Assembly: GCA_035221665.1 (NCBI GenBank)
Contig: CM069161.1
Location: forward strand, 7,130,001-7,194,000
Length of the DNA stretch: 64,000 bases
DNA from: Okamejei kenojei
Lineage: Eukaryota
Direction of reading: 5' to 3'
The notes under the pieces were generated by a model. The model was not told the DNA's origin. It made no database searches and worked only from the letters and a program-made list of their open reading frames with translations. This document shows positions 1 to 64,000 of the stretch, piece after piece. The position numbers and the translations under genes are program-made. Each line of letters opens with the position of its first letter. The first letter of the stretch is position 1.

Positions 1-1240
1 GATCTCTTGCGTCATTCTAAACTCCTGAAATGCAGCTCAATCCATACCTTACACGTGCTACAATGAAGGCCAGCACATTGCTGTTGCGGCAGCCCATGGG
101 CTTTGGAGAGGTGAAAGGAATGCCAACCTGACGGTGATGCAGATTAGACCCAGTCCCTTGGACAATCTTACTTGCAGTTTCCCAGTGAAGATACCTTCAA
201 AACTACCTACAATTGACTCCGAATCCACAGCTCACACGTTCTATAACCTCTGGGAAACACAGCAGCAGCAGCAGGTCAAACTGGCCATTGATCCTTCCAG
301 TTTTGTGCCTTTTCTGGGAAGCTATTTTCAAGGATAAGTTCATGGATAAATAACTGGCAGAAAAGTCTCAGCAGATTTTTTTTTTAAACTTTGAGCAAAT
401 TTTCCCCCTCATTGCTCCAGTTTTCATGAAAGGAGAATTTGCAGCAAATTATAATTTTTTAATATATATATATATAGTATTTATTTGAATTTTAGCTGTC
501 AATTTGACTGATGCAGTCCATTTTTTTTGCCCACCATCTGAAACGCCGGGCCAAGAATGAGCAGAAGCTGCCGCCCGCTGGTCATTATTATTACTACAGG
601 TTAATTTTCAAAGCGTGGCTGGAATGGACAAAACACCATCAACTGCTTGAAGCAGGCCCACTGGAAGGTGGTGGTGGTGCCTAGTTGCAGCCATTGAAGA
701 GCATAAGAGGAGAAAGACATTGTATTCTCGTTTGTGATCCAGAGCTGGTAGGGCACAAGTGTTTGGGTCGTTGTGAGTTATAGGTCATGATGCACATCTT
801 TTCCTCCCTCGGGGTGCAGTGTATTTGCCCCCCTCCCCCTCTCTTCACAGATGTATCATCCTGCTCTATTTTGTGAGTGAACTTCTCCTAGCAACCCCCC
901 CCCCCCCTTCCGCCACCTTTATCCCAGCCCAGTGACAGGACATCCCTGTCTCTAACTAGCAATGTGGATGAAATTCAGTGTCCTATTTTACACAATTCTT
1001 TTCTATCGTGAAACAGCCACAAATTAAAAGGTACAGTTACACATTTTGTTAAAAAAAAATCATTACCCTGACACTTCCACTGTTGACGATGAGTTCTTGT
1101 TCTGTTCATGGATGTGTTAGTGTACTGGGAGAGACTGTACAGTAAAACCTCCTATAACAAGGCTTTACCTGTGCAGATGTTACTGTTAAACTTTTCATGA
1201 AGTCTACTGGCAAAAGAATAAAGTTATATTTATTCTACAA
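1..1240 (+). other. RARA: Distal 3'UTR and transcript end of retinoic acid receptor alpha (CDS lies left of the window)
   Basis: 1178-1238 (gttactgttaaacttttcatgaagtctactggcaaaagaataaagttatatttattctac) closely resembles the human RARA mRNA end as I recall it (gttactgttgggctttccactgagatctactggataaagaataaagttctatttattcta). GATCCAGAGCTGG at 736-748 is also shared. The stretch is repeat-free and convergent with GJD3, as in mammals. Recalled similarity, not a computed alignment. Confidence 0.75.
1217..1222 (+). terminator. Polyadenylation signal AATAAA of the upstream gene (RARA)
   Basis: Canonical hexamer inside the conserved block, followed by T/GT-rich sequence. Confidence 0.75.
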
Positions 1241-1539
1241 TTATGCATAGTCTTTTCTGAGATAGTGCGTGCATCTTATTTTCCTGAAATTGCATGTTCG
1301 TTTTCTACTGCAGTGAATCAAGGATGATAAATTGGTTTGGACAACGAGGCTGGTCCTCCGGTGCACTCAGCAGTAGGGGTGTCACAGCAGTGCCTGATGG
1401 AAACTTCCATCCCACTCACCAGGAGCCCACAATCTCCCCTCCTGTACCAATAATATAAGCACCCTAGAGGAACAGTGTGGAAACTGGACCTTTGGCCCAC
1501 CGGGTCCGTGCCGACCAGCGATCCCCACAGACATGATCC

Positions 1540-2330
1540 AAATCTCCTGGTCGCTTCACAAGGCCCTTCGGCCCAACTCGTCTGCCGGCCTAGATGTCGA
1601 AAAAGTTAGTCCAATTAGCGTTTGTCCCATGTTCCGTTCTCTCCGTATTTCTACACGAACGTTTTTAAAACGTTAGAATTATACTCGTCTACACCACTTC
1701 CTCTGGCAGGTTGTTCTATTTCCCCACTAACCCATGTGTGAAAAACCTGCCCCTCAGTCCTCTGAATCTTTTCCCTCACCTTCAGCCCATAAATACCCTC
1801 TAGTTTTAGACTCCCTCCCTGGAGAAAATAACTGTGACTATCCACCTTATAATTGCATGTTTCTATAAGATCCCCCTCATCCTTCTAAACTCCAGTGAAT
1901 ACAAGCCTAGTCTTTTCAATCTTTCGTCATATGACAGTCCCGCCATCCCAGGGATCAATCGCGTGAACCTACGCTGCACAGCCTCAATCATAAGGATGTC
2001 CTTCCTCAAATTAGGAGACCAAAACTGGACACAATACTCTGGATGTGGTCTCACCAGAGCCCTATACAACTGCAGAAGAACCTCTCTACTCCTATACTGA
2101 AATTCTCTTGTTATGAAGGCCAACATTCCATTAGCTTTCTTCACTGCCTGCTGTACCTGCACTTATCTATGCTCCTCGTGATTTTATATATCGCTAAAAA
2201 AAGATGTCCTCGCAACCTCCTAAGCTCCAGGGAGAAATGTCCGAATCTTATCTAAGTTCCCTTTGTAGCACAAGCCCGCCAATCCCGGTAACTTTCACCT
2301 TGATCTTTTCTGCACCTTTTCCAGCTTACT
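1540..2330 (-). mobile_element. CR1-clade LINE 3' fragments; a younger piece at ~1864-2162 lies inside an older one
   Basis: ORF 1863-2162 ([43 protein letters not shown]) is the typical CR1 ORF2 C-terminal region; the flanks are decayed CR1 3' sequence. Confidence 0.85.
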
Positions 2331-2427
2331 CGACTTCCAGGTGTGGTTCTTTGCACCAAGCATTGCTTTTAGTTGCCTAGCCTGGATGATAGGGCCAAAT
2401 GCAAAGCAAATCCATGGATCAAGAAAT

Positions 2428-2510
2428 TTAAGAAGGAACTGTAGATGCTGGAAAATCGAAGGTAGACAAAAATGCTGGAGAAACTCAGCGGGTGAGGCAG
2501 CATCTATGGA
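2428..2510 (-). mobile_element. Penelope-like element terminal-repeat fragment
   Basis: aaggaactgtagatgctgg...gctggagaaactcagcgggtgaggcagcatct, same family as the hammerhead-bearing repeats elsewhere in the window. Confidence 0.6.
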
Positions 2511-3324
2511 TGACGAAGTTGGGAAAAGTGCTTTCCTTCCGGCCACTAGGAGTTGAGTTGAGTGTGTTCTCCTCTGCTGACCTGCAGGAGTAGGTACTTG
2601 GGAAAGGGCAGGTGAGGAGACTGCTGACAATACACAGTCACATTCCATCAAGAACAAAACACCAGGAAAACTGGGCAAAATGGGTTGTCAAAAATGGTTC
2701 CCATTGCAGAATTAACAATCGTAACCCTTGGTTTTAACGGTAGGTAATCACATTCCTATTTCTATTATACGAGTCACTGGCCAAAAGGCTATACATAGTG
2801 TGGTTTTAGATAAACACAAAGTTCTGGAGTAGCTCAGCGGGTCAGGCAGCATCTCTGGAGAAGAAGGAATGGGTGACGCTTTGGGTCAGAGTTTGAAGAA
2901 GGCCCCATAATGATGCCCCCCCCTCCAGTTGTCACAGAGTCAGAGAGTCATAGACTAATACAGCAGGGAATCAAACCCTTTGGCCCACCCTGTCCATGCT
3001 CACCGTGTTGGCATTATGGGCTAGTCCCATTCTCTCGTATTTGGCCTATATCCCTCCACCTTAATTTTAAAATCACAAATAACTCCTCTTTGGTCATTTG
3101 TATATGATCTGAGTATCATATGCCTCAATGTTTTTAGCTTCTTTGATCTTCTCCACAATTAAAAGAGATGAGAGATATTAAATGAATATTTCTCCCATCT
3201 TTTGTGGCTGTGTACAAATACAGCCGTGCTGATCTTACGATTCAATTACCTGAACAATCACTTTGGATTTTCCTTTACCTTGTCTGCCACGTCTAGATGT
3301 CCTCCCACATACTCGCTGGGGGAT

Positions 3325-4260
3325 TAGCATAGAACGGTGGGTGTATGGAGCGAGCTGCTGGAGGAGGTAGTTGTGGCAGATGCTACCACAATGTTCAAGA
3401 AACATTTAGACAGGTACATGGATGGTAATAGGTTTGGAAGGATAGGGGCCAAACGCAGGCAGGTGGAACTAGTGTAGATGGGGCATGTTGGTCGGCATGG
3501 GCAAGTTGGGCTGAAGGGCCTGTTTCCATGCTGTATCACTCTCTGAATATTGCAGCACAAGAACTGGCCCTTTAGCCCACACTTTGGGCCGAACATGGTG
3601 CCAAGTCCATCTCTTATCTGAATCAGACATCAGTCTGAAGAAGGGTCGCGAGTCTCGACCCGAAACGCCACCCATTCCTTCTCTCCAGAGATGCTGCCTG
3701 TCCCGCAGTTACTCCAGCATTTTGTGTCCATCCCTTAACTACCTGTGCGTAATCCATATCCGTCCATTCCCTGCATACCCATGTGCTTATCCACTATTGT
3801 ATCTGTCTCAACCACCACCCCCTGGCAGTATGTTCCAGGCACCCACCACCCTCTGTGTAAAAAAACTTTCCCCACACATCTCCTTTAAACTTTGCCCCTC
3901 TCACCTTAAAGCTGTGCCCTCTAGTATTTGATTTTTCCATCCTTGGACAAAGGTACTGACTATCTGCTCGATCTATGCCTCTCATATTTGTATCTACATC
4001 TATCAGGTCTTCCGCAACTTCCGAGCGTTCCAGAGAAAACAATTCTGTACAAATTCTGTCCAACTTCTCCCTGTAGCTAATACCACATAATCCAGGCGTC
4101 ATTCTGGTAAACCTCCTCTGCCCCCTCTCCAACGCCTCCACATCCTTCCCGTAATGGGGCGACCAGAACTACACGTAATATTCCAAATGTGGCTGAACCA
4201 AAGTCCTGTAATGTTGCATCATGCCATCCTGACTCTTATACTCAATGTCCCGACCTATGA
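3325..4260. mobile_element. Cluster of CR1 3' fragments (+ 3325-3545; - 3555-4260) with a Penelope terminal repeat inserted at ~3625-3732
   Basis: ORF 3794-4141 (QRRFTRMTPGL...TRGHSFKVRG) is CR1 ORF2; ctgaagaagggtc...gacccgaaacg lies at ~3634-3667. Confidence 0.8.
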
Positions 4261-4496
4261 AGGCAAGCAGGTTTGTAGGTTAATTGGCTTGGTCAATGTA
4301 AAAATTGCCCCTTGCTGTTCGGCATGGACCCGATGGGCCGAAGGGCCTGTTTCCGTGCTGTATCTCTAAACTAAACTGAACTAAAAATAATGACTTATTT
4401 ACCACGCTATCTACTTGTGTGGCCACTTTCAGGGAGATACAGACTTAAATTCCAAGACCCCCCTGCTGTCACTGCTGTCCAGTATCTTGTCATGAT

Positions 4497-5110
4497 TTGA
4501 GTATAGGAGCAGGGAGGTTCTACTGCAGTTGTACAGGGTATTGGTGCGACCACACGTGGAGTATTGCGTACAGTTTTGGTCTCAAATCTGTGGAAATACA
4601 TTCTTGCCATAGAGGAGGTACAGAGAAGGTTCACCAGACTGATTCCTGGGATGTCAGGACTTCATATGAGGAAAGACTGGATAGACTCGGCTTGTACTCG
4701 CTAGAATTTAGAAGATTGAGGGGGGATCTTATAGAAACTTACAAAATTCTTAGGGCGTTGGACTGGCTAGATGCAGGAATATTGTTCCCGATGTTGGGGA
4801 GGTTCAGAACAAGGGGTCACAGTCTAAGGATAAGGGGGAGTTCATTTAGGACCGAGATGAGGAAAACATCTTTCACACAGAGAGTGGTGAGTCTCTGGAA
4901 TTCTCTGCCACAGAAGGTAGTTGAGGCCTGTTCATTGGCTGTATTTAAGAGGGAGTTAGATGTGGCCCTTGAGGCTAGAGGGATCAGGGGGTATGGAGAG
5001 AAGGCAGGTACAGGATACTGAGTTGGATGATCAGCCATGATCATATTGAATGGCGGTGCAGGCTCGAAGGGCCGAATGGCCTACTCCTGCACCTATTTTC
5101 TATGTTTCTT
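4497..5110 (+). mobile_element. 5'-truncated CR1 LINE (end of ORF2 plus 3'UTR), frameshifted
   Basis: YEERLDRLGLYSLEFRRLRGDLIETYKIL...TRGHSLRIRG...FTQRVVSLWNSLP; tail gccgaatggcctactcctgcacctattttctatgtttct. Confidence 0.9.
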
Positions 5111-5424
5111 TAAATTGTATATTATTCCATTACATTTGACCTTACTGTGGACGCAAATTAAAACAAAACTCCTTGTGTATTTTTCTGATCTTGGGCATTT
5201 ACCATCCCCTCATTCACATTGTTAACACAGTAAAATGGCTGTGTATTAAGGCAGTGATTGCCCCTTGTACACTTGACGCAGGCTCAGCACCAATCGCTGC
5301 CTCCCCCATTGTTAATACTCTCCCAAGTTGCTTTGTGTCTGAAAGGCTTTTGACTGGGACTTCATCAAAAATTAGTGAAAAACCTTAGTTTGCTTTTTCT
5401 ATTTTATATTCACCCTGATCAGTT

Positions 5425-5880
5425 GTCAAGTCAAGTCAGGTTTATTCGTCACTTACACATACGAGATGTGCAGTGAAATGAAAAGTGGCATTGCGGATTG
5501 TGCAAAAAAACTACAAAACAGAATGGAACAGAATCACATATTACATATTTGTGGGAGGAAAAAAAAGAAAAAACAGCAATTTAAAAAAAGACACCACACA
5601 ACAGTAAATTGGTCCAGTAAAGTTAGTCCCTGGTGAGATAGGCGTTTACAGTCCTAATGGCCTCTGGGAAGAAACTCCTTCTCATCCTCTCCGTTTTCAC
5701 AGCATGGCAACAGAGGTGTTTGCCTGACCGTAGCAGCTGGAACAGTCCGTTACTGGGGTGGAAGGGGTCTCCCATGATCTTGTTGGTTCTGGAGATGAAC
5801 CTTCTGATGTAGAGTTCCTGCGGGGGGGCGAGTGTAGTTCCCATAGTGTGCTCGGCTGAACGCACTACTCTCTGCATTGT
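5425..5880 (-). mobile_element. Rex1/Babar-type LINE 3' fragment
   Basis: ORF 5623-5892 (QRVVRSAEHTMG...KIMGDPFHPSNGLFQLLRSG...RRSFFPEAIR); AATAAA plus (GACTT)n tail near 5425-5447. Confidence 0.8.
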
Positions 5881-5949
5881 GTTTTCCAGCATTCAGGGCA
5901 GATTTGACTGAAGACTGCATTTTTTTGTGTGGGAGAGTACTTACCTTAA

Positions 5950-6235
5950 AGATGTAGCGTAGAAACGCTCTTCACCCACCGAGTCCGCGCTGACCAGCGA
6001 TCACCCCTACACTAGCACTATCCTACACGCCAGGGACAGGTTACAAATTTACCTGTGTTCACCAATTAACCTACAAATCTGCACATCTTTGGAGTGTGGG
6101 AGGAAACCGGAGCACCCAGAGAAAACCCACACAGGTCACGGGGAGAACGTACAAACTCCTTACCTAATAGTTAGGATTGAACCTGGGTCTCTAGCGCTGT
6201 AGGCAGCGACTCTACTGCTGCTCACCATGCCACCG
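5950..6235 (-). mobile_element. HE1-type tRNA-derived V-SINE
   Basis: tRNA-like head, central V-domain (ttcctcccacactccaaag), CR1-like tail. Confidence 0.85.
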
Positions 6236-7384
6236 CTATTACGCACCAGTACAGCGTAAAAGTTAAACGTGAATATTTTGTTTCCAGGCCACGTATGTAT
6301 TAACCGTGCTTTCCGACACATTGTTTTAAACAAAACACACTGGCTGGAGGGATTACAATGTTATCCAAAATTTCGGCATCTATTGCCACCGCGGATGCTG
6401 ACTGATCCACTGAGTTCCTTCTGCACCTCATGTTTTGTTCAGGATTACAGCATCTGCAGTTCCATGTGTCTTTTCATTGTCCCTCGGTACACGTGACAAT
6501 GAACTCAGCTCATACTCAACATTTTTGACAGGCTTGCTGATGTAGACTTAACATTCTGCAGAATGATGAACGATATCAAACACGTCCTGATGCAGGATTA
6601 TAACTCGAAAGATTGCCTTCCTCTTTGCAGTGGTGCAGCGGGTAGAGCAGCTGCCCCACAGCGCCAGCGGTTTGATCCTGACCACCATTGACGTCTGTCT
6701 TTGCTACAAACCAACATTTGCAGTTATTTGTTTTTACTAAACTGAAATGCTGTTTGACCCGCTGAGTTTCGGCAGCAGTTTGCTTTTTGGCTTCAGCACC
6801 AGCCTCTGCGGTCTCTTGTGTAGGAAAAACATGCTTTTTTAAGTTCCATAACATTGTTTGGGTGCCACTACCATTCACTGTTTTCCACGATGAAAATTGT
6901 AATCCCTTTTCTCCTGCAGTAGGGAGCAGTAGTGATTCAAGAATTAGTGTGTGCCTGGAATCAGGTGATAAACAAACAGAAATATATATTACAAACTGTA
7001 GTGCGAGTGCCCAGTAACTCAACGTCGTGAGACTTGTTAACTCGTGAAAAAAATACTTCAAGTTAAAAATGGAAACTAAGGGGGGTGAGACCCTTCTCTC
7101 TGCCTGACGATGTATATGCCGATTTGTGTCCTATTTTTGTAAACCAGCATCTGCAGTTCCTTGTTTCTACAGGAATATGTTGTTTCATCTTTAACTGTCA
7201 TCTTTCAAATTTTAGTCAGTATTATTTTAGCTACAGGCCTTAACCCTCACTTGATGGGTTAACATTGTAGGCCTGACCGTCTTAGCAGCAGCGGGGAGCC
7301 ACCAGAGCAGTTTCAAAGTTTGTTTACAGGTAAGGACTTGTTGCTTTTCAGGACCGACTGCCTCAGTGGCAAGTTAAAGTGAGC

Positions 7385-7500
7385 AGTCATGTTGGCATGG
7401 CCACATTGGTGAGGTCATGTTGGAGTGGCCACATTGGAGAGGTCATGTTGGCATGGCCACATTGGTGAGGTCAAGTTGGAGCAGCTATGTTAGAGCGGCC
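7385..7500 (+). repeat. 28-bp tandem repeat (ggtcatgttggcatggccacattggtga), about 3-4 copies with a 14-bp subperiod
   Basis: Directly visible; lies in the presumed CR1 5'UTR. Confidence 0.85.
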
Positions 7501-8110
7501 ATTTTGAGAGGGCCTACTTTGAGGTGGAAGCGCTGCTGGTCGGACAAAGGTGGGCTTTGGTGAATAGCCAAGCTTCGGTGAGGAGAGTGCGTAGAAATAA
7601 TCAAGTTAAGGGCACAGTAAGGTGTTTAAGATTGATTTTTCCTTGATTTATTTTGAGTATTGAAGGGGCCGTTATGGCGGTCGGTGGAGTGGTGTGCGCC
7701 TCCTGTCTGATGTGGGAGATAGGGAGCAGCCAAGGGAAATGGGTTCCTACGAGCCAAGGGAAATGGGTTCAGCCGCAGCTCCTCCCAGACAGCAGGAGTC
7801 GGTCAGAAACATAGACAATAGGTGCAGGAGGCGGCCATTCGGCCCTTCGAGCCAGCACCACCATTCATTATGATCATGGCTGATCATCCACAATCAGTAC
7901 CCTGTTCCTGCTTTCTCCCCATATCCCTTGATTCCGAAGAGCTAAATCTAACTCTCTCTTGAATACATCTGAACAGCAGCTGGACACACCGAGGAGAGAG
8001 CTGCCGAGCGGTTTCAGAATGGTGTGGCCGCACCAAAGGTTCAACCAGGTGGGCAGGTGACCACCAGGTGAGGTGGCGCAGTAGCTTCCTGTGGTTGTTT
8101 CCCCCAGAGT

Positions 8111-8705
8111 TGGCGGCCACAGTGGCTCAGCGGTAGAGTTGCTGCCTTATGCCCTGTCCCACTTAGGAAACCTGAACGGAAACCTCTGGAGACTTTGCAC
8201 CCCACCCAAGGTTTCCGTGCGGTTCCCTGAGGTTTGTTGTCCTCCTTCAACCACCTTCAACTAGCACCGCAACCGGCTTAGACTAAAATATTACCAATTT
8301 TTAAAGCGGAAACCATTTTCGACCATTAGGGAGACTGACAAAAACCTCCGGAAACCGCACGGAAACCTTGGGTGGGGCGCAAAGTCTCCAGAGGGTTCCG
8401 TTCAGTTTTCCTAAGTGGGACAGGGGCATTACAGCGCTCTTAGCGCCAGACACCCGGGTTCAATCCCGACTACGGGTGCTGTCTGTACGGAGTTTTACGT
8501 TCTCCCTGTGACCACGTGGGTTTTCAGTTTCCTCCCACACTCCAAAGACGTGCAGGTTTGTAGGTTAATTAGCTTGGTAAAAAAATGTTAATTGTCCCTA
8601 GTCTGTGTCGGATAGTGTTAATGTGCGGGAATCGCTGGTCGGTGAGGACCTGGTAGGCCGAAGGGCCTGTTTCCATGTTGTATCTCTAAATTAAACTAAA
8701 TTAAA
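8111..8705 (+). mobile_element. HE1-type SINE split by a MITE
   Basis: Head tggctcagcggtagagttgctgcc-tta resumes as tta-cagcgct at 8429; tail tatctctaaattaaactaaa. Confidence 0.9.
8150..8428. mobile_element. PIF/Harbinger-type MITE
   Basis: Long (~75 bp) terminal inverted repeats starting tgccctgtcccacttaggaaac; TTA duplication at 8147-8149 and 8429-8431. Confidence 0.85.
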
Positions 8706-9139
8706 TTAAACAATCCATTTGGATAATGTTGGCGGATATTGCTTCCCAGGAGCAACTAACAGTAGCAGCCAGAACAGTAACAGCATGCCTGTACTGTTGA
8801 ACAGCAGGGTAGCACTCATTCTAGGTAGGTGAGTGTAATGGGGGACTCCATAGTCAGGGGTACGGCCAGGGGGATGTTTCTCTGGCCACAGTGTCTCTGA
8901 GCGGCATAGGACATTCTGAGAGGGCAGGGTGAGCTGACAGTGGTCATGTCTATATTGGTAGCAATGGTAAAGGAAGAGTGCTGAAGTCCTGCAAAGAGAA
9001 TTAAGGAAGTTTGGCAGTAGAGTAAAAATCAGGACCTTCAATCATTGTTCTCTCTGGTTTAATACCTGTGCTATGAGCTAGTTAGGCAAGAGTTATAGCT
9101 TTGACCTTGACCTTCGGTGCTGGCTGTTCGGAGTTGGAA

Positions 9140-10690
9140 TAAGTTCATGTCATAGGAGCAGAATTAGGCCATTTGGCCCATCGAGTCTACTCCGCCATTC
9201 AATGATGGCTGATCTATCCTTCCCTCGCAACTCCATTCTCCTGCCTTCTCCCCTCATGTTCTCCTCATGACCATGTGAGGCTTTTCTTCGGGTGCTGGAG
9301 TTTAATTCCACATCTCTTGCGATGTGAGGTAGGTTATGTGGTCCATGATCGATAAAATTCTGAGAGGCGTAGATAGGAAAGACAGTCAGAACCTTATTCC
9401 CATGGTGGAAATGTCATGGACTAGAGGGCACAGCTTTAAGGTGAATGGGGCAATGTATAAAGAAGACCAGAGGGGCAAGTTTTTAAAAAAAAAATACTGT
9501 GTATGGAAGGCACTTGGAACGTGCAGCCAGGAATGGAAAAAAGCAGTGTGATAGATAGTGTTTTACAAGACTTTTTGGATAGGCACATGGATATACAGGC
9601 AGTGGTGGCATATGGATCATATGCAGGCAGATGAGATTAGTTTATCTTGATATCTTGTTTGGCTCGGACATTGTAGGCCAAAGGGCCTGTTCCTGTGCTG
9701 GACTGTTCTATGTCCTATAAATTGCCGCTTAGTGTAGCTTCATGGCAAAAAGAATCAAAAGCTGATAACTTTTCTCAAATAGTTGATCACTAATAGAATC
9801 AAAAATTCATAATCAAAAGAGAATAACTCAGAAGAAAATGGGCATGGACGGATGGGGCTAACAGAATAAATAGTTCAGCTGAGAGACAGAAAGGTCGGGA
9901 TGAACCAACTGGTCTCCTTCTACGTACGAGCAAGTCAGTAAGTGAAAGGTCATGAGCCAGAGATTCCCAGAGTAAATGGAGATATTGAATTTCCTCAAGG
10001 AGGTTTTGAGGATACCCTTGAATCTTTCCCTGTCTCTCTGCATGGTAATCCCCTCACGTAACGGAGCCCCAAAATAGAGTGACTGACTCAGGAATCTGTC
10101 TGCTCCCACAACAGCAGCAAAGTAATATAATGTGCACAAGATCATGAGAGGAACAGATAGCGTAAATGCACAGTCTTTTACCCAGAGTAGGGGAAACAAG
10201 AACCAGAGGTTTAAGGAACCTCATGGTTTTTTACACGAAGGGTGATGGGTATATTGAACGAGGTGCCAGAGGAGGTAGTTGAGGCAGGTGCTATCACAAT
10301 GAACTATAGAACGGTGATGAGGAAGAACTTTTCTTTAGTCAGAGAGTGGTGAATGTGTGGAATTCATTGCCACAGACGGCTGTGGATGCCAAGTCATTAG
10401 GTATTTTTAAGGCGCAATTTGACAGATTCTCGATTAGTACGGGTGTCAGGGGTTATGGGGAGAAGACAGGAGAACGGCGGAGAAGATTTGATGGGCCAAA
10501 TGGTCTAATTCTGCTCTTATAACGTCGGAACTTATGAACAACGTTTAAAATAACATTTGGACAGACATGGATAAGACATGTTTAGAGGGATATGGGCCAA
10601 ATGCAGGCAGGTGAGACTAATGTAGATGGGACATACTGATCAGTGTGGGCAAATTGGGCCAAAGGGCCTGTTCCCACGCTGAATGACTCT
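9140..10690. mobile_element. Several decayed CR1 3' fragments (- 9140-9255; + 9345-9715; + 10125-10690)
   Basis: TRGHSFKV-type coding remnants and gggccaaagggcctgtt tails. Confidence 0.75.
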
Positions 10691-11239
10691 AAGATCAGAT
10701 ACTTTACAGATATTAGATGGTAACTATTACCCAGATGTATCCTGTTCCTATTTGTGGGATTGTTTTCATGCACCTGAAGAACAGGTGCTTAGTTTTGGCA
10801 CGAAGGAACACTCATGCAGAACGTGGCGCTCCAGCATTCAGTCAGTACAGTGGCAACATCTATACAGCACCTTTAACATGGGTACACATCCCAAGATACC
10901 TTCCAGGGGATTGATACAAAGTCACTTAAGGAGCTAATTATCCCATAATTTATATATATACCTACGGCCGTCTTTTTTGGCCAGCTCGCACAGAGCCCCC
11001 CCTCCGCCTTCCTGGACCAGAGGATTTTCCCATCGATGAAAAATCAGAGAGGTATTAATGTTTTTTAAAATTTGGCCATTCTCTCTGCTGCCCCTGCTGG
11101 AGGGAGGGGGAGGGACTATAAAACCAGGAAATGGGTGTGCCTCAATCAATCTCTGCAGGATGGAGGAAGCCAGAGGGTCACGTCTCTCGGAGCTCTGAAT
11201 AGCACTGAAGACATCTACTCAACTGTGAGTGCCCTTAAT

Positions 11240-12235
11240 GTGGTTCTATGCTTGCAAAAAATGTCTATTGGTTCTACATGCTTGCAGAAAGTGTCTATTG
11301 GTTCTAAAATGCTTGCAAAAAGTGTCTATTCATTCTAAAATGCTTGCAGAAAGTGTCTATTGGTTCAAAACTGCTTGCAAAACGTCTGTCTATTGGATCT
11401 AAAATGGTTGCAGGAAGAGTGTCTTTATTGGTTCTAAAATGGTTGCAGAAAGAGTGTCTATTGGTTTGAAAATGCTTGCAGAAAGATTGTCACTATTGGT
11501 TCTAAAATGCTTGCAAAAAGTGTGTCTATTGGTTCTAAAATGCTTGCAAAAAGTGTATATTGGTTCTAAAATACTTGCAAAAAGTGTCTGTTGGTTCTAA
11601 AATGCTTGCAAAAAATGTCTATTGGTTCTAAAATGCTTGCAGAAAGTGTCTCTATTGGTTCTAAAATGCTTGCATGAAAAGTGTCTCTATTGGTTCTAAA
11701 ATGCTTGCAGAAAGAGTGTATTGGTTCTCAAATGCTGGCAGAAAAAGTATCTCAATTGGTTCGCAAATGCTTGCAGAAATAGTGTCTCTATTGGTTCTAA
11801 AATTCGTGCAGAAAAAGTGTCTCTATTGGTTCTCAAATGCTTGCAGAAAGAGTGTCTCTATTGGTTCCAAAATGCTTGCACAAGGTATCTATTGGATCTA
11901 AAATGCTTGCAGAAAGTGTCTCTGTTGGTTCTAAAATGCTTGCAAAAAGTGTGTCTATGGTTCTAAGATGCTTGCAAAAAGTGTGTCTATTGGTTCTAAA
12001 ATGCTTGCAAAAAGTGTGTCTATTAGTTCTAAAATGCTTGCAAAAAGTGTGTCTATTAGTTCTAAAATGCTTGCAAAAGGTGTGTCTATGGTTCTAAGAT
12101 GCTTGCAAAAAGTGTGTCTATTGGTTCTAAAATGCTTGCAAAAAGTGTGTCTATTGGTTCTAAAATGCTTGCAAAAGGTGTCTCTATTGGTTCTAAAATA
12201 CTTGCAAAAAGTGTCTCAATTGGTTCTAAAATGCT
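11240..12235 (+). repeat. Minisatellite, ~31-34 bp unit (gtgtctattggttctaaaatgcttgcaaaaa), about 30 copies
   Basis: Directly visible; it produces the repetitive spurious ORFs at 11674-12469. Confidence 0.97.
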
Positions 12236-12330
12236 GCCTGGCCAGAGTGACTGAGCTGCCTGGCCAAAGTGACTGAGCTGCCTGGCCTGAGTGACTGAGC
12301 TGCCTGGCCTGAGTGACTGAGCTGCCAGCC
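12233..12330 (+). repeat. 22-bp tandem repeat (gctgcctggccngagtgactga), about 4.4 copies
   Basis: Directly visible. Confidence 0.95.
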
Positions 12331-12789
12331 CAAGATTCCATTCGACCCACAATGTCCTTATTAAACCGTTCCTTTGACCCACAACACACATACTAATGCT
12401 CCAGAAATTGGTGGAGAGGTGGAATATTGCATTGGGGGACCAGCCCTCCTGTGTGAAGCTGGGACTCAACGGGTCCCACTTAGTCTCGTATTATATATTT
12501 ATATTATATATTATATTTATTATATATTATTTAAATGAGGAACTAATTAACCCACATATATATATATATACAAATCATGGGTTAATTAGCTCCTTAAGCT
12601 AATTAAACTAAATATATAAAATATAAAATATATATGGAAGGATAGCAGACCAAGCACTTGACGTATGTTTCAAGGCAAGTTGTAAAGGAAGACTTCCCTC
12701 CTTTAGAGGCTTTAGAGAGAACTCCAGAGATTTGGGTCTTGTCAGCTGAGTTCTGCCCTGACTGGCAACAGCTGACAGTAAATAAACAA

Positions 12790-13180
12790 GATAGATACAT
12801 AATGAGTAACTCAGCGGGACAGGCAGCATCGCTCGAGAGAAGGAATGGGTAACATTTTGGGTCGAGATACTTCTTCAATCGCTGAGTTACTCCAGCTTTT
12901 TGTGTCTATCTTCAGTTTAAACCAGCATCTGCAGTTCCTTCCTATACAGTAAATAATCATCACCAGTAGACTATTGGTAGACAAAAATGCTGGAGAAACT
13001 CAGCGGGTGAGGCAGCATCTATGGAGCGAAGGAAATAGGCGACGTTTCGGGTCGAGACCCTTCTTTTCGACCCGAAACGTCGCCTATTTCCTTCACTCCA
13101 TAGATGCTGCCTCACCCGCTGAGTTTCTCTAGCATTTTTGTCTACCTTCGATTTTCCAGCATCTGCAGTTCCTTCTTAAA
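12790..13180. mobile_element. Two Penelope-like insertions, each an inverted pair of terminal repeats
   Basis: Near-perfect palindrome at 12976-13146 (~80-bp arms); direct repeat accagtaga at 12962-12970 and 13187-13195. Confidence 0.75.
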
Positions 13181-13619
13181 CTCTTAACCAGTAGATCATT
13201 GATATCTCTCAGCCCCTGGTGGAGACTTGATGTTCTCAAGAGTGTGGGAAGGTAGAACTGGTGGAAATGGAAATGCTGATGGCAAATTATCCTAATTACT
13301 TCCAGTATTGTTTGCTTTAAATTATCTATCTTTTATTAATGAATTTGTGGTAATATTGGAACTATATTCAATTTGTTTAAATATTTTTTTTTTAAGTGTC
13401 AGGTCGTTAACCTCGATGAAAGAAATATCATTTATGAAATATCAGTTTAATTTTAAAGGCAGACAACTTTAGTGTAAGGAATTCATATAAACATTACTCT
13501 CTGGATACATATAACATATATAAAATTACATGTAACATGTATACAACTATTAAAATATACATCACCATACAGACAAAGTGATGTTGGGAAGTTGAAACAG
13601 TTTTAGTGATTATGGATTC

Positions 13620-13865
13620 AGTTTCAGAATAAAACGACATACCTTTAGAATGGAGATGAGGAAGAATTTCTTTAGCCGGAGGGAATTCATTGCCACAGAC
13701 AGCAGTGGAGGCCAAGTCATTCGGTATTTTTAAAGTGGAGTTTGATAGATTTACGGGGAGAAGGCAGGAGAATGGAGTTGAGAGGGAAAGATAGATCAGA
13801 CGTGATTGAATGGCAGAGCAGACTCGATGAGCAGAATCTTAATTCTGCTTTATTTCTTATGGACA
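13620..13865 (+). mobile_element. CR1 3' fragment
   Basis: tttagaatggagatgaggaagaatttcttt...ggaattcattgccacag...ggggagaaggcaggagaatgg. Confidence 0.75.
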
Positions 13866-14179
13866 TTCATAAAGATCTCATTCAGTGTCGCAGTTCCTAT
13901 CAGTGCCCTGGGATTGGATGTGAAAAGTTTAGTTTAGAGATACAACATTGGAGCAGGCCCCTCGGCCCACTGGGTCCATGACAACCATTGATCACCCGTT
14001 CAAACTGGTTCTATATTTTCTCAGCCACTCGCTACACACAAGGGACAGTTTGCAGGAAGCAGATCCTGAGGGCAACACTTGTGACCGAGCCCAAAAGCTA
14101 GGTTTGAACACTGGGCGTGTTCATCACACTGACAGAGTTGCCTAAGGGGAAGAAGATATCAAACTAACTTTTTTTTGTT

Positions 14180-14440
14180 TTTGAGAAACAGGCTCTACGG
14201 CCCACCAAGTTCACGGGGGCCAGCCATCACCCGTACACTAGTTATATCCTACACGCTAGGGACAATCTGCAGAAGCCAATTAACCTGTACGTCTTTTGAG
14301 TGTGGGAGGACCCAGAGCACCCAGACAAAACCCACGTGGTCACAGGGAGAACGTATAATCTCTATACAGACAGCACCCGTGGTCAGGATTGAACCCAGAT
14401 CTCTGGCAGCAACTCTACCGCTGCATCACTGTACTGCCCG
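14180..14440 (-). mobile_element. HE1-type SINE
   Basis: ggcagcaactctaccgctgc head and V-domain on the minus strand. Confidence 0.8.
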
Positions 14441-15154
14441 GTAGGATTATTTTGCACTTGGAGAATAACCAAAATGAGAACCCTTATACTTCGCTGAAGT
14501 AAAAAGAGTAGAAAAATAAGAATTAAAAGCAGGAAATATTCAACAGGTCAGGCAGCATTCAAGGAGGGACAGAGTTCATGTTTCAATTCAAGAAACGTTT
14601 TAAATTTTTAATTCAGATTTGCATCTGCGGTTCTGTTTTGCTTTTTTATGTTCCAGGAGCAGTGCAGGTAGTTGAGTGGCCGAGGAAGAGACAGGGGATG
14701 TGAGCTGAAATGTCGGGGAGAAATACCGTTTCATTATCCCTTCACACAATGGAAAATGCTGAAATCCAGATACAAGGGATCGGGCTCTAGATTGAACTGG
14801 TTCCTTTTCACAGGGCGAGATAAATCAAGGGCAGATCAATATCACGGAACAATAGTCCGTTTCCTGGGAGAACATTACATCACTCTGTCAACATATGAGG
14901 ACAAAGTGGAGATTTTCCAGTTGCACTGTGCTTAATCCTGAAATTGATGATGGTCTTTCGCTAACCTGAAGCAAGGCTGATGCATTGAACTTTAAAGGGA
15001 ACAACTAAGTCTTTCCCTATTTCACATGCAAGTCCTTTCCATATTTGAACGTTTGCAGTAACTTCCTGTGAATTCCTCAGAGATTGCTGAGTCATAGCAT
15101 TAGTCCCCAGATTATAAAATGGCTTTCTTCTAAAACAGGAGCAAGTAGTTTTGG

Positions 15155-15620
15155 CAGGAAGGAACTGCAGATGCTGGTTTAAACCCAAGATAGACACAAA
15201 ATGCTGGAGTAACTCAGCGGGACAGGCTGCATCTCTGGAGAGAAGGAACGGGTGACGTTTCGGATCGAGACCCTTCTTCAAACTGACATTGGGGGGGGAG
15301 GGGGGATAAAAGTGTGAAGGTGTGAAGAAAATAGGGTGAAGGGAATGCTTACACCCTAGCAGTATGAACATTGACTTCTCTAACTTCAAGTAACCCTTGC
15401 TTTCCCTCTCTCTCCATTCCTCCCCCTTCCCAGTTCACCGACCAGTCTTACTGTCACCGACTACATTTTATCTCTGTTTGCTTTGTTGTCACCTTCTCCC
15501 AGCTAACAGTGATCCATTATATATGTTCCTTGATCTCCATTCCCTTTGCCCTGTTTTCACACCTTCATACTTCCTTATCTATCTATCTCCCTCTCCCCTG
15601 ACTCTCAGACTGAAGAAGAG
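15155..15620. mobile_element. Penelope-like element: inverted terminal repeat (15155-15290), then ORF C-terminus and 3' region on +
   Basis: 15349-15393 translates to LHPSSMNIDFSNFK*, resembling the L-x-P-x-G-[LM]-N end of Penelope GIY-YIG domains; ends in a truncated ctgaagaag hammerhead core. Confidence 0.7.
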
Positions 15621-16980
15621 AAATGGAATTTAACACGAAGGCAAAGTTTTTATTTAATTTAAATTGAGGCAATTGATTTTCAAAAAGGTTAATGTGCCAT
15701 TGGAACCAAGACAAGGAGCCAATTAGTCATTACAAACAAGCAGTCAACAATCCATGCAACTAGACTTGCCAATACTAATTCTTGGAGGTTTTGTACTTTT
15801 ATCTCCTATTTTGGCCAATAATGACTGAGGCAGAAAGTGTTTGAAGTGATCTTGTAGGAACAAGTTTTTTAATACCTTCTGATTTTGGTCCTGGGCTTCT
15901 CACAAGAGTGTGTGCGAGCTTCGAATCTTGAAGACTCCAGGATGGTCCTAGAGTGTTGGCAATCCCTCACAACTGAACAAATACCTAAACCGCTAGCTCG
16001 ATAAAAAATATATTGTTATATATTAAGATCAAAGTTGCAATTGGTCACACGCAAGGAACAAATGGCGAAACAAGGAACTGCAGATGTTGGTTTACAAAAA
16101 TAGACACAAAGTGCTGGAGTAACTCAACAGGCCGGGCAGCATCTCTGGAGTGCAAGAAAAGGCACAACGTGCTGGAATAACTTACAAAATAAGACAGAGT
16201 GCTGGAGTGCCAAGCTTCTTTGCTTCTTTTCTTTCAAGAAACAAATGAAGTGATTTTTGCATTGAGAACATTCTCCAGTAGGTAAAGATAGTGGGCAGAT
16301 ATTAGATTGCTCTGAATTGAATCAGTTAACTGTGGAAGCAAATGGGTAAATGAGCAAAGTTGATCAAGGTACCTGGAAATCTTTAATGTCCCAATGAACA
16401 AACACACTTAAGCTCCAAGGTACCTTCCCACAGTGAAGGACTCTACCTGAAATACCAGTCTGACTCTAGCACTTAGACATAGTGTGGGGTTAGTTCTGTT
16501 TATCTTCTGACTATGGACATTAAAATGAGGAATGAGTTTAAACCTCGACCATCATTTAAGATATATGCTGTCTAAGTGCTGTGTTATTGCAGGAATAGTT
16601 GTAAATATTTAGTTTCTGAAACCAGGGAAGTACGTACTTTCTTGGTGAAAGACCTCTTAATTCTGTCCCAATATTCACAGAACGAGCCAGAAGATTTCAT
16701 AAACAAGTGAATCTGTGCACCCCTTTTTATTGGATAAAGGCCAGCGTTTGTTGACCATCTCCAACTGACCCTGAGAAGGTGGAGAACGTCTCCCCTGTGG
16801 TCTTCCTGACGAAGGTGCTTCCAAAGGGCTGATTGGTAAGAAACCAAGTCATAGGGTCATATGAGGAATCTCCAGAGCAATCTCAGGAAGGTGTGTGGCT
16901 CAGAGGTGGATCTTCAAATGGGGTCACTCACAATGGCCAATGGATGGCAAAAGTCACTGGGTTTGGGAAGGGGGTTGTTC

Positions 16981-17350
16981 TCATAAGTGATAGGAGCAGA
17001 ATTGGGCCATTCGGCACATCATGTCTCCTCCGCCATTCAATCATGGCTGATCTATCTCTCCCTCTTAACCCCATTCATCTGCCTTCTCCCCATTATCCCT
17101 GACACCCGCACTAATCAAGAATCTATCCATCTCTGCCTTAAAAATAGCCACTGACTTGGCCTCCACAGCCTTCTGCGGCAATGGATTTCACAGATTCACC
17201 ACCCTCTGACTAAAGAAATTCCTCCTCATCTCCTTCCTAAAGGCGCGTCCTTTAATTCTGAGGCTATGGCCTCTGGTCCTGGACTCTCCCACTGGTGGAA
17301 ACATTCCCTCCACATCCACTCTATCCAGGCCTTTGACTATTCGGTAAGTT
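16981..17350 (-). mobile_element. CR1 3' fragment
   Basis: Reverse complement of the standard CR1 end (agtcagagggtggtgaatctgtg...ggggagaaggcag). Confidence 0.85.
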
Positions 17351-17537
17351 CTTTGAGTAACCATTTAATCTCTTGTAGTTATTGCTCTCTGAGTTCCCCT
17401 CAACACTTGCCCCCAAAGCACAGGAGTGAACTAACGCATGGTGTGAGGGAAATGTGTATGCGTGGGCCCGCAAAGTCTTTGTGACACAACTTGAAGTTCA
17501 AAAATGCTGCACCACCACTTCAATTTTAAAAACTCAT

Positions 17538-17543
17538 TTTAAT
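17538..17543 (-). terminator. Candidate GJD3 polyadenylation signal (ATTAAA)
   Basis: Variant hexamer at the end of a unique AT-rich block, with GT-rich sequence downstream on the minus strand; would give a ~2.2 kb 3'UTR. Confidence 0.3.
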
Positions 17544-17809
17544 CAAAGAGTGTAAATTCAAAAGCTCCATATACAGTAGTAAGAAAATCCACAACAAATA
17601 CTGACTGTAATTCTTATACAGTAATGTCATTCTAGTGCAAGACTGGTACCGGCCAGTCTTATAGATATAGATTAAAAAAAGTTATTGCAGCCGATGACCC
17701 TGATCGCCAGAGCAATGATTGCTTCAAATTGTCTCCTCTATACATGCGGTTGATCCTTTCTAGTTCCTGTACCAAGGACCTGGTCAACATTCAGGCTACC
17801 AGTCCATCT

Positions 17810-18960
17810 ATGCAAACAAGAGCTGGAGCAACTCAGTGGCTCAAGCAGCATTTGTGCAGGTGATAGAAACATAGAAGCAGGAGGTGCAGGAGGAGGACAT
17901 TCAGCCCTTCGAGCCAGCACCACCATTCATTACGATCATGGCTGATCGTCCCAGCCTTCTCCACATATCCCTTGATTCCTCTAGCCCCTAGAGCTCTATC
18001 TAACTCTCTCTTAAATCCACCCAGTGATTTGGCCTCCACTGGCGAGGAGATATTTCATGGTCTTATTCAGACTGGTGTCATGTCCCGTTCCAAAACATCG
18101 GCCATCAGTCTGAAGAAGGCTTCCGACCCAAAACGCCGCCCATGCAGTCACCTCTTCCGCAGATGCTGCCTGACCTGCTGCGTTACTCCGGCACTTTGTG
18201 TTTGGCTCAAGATTCCAGCACCTGTAATTCCTCGTGTCTCTAGTCAAACAAACCATTGTCTCGATGATGCTTTTTATCGTCACGTGTGCAAAGTGCAAGC
18301 CCACAGTGAAATTCTTTCCTCACAAACGCTCCAGTAGAGTATTGCCATACCGAAGCACATCCCTGATTAGCAAATTGTCCAATTTAATGTAGTCGATTCT
18401 TAACGAAGATGGACAAAAAATGTTGGAGTGACTCAGCGGGTCAGGCAGCATCTCTGGAGAAAAGGAATAGGTGACGTTTCGGGTGGGAACCATCTTCATA
18501 TTGAAAGATGGGAGGGGAGGGGGGGACAGGAGGTGAGAAAAGGCCAGGACAAAACTGGATGTTAACTATTCTTAACTATTGTTCTTAACTTGATCCTCTG
18601 ACTCATGGGTAATTGGGGATAGGCATTGACAGTGCGATCCTCATCTTGTGAATAAATAAATAAATGGACAAATAAATAAATAAACAAATTCAGAGGCAGT
18701 TTCTTCCCAGCTGTTGTCAGGCAACTGAACCATCCTACCACAGCCACAGAGCAGTCCTGAACTACCATCTACCTCATCGGGGACCCTCGGGCTATCTTTG
18801 ATCGGATTTTACTGGCGTTACCTTGCACTGAACGTTATTCCCCTATCATGTATCTGTACACTGTGATTGTAATCACTTATTGTCTTTCCGCTGACTGGGT
18901 AGCACGCAACAAAAGCTTTTCACTGTACCTCGGTGCACGTGACAATAAACTCAACTGAAG
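17810..18960. mobile_element. Mixed fragments: CR1 tail (- 17865-18040), Penelope repeats (18105-18240 +, 18405-18560 -), Rex1-type tail (+ 18695-18960)
   Basis: Family-typical sequence repeated elsewhere in the window; for example 18700-18955 matches 26330-26560. Confidence 0.7.
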
Positions 18961-19169
18961 TGAAGGGCAATTAGAAGGACAAGGTCAACGTGAACAAAAT
19001 GGAACGTTTCCAGATGGTTTCATGAACTAACCTTCCACTCGCGTGTGGGACTGAACGGGTTGTGGCCACTGGTTCAGGCAGATACTTGGCCTGCAATGTC
19101 TGCTCTGTCACGGACCCCTGGCAGCCCACTGAACCCACACCTTCCACCATTAGCAAGGCCCGGTCTCCA

Positions 19170-19470
19170 TCAGAAACACGCAGCGTAGAAACAAGCCCTT
19201 TGGCCCTCTGGGGCCACGCCAATCAACAAGTGCACTATTCCCGCACTGATCACTAATTTGCTCTCACAAACCCTTCCCAGACTCCACCACTCAGCCACAC
19301 ACCAGGGGCCGATTTACCGTGGCCAACTCGCCCATCAACCTGCACGCACGTCTTCAGCATGTGGGGGGAAACCCGGGCACATGGAGAGAACGTGCAAACT
19401 CCACACGAACAGAGGGCGTAGGAGCCTTGAAGCGGCAGCTTCACTAGCTGCATCACCCTGTTGCCCCTAA
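19170..19470 (-). mobile_element. Older HE1-type SINE
   Basis: Decayed head and V-domain (aacgtgcaaactccacac). Confidence 0.65.
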
Positions 19471-19701
19471 TCTCCAATTAATAAGTGATCAAGTCAGTTT
19501 CCAGAACATCTTACCAACCTCCATTGTTTGATAACGAGCAATCAAATAAAGGGTAAACAATTAACCAAATATACAAGCTCAATGAAATGGAAGTGATTCT
19601 GTTTAGCATTCAATATGCATAAGGATTTGAACAAGTGACATTTTGCACCTGAAATGTTTTCAGTTCCTTGTCATTGCCGCACCACAATTCTGTTGCAGTT
19701 T

Positions 19702-20559
19702 TTAGATGTTGAGGGGAGGTTTCTTTGCACTCGATTGGGAAGATCTTCGACTGTTACTACTGCCCAAAGACTTGGTCTTGTGAGTAGAATCCATGTCAGA
19801 ATGGTTGGAGTTCAGGTTCACCATGACCATCTTGTCCAGTAACTGGACCGAGTGTGGTTCTCGACCCTTCTCATAGTCACTGTTTGACCGGTTCTGCTGT
19901 TCAAACGTCTTTAGTTGCCGTCGGCTGAATATCTTCTTAAATAGGTGCACCAACTCCACGAAGCTGATCAGGGCGGAGAGGATGCTGACCACAAAATAAA
20001 ACATCAAAAACACTGTCTTTTCCATTGGGCGGGAGACAAAACAGTCCACGGTATGTGGGCAGGGGAAACCCGTGCAGATAAACTGCGGCTCGATCGTGAA
20101 GCCAAATATCAAATACTGGGAAACCACCAGGCCAATTTCCGCCAGAAGCCGAAGGATAACATGAACAATGTAACACTGCTGTATTCTTGGCACTCCATTG
20201 CCGGCCGGTTCCTTCCTTTGGATGATGCCAATCTTCTCTTGCGTCTCCTCGTCCTTTGAGGACAGGTGGACGGCATAGACGACAAACAGCAAGGAGGGCA
20301 CTGAGAGAAAGACTATGTGGAAGACCCAGAACCTGAAGGGCGAGATGGGGAAGGCCTTGTTGTAGCAGACCTGCTTGCAACCGGGCTGGAGTGTGTTGCA
20401 GGCAAACTCTTCCTGCTCGTCTTCGAAGATGTCGCTCCCCACCGTGGCCAGGACAAGAATGCGGAATATCATCATGAGAAGCAGCCACACACGCCCCAGC
20501 ATAGGGGCGTGCGTCTTGATCGAGTCCAGCCAATCGCTCAGGAAACTCCATTCTCCCAT
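19702..20559 (-). CDS. GJD3: Gap junction delta-3 protein (connexin 31.9/30.2 orthologue), 285 aa, uninterrupted CDS
   Basis: Four hydrophobic segments; EL1 CNTLQPGCKQVC (C-x6-C-x3-C) and EL2 CTGFPCPHTVDC (C-x4-C-x5-C). MGEW, IFRILVLATVG, FEDEQEEF, RFWxFHI and LRLLAE match recalled GJD3 sequence. Synteny with the RARA 3' end supports the call. Confidence 0.93.
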   Translation of the reverse strand: MGEWSFLSDWLDSIKTHAPMLGRVWLLLMMIFRILVLATVGSDIFEDEQEEFACNTLQPGCKQVCYNKAFPISPFRFWVFHIVFLSVPSLLFVVYAVHLSSKDEETQEKIGIIQRKEPAGNGVPRIQQCYIVHVILRLLAEIGLVVSQYLIFGFTIEPQFICTGFPCPHTVDCFVSRPMEKTVFLMFYFVVSILSALISFVELVHLFKKIFSRRQLKTFEQQNRSNSDYEKGREPHSVQLLDKMVMVNLNSNHSDMDSTHKTKSLGSSNSRRSSQSSAKKPPLNI

Positions 20560-20613
20560 TGTATGTCTGCCGCCCGCGCCTCCTCCTTTATGGCGATGCT
20601 ATTTCTTCACAAT

Positions 20614-20640
20614 CTGTGGAAAAATACGAAGAAAAATAAA
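20614..20640 (-). promoter_or_regulatory. Splice acceptor of the GJD3 coding exon; the exon starts at 20613, 54 nt upstream of the ATG
   Basis: Minus strand tttatttttcttcgtatttttccacAG|attgtg; an in-frame TAG (att gtg aag aaa tag) shows the upstream part is 5'UTR. Confidence 0.8.
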
Positions 20641-20789
20641 CATTGAAGGAAAAACTGAAAATCTTGGAAACACTTTGGTGTCCGACCTGAAAGCAGGTCG
20701 GGCAGCATCTGCGGAAAGAGAAACAGAGGTAACGATTCAGGCCAAAGAACCCGCATGACAATCAGGAGTCAATCGTCATGGTTTTTTTT

Positions 20790-21072
20790 AGTTGAGCTTA
20801 GAGATACAGCGAGGAAACAGGCCCTTCGGCCCACTGAGTCCGTGCCGACCAGCGATCCCTGCACACATTAACTCCATCCTATATACGCACTAGGGACAAT
20901 TCACAATTATACCAAGCCAATTAGCTTACAAACTTGGATGTGTGGGAGAAAACCCATGCGTTCACAGGGAGAACGTACAGACTCAATACAGACAAGCACC
21001 CGTAGTCGGGATTGAACCCGGGTCTCTGGCGCTGTGGGGCAGCAACTCTACCGCTGCGCCAACGTGTCGCCC
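20790..21072 (-). mobile_element. HE1-type SINE, near full length
   Basis: Head gggcgacacgttggcgcagcggtagagttgctgcc, B-box ggttcaatcc, tail gggccgaagggcctgtttcc. Confidence 0.9.
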
Positions 21073-21574
21073 TTTGAACAAATCGTAACAACGTTATTAT
21101 ACTTGCTGGTAATTACTGCCTGAGACACATTAAAAACAGAGGATAACTGGATAATTGAAAATCAAAAATTGCAGATGCTGGAAATCTGAAATTAAAATGG
21201 GAAATGTTGGAAACACTGAGCAGGTCAGGTAGCATCTGTGGAAAATACAAGTGAGATTTCCATTGATCTGATGTCGGTATAGAGATCAATTAATCAAAAC
21301 CCCTGACTCTCGCAGAAAGTTAAAGTTTCAGGTTGAAGACCTTTTATCAGACCTGGGAAATAGAGAAGACAAGTTAATGGACTGCGGACTGGAAGTGCAA
21401 GTTCAAACCGCTGCAGGTCTTTCAACACAGACTTTCTGGATTGCTCTAAACACCCACCTAGTTCACCAACAGCCTTCAGGGAAGGAAGTGTTTTATCCTT
21501 CCTCTACAACTCCAGATTCCCCAACCTGTTTGACTTCAACCACCCTCACTATTTCAGTGATTCAGAATTGCTGT

Positions 21575-21870
21575 TTAGTTTAGTTCAGAGATACAGCACG
21601 GAAACAGGTAGCAAGATCTTTGGCCCACCGAGTTCGCGCCGACCACCGTACTCTACCACTAATCTACACACTGGAGACAATTTACAATCATTTTTTTTAA
21701 CCAAAGCCAATTAACCTACAAACCTGCACATCTTTAGAATGTGGGAGGAAACTGGAGCACCCGGAGAAAACCCACACAGACACTGGGAGAACGTACAAGC
21801 CCCTGCGGTCAGGATTGAACCCGTGTCCCTGGCGCTGTAAGGCAGCAACTCTACCGCTGCCACAGTGCTC
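21575..21870 (-). mobile_element. HE1-type SINE
   Basis: Same head, V-domain and (ctaaa)n tail. Confidence 0.85.
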
Positions 21871-22169
21871 TCTCTAACGTATCCTGTGACAAGATACATT
21901 AAAAAAAGTTTGGAACTAAATCAACAAAAACTCTATTCCAAGTCTCATTCACTGGACTAGAAAACAAACTCGTGGTTTTGCCTGAGGGAATTGAACCCAA
22001 AATGCAGTTCCTAAAGACCATCTCCAACCCCATCAACACAGAATTAATATGTCGGACCTTATGCAAGGACCTTGGTGAAACCTATGCTGAAATTACTGGT
22101 CGGTAAAAGAAGTCCATTGTGGCTGTTCAGACAGGATTCAGTGAAAGCAGGATACACCAGACTTCCCCC

Positions 22170-22310
22170 GAGTCTCAGTCTGAAGAAGGGTCTCGACCCG
22201 AAACGTCACCTATTCCTCTTCTCCAGAGATGCTGCCTGTCCCGCTGAGTGACTCCAGATTTTTGTGTCCATCTTCGGTGTAAACCAGCATCTGCAGTTCC
22301 TTCCCACACA
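22170..22310 (+). mobile_element. Penelope-like terminal repeat
   Basis: agtctgaagaagggtctcgacccgaaacgtcacc...agagatgctgcctgtcccgctgag...ccagcatctgcagttcc. Confidence 0.8.
22176..22211 (+). ncRNA. Minimal type I hammerhead ribozyme motif with intact core
   Basis: CUGAAGA (22180-22186), stem II GGGUC-uc-GACCC, GAAAC (22200-22204), GUC cleavage triplet (22205-22207); stem III reduced to palindromic ACGU. Confidence 0.65.
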
Positions 22311-22789
22311 TGCAGCCCCAGGTACTCCTACACGTCGACCAAAACTGCACCAAATGTCATGTGATGGAGGTGGTTCCTGCGGGGATGGTGGGAGGGAAAA
22401 AGTTGCCAGGAAACTTTTGTTAACTTTCTACCGACACGATCATTGAAACGGCGAGACACAGAGTCTTTCAAATAGCTTCTGAACTGTTGCTAAGGAATGC
22501 CAATAGCAGTCCTGTCAAACAAACATAACCTCTACAACAGGCGGTTCTCAATAACTTAAGCCTGTCATTGGAGAAACCAAGATAATAGGTATGCACCAAA
22601 TAAGCATAAGAGAGCAGTGAACAGGAATGCAGTTAAACTTCTTATCTCTATCATTATGAGTCTGGATGAATGACATTATGTTGAATGGTCCTTGTCAGCG
22701 GCATATTAGTTAAACTGACTGTCCACACCCCCCTAAAGATGCCGACTCAGGTAGTTTTCTTGCGTCATATTTCCAGTGACGGAGGTTCC

Positions 22790-23020
22790 ACTACTGAGTC
22801 CGTGCCAACCAGCGATCCTACACACCAGGGACAATTGACAACTTTTACCGAAGCCAATTAACTTGCAAACCTGTACGTCTTTGGAGTGCGGGAGGAAACC
22901 AGAGCACTCAGGGAAAACCCACGTGGTCACAGGGAGAATGTACAAACTCCCAGTGTGAGGATCGAACCTGCGTCTCTGGCTCTGTATGGCAGCAACTCTA
23001 CCGCTGCGCCACCGTGCCAC
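22790..23020 (-). mobile_element. HE1-type SINE
   Basis: ggcacggtggcgcagcggtagagttgctgcc head on the minus strand. Confidence 0.88.
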
Positions 23021-23746
23021 CACGTACTGTCAAGTACCGTCTTTGTGGAACTTGCCTCGTTCACTTTGCACGTGGCTGGATAGGTTGAGAAGGACATGGG
23101 CCAAACGTGGGCAGGTGGGACTAGTGTGGATGGGAGCATGTTGGTCGCCCCCCCCCCCCCCCCCCCCCACCCTGCTACCATCAGGAAGAAGGTGCAGGGG
23201 CCCGAGTATCGTTATCTTCAGCTTCAAGACTAGCTTCTTCCCATCTCGTTATCTTCAGCTTCTTCCCATCAACCAGCAGGTTCTAGAACCGGAGACACAA
23301 GGAACTGCAGATGCTGGTTGGCAAGAAAGAGGGGATAAAGTGCTGGAGCAACTCAGCAGGTTGGGAAGCATCTCTGGAGGACATGAATAGGTGATGTTTC
23401 GGGTCAGGACCCTTCTTCAGAAGGTGGTTCTTGAACTACCCTGTGCAGCCCTAACCCCAAGTATCTCAGCAAAATACTATGGACTTTCCACTGCCAAGGA
23501 CGCAGTGCTTACGTGTACTATATACTGGGATTTATCTGGAATAATCGGTGAATTTAATGAGCCTGTAAAGCTGGAGTAAAAATAATGTAGTCGTTCTGGT
23601 CCAGGTACATCTGATGATTCAATAGTATTGTTTAGAACAGATTCAAAGCATTCAGAAGGTGTGGTGATTGCCACTGGGGTAGGGCTGAGTCACACCTGAG
23701 AGGACCTCTGAACAAGCATTATGTGAAAGTGCCCAAAATAAAATCT

Positions 23747-24025
23747 GGGCGGCAAGGTGGCACAACGGCAGAGGTGCTGCCTTACAGCGCTTACAGCACC
23801 AAAGACTCCGGTTCAATCCTGGCTACGGGTGCTTGTCTGTACGGAGTTTGTACGTTCTCCCCGTGACCTGCGTGGGTTTTCTCCGAGACCTACAGTTCTG
23901 TAGGTAAATTGGCTTGGTGTAAATGTGAAAATCGCCCCTCTTGCAGGATAGTGTTAGTGTGCGGGGATCGCGGGTTGGTGCGGACTCGAAGGGCCTGTTT
24001 CCGCTCTGTATCTCGAAACTAAAAT
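23747..24025 (+). mobile_element. HE1-type SINE
   Basis: Head, B-box ggttcaatcc, tail gaagggcctgtttccgctctgtatctc. Confidence 0.88.
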
Positions 24026-24369
24026 CACGGAGGCTTCAGAAAGAGATTCGAGTGAGGGGGTAAAATGGCTGAAAGGTCCACTCCAAATGGGAAAAATCAG
24101 ACAATGAAACACTTTTGCGCGGCAGCACAGACGACAATGGGATTGAACGACAGCGAGACGAGTCTGGAACAAGTCTGGAGACAAGCCCTAGAACAGGGAG
24201 GCAAGTCTACTACAATGTTTAAATGTACAACAGGTTCTGCAGACGGTCGAAAATGTTTCCCACAAATGGCAGTCGAATTTTCATTCGCGCTGGAAGCACA
24301 ATCAGATTTCGACATTGAGCTTCCAACAGAACACAATTACAATCATGGAATCATTATTGCACAGAATGC

Positions 24370-25030
24370 AACTGATGCAGCCGGCATCATCAGAGACCCA
24401 CACCACCCTGGCCACACACCCACTTCACTCCTGTCATCGGGAAGAAGATACAGGAGCCTGAAAACTGTAACGTAAAGGTTCAGGAACAGCTTCTTCCCTG
24501 CAACCATCAGGCTATAAAACACTACATCCTCCCAATAAGCTCAGAAGTACATAGACTGAGGGGCATTGGTTTTGTCTTTTTGCACTAACGGCCCAGCGGT
24601 AGAGTTGCTGCCTTACAGCGCCACAGACCTGGGATCGATCCTGACGACGGGTGCTGTCTGTACAGAGTTTGTACATTCTCCCCGTGACCCGCAGGGTTTT
24701 CTCCGGGATATCCGGTTTCCTCTCACATTCCAAAAATGTACGGGTCTATAGGTTAATTGGCTTGGTATAATTTTAAATTGTCCCTAGTGTGTATAGGTAG
24801 TGTTCGTGTGCGGGGGTCGCTGGTTGATGCGTACCCGGTGGGCCAAAGGGCCTGTTTCCGTGATGTATCTCTAAACTAAACTAAACTAAACACTATTGTA
24901 TACTGAACATTTTGTTGTTTATTGCATTGTTTACAGTGTACTATGTTTACACATTCTGTTGTGCTGCTGCAAATAAGAATTTCATTGTTCTGTCTGGTAC
25001 ATATGACAATAAAACTCTCTTGACTCTGGA
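24370..25030 (+). mobile_element. Rex1/Babar 3' fragment interrupted by an HE1 SINE (24590-24890)
   Basis: AAGIIRDPHHPGHT...SGRRYRSLKT; the 3'UTR resumes after the SINE and ends gacaataaaactctcttgact. Confidence 0.8.
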
Positions 25031-25299
25031 CAGATGGAGGCCATTCATCCCATCTAATCCGTAGCAGCTCCCTGCACACCAGCATCTTTGGATCTACTTC
25101 CCTTTAGTGTGCTAAATAATTTCCCCTTGTGTCCCGATGCATTGCCCTGTCGAAAGGCCTGACACTTTGTCGCCACTATTGCGGGTATTGAGTTCCACAC
25201 TATCATCGTGTGTTGCAGAACGTAAAAACATTTCACATCCCACCAGTGTCTATTGCTCATCAAGTGGCCCTGGTTCCCAAATCATCTGCTGATGGGAAC

Positions 25300-25801
25300 T
25301 AGGGTCGCCAACTTTCTCACTCCCAAATAAGGGACAAAAGATCAAAATACGGGACAAATTCCCGACGGCAATTCGTTGACCGACTCGGCCGTGGCTGGGT
25401 GGGTGAATGATGAGTTGGCTTGGGTACTGGACAGCACATAAAGCCCAGCCGGCGGGCCAGCTGAGGGGTTTTGGCACCCCATCCAAGTCCGGCACCCCAT
25501 CCAACTCATGAACCGATGATCGGCCATGAGAAGGAGGGGGTGGTGGTGGTGTTGGCGGTAAGCGAAGGTCCGAAGGTCGGACAGCTGGCCGGGCTGCCGA
25601 CCGACCGACGGGGCCATGGGCGAGCCGCTGCTGCTGCACTCCATGGGCTGCACTACGTCGGGACGGTGCGTTCCGACCTGACAGTCCCCTCAACCGAGTA
25701 GTAGCAGTCAAATACAGGACAAGGGTGGTCCCGTATGGGACAAACCAATTAAGCCCAATACACGGGATGTCCCGGCTAATACGGGACGGTTGGCAACCCT
25801 A
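25300..25801. mobile_element. hAT-superfamily MITE, 502 bp
   Basis: TIRs TAGGGTCGCCAAC and GTTGGCAACCCTA; perfect 8-bp TSD ATGGGAAC (25292-25299, 25802-25809); subterminal GGGACA motifs. Confidence 0.92.
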
Positions 25802-25974
25802 ATGGGAACAGTATTACCCAAACCACCTGATCCAAACCAGTCCAGATCCTACAAAGGAATTAAATTTTATTTTTGTTCCTTGTTGGATTCTCTCCACGCC
25901 TCTCTATCCGGTAATATCTATATCCATAACATAATATCCATATCTCGCCCCTTAATCTGACATACCTCTGACTT

Positions 25975-26560
25975 CGAAGATAGACACAAAAAGCTGGAAT
26001 AGCTCAGCGGGTCAGACAACATCTCTGGAGAGGAATAGGTGACGTGTCAGGTTGAGATGCTGCCTGTCCCGCTGAGATACTGCAGCTTTTTGTGCCTATC
26101 ATTGGTTTAAACCAGCATCTGCAATTCCTTCCGACACATACCTCTGACTTCAGTCTGTACAAGGGTTCCAACACGAAACGTCACATATTTCTATTCTCCA
26201 GAGATGCTGCCTGACCCGCTGGATACTCCAGCATTTTGTGTCTATCTTCGGTTTAAACCAGCATCTGTAGTTCCTTCCTGCACGTACCCCTGATCTTGGC
26301 TACCACCCGGCAACATTGAACTTTCTACTCACCATCTCTCACAACCAAAGAGCAGTCCTGAACCACTATCTACCTCGATGGTGACCCTCAGAATGTCCTT
26401 GTTTGAACTCTGCTGGCTTTACCTTGCACTAAACGTCACTCCCTTATCATGTACCTATACACTGTAAATGGCTCGATTGTAATCATGTATTGTCTTTCCA
26501 CTCACCGAATAGCACGCAACAAAAGCTTTTCACTGTACCTCGGTACGCGTGACAATAAAC
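25975..26560. mobile_element. Penelope terminal repeats (inverted and tandem, 25975-26285) followed by a Rex1-type 3'UTR (26330-26560 +)
   Basis: Family sequence as elsewhere; flanking duplication acatacctctgacttc at ~25960 and ~26135. Confidence 0.7.
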
Positions 26561-27269
26561 TGATCTGTAATTCTAACTCTTTTTTGTAAGCCCCCTTTTC
26601 TTTGAACCAACCTTTTACTCTCTCCTTGAGCAGCGGTGGTTCCTAGCTTCCCTTCCTGTCCAAAGCGTGAGGCGTCCAAAACAAAGGAATGAAGAGAATG
26701 GCATTCTGATGCCACTGGTCAAACGCATCACCAGACACCAACCCAACACCCCCCCCCCCCCCCCCCCCCTCCTCTCCCTTCCCAACACATACACACCCCC
26801 TGGATCCAGTTTCCACAGTCGCCAAGATCACTTTCCATTTTGGAAAGTTAATGGCTCTATACAAATGAAAGTGCTGCGGTTTAAACCTGTCAATGCAGCA
26901 ACTAGTTGGGTCTCTGTGTTGTGATGCGGATGGGCAAGAATCCTAGTAATCTGAATTGTACGTCTGAGCCCCAACACTACCCCCTTTGGGTGAAAGCATC
27001 TCCCTATCAGCTTCACTGGCAGTGCCCTTTTCCCCTGTTTTGCAAACTATTTATTACCTACAAGCTGGTGCGAGTTGTTTAAATGAACTTCTGTGTGTGG
27101 GGGGGTGGAGAGGCAAATCCTTACATGGCCCTGGAATATGTGTCGTTCCATCCATCTAACGGGAAGCGCTTCAGTCCTTAATTAAACCCGCCTTCAGGGC
27201 ACAGGGAGGGAGTGGGAAGGGGTAAGGGAGCAAGGACAGAATGCAGGTTCATTTCCATTCAGTCGTGAT

Positions 27270-27485
27270 GTTCAGTCACCAAGTGTAAGTGAAGCTGGTG
27301 ACACACCCTGTTGTCTGATTTTAGACCTGGTCCTTCGAGCAGCTGGTGGCTGCATTAAGCAGCGAGGCATTCCAGTTACTGTGGCAGCGACAGCTGCTCG
27401 ACCACAACTGGATAAGTGAAAGAGGAATCATTGGAGCCAACAGAATTCCTCTTGTGCAGGTCGTAAATTTTCACCAGATAGTTCA
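27270..27485. promoter_or_regulatory. Candidate enhancer with NKX2, T-box, E-box, MCAT and GATA motifs, upstream of GJD3
   Basis: CAAGTG 27280, TAAGTG 27286 and 27413, GGTGACACACC 27297, CAGCTG 27340 and 27391, CATTCC 27368, CAACTG 27405, GATAAG 27411, AGATAG 27476; non-repeat sequence. Confidence 0.4.
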
Positions 27486-27604
27486 CTTGTGTACGTAAGA
27501 ACAGAAGAGATTAGTTTCTTGATCAATGTAAATCACACGGAGGTCTGGAGGACATAAAATGCTGGAGTAACTCGGTGGGTCAGGCACAGAACAGGTGACG
27601 TCCA

Positions 27605-27805
27605 GGTGTGGGGGAGGGGAGGGGTGGGCATGGGATGGGTGGAGAGGGGAGGGAGTGGAGAGGGGTGAGGGAGGGGTAGGGTAGGGAGTGGAGAAGGGAG
27701 GGATGGGGAGGGGGTAGGGAGTGGGGGAGGGGTGTGGAGGTGATGGGGAGGAGGTGGAGAAGGGGAGGGATTTGGGGTTTGGGGAGGAAAAGGGGAGGTG
27801 AGGTG
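27605..27805 (+). repeat. G/purine-rich low-complexity tract with G-quadruplex potential
   Basis: Many GGG/GGGG runs over 200 bp. Confidence 0.85.
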
Positions 27806-27859
27806 TTCTCAGATATCTGGCCACTGTCTTCACTCACTTTTGATCTTTCCAAATCAAGA

Positions 27860-30070
27860 GGTGTATAAATGATGTGGGGAATAGATAGGGTGAATAGGGG
27901 TGATCTTATAGAGGTTTAAAACACCATAGGAGGAATAGACAGAGTAAATGCAGAGTCTTTTACCCAGAGTAGGGGAATCACAAACCAGAGGACATAGTTT
28001 TAAGGTGATTGGGGCAATAGGTACTGAGGGGCAACTTTTCTACAAAAAGGGTGGTGGGTATATGGAGCGAGCTATCAGAGGAGGTAATTGAGACATTAAG
28101 TGACACTTGGACAGGTACATGAATAAGAACGGTTTGGAGGGATATGGGCCAAATGGGATTAAATGGGATTAGCTTAGATGGGACTTCTTGGTCAATAGAC
28201 AATAGGTGCAGGAAAGGGCCCTTCGAGTCAGCATCGCCATTCACTGTGATCATGGCTGATCATCCCCAATCAGTACCCCGTTCTTGCCTTCTCCACATAT
28301 CCCCTGACTCCGCTACCTTTGAGAGCTCTATCTAACTCTCAGCATAGACAAGTTGGGCTGAGGGGCCTATTCTCGTTCTTTATGACTATGGGTCATTTAT
28401 TACTTTGGAGAATTTTATGGCAACTATTAAGGATCTAAAATAAATTGTTTATCGACAGTTTTTAACTACAAACAGTTTATTTCCATAAACTAAATCAGTG
28501 GAAAGTTACAATTCTTTGAATGTTACAAAGGAGTTCACCTCTGCCCGCCCACAACCACTGCCAAGGACCTGGCTACAATCGGTGATTCCACTTGCCTTCT
28601 GTATCAGTGGGTTGAGAGTCATAGAGTGATACATCGTGGAAGCAGGCCCCTCAGCCCAACTTGCCCGCACCGGCCAACATGTCCCAGCCACGTTCGTCCC
28701 ATCTGCCTGCGTTTGCCCCATATCCCACCTAACCTGTCCTATCCATGTCTATCTGTTTCTTAAACGTTGGGATAGTCCCTGCCTCAACTACCTCCTCTGG
28801 CAGCTTGTTCCACACAACCACCACCCTTGGTGTGAAATAGTTACCCCTCAGATTCCTATTAAATCTTTTCCCCTTCACCTTAAACCGATGTCCTCTGGTC
28901 CTCGATTCACCTAATCTGGGCAAGAGACTCCGTGCGTCTACGTGATCTATGCCTCTCATGAACTTATACATCTCTATAAGGTCACCCTTCATCCTCCTGC
29001 GCTCCAAGGAATAGAATCACAACCTACTCAACCTCTGCCAATATACCAGAACCTCTAGTCGTGGCATCATTAACTTACTCCAGAGAGGTACAGCATAGAA
29101 ATAGGGCCTTTGTTTCATTGAATCCATGCTGACCATCGATCGCGTGTCCACACCAGCTCTATGTTCTCCCACTTTCTCATCCACGCATGAGGCACAAATT
29201 ACAGAGACCACTTGGCTTACAAACCTGCACATCTTTCAAATGTGGGAGGAAAGCCACGCCGTCACGGGGACAGCGTGCAAACTCCACACAAGCAGCACTC
29301 GAGGTCAGGATGGAACCCTTGGAAAAGAGAGGCAACAGCCCTACCAGCTGCGGCACTGTATCACCTTTCTATTCCTTGGTAGCCAGCTCCTTTTTACCTA
29401 CACAGCGCCTCACCTGTGCCAGGGTTTAGCTCTGATTGATCTTTCTTTAATAAGATTCTGCATCTTAAAATAAGACTTACTTCCTTAGTTTTGCCAAAGG
29501 CTCTTTTTCACTTCTCCTGACCAACCTCATTACGACTGCTTGACTTACTTCCAACTGATTTAGTTGAGTGATAATCACCACTCCTAACTGGTTCTTGCAA
29601 TGAATGATTAACTTGACTACTTGTAAAAAGTGGCAGCGAAGAGAACCTGCTTCTGTTTTGACCCCAGGCTAATGAAGAAAAATAATTTGGAGTTCACAAG
29701 TTCACACGTTATGGGAGTAGAATTAGGCCATTCGGCCCATCGAGTCTACTCCGCCATTCAACGATGGCTGATCTCTGCCTCCTGTTCCCATTCTCCTGCC
29801 TTCTCCCCATAACCCTTGACGCCTGTTCTAATCAATAATTTGTCTATTTCTGCCTTAAAAATATCCACTGACCTGGCCTCCACTGCCCTCTGCGGCAATG
29901 AGTTCCACAGATTCACCACCCTCTGACTAAAGAAATTCCTCCTCATCTCCTTCCTAAAAGAATGTCCTTTAAATCTGAGGCCGTGACCTTTAGTCCTAGA
30001 TTGTTCCACTAATGGAAACACCCTCTCCACACCCACTCTATCCAAGCCTTTCACTATTCTGTACGTTTCT
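27860..30070. mobile_element. Cluster of CR1 3' fragments (+ 27860-28390 with an inverted insert; - 28615-29040; - 29692-30070) and a SINE (- 29080-29360)
   Basis: ORFs 28729-29007 and 29758-30120 are CR1 ORF2 C-termini (TRGHRFKVKG; FFSQRVVNLWNSLP). Confidence 0.85.
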
Positions 30071-30115
30071 AGGAGCACAGGCCACTCGTGTGTGAAGAGG
30101 ATTATGGTGGTATCT

Positions 30116-30572
30116 TTCAAGATTCAAGATTCAAGAGAGTATATTGTCACGTGTCCCTGATAGGACAATGAAATTCCTGCTTTGCTTCAGCACAACGGAA
30201 CATAGTAGGCATGACTACAGAACAGATCAGTGTGTCCATATACCATTATATAAATATATACCCACATGAATAAATAAACTGATAAAGTGTAAATAAACAG
30301 ATAATGGGTTATTAATGTTCAAAGTTTTGTCCGAGCCAGGTTTAATAGCCTGATGGCTGTGGGGAAGTAGCTATTCCTGAACCTGGTCGTTGCCGTCTTC
30401 AGGCTCCTGTACCTTCTACCTGAAGGTAGCGGGGAGATGAGTGTGTGGCCAGGATGGTGTGGGTCCTTGGTGATGCTGCCAGCCTTTTTGAGGCAGTGAC
30501 TGCGATAGATCTCCTCGATGGAAGGGAGGTCAGAGCCGATGATGGACTGGGCAGTGTTTACTACTTTTTGTA
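30116..30572 (-). mobile_element. Rex1/Babar LINE 3' fragment
   Basis: LQKVVNTAQSIIGSDLPSIEEIY...KDPHHPGH...PLPSGRRYRS...FPTAIRLLN; (gaatctt)n tail. Confidence 0.88.
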
Positions 30573-31214
30573 GTAATCTGAGCGTCATTACTCTGTAATC
30601 TTTCATCTGAGCATCATTACTCTGATCCTATCAAATGCACAGATTCCTGCTTTGCATAATCCGTGATGGAGGAACTTGCTTGAGACTGAGAGCACACGAT
30701 AAATGGACATGTTTCTGTCGTGTCCTCCAGAGCGTTTCCTGAGAAATTGGCCCACACTATTCTCGGGTACATCATTCGCAGGCCAGGGGCTGGGGGACAT
30801 TGCTCACGCTGGTTCCCGCACTTGCCTTCTCACTTCCAAACAGACTGTTCCTCCCCACCCCTGAAGTACAGACATCCCCACCTGAGAAGGGCACCTTCTT
30901 CAGACTGAGAGAGGGTCCCGACCTGAAACGTCACCTATCCACATTCTCCAGGTATGCTGCCCGTCCCGCTGAGTTACTCCAGCACTTTGTGTCTTTTTAT
31001 GAAAAACGAGACACTTGACATGTATCAGCTGTCAAATTCATAAAATGGTAAGTAACGGCACCAGGCCAGAATAGTAAGGAAGTAGCGTGAAAAATGTTAA
31101 ACAAAATGCCGATGCCGAAAGTCTGAAACAAGTATGAAAAATGCTGGAAATACTGCTGGAAATGTCGGTCAGGTAACATCTGTGGAAAGTGAAACAAGAA
31201 AGACAAGAGAAACT

Positions 31215-34073
31215 GTGGCGGCAAGGTGGCGCAGGGGTAGAGTTGCTGCCTTACAGCGCTGGAGGCCCTGGTTCGATCCCAACTACTGACGCTGTCTGTA
31301 CGGAGTTTGTACTTTCTCCCCGTGACCGCGTGGGTTTTCTCCGAGATCTCCGGGTTCCATCCACACTCCAAAGACGTGCAGGTTTGTTGGTTAATTGGCC
31401 TGGTCTAAGTGTAAATTGTCCCGAGTGTGTGTAGGATAGTGTTAGTGTGGGAACTCATTGGGCCAAAGGGCCTGTTTCCACGTTGTGTGTCTAGACTAAA
31501 CAAGAATTAGTTATCATTTCAAGGTGAGGACCCTTCATCACACTTTTCTCTCACCTGAAACGTTAACTCTGTTTCCCTTTCCGCAGATGCTCTCTGACTT
31601 GCTGTGTTTTGCCAGTATTTTTCTGGTTAAGTCCTGTGCCCGCTACTTTTCATCCACTTCTCTGACTGACCAATTATCCTTCTGCTTTACCCTATTAATT
31701 ATCCTTCCCACTGAGTCCACGCCGACCAGCGATCCCCGCACATTAACACTATCCGACACACACGTGGAACAATTTTACATTTGTAGCGAGCCACTTAACC
31801 TGCAAACCTGTGTGTCGTTGGAGAGTGGGAGGAAACCGAAGATCTCGGAGAAAACCCACACAGGTCATGGGGAGAACGTGCAAACTCCGTACAGACAGCA
31901 CCCGTAGTCAGGGTTAAACTCGGGTCTCTGGCGCTGTAAGGCAGCACCGTGCCGCCCCGTTCACTCTGGGTCCTGGGCATTGCTTCAGTGGATCTGAAGA
32001 CATGGCAGGTGAAATTGTGCTAAAATAATTCTCCCTTCTATTGGAGCTGAAGCACCATGATTTCAACCAGCTACTGATAAACTGTAGGTAGACAAAAATG
32101 CTGGAGAAACTCAGCGGGCGAGGCAGCATCTATGGAGCGAAGGAAATGGGCGACATTTCGGGCCGAAACCCTTCTTCAGACTGACTGTAATTAGTTAGCA
32201 ACTCCCCGTCATAGTGGCAGGAAAGGACTATTTCACCACCAGCACTCACTTTATTACAGTTAAATAAATGAGCAGTTCTATTGTCAAAAATTCTAAAGGG
32301 TAGTTTTGCTTCATTGCTTCCTCCCACTGAATTCCTTTCCTGCTCTGAAAAGTGGATTGCTTTCATCATTCAAACTTTTATTTTTCCATTAACCCAAGTG
32401 CCAGTTCAGGTAGAGATGATTGTTCTGGCTCCTGGACTTTGAAAGCTCATATCTATTGTTTTTCTGGAAATATTCAAAATAAATCAAGTAATTGTGAGAA
32501 GACGGCAGTAAAACCAACGTTTATGTGGAATTCATCCAGACGGAAGCAGAGCAACGAGTTGCAGCTCCGTGCCTGGAGTCACAGTAGTGTGTGTGTGTGT
32601 GTAGGAGAGGGACAGGGGGAAGGGGAGAGGGAGAGAGACAGACAGACAGAGAGAGACAGAGGCATTTTTGGTCCTAACCTCGGGTGCTGCCTGTGGGGAG
32701 TTTGCACGCTTTCCCTGTGACCATGTGGGTTTGCTCTGGGTCCTCCAGTTTCCTGCCACATCCCAAAAAAGTGCAGCTTTGTAGGTTCAATGACTTCTGT
32801 AAATTGCCCCTCTAGTGTAAGGAGTGGAAGTGAAAGTGGGATAACATAGAATTAGTGTGACCATGGTTAGCATGGTCTCGGCAGGCCGAAGGGCCTGTTT
32901 CCATGCTGTATCTTTCATCAATCATAATTGTGTTTGTTTTTATCCAATTTCTTTCTAAACTCCAGCTTTTTTAGGAAGGAGGGGTTTGGAATAAACAAAA
33001 GTGTAAGTGATCATGTTAGATAAGATTGGGTACAATTATAAAACCTAATATTGGGACTTCCGTTAGGTCTCGGCCCAAAACGTCATGTATCCACGTTCTC
33101 CAGAGACGCTGCCTGATCTGCTGAGTTACACCAGCACTTTGTGTCTTGAGTCTAGCGAGATACAGCTCGGAAACGGGCCTTCGGCCCAAGGTGTCTGCAC
33201 TGAAAGTGATTACCGTACACTAGCACCATCCCACACACTCGAGATAATTACTGAAGCAAAATCTTCCTACAAACCTGTACATCTTTGGAGTGCGGGAGGA
33301 ATCTGGAGCACCCGGAAAAAGCCCACGCAGGTCACGTATAAACTCAGTACAGACAGCACCCGCAGTCAGGATCAAAATCAGGTCTCTGGCGCAATGGAAC
33401 TCTACCACGGCACCACCCCGTGCCTCGTGTCCTTTGGTGTATGAATGAGTAACGGTGGTTTCTTGTTTCTAGGAGTTAATTATCAAGGCCGGGCATCAAA
33501 AGAGCTGGTCCCCTCACAGGCCTTACCTCAATGCAGGCACCCATTGCTCTGACCTGGGTTCCACAACTAAAACCTCCCCCACTGACTCCAGCCAGACCCT
33601 CAATGACCCCAATCCACCTGAGCACTGGAAAACGTGATGATGACCCCAATCCACCAAAGTTATCCTCTCCACAACACCTGCGTTTTAGACTTGCATCACA
33701 TGTCCCTGCTATATTGTGGGGCAGAACCAATATTCATTTACTTACAGCAGGTGTAGGAAGGAACTGGTGGCACGGTGGCGCAGCGGTAGAGTTGCTGCCT
33801 TACAGCGCTTGCAGCGGCAGAGATCAGGGTTCGATCCCCATTACGGGTGCTGTCTGTACGGAGTTTGCACGTTCTCCCCGTGACCCGCGTGGGTTTTCTC
33901 CGAGATCTTCTGTTTCCTCCCACACTCCAAAGACGCACAGGTTTGTCGGTTAATTAGCTTGGTCTAAGTGTAAATTGTCCCTAGTGTGTGTTAGTGTGCT
34001 GGGATCGCTGGTGGGCACAGACTCGGTGGGCCGAAGGGCCTGTTTCCGTGATGTATCTCTAAACTAAACTAAA
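31215..34073. mobile_element. Five HE1-type SINE copies (+31215-31500, -31705-31960, +32560-32920, -33155-33420, +33765-34073) plus short Penelope fragments
   Basis: Repeated head, V-domain and tail consensus. Confidence 0.85.
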
Positions 34074-34244
34074 TTGCAGATGCTGTTTGAAACCGAAGAT
34101 AGACACAAAATCTTTATTTTATTTTATTTATTTAATAATTTTATTTATCAATATAGACTCTTAGATGCTTGGAGAATCACTTCAAATGCAACTCTCTGTC
34201 CATGGAACAAACCGCCTGATAGAAGTTTATGCAACACATCTGGT

Positions 34245-35620
34245 ATATAGAGTCATACAGTACACAAACAGGCCCTTCAGCCCAACACATCCATGCCAAC
34301 CAAGATGCCCATCTACACTGGTTCCATTTGACCCATATTTTTTTACCTCCAAACTTTTCCTATCCAGTTATTTGTCATAAGAGAGAGGAGTAGAATTAGG
34401 CCATTCGTTTATTCTGCCCTTCAATCATGGTTGATCTATCTCTCCCTCCTGACCCCATTCTCCTGCCATCTCCCCATAACCTCTGACACCTGTACTAATC
34501 AATATCTCTGCCTTAATCTGACTAGGCCTCCACCCTTCACGGCCTTCTGTGGCAAAGAATTCCACAGATTCACCACCCTCTGACTAAAGAGTCCAAACGC
34601 CTTTCAAACTTTATTATAGTGCCTGCCTCAACCAGTTTGTCTGGTAGCTCGTTCCATCTCCCAACCACCTTATGTAAAAATGTTGCCCCTCAGGTATTTA
34701 TTGAATCTTTCCCCTCGCCCTTAAACCTGTGACCTTTCGTTCTCGATTCCCCATCGCTGGGGAAAACGACGGTGTGCGTTCGCCCTATCTAACTCCCAGA
34801 AGGCTTCAATGGTCAATAGATTATTATCACATGTACCAAAGTACGGTGTTACACTTTATTTTACACACAGCTCAGGAAGACTATCATCGTACAGATGCAC
34901 AATCCTCCAGTTCGCATCTAAATACTACAGGGAATAGGTTTAGAAACATAGAAAATAGTGTGGGAGTAGGCCATTCGGCAGTACCGCCATTCAATGTGAT
35001 CATGGCTGATCATCCGCAATCAGTACCCCGTTCTTGTTTTTTTCCCCCAAATCCCTTGATTCCGTTAGCCCAAAGAGCTAAATCTAACTCTCTCTTGAAA
35101 ACATCCAGTGAATCGGCCACCACTGCCTTCTGTGGCAGAGAATTCCACAGAGTTCAAAGGAGTCTTAGGTGAGAAGCTCTTTCTCTTTTCACACAGAATG
35201 GCGGGTGCCTGGAACGCGCTGTCAGGGGAAGGGTGGAAGCAGATACGATGGTGAAATTAAAGAGTCATTTAGACAGGCGCATGAACAGGCAGGGAATGGA
35301 AGGGATATGGATCACGTGTAGGCAAATTGTTTAGTGTAGAGATACAGTGCGGAAACAGGCCCTTCGGCCCATCAGGTCCGCGCCGACCAGCGATCCCCGC
35401 ACATTAACACTATCCTATCCTAGGGACAATTTTTACACTTATACCAAGCCAATTAACCTACAAACCTGTACGTCTTTGGAGTGTGGGAGGAAACCGAAGA
35501 TCTCGGAGAAAACCCACGCAAGTCACAGAGAGAAAGTACAAACTCTGTATAGACAGCGCCCGTAGTCGGGATCGAACCCGGCGGTGCATTCGCTGTAAGG
35601 CAGCAACTCTACCGTGACCG
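34245..35620. mobile_element. Nested CR1 3' fragments followed by an HE1 SINE (- 35328-35620)
   Basis: CR1 tails (caatcagtaccccgttc, gaattccacaga) and SINE consensus. Confidence 0.8.
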
Positions 35621-36957
35621 CCTTAGTTTAATTTGGTTTCGTGGTCAGCACAGGCGTTGTGGGCCGAACGGCCTGATGCGTTCTGTGCTGTACTGTTCTA
35701 TGTTTCGTGTAACACCATGACACCCGGCAGGGTGGGACTCTGTTGTTTGATGGGTTGGTGAAAGTCGGATTGCATGCTGCTCCAGTCTGAGTGACACTTT
35801 CAGTGGGTCTGTGCATATTCAACTAATCAAGTGGCTGACTGGAAATAGACTCCCCCGACCCCCCCCCCCCCCCCCCCCTCTGCTAATCAACACGGCCGTG
35901 ACGTTGGGCGTGACTGACATGGTTGGTATTTGGAGGCACCGGGGAGCTAGCTGGGAATATTAGACATGAGCTCATTCTGGAGTTCAGCCTTTGAGCAGAA
36001 GTAGTTCTGTTACTAGGTAACTCCAATAGGGTGTGTTGGAAAATGGATAATTTAAGAATAGGATTCAGCACTTAAAAGTATAAACAAAGGCAGGAGTGAT
36101 TAGTTGGAGTAGTTTGTCTGCTCCTGTCCAACGTGCACTGTGTTTGCCTTGCCTGCTTTGACAAGGAGCAGGGGATAGGTGGACGTGTGCAGGTACAGTA
36201 TCTCAGTTTAGTTTAGAGATACAGCGAGGAAACAGACCCTTCAGCCCACCGAGTCCGTGCCGACCAGCGATCCCCGCACATTGACACCACCCAAAGTGCT
36301 GGGCACTTCTTACATCGTTCTTTCAGGTTACAACCCATAAATATCTGCATTAATATAGACACTTTCATATCCTTCCCAAAATATTCCATTGGGCTTTACA
36401 GCTGAAATAATGTTATAGTTTTAAGTGCAGTACCAGCAGCCAATTTGAACACAGCAAGTCCACACAAAAAACAGTCACAATGATGAAATGATTTGTTTTT
36501 AGTGGTAATGGATGACAAATATTAACCAAGACACAGGGTTCTTCTTCATTTGTTCTTCGTCAAAAGGGTGCATGGGGTAATTTGCTACTTAAATCTGCCT
36601 GAGAGATCAGATAGGGCAGCATTTTAGCCTCTCGTCTGAAAAACAAGACCCTTGACAGTGGTGACAGAGATGAACTGTTGATGCTAGTTTATACCAAAGA
36701 TAGACAGACACAAGTGCTGGAGTAACTCAGCGGGTCAGGCTAGGCGACGTTTTGACTCCAGCATGTTGTGTCTACCCTTGACGGTGGACTGCCAGTCTAC
36801 ATGCGTGCACTCAGTTCCCCAGAGTAAAAGTTAAACGTGAAACAAGACAAAAAGACATTAACTTTCTCAACAGTTACTCTTCATTTTCCTCAATTCCGTA
36901 AATCTTAGTCATAGTTTCACCAGTGAAAGGAAGTTGTCATGTTGTTGGAACTTTAGG

Positions 36958-37270
36958 GGACGGCACGGTGGCGCAGTGGTAGAGTTGCTGCCTTACAGCG
37001 CCAAAGACCCAGGTTCGATCCCGAACACGGGTGCTGTCTGTACAGAGTTTGTACGTTCTCCCTGTGACCTGCGTGGATTTTCTCCCAGATCTTTGGTTTC
37101 CTCCCACACTCCAAAGACGCACAGGTTTGTGGGTTAATTGCCTTGGTATAAATGTGAATTGTTCCTGGTGTGCGTAGGGTAGAGTTAATACGCGGGGATC
37201 GCTGGTCGGTGCTGACTCGGTGGGCCGAAAGGACAGTTTCCGTGCTCTATCTCTAAACTAAACTAAACTA
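36958..37270 (+). mobile_element. HE1-type SINE, full length
   Basis: cggcacggtggcgcagtggtagag (A box), ggttcgatccc (B box), (ctaaa)n tail. Confidence 0.92.
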
Positions 37271-37649
37271 TAAGTCTCTCCTCCCCCAAAGCTCCCCGCA
37301 AGTTGTGACGTTATCCAAGCTAATCGTCCCTCCTCCTCCTCCTAGCCTTTTATGACTTGCTTCACCACCGGCCTGTATAATGTTAGCATGAGTTGTTTTG
37401 ACTTGCAGTCAAATTCCCCAGAGATGTATTCCTGAGCATAACTTTAGGAGAACTCACAACATATCAGTTGAGCAGAATCTGGTTCACATGCATCAGTTCC
37501 GAGTAGCTTTCACGAGGATTTTTTTTTCTCCCTTATTTAGCAAAAGTTATTTACCCAACTTCGAAATGAAAACAAATGCATTCCTGTCACATGAGAGCAA
37601 GTTCCAGACAGCTAAATGTTCTGTGAATTAATGTTTTTATTCCCACAAA

Positions 37650-37940
37650 ACCTTAACAATAAGGGGTAGGCCATTTAGAACGGGGATGAGGAAAAACTCT
37701 TTCACCCAACGACTTGTGAATCTGTGAAATTCTCTGCCTCAGAAATGCAGTGCAGGCCAATTCTCTGGATTCTTTCGAAGCGGAGAGTTAAATAGAGCTC
37801 TTAAAGATAGCGGAAGTCAGGGGATATGGGGAGAAGGCAGGAATGGGGTACTAATTTTGTTGATGATCAGCCATGATCACATTGAATGGCGGAGCTGGTT
37901 CGAAGGGCCAAATGGCCTACTCCTGCACCAATTGTCTAAA
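37650..37940 (+). mobile_element. CR1 3' fragment
   Basis: aataaggggtaggccatttag...gatcagccatgatcacattgaatggcgg. Confidence 0.85.
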
Positions 37941-38514
37941 ACTAAGCATTGGAGAAGGGCCAAGGGAAAGGGGTTTGGAATCAAGGGAGGGGGAGGAACA
38001 GCGTGTCAGAGGGAGTAATTAAGAATGGGGCAGCATTGGAGGGGCGTTTATGATCACTAACTCTGACAGAATGGTTGTTATATTTCAGATGTGGCATTAC
38101 AGAGGAAGCTGTGTATGCAGACTGTCACTGAAAGCCCTCTCGCTCACGTACTTTAATCTGCCAGTGGGAGAGAGTGTTGACAGAGGTCACCAACAGGGCA
38201 TGTAGCTGGACATTTCATTTTCCATCGTAACTATAGTTCAGTGTCTTGATTCGTACGGGTGTCAGAGATTATGGGGAGAAGGCAGGAGAATGGGTTAGGA
38301 GTGGGAGATCAAGTCACGATTGAATGGCGGGAGTAGACTTGATGGGCTAATTCTACTCCTGTCAGAAAAGCCCAAAGTAAAAGCTAGGCAAACTAAAACT
38401 TAGCCCAAGTGGTTCTGTATTAATTCACATCTTTGTTCATGGGCACTGCCACCAAGAACAGCATTTGTTACCCATCCGCAATTGCCCGTGAAAAGATGAA
38501 ACGTGGTGAGCTGT

Positions 38515-39050
38515 GGGGCAGTGCAGTGGCACAGCTGGTAGAGCTGGCGCCTCGCAGCGCCAGAGACCTGGGTGTGGAGTTCGCACATGCACCCTGTGGT
38601 TTCCCCATGGATTTCCTCCCACATCTCAAAGACGTGGGGATTTGTAGGTTAATAGGCTTCTGTGAAATTGCCTTGATGTGTAGGAAGGAACTGCAGATGC
38701 TGGTTTACACCAAAAATAGACACAGAGCTTACAACCGAGCAGTATGAACCATTCTACATTTTCTTAGTATCGTCTGATTTGATCTATTGTTTTTGACACC
38801 TTAACCTTCCATATCTCTAGTCTCCCTCTCCCTTGACTCTCAGTCTGAAGAAGGTCTCAACCCAAAACGTTTTACGCATTTCTTCTCTCCAGAGATGCTG
38901 TCTGTCCTGCTGAGTTACTCTAGGATTTTGTGTCTATCTCTGATATGTAGGGAGTGGATTAGAAAGTTAGATAACTGAACTTATGTGAACGGGCGTGAAC
39001 TCGGTGGGCCAAAGGGCCTGTGTCAAGGCAGTATCTCTAAACTAAACATC
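38515..39050 (+). mobile_element. HE1 SINE interrupted by a Penelope-like insertion (~38680-38940)
   Basis: SINE halves joined at a duplicated atgtgtagg/atatgtagg; the insert has an inverted terminal repeat, an LQPSSMN remnant and a hammerhead-like core. Confidence 0.7.
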
Positions 39051-39510
39051 TACCTTGGACCACTACAGTCTCTCTGGTGAAGCAGTCCCACACCACCATC
39101 GGGGAAGGAGCTCCAGGAGTTTGGCTTCCTCACAATGACGGACCAGTGGCAGAATTCCAAATCGGCATGGTGGATGACTAAGAGGGGAACTTTCCCATGA
39201 ACCCAAACCCTTTGGCCTTCTTGGTAATAGAAGTCATGGGACTGTGAATAGCTGTTGGAGTAGCCTGGACAAGTAATTGCGGTGCATCTCTGAACCGTTC
39301 TTGCATCACGGTATTTATGTGGCTTGTCCAGTTGAGTTTCTGGTCAATGTGGACTCCCAGGATGCAGATGGTGGTGAGCTTAATGATAGCAACCATTGAA
39401 TTTTAACATCTTTCTTGGCAGCAATAGCTATTCCCTCAAAAGGGAAGAACCTATCAGACCAACTGGGCCAGACTCTTTCTATCCACATTAAAAAAAAAAC
39501 GGTCACATTT

Positions 39511-39825
39511 TGGGTGGCACAGTGGTGTAGTGGTAGAGTTGCTGCCTTACAGCCCCAGGGACACGGGTTCAATCCTGTTTGCGGCTGCTGTCTGCGTGGA
39601 GTTTGTACATTCTTCCCGTGACCTGGGTGGGTTTTCACTGGGAGTTCCGGTTCCGTCCCACCCTCCAAAAATGTACAGGTTTGTAAGTTAATTGGTATGG
39701 TAAAATAGTAAATTATTCCTGGTGCGTAGGACGGTGATAGTATGCGGGGATCGCTGGTCGGCGTTGACCCGGTGGGCCGCAGGGCCTATTGCCACGCTGT
39801 ATCTTGAAACTAAACTAAACTAAAA
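39511..39825 (+). mobile_element. HE1-type SINE
   Basis: Full head-to-tail consensus. Confidence 0.88.
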
Positions 39826-40149
39826 ACTGTCATCTTTTCTGCCCCTTCGAGTAACTGGACACCCTTCCTAATTGAGGTGATCAAAGATGTTTGCCAGATG
39901 TGCAGACATCGGCAATGTAAATCATCATAAAAGGCCTTTCATTGGAAGGGCCTGTGCAAACAATAAGAACTGGAACTATACAAATATTGGTATTCAGTGC
40001 CTTCTGCAATCTCAGTAATTCCACCTGAGATATTATCCTTTATAGAATCATAGAGTAATACAGCAGGGAAACAGACTCTTTTGACCAGCTCGCCCATGCT
40101 GAGCAAGATGCCCCAAGTAAGCTAATCCCCTTTGCTCATGTTTGACTCA

Positions 40150-40480
40150 TCTATATACTTATAAAAGTCTCATCTTGTATGTATGCGTGCGTGTGTGTGT
40201 GCCTGTTTCCGTAAGTGTTTTTCTACATTCATCAAAACGCTACGCGCCACAGTTGATTTTTTTCTACAGCTTATTACTCACTTTAACTGGTCAACGCAAT
40301 AAACAGGTCCCCTTCACATTTCATGCTATATTTCACGTTATTCACGATTAAAGTTTAAAAAAAAAGCCAAAAACCGCTTCTCACAGACAGACGTTTTCCA
40401 GCAGATTCCAATGATGGTGTCACAATGCCACTCTCAGTGCACCAATCACAATGGGCACTTAAGCTGCCGAGTGCCCAGGA
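40150..40480 (+). mobile_element. Helitron 5' fragment
   Basis: A|TCTATATACTTATAAAAG, a typical Helitron 5' TC terminus after A, followed by a GT-rich microsatellite; no 3' CTAG found. Confidence 0.5.
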
Positions 40481-40559
40481 GATTTATCTACCTTCACTGG
40501 TTTTGGGCATATGGCACCTCCTCGACTGTAACACAGACTATTCTCAAGACATCTCCATT

Positions 40560-40835
40560 ACGGTGGCGCAGCGGTAGAGTTGCTGTGGCGCCGGAGACCC
40601 GGGTACGGGTCTGTCTGTACGGAGTTTGTACCTTCTCCTCGTGACCTGCGTGGGGTTTCTCCGAGATCTTTGGTTTCCTCCCACACTCCAAAGAGGTGAA
40701 TTGGCTTGGTAAATGTAAAAATTGTCCCTAGTGGGTGTAGGATAGTGTTAATGTGTGGGGATCGCTGGTCGATGCGGACCCGGTGGGCCGAAGGGCCTGT
40801 TTCCGCGCTGTATTTCTAAACTAAAAACTAAACTT
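40560..40835 (+). mobile_element. HE1-type SINE with internal deletions
   Basis: Consensus match. Confidence 0.88.
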
Positions 40836-40929
40836 AACTTTCCCAAATTCCCTACTCTTCAAGTCTTTCTCCACGTTAAAAACATAAGAAGGCATTGAGG
40901 ATCATGCCTTCACCTGCGGCTCCACACAT

Positions 40930-41370
40930 AGATGACCACTTTAGATTCTGAGGGACACTATTCTCTCTTTAGTTACCTTATTTACCCTTAACATTATTAA
41001 TAAAATCTCTTGGGATTTTTCTTCATCTTATCTGCCAGAGTTAAATTATGCCCCCTCTTTGTCCTCCTGATTCCCGTGTTAAGTATGCTCCTCAATCCCC
41101 TATATTCCTCCTGGGATATGCTTGATACCAGCTGCCGAAACCTGATCCATGCCACTTTTTTCCTGACCAGAGCCTTGCCATCTAGGGTTCTTTTCCTCTG
41201 ATTTGCCTTGGCCTTAACTCCAACAGGAATACACATACCTGGACCTCTCACGATCACACTTGCAGAAGCATCTCACGTTCTGCATCTCCCTTTGCCCTCA
41301 AACAACCTATTCCAATCAACTTTTGCAAGTTCCTGTCTAGTATCGTCATAGTTGGCCTCACCTCAATTTG
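40930..41370 (-). mobile_element. Internal CR1 ORF2 fragment (endonuclease-RT linker)
   Basis: IRRTKRGHNLTLADKMKKNPKRFY. Confidence 0.75.
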
Positions 41371-41814
41371 GCTAATCTAGTAAATTTTCTTGGCCGCTGA
41401 GCCACCCAAAAGATCAAACGACAGGCAGTTATCAATAAAAGGATTATTAAGTCTCCACATATTCATAAGTGGCAATTTATATTTGGCCATGTCATGGACC
41501 AGGATTTACGACAACTCTAACATGATGTACCTTCATCCATCAGTGTTGCAGTACACTGTACTTTTGGTTGAGGTACTTCCAATGGAACATTCCACTGGCT
41601 TTTCATCTAAATCATTTTGCAAGGTTTCAGAGCACCCTTGATCAGAATTATACCACCCTCAACACACAAATATTTGAGATATCTGCTGTCCGAGCTTGGA
41701 TTAAATACAAACTACACAAATCTGGTGCTGCATTTTGCGTGGAAGACTAAACACTTCATCTTTTCCAACTTTTTTTCTTTCATTACATTGCTCAGCCATT
41801 GCCTCAGCTACGTT

Positions 41815-42285
41815 AGAGAAACATAGAAATATAGACAATAGGTGCAGGAGTAGGCCATTCGGCCCTTTGAGCCAGCACCGCCATTCAATATGATCATGGC
41901 TGATCATCCAGAATCAGTACCCTGTTCCTGCTTTCTCCCCCATATCACTTGATTCCGTTAGCCCTAAGAGCTATATCTAACTCTCTAGTGAATTGGTCTA
42001 CACTGCCTTCTGTGACAGAGAATTCCACAGATTCACAACTCTCTGGCTGAAAAAGTTTTTCCTCACTGCAGTCCTAACTGGCCTACCCCTCAGAGGTTCT
42101 CTGGATACTTTCAAGAGAGAGCTAGATAGGGCTCTTAAAGATAGCGGAGTCAGGGGATATGGGGAGAAAGCAGGAACGGGGTACTGATTGGGGATGATCA
42201 GCCATGATCACATTGAATGGCGGTGCTGGCTCGAAGGGCCGAATGGCCTGCTCCTGGACCTTTTATTTATTGTCTATTTATTGTC
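41815..42285. mobile_element. Two head-to-head CR1 3' ends forming an inverted repeat
   Basis: 41815-42090 (-) and 42097-42285 (+) are reverse complements over ~150 bp. Confidence 0.85.
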
Positions 42286-42309
42286 TAAATGTTTTCCTAC
42301 ATTTTTCTT

Positions 42310-42670
42310 TTTCGGCAGCTTTGACCGCCTCGGGCCGCGGAGTTTGAACCGGCCCGTTTGCAGAGCTCGGATTCAGCCACGGGACTGACTTACTTGCCAT
42401 CACCCAGCAGGGTCACAACATCGGAGGCCTGGATCACCTCAGCGCAGAGGGAGAACAAGGAGGGAAGAGACAAAGACTTTGAGACTTTTGCCTTCCATCA
42501 CAGTGAGGAGGTGCCTGGTGGACTCACTGTGGTGGATGTTGAACTGTGTTGAGTGTGTGTTTTGTTATTTTGTTCTATGTTATGACTGCAGGGTTCGCAT
42601 TTCGTTGTACTGTAAATGTGCAATGACAATAAAGTTGAATCTAATCTAATCTAATCTAATCTAATCTAAT
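42310..42670 (+). mobile_element. Unclassified non-autonomous retroposon with a (CTAAT)n tail
   Basis: GC-rich body, gacaataaag, then about 6 copies of ctaat; the tail layout is like the Rex1 3' ends in this window. Confidence 0.55.
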
Positions 42671-44004
42671 TTCTACTAGTTCCAAAGAAAAAAAGCTCCA
42701 ACTCTACCTGGATTTAGATCAACGATGGAACATTTTTCCAATTCAGGATCGTATGCAACTCAGAGGGGAACCTGGAGGTTCTGGTATTGCCAATGGCTCA
42801 ATATATATTTATTGTCACATATGCAATTAAATTACCACAGCGAAATGCATTTTGCATATAATGCCAGCTCTGCCATATTTGACACCCTTTCATAAAGTCC
42901 GGATTACCGCATGTTCATTCTACAGGAGCGGCTCCCAATCCCCTCCTGAAGAAGGGTCTCGACCCAAAACATCACCTAATCCTTCTCTCCAGAGATGCTG
43001 CCTGTCCCACTGAGTTACTGCAGCATTTTGTGTCTGTCTCCCAATCCCGTCCTTTGCCTATGATCGGACTCGGCACGTCCATTGCCCTAACCTTTTTGTG
43101 GAAGATATTGTAGCCTTGAAGGGATACATGTAGATGCCCCTGGAAAGTTACCACATTGGTTCATAAGTTCATAACTTCTAGGGGCAGAATTAGGACACTC
43201 AGCCCAACGAGTTTACGCTGCCATTCAATCACGACTGATCTTTTCCCCCTCAACCCCATTCTCCTGCCTTCTCCCCATGACCTTTGATACTAAGCGAACA
43301 TCAGGCGTGTGCTAAGTAAGGGAAGAATGGGTATTCATTAGAAGAAAGCGTCCACCTTTCGTGACCGTGTCTATCCTGCCACCACAATTATTCCTGCTAA
43401 TGATTTGATTAAAGTTCAATAAATATTTTTGTATTCTCTGACAGTGCGTTGGCAGGAAAAGAGTTAGTGGTGCGTTTCATGCAAGTCTTTCTGTTCATCA
43501 GATAAATACAAGAGAAACCTAATCCTGAGTTTTTGGAGAAAGTTATACAAAGTCCATTCATACTGGGTGGGGAAAAAAACCCCATAACAACCGTCAAACA
43601 AAAATCAGTCTACACAAGATAATTGATTGTAATTTTCATTCTGTAGCAAAGGTGCGTGAGATTCTGAACAAGATTTCCGCCACCTGCAACCTAACTGATA
43701 AATGGAGAGGAACTCCTTGGACACTCAGCACCTCCCTTTCACATTGCAGAAGAGTGGAATGAAAAGTGGGAGAACCTGCTTTAGAATCACACCCATTTCA
43801 ACCAAAATCCTTTGTGCAGGTTTTAAATGTGGAGCTGTTGCTTGTCAAAACCAACATTTCACAAGAAAAATTGTACAAAAACAGGGTAGAGAATTGGACG
43901 AGAAAACTTCTCCACTAAATAGGTGCAGCATTGCTACGTGGATTAAACAACATAAACACCGTGGTCAGCCATTCAGCCCATCGAGTCAGTTCTATCATTT
44001 CATT

Positions 44005-44480
44005 TGAGGATGGACACAAAAAGCTGGAGTAACTCAGAGGGTCAGGCAGCATCTCTGGAGGAAAGCAATACGTGACGTTTTGGGCCGAGACCCATCCTTC
44101 TTCAGACCGTCTGACCCGAAACGTCACCAATTCCTTTTCTCCAGAGATGTTGCCTGACCCGCCGAGTTACTCCACCTTTTTGTGTCTATCTTGGGTTTAG
44201 ACCAGGATCTGCTGCTCCTTCCTACACACTACCATTGACTTTGATCATCACTGATCTTGATCTTGCTTTCCCTTGCTTTCTCCCTCCTCCCCCTCCCCTT
44301 CCCAGCTCTCCCACAGCCCCTTTCCATCTCTTCGCCTCGTTCTTTTCTTCTTCCCACCCCCCCCCCAACCCCACATCAGTCTGAAGTAGGGTCTTGACCC
44401 GAAATGATTACCTATTCCTTTGCTCCATAGATGCTGCCTCACACTTTGAGTTTCTCCAGCATTTTTGTCCACCTTTGATC
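44005..44480. mobile_element. Penelope-like inverted terminal-repeat pair plus a further copy
   Basis: gtgacgttttgggccgagacc...cttcagacc followed by gacccgaaacgtcacc. Confidence 0.75.
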
Positions 44481-45169
44481 TTAACTCTACTTACCCAAAT
44501 ATCCAAGCACAGACTGTACAGCCTGTCAATGCGGTTTTAGAAATATTGACCTAGAAAATTCCTCCTCCTTTGCACAAGTCTTCAAATATTTTCTGGATTT
44601 ACTGCCCATGCCATCCACAGTTGCCCGTGGATTGTGGTCCCGTGGGACCTGATGGTAAATCCGATCGTCTGCCATGGACTGTGAGACTGGAATCGCGGGT
44701 GTGGAGCTCACAGCAATTCAACAACTGATTAACCCTTGGAAGGTTTCTATGCATGATTCTGGGTTGTCAGTCCTGTTCAACCAGTACATAACAGTACGTT
44801 CCCAAGCTGCCAACAGCAAGATATGAAACATTTATCCAAATAGAAAAATGTCAAAGCTGCTAATGCCACCGCAAATGCACTCTTTTATGCAACCTAATTT
44901 CCGTTCTATAACCACAACAGGGCAGACAGTCAGAACTATCTTCGGTGTAAACCAGCACCTGCAGTTTCTTCCCTTAGAAGATAGACACAAAATGCTGGAG
45001 TAACTCAGCGGGACAGGCAGCATCTCTGGAAGGAAGGAATGTGTGATGCTTCGGGTCGAGACCCTTCTTCAGACTTACCCGTTTTTCCCAATGTGGAAAC
45101 GCCCAACACTAGAGGGCGTAGCTATTAGGCGAGAGGAGGTAAGTTTAATGGCGATGTGTGGAGCAAGTG

Positions 45170-45563
45170 GATTCTCCGTGGATTGTCACCTTGTCGTGGT
45201 GGAGAAGCTTGTGTGGATCTGAGATCCTGAGAGTGACGCCGTCTGGAGCTATGCTCCTGGTAGGGCCACCCATGACGGTAAGGTCGAGGGGGAGGTCTCT
45301 GACAAAGAGCAATCCAACCAAGACCTCAACGGTGGAACAGGCGGAGGACGATGGCTGACCTTAGTGGAGCGTCACAACGGCTGGGAAGGCGGATGAAGGC
45401 TGCGGCAGAAAAAGGTCTCCGGTCGTCTTGGACTCCATGCCACTGGATCCTGACCCAGATCGGTCAAGGACCGTGTGGTGGCTGCCTGTTCACCAGTCTC
45501 CCCACGTTAAACAAAGTCACGCACAGGCGTCCTCCATATAGGGAATCCTCCCTAACATCCCGA
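45170..45563 (+). mobile_element. Short element resembling the 5' region of RTE-clade LINEs (Expander/BovB-like), inserted in a CR1 fragment
   Basis: caccttgtcgtggtggagaagcttgtg...gagctatgc...ggtagggccacccatgacgg...ctgacaaagag recalls RTE 5' ends; direct repeat AGCAAGTG at 45162-45169 and 45564-45571. Confidence 0.55.
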
Positions 45564-46704
45564 AGCAAGTGTTTTTTTTGCACAGTCATGGGGAGGCTGA
45601 AACACATTGCCAGGGCTGGTGCTGCAGGCAGATACGACAGTGGCGTTTAAGAGGATTTTAGTGAGGCACATGGACGTGGAGGGAAATGGATCGTGGGCAC
45701 ATTGCAACAGACGGCTGTGGGGACAAAGTCAATGGATGTTTATAAGACGGAGATTGACAGATTCTTGATTAGTAAGGGTGTCAGGGGTTATGGGGCGAGG
45801 GCAGGAGAATGGAGGGAGAGATAGAAATATGAGCCAGGTATGGTGGTGGAGGCAGTTACAATAATGGAATATAAATCGCTTGTACATAGACACACAGATA
45901 TACAGGAACGGAGGAATATGGATCACGTGCAGTCTAAAGGAGATGGACATGGTGGGCAGAAGGGCCTATTCCTGTTCTGCACCGTTCTAAGTCCTATGTC
46001 GTATGTCTCTGGAACACAGATCCATGGACACTGAAGGACGCAGGGAAATATAGATTTTTTTCACAGTGAGTAATTTCCCCTTCTGGTCTGTCCCATGAGT
46101 TAGAGACACAGATTGCAATCACTTGCAAGATTTATTTTGTTTAGTCATGCTGTAAATGTTTAGTAGGATTTTTTGGAATGTTTCTTTATGGTTTTCTAAC
46201 GCTGGTTGTCTGAAATTTACGGCTTCGTAATCTTTCCAAATGAAAACTATTGAAAAGCAAATGACCCAGAATACCTTTGAACCTGCGCGTTTATATTCCT
46301 CTCTTTATGAGATTTATGAACCTCCTCGAGGGAAAAAAAAAAACCTGAGGAGGGACCGAAACACAAATGTGGGTCTTCAGACCAGTTGAACTAGAATGCT
46401 AAACACCACAATTGCCCAAACTGTTGCTCAGCGCAATAATCCATGGGGTTACCCAGTCCCAAACTTAGAAAACCCATTGTCTGAATTCCCATAAGGCAGA
46501 CACCACCCACCCCACAGGCTTACAGTTCTTAGAAGCCACAAAACTGGCTGCACAGGAGGCCCTTCAGCCCATCGGATCGATGCCAGCCAAATGTGGATTT
46601 CAGGTTAATCCCATTTAGAATCATAGAGTCATCTTGGATCTCAAACTACATCTTTGTAGGATTTGGCTCTTCAAGGGCCTGTACAGGTACCATCTGATGG
46701 TCTG

Positions 46705-46945
46705 TGCAGAAAGGAACTGCAGATGCTGGTTTAAACCTAAGATAGACCAAAGAACCAAGACACAAAATGCTGGAGTAACTCAGCGGGACAGGCAGCATTT
46801 CTGGAGAGAAGGAATGGGTCGAGACCCTTCTTCAGACCCTGACTTCTTCAGACTGAAGAAGGATCTCAACCCGAAACGTCACCCATTCCTTCTCTCAAGA
46901 GATGCTGCCTGTCCCGCTGAGTTACTCCAGCATTTTGTGTCTATT
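46705..46945. mobile_element. Penelope-like inverted terminal-repeat pair
   Basis: cttcttcagac / ctgaagaag palindromic centre; arms are reverse complements. Confidence 0.8.
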
Positions 46946-47477
46946 CTTCTGAGAGTCCTTTCCGTTTCTATCTCCATCAAGAGATGCTCGAGGTCCCATT
47001 TCGTCTTTGGGTTTTGAGTGTTTCTCTCGACCCCGCTCGCTACCAATAATTTTTTTGCATACGGTCCGGTAAGATTAATACCGTACGCAAGTACAATCCC
47101 CGATTAAGTACATCATGCACAGGAACAAACCACTGAGACCGTATGCAAATCGCTAGAGTTTTGGCGCCATTTCCACAGTCCGAGCTGCAGCTGGCCACAA
47201 AGGCCCATTGTAGCCGTCACCTCAACTCGAATTACAAACTTCGATCTATATTTAATGTCACCTTTTTCCTTTTAACAGCACCCTGTTCACCAAAATGGCC
47301 ATACACTCACCAAATCCTCAACTTCCATGCGATGTTTGAGATCTAATTATCAACCTACTATATATACCGTAGGAATTGCAGGAATTCCACAAGCAATGAC
47401 TCATTGTTGACTGACTATCTCCAAGTCAAGCATCTTATTGTGCTTGTTAATTGCCATCCATACCCCTCTGCCGCTGC

Positions 47478-48415
47478 GGACCAGAACCAGCGGTCACAGT
47501 TTAAGAATAAGGGGCAGGCCATTTAGGACTGAGATGAGGAACAACATTTTCACCCAGAGAGTTGTGAATCTGTGGAATTCTCCACCACAGAAGGCAGTGA
47601 AGGCCAATTCACTGGATCATTTCAAGAGAGAGTTCTCTTCGGGCTAACGGAATCAAAGGATATGTGGGAAAAGCAGGAACGGGGTACAGATTTTGGATGA
47701 TCAGCCATGATCATATTGAATGGCGGCGCTGACTCGAAGGGCCGAATGGCCTACTCCTGCACCTATTTTCTATGTTTCTGTGGTGACAACAAATAACTAG
47801 AGGTCTAGGTTAGGAGAAAAGCCTCATTGATGAGGGTGGTTATCAGATCACATGAAGCGTGGGGTCGCCAAATGAAGCGTCAGAAACAATCAGTTCCTCA
47901 CTCTGCTGTATCTTATTGTTTTAACATCAATAATATTCTGTACCAGCTAAATCCAAGAAGCCTTCGGCAACTTTCAAACTGGAAAGGGTACAGAGAAGAT
48001 TTACGAGGATGTTGCCAGGACTACAGGGCCTCAGTATAGGGAGAGGTTGAGCAGGCAAGGACTCTATTACTTGGAACCCAGGAGGGTGAGGGGCGATCTT
48101 ATAGAGGTGTACAAAATCATGCGCGGAATAGATCACAGAGTTCTCTAAAGCGAAGGGGGAAAGATTTAATAGGAACCTGAGGGGTAACGCTTTCACGCAA
48201 AGGTTGGTGGGTGTATGGAACGAGCAGCTAGTTGAGGCAGGTACTATCGCAACATTTAAGAAACGTTTAGACAGGTACATGGATAGGACAGGTTTAGAGG
48301 GATATGGGCCAAATGCAGGCAGGTGAGACTAGTGTAGATGGGACATGCTGGCAAGTGTGGGTAAGTTGGGCTGAAGGGTCTGTTTCCATGCTATAAGATT
48401 CTCTAACTCTATAAC
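47478..48415 (+). mobile_element. Two CR1 3' fragments (47478-47780, 47965-48415)
   Basis: TSGHSLRIRGRPFRTEMR...FTQRVVNLWNS; standard tails. Confidence 0.88.
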
Positions 48416-48959
48416 TTCCTGCCCATTTTGGACACGAAACAAACATCATTTAAACTTGACCTTGGGTAAGCTAAAGACCCGCTCCAAAGGCAGACGTTTC
48501 ATTCGATCAGGATCTTAAAGACTGATAAATGAATGCCGTGACACAAAATTTGACCTGGTCATCTGCAGATGCATTGGGAAAAAGCCAACGTGAAATACTC
48601 ACAAAGTATCTTATCAATATTCTTGACATTGTCTGATAAGTTTCCTTGTCGCATGCTCTCGATCTAATGAAATACTTGAAATAATTCAAATATTTGTGGG
48701 GAAATGTGCCTGACATCTAGCTGAACTTGGCACGTTTCTCCTTTCAATCCTCTTTCCATTTTCCATTCTGGTTATGGTACTAGATCACACCGGAACTGGA
48801 ACATCCTAATTGTGCCGGTAAAGCTGCAGCACTCCTCTCTCGTCCAATGCATATATTTAACTCTTGACACGAGATGTTATCTGTGAGCCTGATTTACAAA
48901 GGGACATCTGACCTCTGGGCAACCGAATGGAGGGCGATCATGGCTGATACAATGCCTGT

Positions 48960-49990
48960 TAGTTTCAGAGACACAAGAGTGGAAACTGGCCCTTTGGCCC
49001 GCCAAGTTCAGGCTGACCAACAATCACCCGTACACTGGTTCTATCCTGCGCACTAGGGACAATTTACAGGTCAATTAGCGTACAAACCTGCAGGTCTTTG
49101 GAATGTGGGAGAAAACCGGAGCACCCGGAGAAAACCAATGGGGTCACAGGGAGAATGTACAAACACCCTGCAGGCAGCACCCATTGTCGGGAATGATCCA
49201 GGGTGTCTGGCGCTGTAAGGCAGCAACTCTACCTCTGTGCCGCTGTGCCGACCATTATTTTCAAACCCAAAGTTTAGGCTATTCATCTTCCAATGCTGAT
49301 ACTGACAAAAAATGGAAAGCAATTGTCCCCAGTGTGTCGGATACTGCTAGTGTACAGGGATCGCTGGTCGGCGCGTAGACGGCGGTCCGAAGGGCCTGTT
49401 TCCACATTGTATCTCTAAACTAAACTTTGTCTCAAATGACTCTTGTCAATTTCTACAGATACACCGCAGAAACCATCCTTTCAGGATGCATCGCCGTATG
49501 GTTTGGCCACAGCTCCACACAAGACCGCAACAAATTGAAGAGAATTTGGGACGCAACCAAGCACATCACCCACACACCAGTCTCCTTACCCTCTCACCAC
49601 CACCCCATCAGCTCGATGGCAACCTTGGGAAAGCAACCAACATAATCAAGGACGACTCACTCTCTCTTCCCCCCTCTCCCGTCAGGCAGAAGATACAAAA
49701 GTTTGAAAGCACGTACGTACCAGCAGATTGAAGGACAGCTTCTTTCCCGCTGTTATCGGATTCTTGAACAGACCTCTCACAGATCAATCTATCTCGTTGT
49801 GGCCTTTGTACTTTTTTAAAATTGCACTTTCTCTGCTGCTGTAACACTATATTCTGCGCTCAGTGGCCTCGTTCTTTACACGACCTGTGCTACTCATGTA
49901 TATTTTGATTGTAATCATGTACGGAGGTTTTGTACCTGGATAGCTTGCTGAATAAAGTTTTCACTATATCTCATTCCAGGCTACAATAAA
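48960..49990. mobile_element. HE1 SINE (- 48960-49250), SINE tail (+ 49320-49425) and Rex1/Babar fragment (+ 49425-49990)
   Basis: LVNFYRYTAETILSGCIAVWFG...DRNKLKRI is the Rex1 post-RT region. Confidence 0.8.
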
Positions 49991-50717
49991 CCAATAAATA
50001 AAACTCCTTAAACCTTGAAGCTTTTTTTTTCCAACTTCCTTCCAACTCACAATCTCCACTTACCTTTGTACCGTCAGCGAACTTAGAAAAGTGATCAATG
50101 ATCCCTCAGCCAAAGATGTTGGCACAAATTAAGAATAGCTGTGGGATAAGCATCATAACTCTGCAGTTTTGCAGCCAGCCGACTTGAGAGACCCACATTC
50201 CTACTTTTCGTTTCCTGTCTATTGACCAATTCTTAAACCGTACCATTATATTATATACACCATCGTCTATATCTCTCATTTCCCTTTCCCCAGACTAGTC
50301 TCGGGTCTCGAAAAGTCACCCCTTCTTTCTCTCCAGATTTGCTGCCTGTCCTGCTGAGTTACTCCAGCATTTTGTGTCTATCTTCATTGTATTACTCCAA
50401 TGGTTTATGCTCTAACCTTGTTACAGTCATACAATCATGCAACACAAAAACAGGCCCTTTGGCCCAACTTGTCCGTGCTGACCAAGATGCCCAACTATGC
50501 TAGTCCCATTTGCCTGTGTTTATTCCATATTCACGTTGATCTACCTTCTGTGTGGGATCTTATCTGAAAACTTATCAGGCCACAGGTACAGAAGCCTGAA
50601 GTTCCACACTATCAAACTGAGGGACAACTACTTTGCTACAATTATCAGGATCATCATGAAATAACCAGCACAACCCTAATCCTATCTTGGCAACAGAACT
50701 CCTTTTGCTCTGTCTTG

Positions 50718-51710
50718 AATCATAGAATCATAGAGTCATAGAAAATAGGTGCAGCAGTAGGCCATTCGGCCCTTCGAGCCAGCACCGCCATTCAATATGA
50801 TCATGGCTGATCATCCAACTCAGTATCCTGTACCTGCCTTCTCTCCATACCCCCTGATTCCTTTAGCCACAAGGGCCACATCTTACTCCATCTTAAATAT
50901 AGCGAATGAACTGGCCTCAACTACCTTCTGTGGCAGAGAATTCCACAGACTCACCACTCTCTGTGTGAAAAATGATCTTCTCATCTCGGTCCTAAAAGAC
51001 TTCCCCCTTATCCTTAAACTGTGACCCCTTGTTCTGGACTTCCCCAACATCGGGAACAATCTTCCTGCATCTAGCCTGCCCAACCCCTTAAGAATTTTGT
51101 AAGTCTCTATAAGATCCCCCCTCCTAAATTCCAGCGAGTACAAGCCGAGTCTATCCAGTCTTTCTTCATATGGAAGTCGTGCCATCCCAGGAATCAGTCT
51201 GGTGAACGTTCTCTGTACTCCCTCTATGGCAAGAATGTCTTTCCTCAGATTAGGAGACCAAAACTGTACGCAATACTCCAGGTGTGGCCTCAACAAGACC
51301 CTGTACAACTGCAGTAGAACCTCCCTGCTCTTGTACTCAAATCCTTTTGCTATGAGTGCCAACATACCATTCGCTTTCTTCACTGCCTGCTCCACCTGCA
51401 TGCCTACTTTCAATGACTGGTGTATCATGACACCCAGGCCTCATTGCATCTCCCCTTTTCCGAATCGGCCACCGTTCAGATAATAGTCTACCCTCCTGTT
51501 TTTGCCGCCAAAGTGGATAACCTCACATTTATCCACATTATACTGCATCTGCCATGCATTTGCCCATTCACTCAACCTATCCAAGTCACCTTGCAGCCTC
51601 CTAGCACCCTCCTCACAGCTAACACTGCCCCCCAGGTTCGTGTCATCCCTAAACTTGGAGATGTTGCATTCAATTCCCTCATCCAGATCATTAATATATA
51701 TTGTAAATAG
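50718..51710 (-). mobile_element. CR1 LINE, ~1 kb 5'-truncated copy (RT end through 3'UTR)
   Basis: 181-aa ORF at 50883-51428 plus upstream RT sequence; mispairs and a premature stop. Confidence 0.92.
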
Positions 51711-51817
51711 CTTTTTCCTTGAACATTTTTCTAATTGTCTTTTTTGTTTAAAGTCTTTTTGAAAATTTGAATAATTTGTGTATAATTAAGCTCAGAATTA
51801 AAAGATGTTCCTGTAGA

Positions 51818-52070
51818 AAGAAGATGAGGGAGAATTTATTTCGTCAGAGGGTGGTGAATCTGTGGAACTCTTTGCCACAGAAGGCTGTGGAGGCCAAGTC
51901 AGTGGATATTTCCAAGGCAGAGATAGATAGATTCTTGATTAGTACGGGTGTCAGAGGTTATGGGGGGAAGGCAGGAGAATGGGGTTAGGAGAGATAATTT
52001 AGCCATGACTGAATGGTGGAGTAGACATGATAGGCCAAATGGTCTAATTCTACTCCTATCGCTTATGACC
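51818..52070 (+). mobile_element. CR1 3' fragment
   Basis: RQRVVNLWNSLPQKAVEAKS. Confidence 0.85.
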
Positions 52071-52448
52071 TTATAATTTATGTTTTAGCGTCCTGTCTGT
52101 ATCTTTGAGCCTGTTATGCTGCTGTAAGCAAGATTTTAATTGTACCTGCACCACAGAGTACATATACTTATGATAATAAAGTTGACAACTTTAAAAAAAG
52201 TCTATTTGCACATATTTGCTATTTCCTCCTAATCTACACGTCACCTCCTCAATTAATCTCCAGTAGATTCGACAAACAGGACCAAACACAGAAATACTGG
52301 TAACACAGATCTTTGTCTTTGATCTGAATCACTAACTCACACAGATGCAGCCTGACCACCGAGTATTTCCAGCATTTCTATTTTATTTTAGATACCCACT
52401 AGTTGATTAGCGATTAAACAAACATAATTTCTCTTTCATAAATCCTTA

Positions 52449-52590
52449 AGGGCCTGTCCCACTTAAGCGATTTTTTCGACGATTTTTCCTGATTGCCGCT
52501 GGATTTTCAACATGTTGAAAATTTTCGGCCACCTGCTGCGACTATGACGGGTGCCGGCAGTCACCGAAAAAAATTGCGTGCGTGGAACAG
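52449..52590. mobile_element. Partial Harbinger-type MITE
   Basis: TTA+agggcctgtcccactt left end; interior shared with the adjacent copy; right end degenerate. Confidence 0.65.
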
Positions 52591-52682
52591 TGTTTGTCCC
52601 CAATCCTGTTATTCTTTTCTAGGTGTTCTGTTACTACATTTATCGTTACACATTCCTAGCATATTCTCTGACACTGATGTTA

Positions 52683-53003
52683 TGGGCCTGTCCCACTTAC
52701 CCGACTTTTTCAGAGACTGCCGGCAGGTCGCCGAAAATTTTCAACATGTTGAAAATCCAGCGGCGACCAGAAAGACGCTACGATTCTTTGGGTGACGGAG
52801 GAGACTACTCACGACCATACGGGTGACACTCTGGCGACATGTCACGGGGTGAAGCCTGTATGGCCGTGAGTAGTCGCCCAAGAGTCGTACTTTGTCCTGG
52901 TCGCCGCTGGATTTTCAACATGTTGAAATTTTTCGGCAACCTGCAACGATCTATGACGGGTGCTGGCAGTCATCGAGCAAGTCGCGTAAGTGGGACAGGC
53001 CCA
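52683..53003. mobile_element. PIF/Harbinger-type MITE
   Basis: TIRs tgggcctgtcccacttac and gtaagtgggacaggccca; TTA at 52680-52682 and 53004-53006; internal palindromes ttttcaacatgttgaaa. Confidence 0.88.
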
Positions 53004-55154
53004 TTAGACTAACATGTGGAACAGGTCTGGAAAGATAAAGAGCTGGATGATGGGAAATCCATTGCAAAGGGCCAACACTAAATCAGCAGGCAAATGATGG
53101 GACCAATGGTATATCCCTGGTTAGACACAAAATGCTGGAGGAACTCAGTGGGATAGGCAGCAACTCTAGAGAAAAGAAGGATCTTGACCCAAAATGTTTA
53201 AATCACCATCTGCAGTTCCTTCCTATACAGTGGTTTAGCCCGGCCTGACGGATGGTAAATCCCTCTGCCTCTGCCTAGGGAGGTGCGCTGTTGTCTTTGC
53301 GTACTTTCCAGATTATCAATATGAGAGGAACTGCAGTTGCTGGAATCTTGAGGAAAACGCAAAAGGCTGGAGGAACTCAGCGGGTCACGCAGCATCTGTG
53401 GAGGGAATGGACAGATGTCCTTTCGGATTAGGACACTTCCTCAGACTGGTGGAGTGGGGGGGGAGGGGTGTTAACAAAGCTGGAAAAGAGAGATGCGTTG
53501 GGGAAAAGCTATGAAAGTGATCCATCTAACATTTTTCCAGATTTCTCCCAACAATTCCAAGTGTCCTAACCAGAAATATCAATTTCCTCCACAGTGCTGC
53601 TTGACCCATTGAGGTCCTCCAGTTGTTTGGTGTTTTTTTCCAGATTATAGATAGTAAGCATCAGATAGTGGCCCATGTCATTACTGTGTAGAGACAACGA
53701 TGGCATCATTTATGGAACCTTGTACAGTAAGATTCATCTTACATATCACAACATCCAAAGTCAGAATTGAACCTGGTTCGTTAGAGCTATGAGGCAATAG
53801 CACTAATTGCTGCACCTTTATGCTGGTACAAATGAGACAATCTACCAAGAAGATATCATATCTCAAATTACCTCTCATGAAAAACTGATTGCACTTTTGC
53901 TGCTCCACCCGGCCCTAATATAACAAGTTCAAGTTCCAGTTACATTTATTGTCACATGCTTACATCATGCTTACAACCCTACAGCATACGTGCAGAATGT
54001 ACCATGACATCCCTGAAGCACGTCCTTAAGATGCTACATGGAACTGGAAGCTCTGCCTTACTAAAATACTCCAAGGCAGGTTGGATCATCGTAAATACAC
54101 TCTAGCAGCTGAGTGCACCTTGGTAACTTGCCCTGCTAATTGCTACATTACCATCAAACTAGAATATAACTCTAAATCATTCACTCACCAGCTGCTAGTA
54201 AATCATGTGTAGGACACAAGGTGCTGGAGTACCCGGTCAGGCAGCATCGGAGTTGTTTCGGGTCGGGACCCTTCGCCAATCTGGAACATCGCCTAACCAT
54301 GTCCTCCAGAGATGCTGCCTGACCTGTTGTTCTTCCTGCACTTTGTGTTTTATGCAGGATTCCATCATCCGTAGGTTCCTTGTGTCTCCATGTTAGTAAA
54401 AACCCTGGTGCTGTTTCCCTGAGCCCTCTACAGTTACGGAGACGCAGTTTGCTGCACTCACTCTAAAATTACCGGTTCACTGGAAAGTTTTTGATATTGC
54501 TAGCTACCATGCAAAAAAAAACTTTAAACGTGTGTGGGGTATTAAAAGAGTAACTTCCAATAGTCCAGATACCCCACTTGTCTAGCACCATAGACCAGGG
54601 AGTGCCAGATTATTGGACTTTTACAGATCTCCTCCCCTGACTCACGCTGGCATGAAGAACTCTCGGCACCGGGGCCAGTCCACTGCCTGACGTTATTTCA
54701 GTGGATGGTTAGAGATGATAAGAGAGAGGTCCAAAACAAAACTTCAAAAACCCAACTTCCGTTCCAAGTCATAAAATCTTCTGACTTGGCAAAATATCAT
54801 CATTCTTTGATTTCTGGCAAGTCAGTAGTCTCTGCAGCAAAGCAACTGACCAAAAAAGGATCCTGCTCCAGCTTCTCTCACCATTGAGACTGAGGAAGAC
54901 ATAAACATGAGGCACATGGGAAGTACAGGTTCATCTCCAGGTCAGACATCATCGCTACTCCGAGATCATCACTAGATCTAAATTTTGGACCATCAGCACC
55001 ATGGAGTCAAACAGCACAGAACCATGTCCTTTGGCCCAATGTGTTCATGCCAACCAAGATGCTCCATCTACGATAGCCCCACCTCCCATAAAACCTGTCC
55101 TATCCACGCACCTGTCCCTATATCTTTTAGCAGAACTACGTAGCAGAACTAACT

Positions 55155-55415
55155 ATGGTGGCACGATGGCGCAGCGGTAGAGTGGCTGCCTTGCAGCGCC
55201 GGAGACCCAGGTTCGATCCTGACCACGGGCGCTGTCTGTACAGAGTTTGCACGTTCTCCCCGTGACCTGCGTGGGTTTTCTCTGATATCTTCAGTTTCCT
55301 CCCACACTCCGAAGATGTACAGGTTTGTAGGTCAATTGGCTTGGAGTAAATATAAATTGTCCCCAGTGTGTGTGGGATACTGTTAATGTGCGGGGACCTG
55401 GTCTAAACTAAACTA
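55155..55415 (+). mobile_element. HE1-type SINE
   Basis: Consensus match. Confidence 0.88.
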
Positions 55416-56179
55416 AGACTCACGTAGCCCCACTGGCCAACAAACTAATATTGAGAGCTCTGGAGAGTATGTTAGAGCCCAATTTCATATCTTCTGCCTA
55501 GAAGATAGAATGGCTACCACCAAGGTGATACAGCTTCCATGCAGATCCAAGTCTCCCACTGGATGACATCGTAATATTTGGGGAGCCAAAATCTGATCTC
55601 CAGCCATGGAGTGGGTGTAGTGCGATGTTAACCCTTCAGTTTCTGACTCGGAGACAGGAGTGCAATTATCAGCCATGATCATGTTGAATGGTGGTACCGG
55701 CTGAAAGAGCCGAATGGCCTACTCCTGCACCGATTGTCTATTGTCTGTACTCGGGCAAAGCCACTCTCCCCTGGACAACATCCCTTTAAGTTAATCAGGG
55801 TTCATGAAGAACATGGTGAAGACTCTTCCAGCAATCAGTTGATTTTATTTTTAGCCTTTTATTGCAGGATGGCTGACTGCCTGGAAATATTTGGCCCCTG
55901 GAAGAAACAATTACAAGGGGAGATCGAAATAGACATAACTACTCAACCCCTGTGACGCCCTGGCAAATTTCCTGAGTAACAGTGCTTTGCAGATATCAAA
56001 GGAATATGTATCTCAACGCAAAGGAGAGGGCAATATGTTAATGGTGAAAGACAAGAATTAAATCGGTTAACACACCTTAAATCAATAGATGTATGGAATT
56101 ATTCATTTTCAAAATACTAAACTCTGACTGATGTTGTTCAGGTGTGACATGGATGCATGCTAGCCTCTCTCCTCCTGTT

Positions 56180-57825
56180 AAGGCAGTGTAGGGTGTTGCT
56201 GAGAAGGTTGTGTGTAGTTTGGGTCGCCATACAATTTGAAAGAGGTGGGGAAGAAACGATTCACAAGGATGTTGGTGTGACTTGCGTTATGAGGAGAGAC
56301 AGGGTAGGCTGGAGATAGTCACAAGATGCTGGCGTAACTCAGCAGGAGGGGCAGCATCTCTGGAGAGAAGGGAAGGCTGATGTTCCGGGACCCGTCGCCT
56401 ATCCCTTCTCTCCAGAGATGCTGCCTGTCCCGCTGAGTTACTCCAGCATTTTGTGTCTATCTTCGGTTTAAACCAGTATCTGCAGTTCCTTCCTGCACAG
56501 GATAGGCTGGAAATGCTTTCCCTGGAGTGCAAGAGGCTCAGGGGTGAACTGAGAGGTTGAAAAGAAATTGAGGACACAGATGCTTGTATCCTGTTTATCA
56601 ACATTCCTCAGGTCCTTGTCATTTATCTCTATATGACTTCCAAAGTGCATCATTTCAGACGTATCTTCCACAGCTCCACCCAAATTTCTGGCTGATTGAT
56701 GTCCCACTGTATCTCTAAACAGCTTTTAAAACAACCTTTTAACAACCTTCTTAATTTTCGATGACTCCGTCAAATTTTGTGTCATCTGCATACTTACTCA
56801 TTCATCCAAGTCACATAGGCCCTGATGTCAATCTAATCTTATTTGTCTCAGTGCTGAACAATAGAAAAACTGACGGTCAGTGACAGATCTACCAGTGCCA
56901 TGGCAGCATTGGTTGGAACCACAAGCCCACTGACCAAGACGCAACCACCTATGATCTTCAGCTGCGCACATACATGACAAAAGTTACAAGACTACGAAGG
57001 AAAAATACATTCCACCTCCATTCTGTTGACAATCTGTTCAAGGCAAAATTATTGACACAGTTCACTCGTACGATAGGATTTCCTCCATTGCGGAAAAAAA
57101 AAGACACAAAACACTGGAGTAACTCAGTAGATCATGCAGCATCACTGAAGAACATGGATTGGGGATGTTTTGGATCAGAGGGATCCAGACCATTCAGTCT
57201 AAAGAAGGGTTCCAATCCGAAACGTCACCCATCCACTTTCTCCAGAGATGCTGCCTGATCTGCTGTTACTCCAGCACTCGTCTGACAGTCCTCCTGATTA
57301 GATTTTATCTTTGTTTGCCTCATTGTCACCTTCCCCTCGCTAACAGTGATCGATTCTATATTTTCCTTGAGCTTCGTCCCCTGTGATCTCTCATTTTCAC
57401 ACCTTACCCTTCCACATCTCTGTGCCTCCCTCTCTCCTGAGCCTGAAGAAGGGTCTCGATCCGAAACGTCACCCATTCCTTCTATCCAGGGATGACAATA
57501 GACAAAAGACAATAGGTGCGGGAGTAGGTCATTCGGCCATTCGAGCCAGCACCGCCATTCAATGTGATCATGGCTGATCATCCCCAATCAGTACCCCGTT
57601 CCTGCCTTCTCCCAATATCCCCTGACTCCACTATTTTTAAGAGCCCTATCTAGCTCTCTCTTGAAAGTATTCAGAGACCCGGATACTTCACCACCCTCTG
57701 AGGCAGAGAATTCCACAAACTCACAATTCTCTGTGTGTGATGCTGCCTGTCCCGCTGAGTATCTCCAGCATGTTGTGTCTACCTTCGGTGTAAACTAGCA
57801 TCTGCAGTTCCCTCCTACACAAACA
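56180..57825. mobile_element. Decayed CR1 pieces interleaved with Penelope repeats (56320-56500, 57100-57495, 57740-57825) and a CR1 tail (- 57495-57735)
   Basis: Family consensus; the CR1 tail interrupts a Penelope repeat at gatg. Confidence 0.7.
57440..57474 (+). ncRNA. Minimal hammerhead ribozyme motif with intact core
   Basis: CUGAAGA 57443-57449, stem II GGGUC/GAUCC, GAAAC-GUC 57463-57470; stem I is weak. Confidence 0.5.
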
Positions 57826-58329
57826 CCATCATAACCACGATCAATTCCAAAACCCCCACAAGGGTGACTTTGAATACGTTTCTGCAACGTTAGTACTGTT
57901 ACATTCTGGAGAGAAGAGGGGAAATGCTGTTGGAAAAATGACTGAAGAATGGTAGATTTAATATAATATGTTACCTCACACTACTAAGTCCCAGCATTCT
58001 GCTGACAAGCATAAGCCAGACTGGCTTCATCCTTGTGGTCTACTCTTGTTCAGTAAACACAATAAATCACAGAAATTGTAGCTTAGCAATATAAAAACAG
58101 TGCTAGAACCCTTGGTTCTGATTCAAAGTCCTTCTTACAATTAAAATCAGCACCCCGTATATTACATTTGCCCAACATTGCTCAACAGATACATTTCTTT
58201 AGGCAGAAGAGGGTGAAAATGTGGAATTCATTGCCACGGTCGGCTGCGCAGGCCAAGTCAATGGATATTTGCATTATAGATTACGAACTCATGAACTTAT
58301 TTAGTTCATGCTGAATAACCACGGTGTAT

Positions 58330-59835
58330 GTGAACGCAAGTAGGAGCAGGAGGAGGACCTGAGGTCCCACCATGTAATTAGATAAGATGGTGACTGATGT
58401 AACCTCACCTGCAGTAACTTTACATCCCCCATCCTTGTCAAGAATCTATCAACCTTGCTTTAGAAATATTCATCGATCTTTGAAGAAATACTTTGAAAGA
58501 CCTCAGAGAATAAAGTTAATTTCAGTCCTACCTTAAATCGAGAGCTGCTGACATTAAAACAGTGAACTTCGCTTCTAGATTATTCCACAAAAGAAAACAT
58601 TCCCTCCGCATTTCACCCTGGCCAAACCCCTCAGGATCTTATGTTTTAATCGACTCTGCACTCTTGTGAATTCCAGCAGGTATAAGCCTAGACTGTTGAA
58701 CCTTTTCTCATAATGGAATCCACCTGTATCAGGCACTAGTCTAGTAAATCACCTCTGAACTGCTTCCAATGTGCTGATATCATCACTTTAAGGAGACCTC
58801 TTCTAGCCTTCAAGCTGAGGTCTCACGAAACTATCCCTACCTATCCCCGAAAACACATCCCCCCTACTTACCGTAGTGATGTACAATAACGGTAGACTGC
58901 AGGGTCAGGAAGAGAGCGAGTAAGATCATCTCTGACCCCTCTCACCCTGGCCACAAACTCGTTTGAATCATTTCCCTCCAGGCGACTCCAGACTGTCAAA
59001 GCTGCCACAGACAGACATAAAAATTGTTTATTTCCACGAGTAGTTGCTCTACTCAATAACCAAAAATCTGTTGGCTCCTTTTGCTCTGTTTTTTTTAAAA
59101 TTTAATTCACATGTTTAATTGATAATGTTTTATTATTAATGTTTAATGTATTATGTGTTATTCCTAACTGTCACTGTATGTCATGTTGTTACTTGCGGGC
59201 GCACCAAGGCAAATTCCTTGTATGTGAATACTTGGCCAATAAACTTATTCATTCTCATTCATTCTCATTCTCATAACATACCTTTACAATTACTTTCCCT
59301 AATTCCTGGTTTACTTGCATACTAGCCATTTGGAAATAATTTTCCGTGCATTTTGGAGCTCTGCAAACGCTTACTGCTTAGATAACATGCTTCTTTGTAT
59401 TATATCTACAGCAAACATTTTCATGTTTTCCCATATTATACTCCATTTCCCAGATCTTTGCCCATTCACATAACTAATTAACTTCACAACTCATAAGAGG
59501 AATAGATCGGTTGATGCACAAAGTCTCTTACCCAGAGTAGGTGAATCGAGGACCAGAGGACATAGGTTTAAGGTGAAGGGGAAAGGATTTAATAGGAATC
59601 TGAGTGGTAACTTTTTCACGCAAAGGGTATGGGTGTATGGAACAAACTGCCAGAGGAGGTTGCTGAGGCTGGGACTATCCCAATGTTTAAGAAATAGTGA
59701 GACAGGTACATGGATAGGACAGGTTTGGAGAGATATGGACCAAATGCGGGCAGGTGGGACTAGTGTGGCTGGGACATGTTGGCCAGTGTGGGCAAGTTGG
59801 GCCAAAGGGCCTGTTTTCACGCTGTATCACTCCAT
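58330..59835. mobile_element. Old CR1 (- 58330-58830), Rex1 3' fragment (+ 58870-59272) and CR1 3' fragment (+ 59491-59835)
   Basis: IISDPSHPGHKLV-type Rex1 remnant with a (catt)n-like tail; KGKGFNRNLSGNFFTQRV. Confidence 0.78.
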
Positions 59836-60719
59836 GAGATAATTGTGACATAATATTAAAGAGTTTGGTGTCATGACCAGCAATTCGCAGATTATCTGTT
59901 TTGATGATATTGTTTGGAAAAAAACTAATGATCAGGACATTGCTGGCAACACTCTTGCACTTAAAAAAAGCTTCCTTGGTCATTGGTGCTTTGACTTAAC
60001 ATCTCATGAATATATCACAGCCTTGACATAGCAGCATTCCTCTGCTATACATACTTTTCTCTAGAGTGTGGTTTGAACCAATACACTCCAAATCTTCCAC
60101 AGACAACATACGTCTTAAAAACGCTATATTCTATTCATTACGCACATCAGATAACATTCTATTAAAACAGCTCCGTCCTTCTCATGGCAATTCAAGTGTA
60201 CATCATTACAGGAATAACAAAGAACAAATGCACAAAACAAGCCCTTGTTCGTAAAACAATGAGAATATTGTCTTATTACCTCACCTTATCAAATGTCGAC
60301 CTGTTGCAGCAATTAATCTGTTTGATATCACTTGCCAAATCCACAAACAGATTATCAAAGCCTCTACTCCATTACTTTCAGCTCATACCTGTAACATAAA
60401 GAGAGATCAATATCTCTCTGTATCAGTGACCTCTTCTCAATTAAGTTATTCTACTGGTCTTATCCTTCCTTCCAAACTATTTGGCTCTGACACTCAATGA
60501 TAATGCGTTGGAATTCTCAGATCAATTTTACAGCTTGGTGCAATCTTAGCTGATGTTAGGATTACCTCAATGTTATTTGATTAAGGAAAGAAAGAGTCAG
60601 AAGAAACGTCAGATTCAGTTGTCTTGACAGTTGAATTTCAACATCAATTCAATAGGAAACAGTAGCGTTCCAAAGCACACAAAGGTTTCTGTGATGTACA
60701 TTCGTGATTTTGGCATAGA

Positions 60720-61900
60720 GGGCATGGAAAGGATTTCCGGAGATGATGCAAATCCGTGCGATGAAGAGAAAAGCTTTAGACGGCTGGATGCAGATCATGG
60801 CCATTTTTTAGGAAAAAAGTGGAAAGTGGATTCCAATCCAGAGAAGGTTGAAGTAATAAATTTGATATGTGACAAGGATGAGCAATATCCAATTCATGGG
60901 AAGATATCGATAGGTGTGGAGCAACATTGAGACCTTGGGATGCATTGGGACTTGTGGTCTACAAATGAAATTCCACTGCATTATTTTCCTTGGATCGGGA
61001 AAGCAATCATCAGATCTTTGGAGAGGTGATGAGCGAAGAGATTATATGAGGGTTGAATTAACATCTTTTCTGTTAATGTCAGCAATGGCTAGCCATTCAA
61101 AAGGGGAGAAGCTATCAGACTAACTGGGACAGACTTTTTCTATCCTGATTTTAATACAAAAAGATTGAACAGGCTGGTGATACTTTCCTTGGTGCGGAGG
61201 TGAATAAGAGGACATTTAAGTGGACATTTAAGTATGCAATTTAGAAAGTTACTTCCCTGAGCAGAGGCATCCTAAATCAGGCAACACACATCTAAAGTAA
61301 TTGGCAGAAGGATTAGAGCTTTGGAAAATTTGTTTTAACCAGAGGGCGGTAAAATGCCTTGAAAAAAGGTGGTCTAGGGGCGAAGCCTTCATCACATTTT
61401 ATAAGTGCTTACAAGTATATTTAAAGAGGCATGACCTGCAGAGATAGGGACTTGGAAAGTTGCAACTGTTTCCCAGATTTAATGGTTGCACAGACATCTA
61501 ACAATAGAGGTGCTGCCTTACAGCTCCATGGACCAGAGTTTGATCCTGACTATGGGTGCAGTCTGCATGGAGTTAGTATATTCTCCACAGAATGCTGTGG
61601 AGGACAAGTCAATGGATATTAATATGGCACAGATAGATAGATTCTTGGTTAGTATGGGTGTCAGGGGTTGTCGGGAATGGGGCTAGAAGAGAGAGATAGA
61701 TCAGCCATAATTGATTGATTGGGTCAAATGGCTTAATTCTGCCAATATTACGTATTCTCCCTATGACCGCGTATATTTTCTCCGGGTGCTCTGGTTTCCT
61801 TCCACACTCCAAAGATGTATTGGTTTGTGGGTTAATTGGCTTTAGTAAAATTGTAAACTGTCCCTAATGTGTAGGATAGTGTTTGTGTAAGGGGTGAGCG
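60720..61900 (+). mobile_element. Highly decayed CR1 ORF2 (60720-61450) and a SINE interrupted by a CR1 tail (61505-61900)
   Basis: KKWKVDSNPEKVEVI resembles the CR1 W-x-M-x-F-N-x-x-K-C-E-V motif; the SINE halves are joined at a duplicated attctcc. Confidence 0.6.
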
Positions 61901-63859
61901 CTGGATTTCGTACTGAGGCACCCAACATTAGCGATTACTATAGTTATTCCCCTTCAGTGCCCTCTGCAGATAATGTGAGAGAATTTCAGCCTGTTTTTAA
62001 AAAATATTATTAATGTACTTAATCTTTGGCTGAAAACAAGTTTAAAGGTGTGATAAAAACACAAAGTGTTGGAGTCTCAACCTGCACCCTCCATAGATGC
62101 TGGCTAATTGGCTAATCTATGGAGTCTCAACCTGCCTCCATAGATGCTGGCTAATTGGCAGAATTACTGCAGCACTTCGTGCTTTGCTCAATATTCCAGA
62201 CTCTAGCAGTTACTTGCGACTCCATTTAAAGTAGAAATGCATTTACTCTCATTCTAACAATTCTCAATAAATCTATTAACAAGCACAAACACTGACTGAC
62301 CACTTTGAAGATTAAGGATGCCCAGCATCTGGAAAAGGTTAGTAGCTATTGTAATATTGGTTAATTTGGGATCACTGGAGGCTTAATCGGTCCCTATCTT
62401 ATCATACTTATGCAATCAAACAGATTCCCTTACCCCATGAACTAGCACCCATAACGTTGTCTGCCTATTCCCCCAGCAGATGCTACTTGTTTGACCCGTT
62501 GAGTTGCTCTAGCACTGTGCCAGAGACCAGCATCTGCAGTTCCTTGTGTCCAAACGGAACGTATCACACCAACTAGTTAAAACATATAGAAAATAGGTGT
62601 TGGGAGTAGGCCATTCGGCCCTTCGAGCCAGCACCGCCATTCAATATGATCACGGCTGATCATCCAAAATCAGTACCACGTTCCTGCTTTCTCCCCGTCT
62701 CCGTTGCTGAGTGTTACGGAAAGCTTGCGATTTTCTAAAGTTAGTTTGGTATTAGTTTATTGCCATGTGTACAGTGAAAAGTTATAAAGTTACGATGTTT
62801 AAAACTAATTTTATTTGACCTCTCCCACCGACAGGTAGTAAGCAGAAAAGTTTTCACTCTAACTTTGGCGTTGGGTTTTCTCCGTTAAATTAAACTTTAA
62901 AGTTTCTGGAGTTGTTTTTCCAGCAACGCCAAGCAAGACTAGCCAGCTCGTCCTGTTACAAGTTTAAATTTCGTAGGCGTGCCAAGGCACCTCCAAAATA
63001 AAATTTGATAAATCGAACGAAGTTATAATGTGTCAATTAGAGTCTGTGCCCCCTCGATGATTACCGCAGGCATCGAAATGCTCAGTGAAGACACGAAGCA
63101 AAAGGGGTAGAGAAACTGGCTTCGGTTTTGAAGGCAAGGCAAAACTTTCGCGGAACCCACCTTGTAATGTCTTGGCACTCCTTCTGGCTGCTTGTAGGAT
63201 CACGCTTCCCTTTTTTCCTATCTATCCCCCTTACATGTTCTCAATCCGACTGCCGTTGAGCGTAATGGACGATTCAGAAAACCCTAGAGCCAAGTTCGGA
63301 ACAGTGCCTCTCGTCCTTCAGTGAATCTCGCTATTCACTTCCCTTGCCGCAAAAGTCAACAATTTTTTTTTTTTTGCAGATGTCAAGTGCGGTACAAAAG
63401 CCTTCGTTTAAAAATATTTTCTTTTGGTAAACCCTTAAGGGCGAAACATCAGACGGTGCTAAATTTTCCACCGAAGTAATCTTTAACGAAAATGTAGTCA
63501 TGGTTTCGTTCATGAGTCAAACCATCTAGTCTAACTTGGAAGGAGTGCAGGCGATAGCGTGGGGGTCTTTTAAGAATACCAAGTCCTGTGTGCGATAGCT
63601 GCATTAGTAAGTCGAATGACGATATCAACAAGCCATGTTTGCTTATACCCTGCCACTTTCCCTTGGGCTCAGTAACGCTTCATAATCAGCCCCTCCAAAA
63701 ATATTTCTAAGTAAATTGATAAGCAGTCGGCAAGATGAGTGGTTTTATTTTTCGGGAGTGTATTGATATCTAAATTGGCCGTTTATAAATTGCGATTGCA
63801 TGTGGCCTTTAGTGTTGGTGAAAGACCTGAAGTACACCCTGGCAAATAACGAAATGTCT

Positions 63860-63960
63860 GAAATCTGAAGGATGTCGACCCGAAACGTCACCCATTCCTT
63901 CTCTCCAGAAATGCTGCCTGTCCCGCTGAGTTGCTCCAGCATTTTGCGTCTATCTTCCTC
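63860..63960 (+). mobile_element. Penelope-like terminal-repeat fragment
   Basis: gacccgaaacgtcacccattccttctctccaga...tgctgcctgtcccgctgag. Confidence 0.75.
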
Positions 63961-64000
63961 CCTACAACGAAATGTGTGATTTAAGGCTTGGTAGAAGGGT

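Follow-up and report, generated by a model that had tools for sequence, protein, structure and literature searches.

The window, a 64,000-nucleotide stretch of contig CM069161.1 of Okamejei kenojei, carries on its forward strand a hammerhead motif with its core at 22180–22207, the letters of which are identical to those from which a sequence-only reading of this DNA had drawn a motif at 22176–22211. The core contains CUGAAGA (22180–22186), an extra A (22187) and GAAA (22200–22203). Stem I comprises 2 bp (GU/AC, 22178–22179 with 22208–22209) and stem II 4 bp (22188–22191 with 22196–22199) with a CUCG loop, and the palindrome ACGU (22203–22206) replaces stem III. While the motif as such stood, the 5-bp stem II with a 2-nt loop of the sequence-only reading did not, because a 2-nt loop is unable to close a hairpin. 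The predicted cut falls after 22207, where that reading had rightly placed it. A short UTR remnant precedes the motif, suggesting that the focal copy is likely derived from the 3′ terminal repeat (pLTR) of a Penelope-like element (PLE). No TSD was detected for the focal copy, and no empty site of it was seen in four runs from other organisms.

These features match a published class. In PMC4209133 (Cervera and De la Pena, 2014), minimal hammerheads are described from the pLTRs of metazoan PLEs, including Xena, Poseidon and Neptune of fish, with inactive monomers and dimers of low activity. As in that class, the motif lacks loop 3, is palindromic at 15.2–16.2, and contains the extra base between 9 and 10.1 and the G10.1–C11.1 pair as defined there. 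The CUGANGA...GAAA...UH core was present both at 22180–22207 and in the majority sequence of the 552 copies described below. Helix I, at 2 bp, fell short of the 4–5 bp of minimal type I hammerheads of PLEs; by the same source, Schistosoma has a stem II of 7–8 bp and a stem I of 4–5 bp, unlike the 4 bp and 2 bp here, whereas D. virilis likewise has a 2-bp helix I. A longer stem I was sought across copies and not found, positions 3 and 4 of stem I being mismatched in most of them. In how it works and in the sequence features tested, the family resembles the pLTR of an EN+ PLE that carries a minimal hammerhead, except for the short helix I and the absent covariation.

Rfam matched no hammerhead model in the window, even with hits up to E ≤ 5 admitted. 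Its seven hits, all to miRNA families, below the gathering score and on inverted pairs, were dismissed as fold-back artefacts. Single-strand folding gave an unremarkable stability (z –0.7 to +1.2), and the hammerhead fold lay 1.6–6.8 kcal/mol above the best predicted fold of the focal RNA.

Table 1. Positions of the hammerhead copies and associated features (window coordinates, except for the last line).
Feature	Position	Strand	Remark
Minimal type I hammerhead	22178..22209	+	From sequence; features match the available part of PMC4209133; cleavage predicted
Focal copy of the pLTR: the hammerhead and a further ~105 nt as far as the long 3′ end	22177..22311	+	Profile and sequence
Short PLE 3′ UTR remnant upstream of the motif	22165..22176	+	Common to UTR-bearing copies
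Initiator-like TCAGTC, likely transcription start	22175..22180	+	Many family copies begin at A22177/G22178; putative promoter role
Optional tail between the family's two fixed 3′ ends	22267..22311	+	Bimodal ends: short ~22267–75, long ~22310–12
Second intact-core copy	57437..57494	+	G-U in stem II, one of two stem I pairs lost; UTR-linked, cut short
5′-truncated copy	15153..15390	-	Last GIY-YIG codons (15347–15390), UTR and pLTR
Head-to-head pair	12788..12949	.	Short and long end; 14-bp TSD
Head-to-head pair	12974..13181	.	Listed position 13040; origin of sub-threshold miRNA hits
Head-to-head pair, then direct copy	25971..26284	.	16-bp TSD; direct copy at 26150–26284
Head-to-head pair	44003..44229	.	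Listed position 44075
Head-to-head pair	46702..46944	.	Listed position 46853
Head-to-head pair	54212..54375	.	Decayed
Head-to-head pair	56306..56501	.	13-bp TSD
Head-to-head pair	57100..57277	.	
Solo copy	3630..3732	+	Degenerate
Solo copy	18104..18233	+	Degenerate
Solo copy	23298..23421	-	Palindrome gone, core retained
Solo copy	30900..30999	+	Degenerate
Solo copy	32069..32184	-	Core retained, palindrome CG now TG
UTR-linked copy	38837..38944	+	Degenerate
Solo copy	42946..43039	+	Degenerate; 13-bp TSD
UTR-linked copy	44376..44484	+	Degenerate
Copy	44960..45076	-	Degenerate
Solo copy	63856..63957	+	Degenerate
Arrays of a second, young PLE	G000:C43:10193-35837, C111, C17:11248-38704, C11:6487-19714, C10:81.01-81.04 Mb		L033, L050-L056

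A search profile trained on 30 genomic copies revealed 53 fragments in the window and none in its reversed sequence. Each of the 16 positions listed in the sequence-only reading lay on a profile match; six of them (13040, 15255, 23395, 32155, 44075 and 45045), for which no strand had been given, are on the minus strand. Strict intactness was defined as all 11 core bases, no indel, a 4-bp stem II and the ACGU palindrome, and exactly two window copies passed, at 22180 and 57443, the same two whose cores had been called intact. The density exceeds the figure of about one motif per 4 kb given earlier (29 of the 53 fragments reach the hammerhead region and 23 span it). Genome-wide, the exact 28-nt core matched 48,215 times in 2.76 Gb, versus 0 times for the reversed pattern; such tens of thousands of exact cores compare with about 4,000–9,000 motifs given for coelacanth and Xenopus in the available part of PMC4209133. 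A sample of large contigs, taken as 120 stretches of 10 kb at even spacing (1.2 Mb), contained 499 fragments that made up 3.9% of its bases, which extrapolates to ~1.15 million fragments in the genome (bootstrap 1.0–1.3 million, the sample not being random). In each of four runs from four other organisms, 148,000–180,000 contigs matched the unit. The records listed as containing it were contigs, with no RNA entry among them.

The motif heads a ~135-bp pLTR of a PLE. Genomic copies had a common, fixed 3′ end and a variable 5′ side, and the longer ones extended upstream via a pyrimidine-rich UTR into a GIY-YIG endonuclease and then RT. Across the 1.2-Mb sample and the window, 44 of 51 endonuclease 3′ ends had a pLTR downstream within 400 nt, and at selected loci a pLTR followed at most 350 nt downstream in 59 of 72. 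By this linkage, the unit is a pLTR. RT followed by GIY-YIG lay between pLTRs in L241, L244 (in which the 5′ pLTR is inverted) and L251. The 3.5-kb L241 (G000:C18) comprises a pLTR (633–769), an N-terminal region, RT, EN (3701–4041) and a second pLTR (4148–4284), with broken reading frames. In L242 and L241 the tail runs directly into the coding region, with a likely start codon just past it. No intact ORF was found among the element copies examined; Pfam matches to RVT_1 (E 7e-5) and GIY-YIG (E 5e-4 to 8e-4) both fell under the curated cut-offs, and a 442-aa piece had 255 RT-bearing relatives at E ≤ 1e-30, the best 53% identical. In the window, the truncated copy at 15153–15390 retains endonuclease codons, which ties the window family to the PLE. 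Linkage and counts together agree with the earlier recognition of a minimal type I hammerhead of a PLE at very high copy number.

The linker that joins RT to EN, CNHRRCNTC, fits CX2-5CxxC, given in PMC8557442 as the Neptune/Nematis motif. The carrier is probably a Neptune-type PLE, a clade assignment that rests on this linker motif, which Nematis shares. The order of RT and GIY-YIG, the Cys linker and 5′ truncation are as described for EN+ PLEs of the Neptune clade in PMC8557442 and PMC3846280, and so are partial tandems, inverted pLTRs with a 30–40-bp tail at one end, and TSDs; the tail-at-one-end layout was already described in PMC3846280. Unlike those elements, the present family shows an extreme excess of pLTR-only solo or inverted insertions with a fixed 5′ edge. 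In the same DNA there were 552 pLTR fragments and 7 RT matches.

The 3′ ends of these fragments were bimodal, the two fixed points lying some 35–40 nt from each other. As in the published class (PMC4209133, available part), most copies were solo and close pairs lay on opposite strands: 178 of the 552 fragments formed 89 close head-to-head pairs (≤50 nt), versus 27 direct pairs. Fourteen of the 89 were unclassifiable by end type and left out; among the remaining 75, a long end was combined with a short one in 67 (p = 5e-13), versus 40 of 75 distant controls. TSDs of at least 12 nt (12–19) were found for 22 of 88 pairs and, among solo copies, for 17 of 110, against a null of 0.3–0.5%, and for 0 of 66 UTR-linked copies, in which the scan covered just the 30 nt ahead of the core. 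Since the TSD flanks the whole head-to-head pair, the pair represents one insertion. The short arm was the longer one at the 5′ side in 33 of the 67 pairs and the long arm in 13, the two being equal in 21. A short arm reaching further 5′ is impossible by fold-back of a single cDNA, from which we infer two cDNAs, one per DNA end.

At the 5′ edge, anchoring 261 copies at the core (66 UTR-linked and 195 without a long UTR) revealed that the 195 retained the template base at –1, –2 and –3 in 143, 144 and 125 cases and at –4 and –5 in 76 and 78, while the UTR-linked copies retained it in 57 at –3 and in 56 at –4. In the runs from the four other organisms, loose ends accumulated before 22177 and 22178, with unrelated flanks. 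Many copies thus begin 2–3 nt upstream of the core, often with an additional G before. This base was G in 19 of 41 copies with an AGT edge (expected 26%, p = 0.004) and in 21 of 31 with a GT edge (expected 28%, p = 6e-6). Before the AGT edge A was as frequent as G (19/41 each), and the G at the GT edge may partly reflect A-to-G decay (2/66 in UTR-linked copies). This edge coincides with the A in TCAGTC, which we take to be an initiator-like word. An internal promoter is described for Penelope of D. virilis (PMC2377424, in part), and the additional G resembles the cap-derived G found at junctions of full-length L1 (PMC11702581, in part). Together, the fixed start and end points likely record the element's mode of copying.

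Whether the copies are themselves working ribozymes was approached from intactness, decay and insertion starts. Intact motifs made up 39 of 311 motif-spanning copies (37/288 in the sample, 13%; 2/23 in the window, ~8%), which corresponds to tens of thousands genome-wide, so that some could cleave. None of the 39 had an intact same-strand partner within 1 kb. Excluding CpG, core positions had changed at 6.6%, against a tail median of 9.6% (p = 0.002; p = 0.03 without subfamily sites). Once matched by base, core decay equalled the background (A 5–7% vs 6.4%, G 7–9% vs 8.2%, T 8–9% vs 8.1%) and the difference largely disappeared. G12 and the palindrome are CpG sites, lost in 25–31% of copies. As to covariation of the stems, none of six pairs was doubly changed among 16 window copies, and the variation that the sequence-only reading had noted in the stem II loop, while seen, resembles decay and subfamily drift, not covariation. 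An absence of double-sided changes is no more than expected for neutrally decaying copies of one family, and the hammerhead ancestry therefore stands unrefuted. Were cleaved RNA the template, copies would begin at the equivalent of 22208; only 4 of 552 started within 2 nt of the cut site. From these sequence features, the copies are probably not working ribozymes, and the short decaying fragments are likely dead by-products of copying instead of a circular-RNA system.

The best explanation, to which we assign a probability of roughly 0.7, would be a minimal hammerhead in the pLTR of a Neptune-type PLE, the 95–135-bp copies being decaying insertions made by the element's RT from uncut RNA. As copies so made, they are likely passengers and not functional ribozymes. 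Read from the DNA, transcription likely starts at the A of TCAGTC, 3 nt upstream of the core, and the RNA is likely capped and uncut. RT would prime internally at two positions, roughly 65 and 105 nt beyond the cut site. If it primes in the 5′ pLTR, run-off at the cap some 95 or 135 nt on would give short solo copies; if it primes in the 3′ pLTR, the products would be 5′-truncated copies with UTR and coding sequence. Were both ends of a DNA break primed, one at each site, two cDNAs joined head to head would result. A role of cleavage, if any, might be confined to full-length source elements, as an ACGU dimer and likely with the element's protein. The Anolis Poseidon element PAc offers a close comparison (PMC11167929, available part): two internal RT start sites define its tail, RT works mainly on uncut RNA, reads ending at the cut are absent, and the hammerhead needs protein. 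The bimodal 3′ ends found here match the 30–40-bp tail and two RT start sites of PAc. The ORF of PAc begins inside the hammerhead, compared with the likely start codon just past the tail here, and PAc belongs to a different clade (Poseidon) from the Neptune-type element.

A further-reaching version, which we put forward tentatively and regard as somewhat unlikely in full, holds that the hammerhead is the core promoter too, that the ~1 million copies of 95–135 bp are 5′ pLTR run-off cDNAs, and that the inverted copies arose from priming of both break ends at different sites. Since transcription would begin at the A that lies 3 nt upstream of the core, stem I could have no more than 2–3 bp. If this promoter reading were true, PLE transcription start, double priming and template jumping would be recorded in the genome at base resolution, and the promoter may be as much a reason as cleavage for the retention of the motif.

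The same ends could be produced by a self-propagating, SINE-like unit, in which solo copies with an internal promoter and RT priming sites are self-transcribed and remobilised in trans by the PLE protein. The likely start site does lie within the unit, as do both points of 3′ priming, coding copies are far fewer than short ones, TSDs are present, and in rotifers pLTRs suffice for trans mobilisation (PMC3846280, in part). Yet run-off from full-length RNA gives these ends without the extra assumption, and the independence of subfamilies from coding lineages remains an assumption, making such a unit unlikely. We consider it very unlikely that the 5′ edge reflects splicing, or arrest of RT by the folded hammerhead, instead of a capped start. 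In UTR-linked copies the CAG at 22176–22178 is preceded by a pyrimidine tract containing CTGAC and could serve as a splice acceptor, and a D. virilis intron terminates at helix I (PMC4209133, in part); against this, the edge includes the AG, no common upstream exon was seen beyond –4, the G excess favours a cap, and folding predicts a ground state other than the hammerhead.

The least probable of the readings weighed is that of the sequence-only reading, an active non-autonomous retrozyme in which tandem transcripts are cut by dimeric hammerheads and the monomers circularise and retrotranspose. The 48,215 exact cores would suit it, and so would head-to-tail joints of the ~135-nt unit and of a ~38-nt, hammerhead-only unit, which occur in the four other runs and also here (20 and 412 exact junctions in the genome, respectively). 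Non-LTR retrozymes are, moreover, non-coding, PLE-derived and equipped with a type I hammerhead, and one chondrichthyan has retrozymes averaging 363 bp (bioRxiv 10.64898/2026.07.22.740005, available part). According to that source, however, retrozymes form tandem arrays with a complete hammerhead per unit, whereas the family studied here is dispersed or inverted, with rare tandem exceptions. No intact same-strand pair was found within 1 kb, and the tandem-repeat list of the window held no array with a complete hammerhead in consecutive units. Since close pairs are mainly head-to-head, a transcript through them carries one sense and one antisense motif. The existing tandems are mostly of two units, with variable junctions and inhomogeneous arrays: against the 20 exact tail-to-head junctions of the whole unit genome-wide, the 412 hammerhead-only junctions have 3–14 spacer bases (versus 32 with 0–2), the spacer length peaking at 8–10 among 100 junctions listed, so that they lie several nt past the cut and not at it. 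Insertions do not start at the cut either. In 14 natural hammerhead dimers (from 20 loci), the stem II arms are predicted to cross-pair at –14 to –24 kcal/mol, compared with roughly –1 to –6 kcal/mol for the drawn dimer fold. Processing of tandem transcripts into short or circular RNAs is therefore not supported.

The preferred reading, a pLTR hammerhead copied from uncut RNA, involves a ribozyme and a carrier that are both known, and the suggestion of an under-described system is not supported, the class having been published with fish PLEs and close opposite-strand pairs included (PMC4209133, in part). New would be the scale, at about 4% of the sampled DNA, and the regular insertion footprint. 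A search that lay outside Repbase, Dfam and most subscription journals found no publication on the family in cartilaginous fish. The footprint bears on two open questions on PLEs, namely the origin of pLTR and inverted structures and the role of hammerhead cleavage in transposition. It agrees with the in vitro Anolis result that the template is uncut RNA, and predicts one start site and two priming sites. For repeat annotation in these fish, inverted pairs should count as transposon ends and not as miRNA precursors.

Several further repeats were observed. Hammerhead-only tandems of ~35–44 nt (e.g. L315, L322 and L325) include some trimers and belong mostly to one young subfamily, with the upstream unit stopping a few bases beyond the cut. 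They may stem from template jumps of the RT to short capped RNAs; a switch at the cap to a second short RNA would be consistent with them. L282, L290 and L310 are direct arrays of a ~66-bp internal pLTR piece without the 5′ half of the hammerhead. A genome search with the GIY-YIG family mostly revealed another, younger PLE, the studied pLTR being present at 3 of 30 loci. This second PLE forms ~6.3-kb tandem arrays, several near contig ends, with an open frame of up to 759 aa, in which the copies agree throughout the 593 aa covered; the 1.5 kb that follow its ORF yielded no clear hammerhead, and telomere-like, CCTAAC-like repeats lie downstream.

Self-matches cover about 37% of the window. Another short repeat family, with many copies (e.g. 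23735–24024, 31211–31603, 33765–34111 and 36958–37273), resembles what we take to be the tRNA-derived HE1 SINE, and LINE-like coding fragments occur, e.g. at 50883–51440. A minisatellite with a 33-bp unit in about 30 copies occupies 11248–12235, and a single-exon connexin ORF of 298 aa (Pfam Connexin, E 9e-75) lies on the minus strand at 19702–20598.
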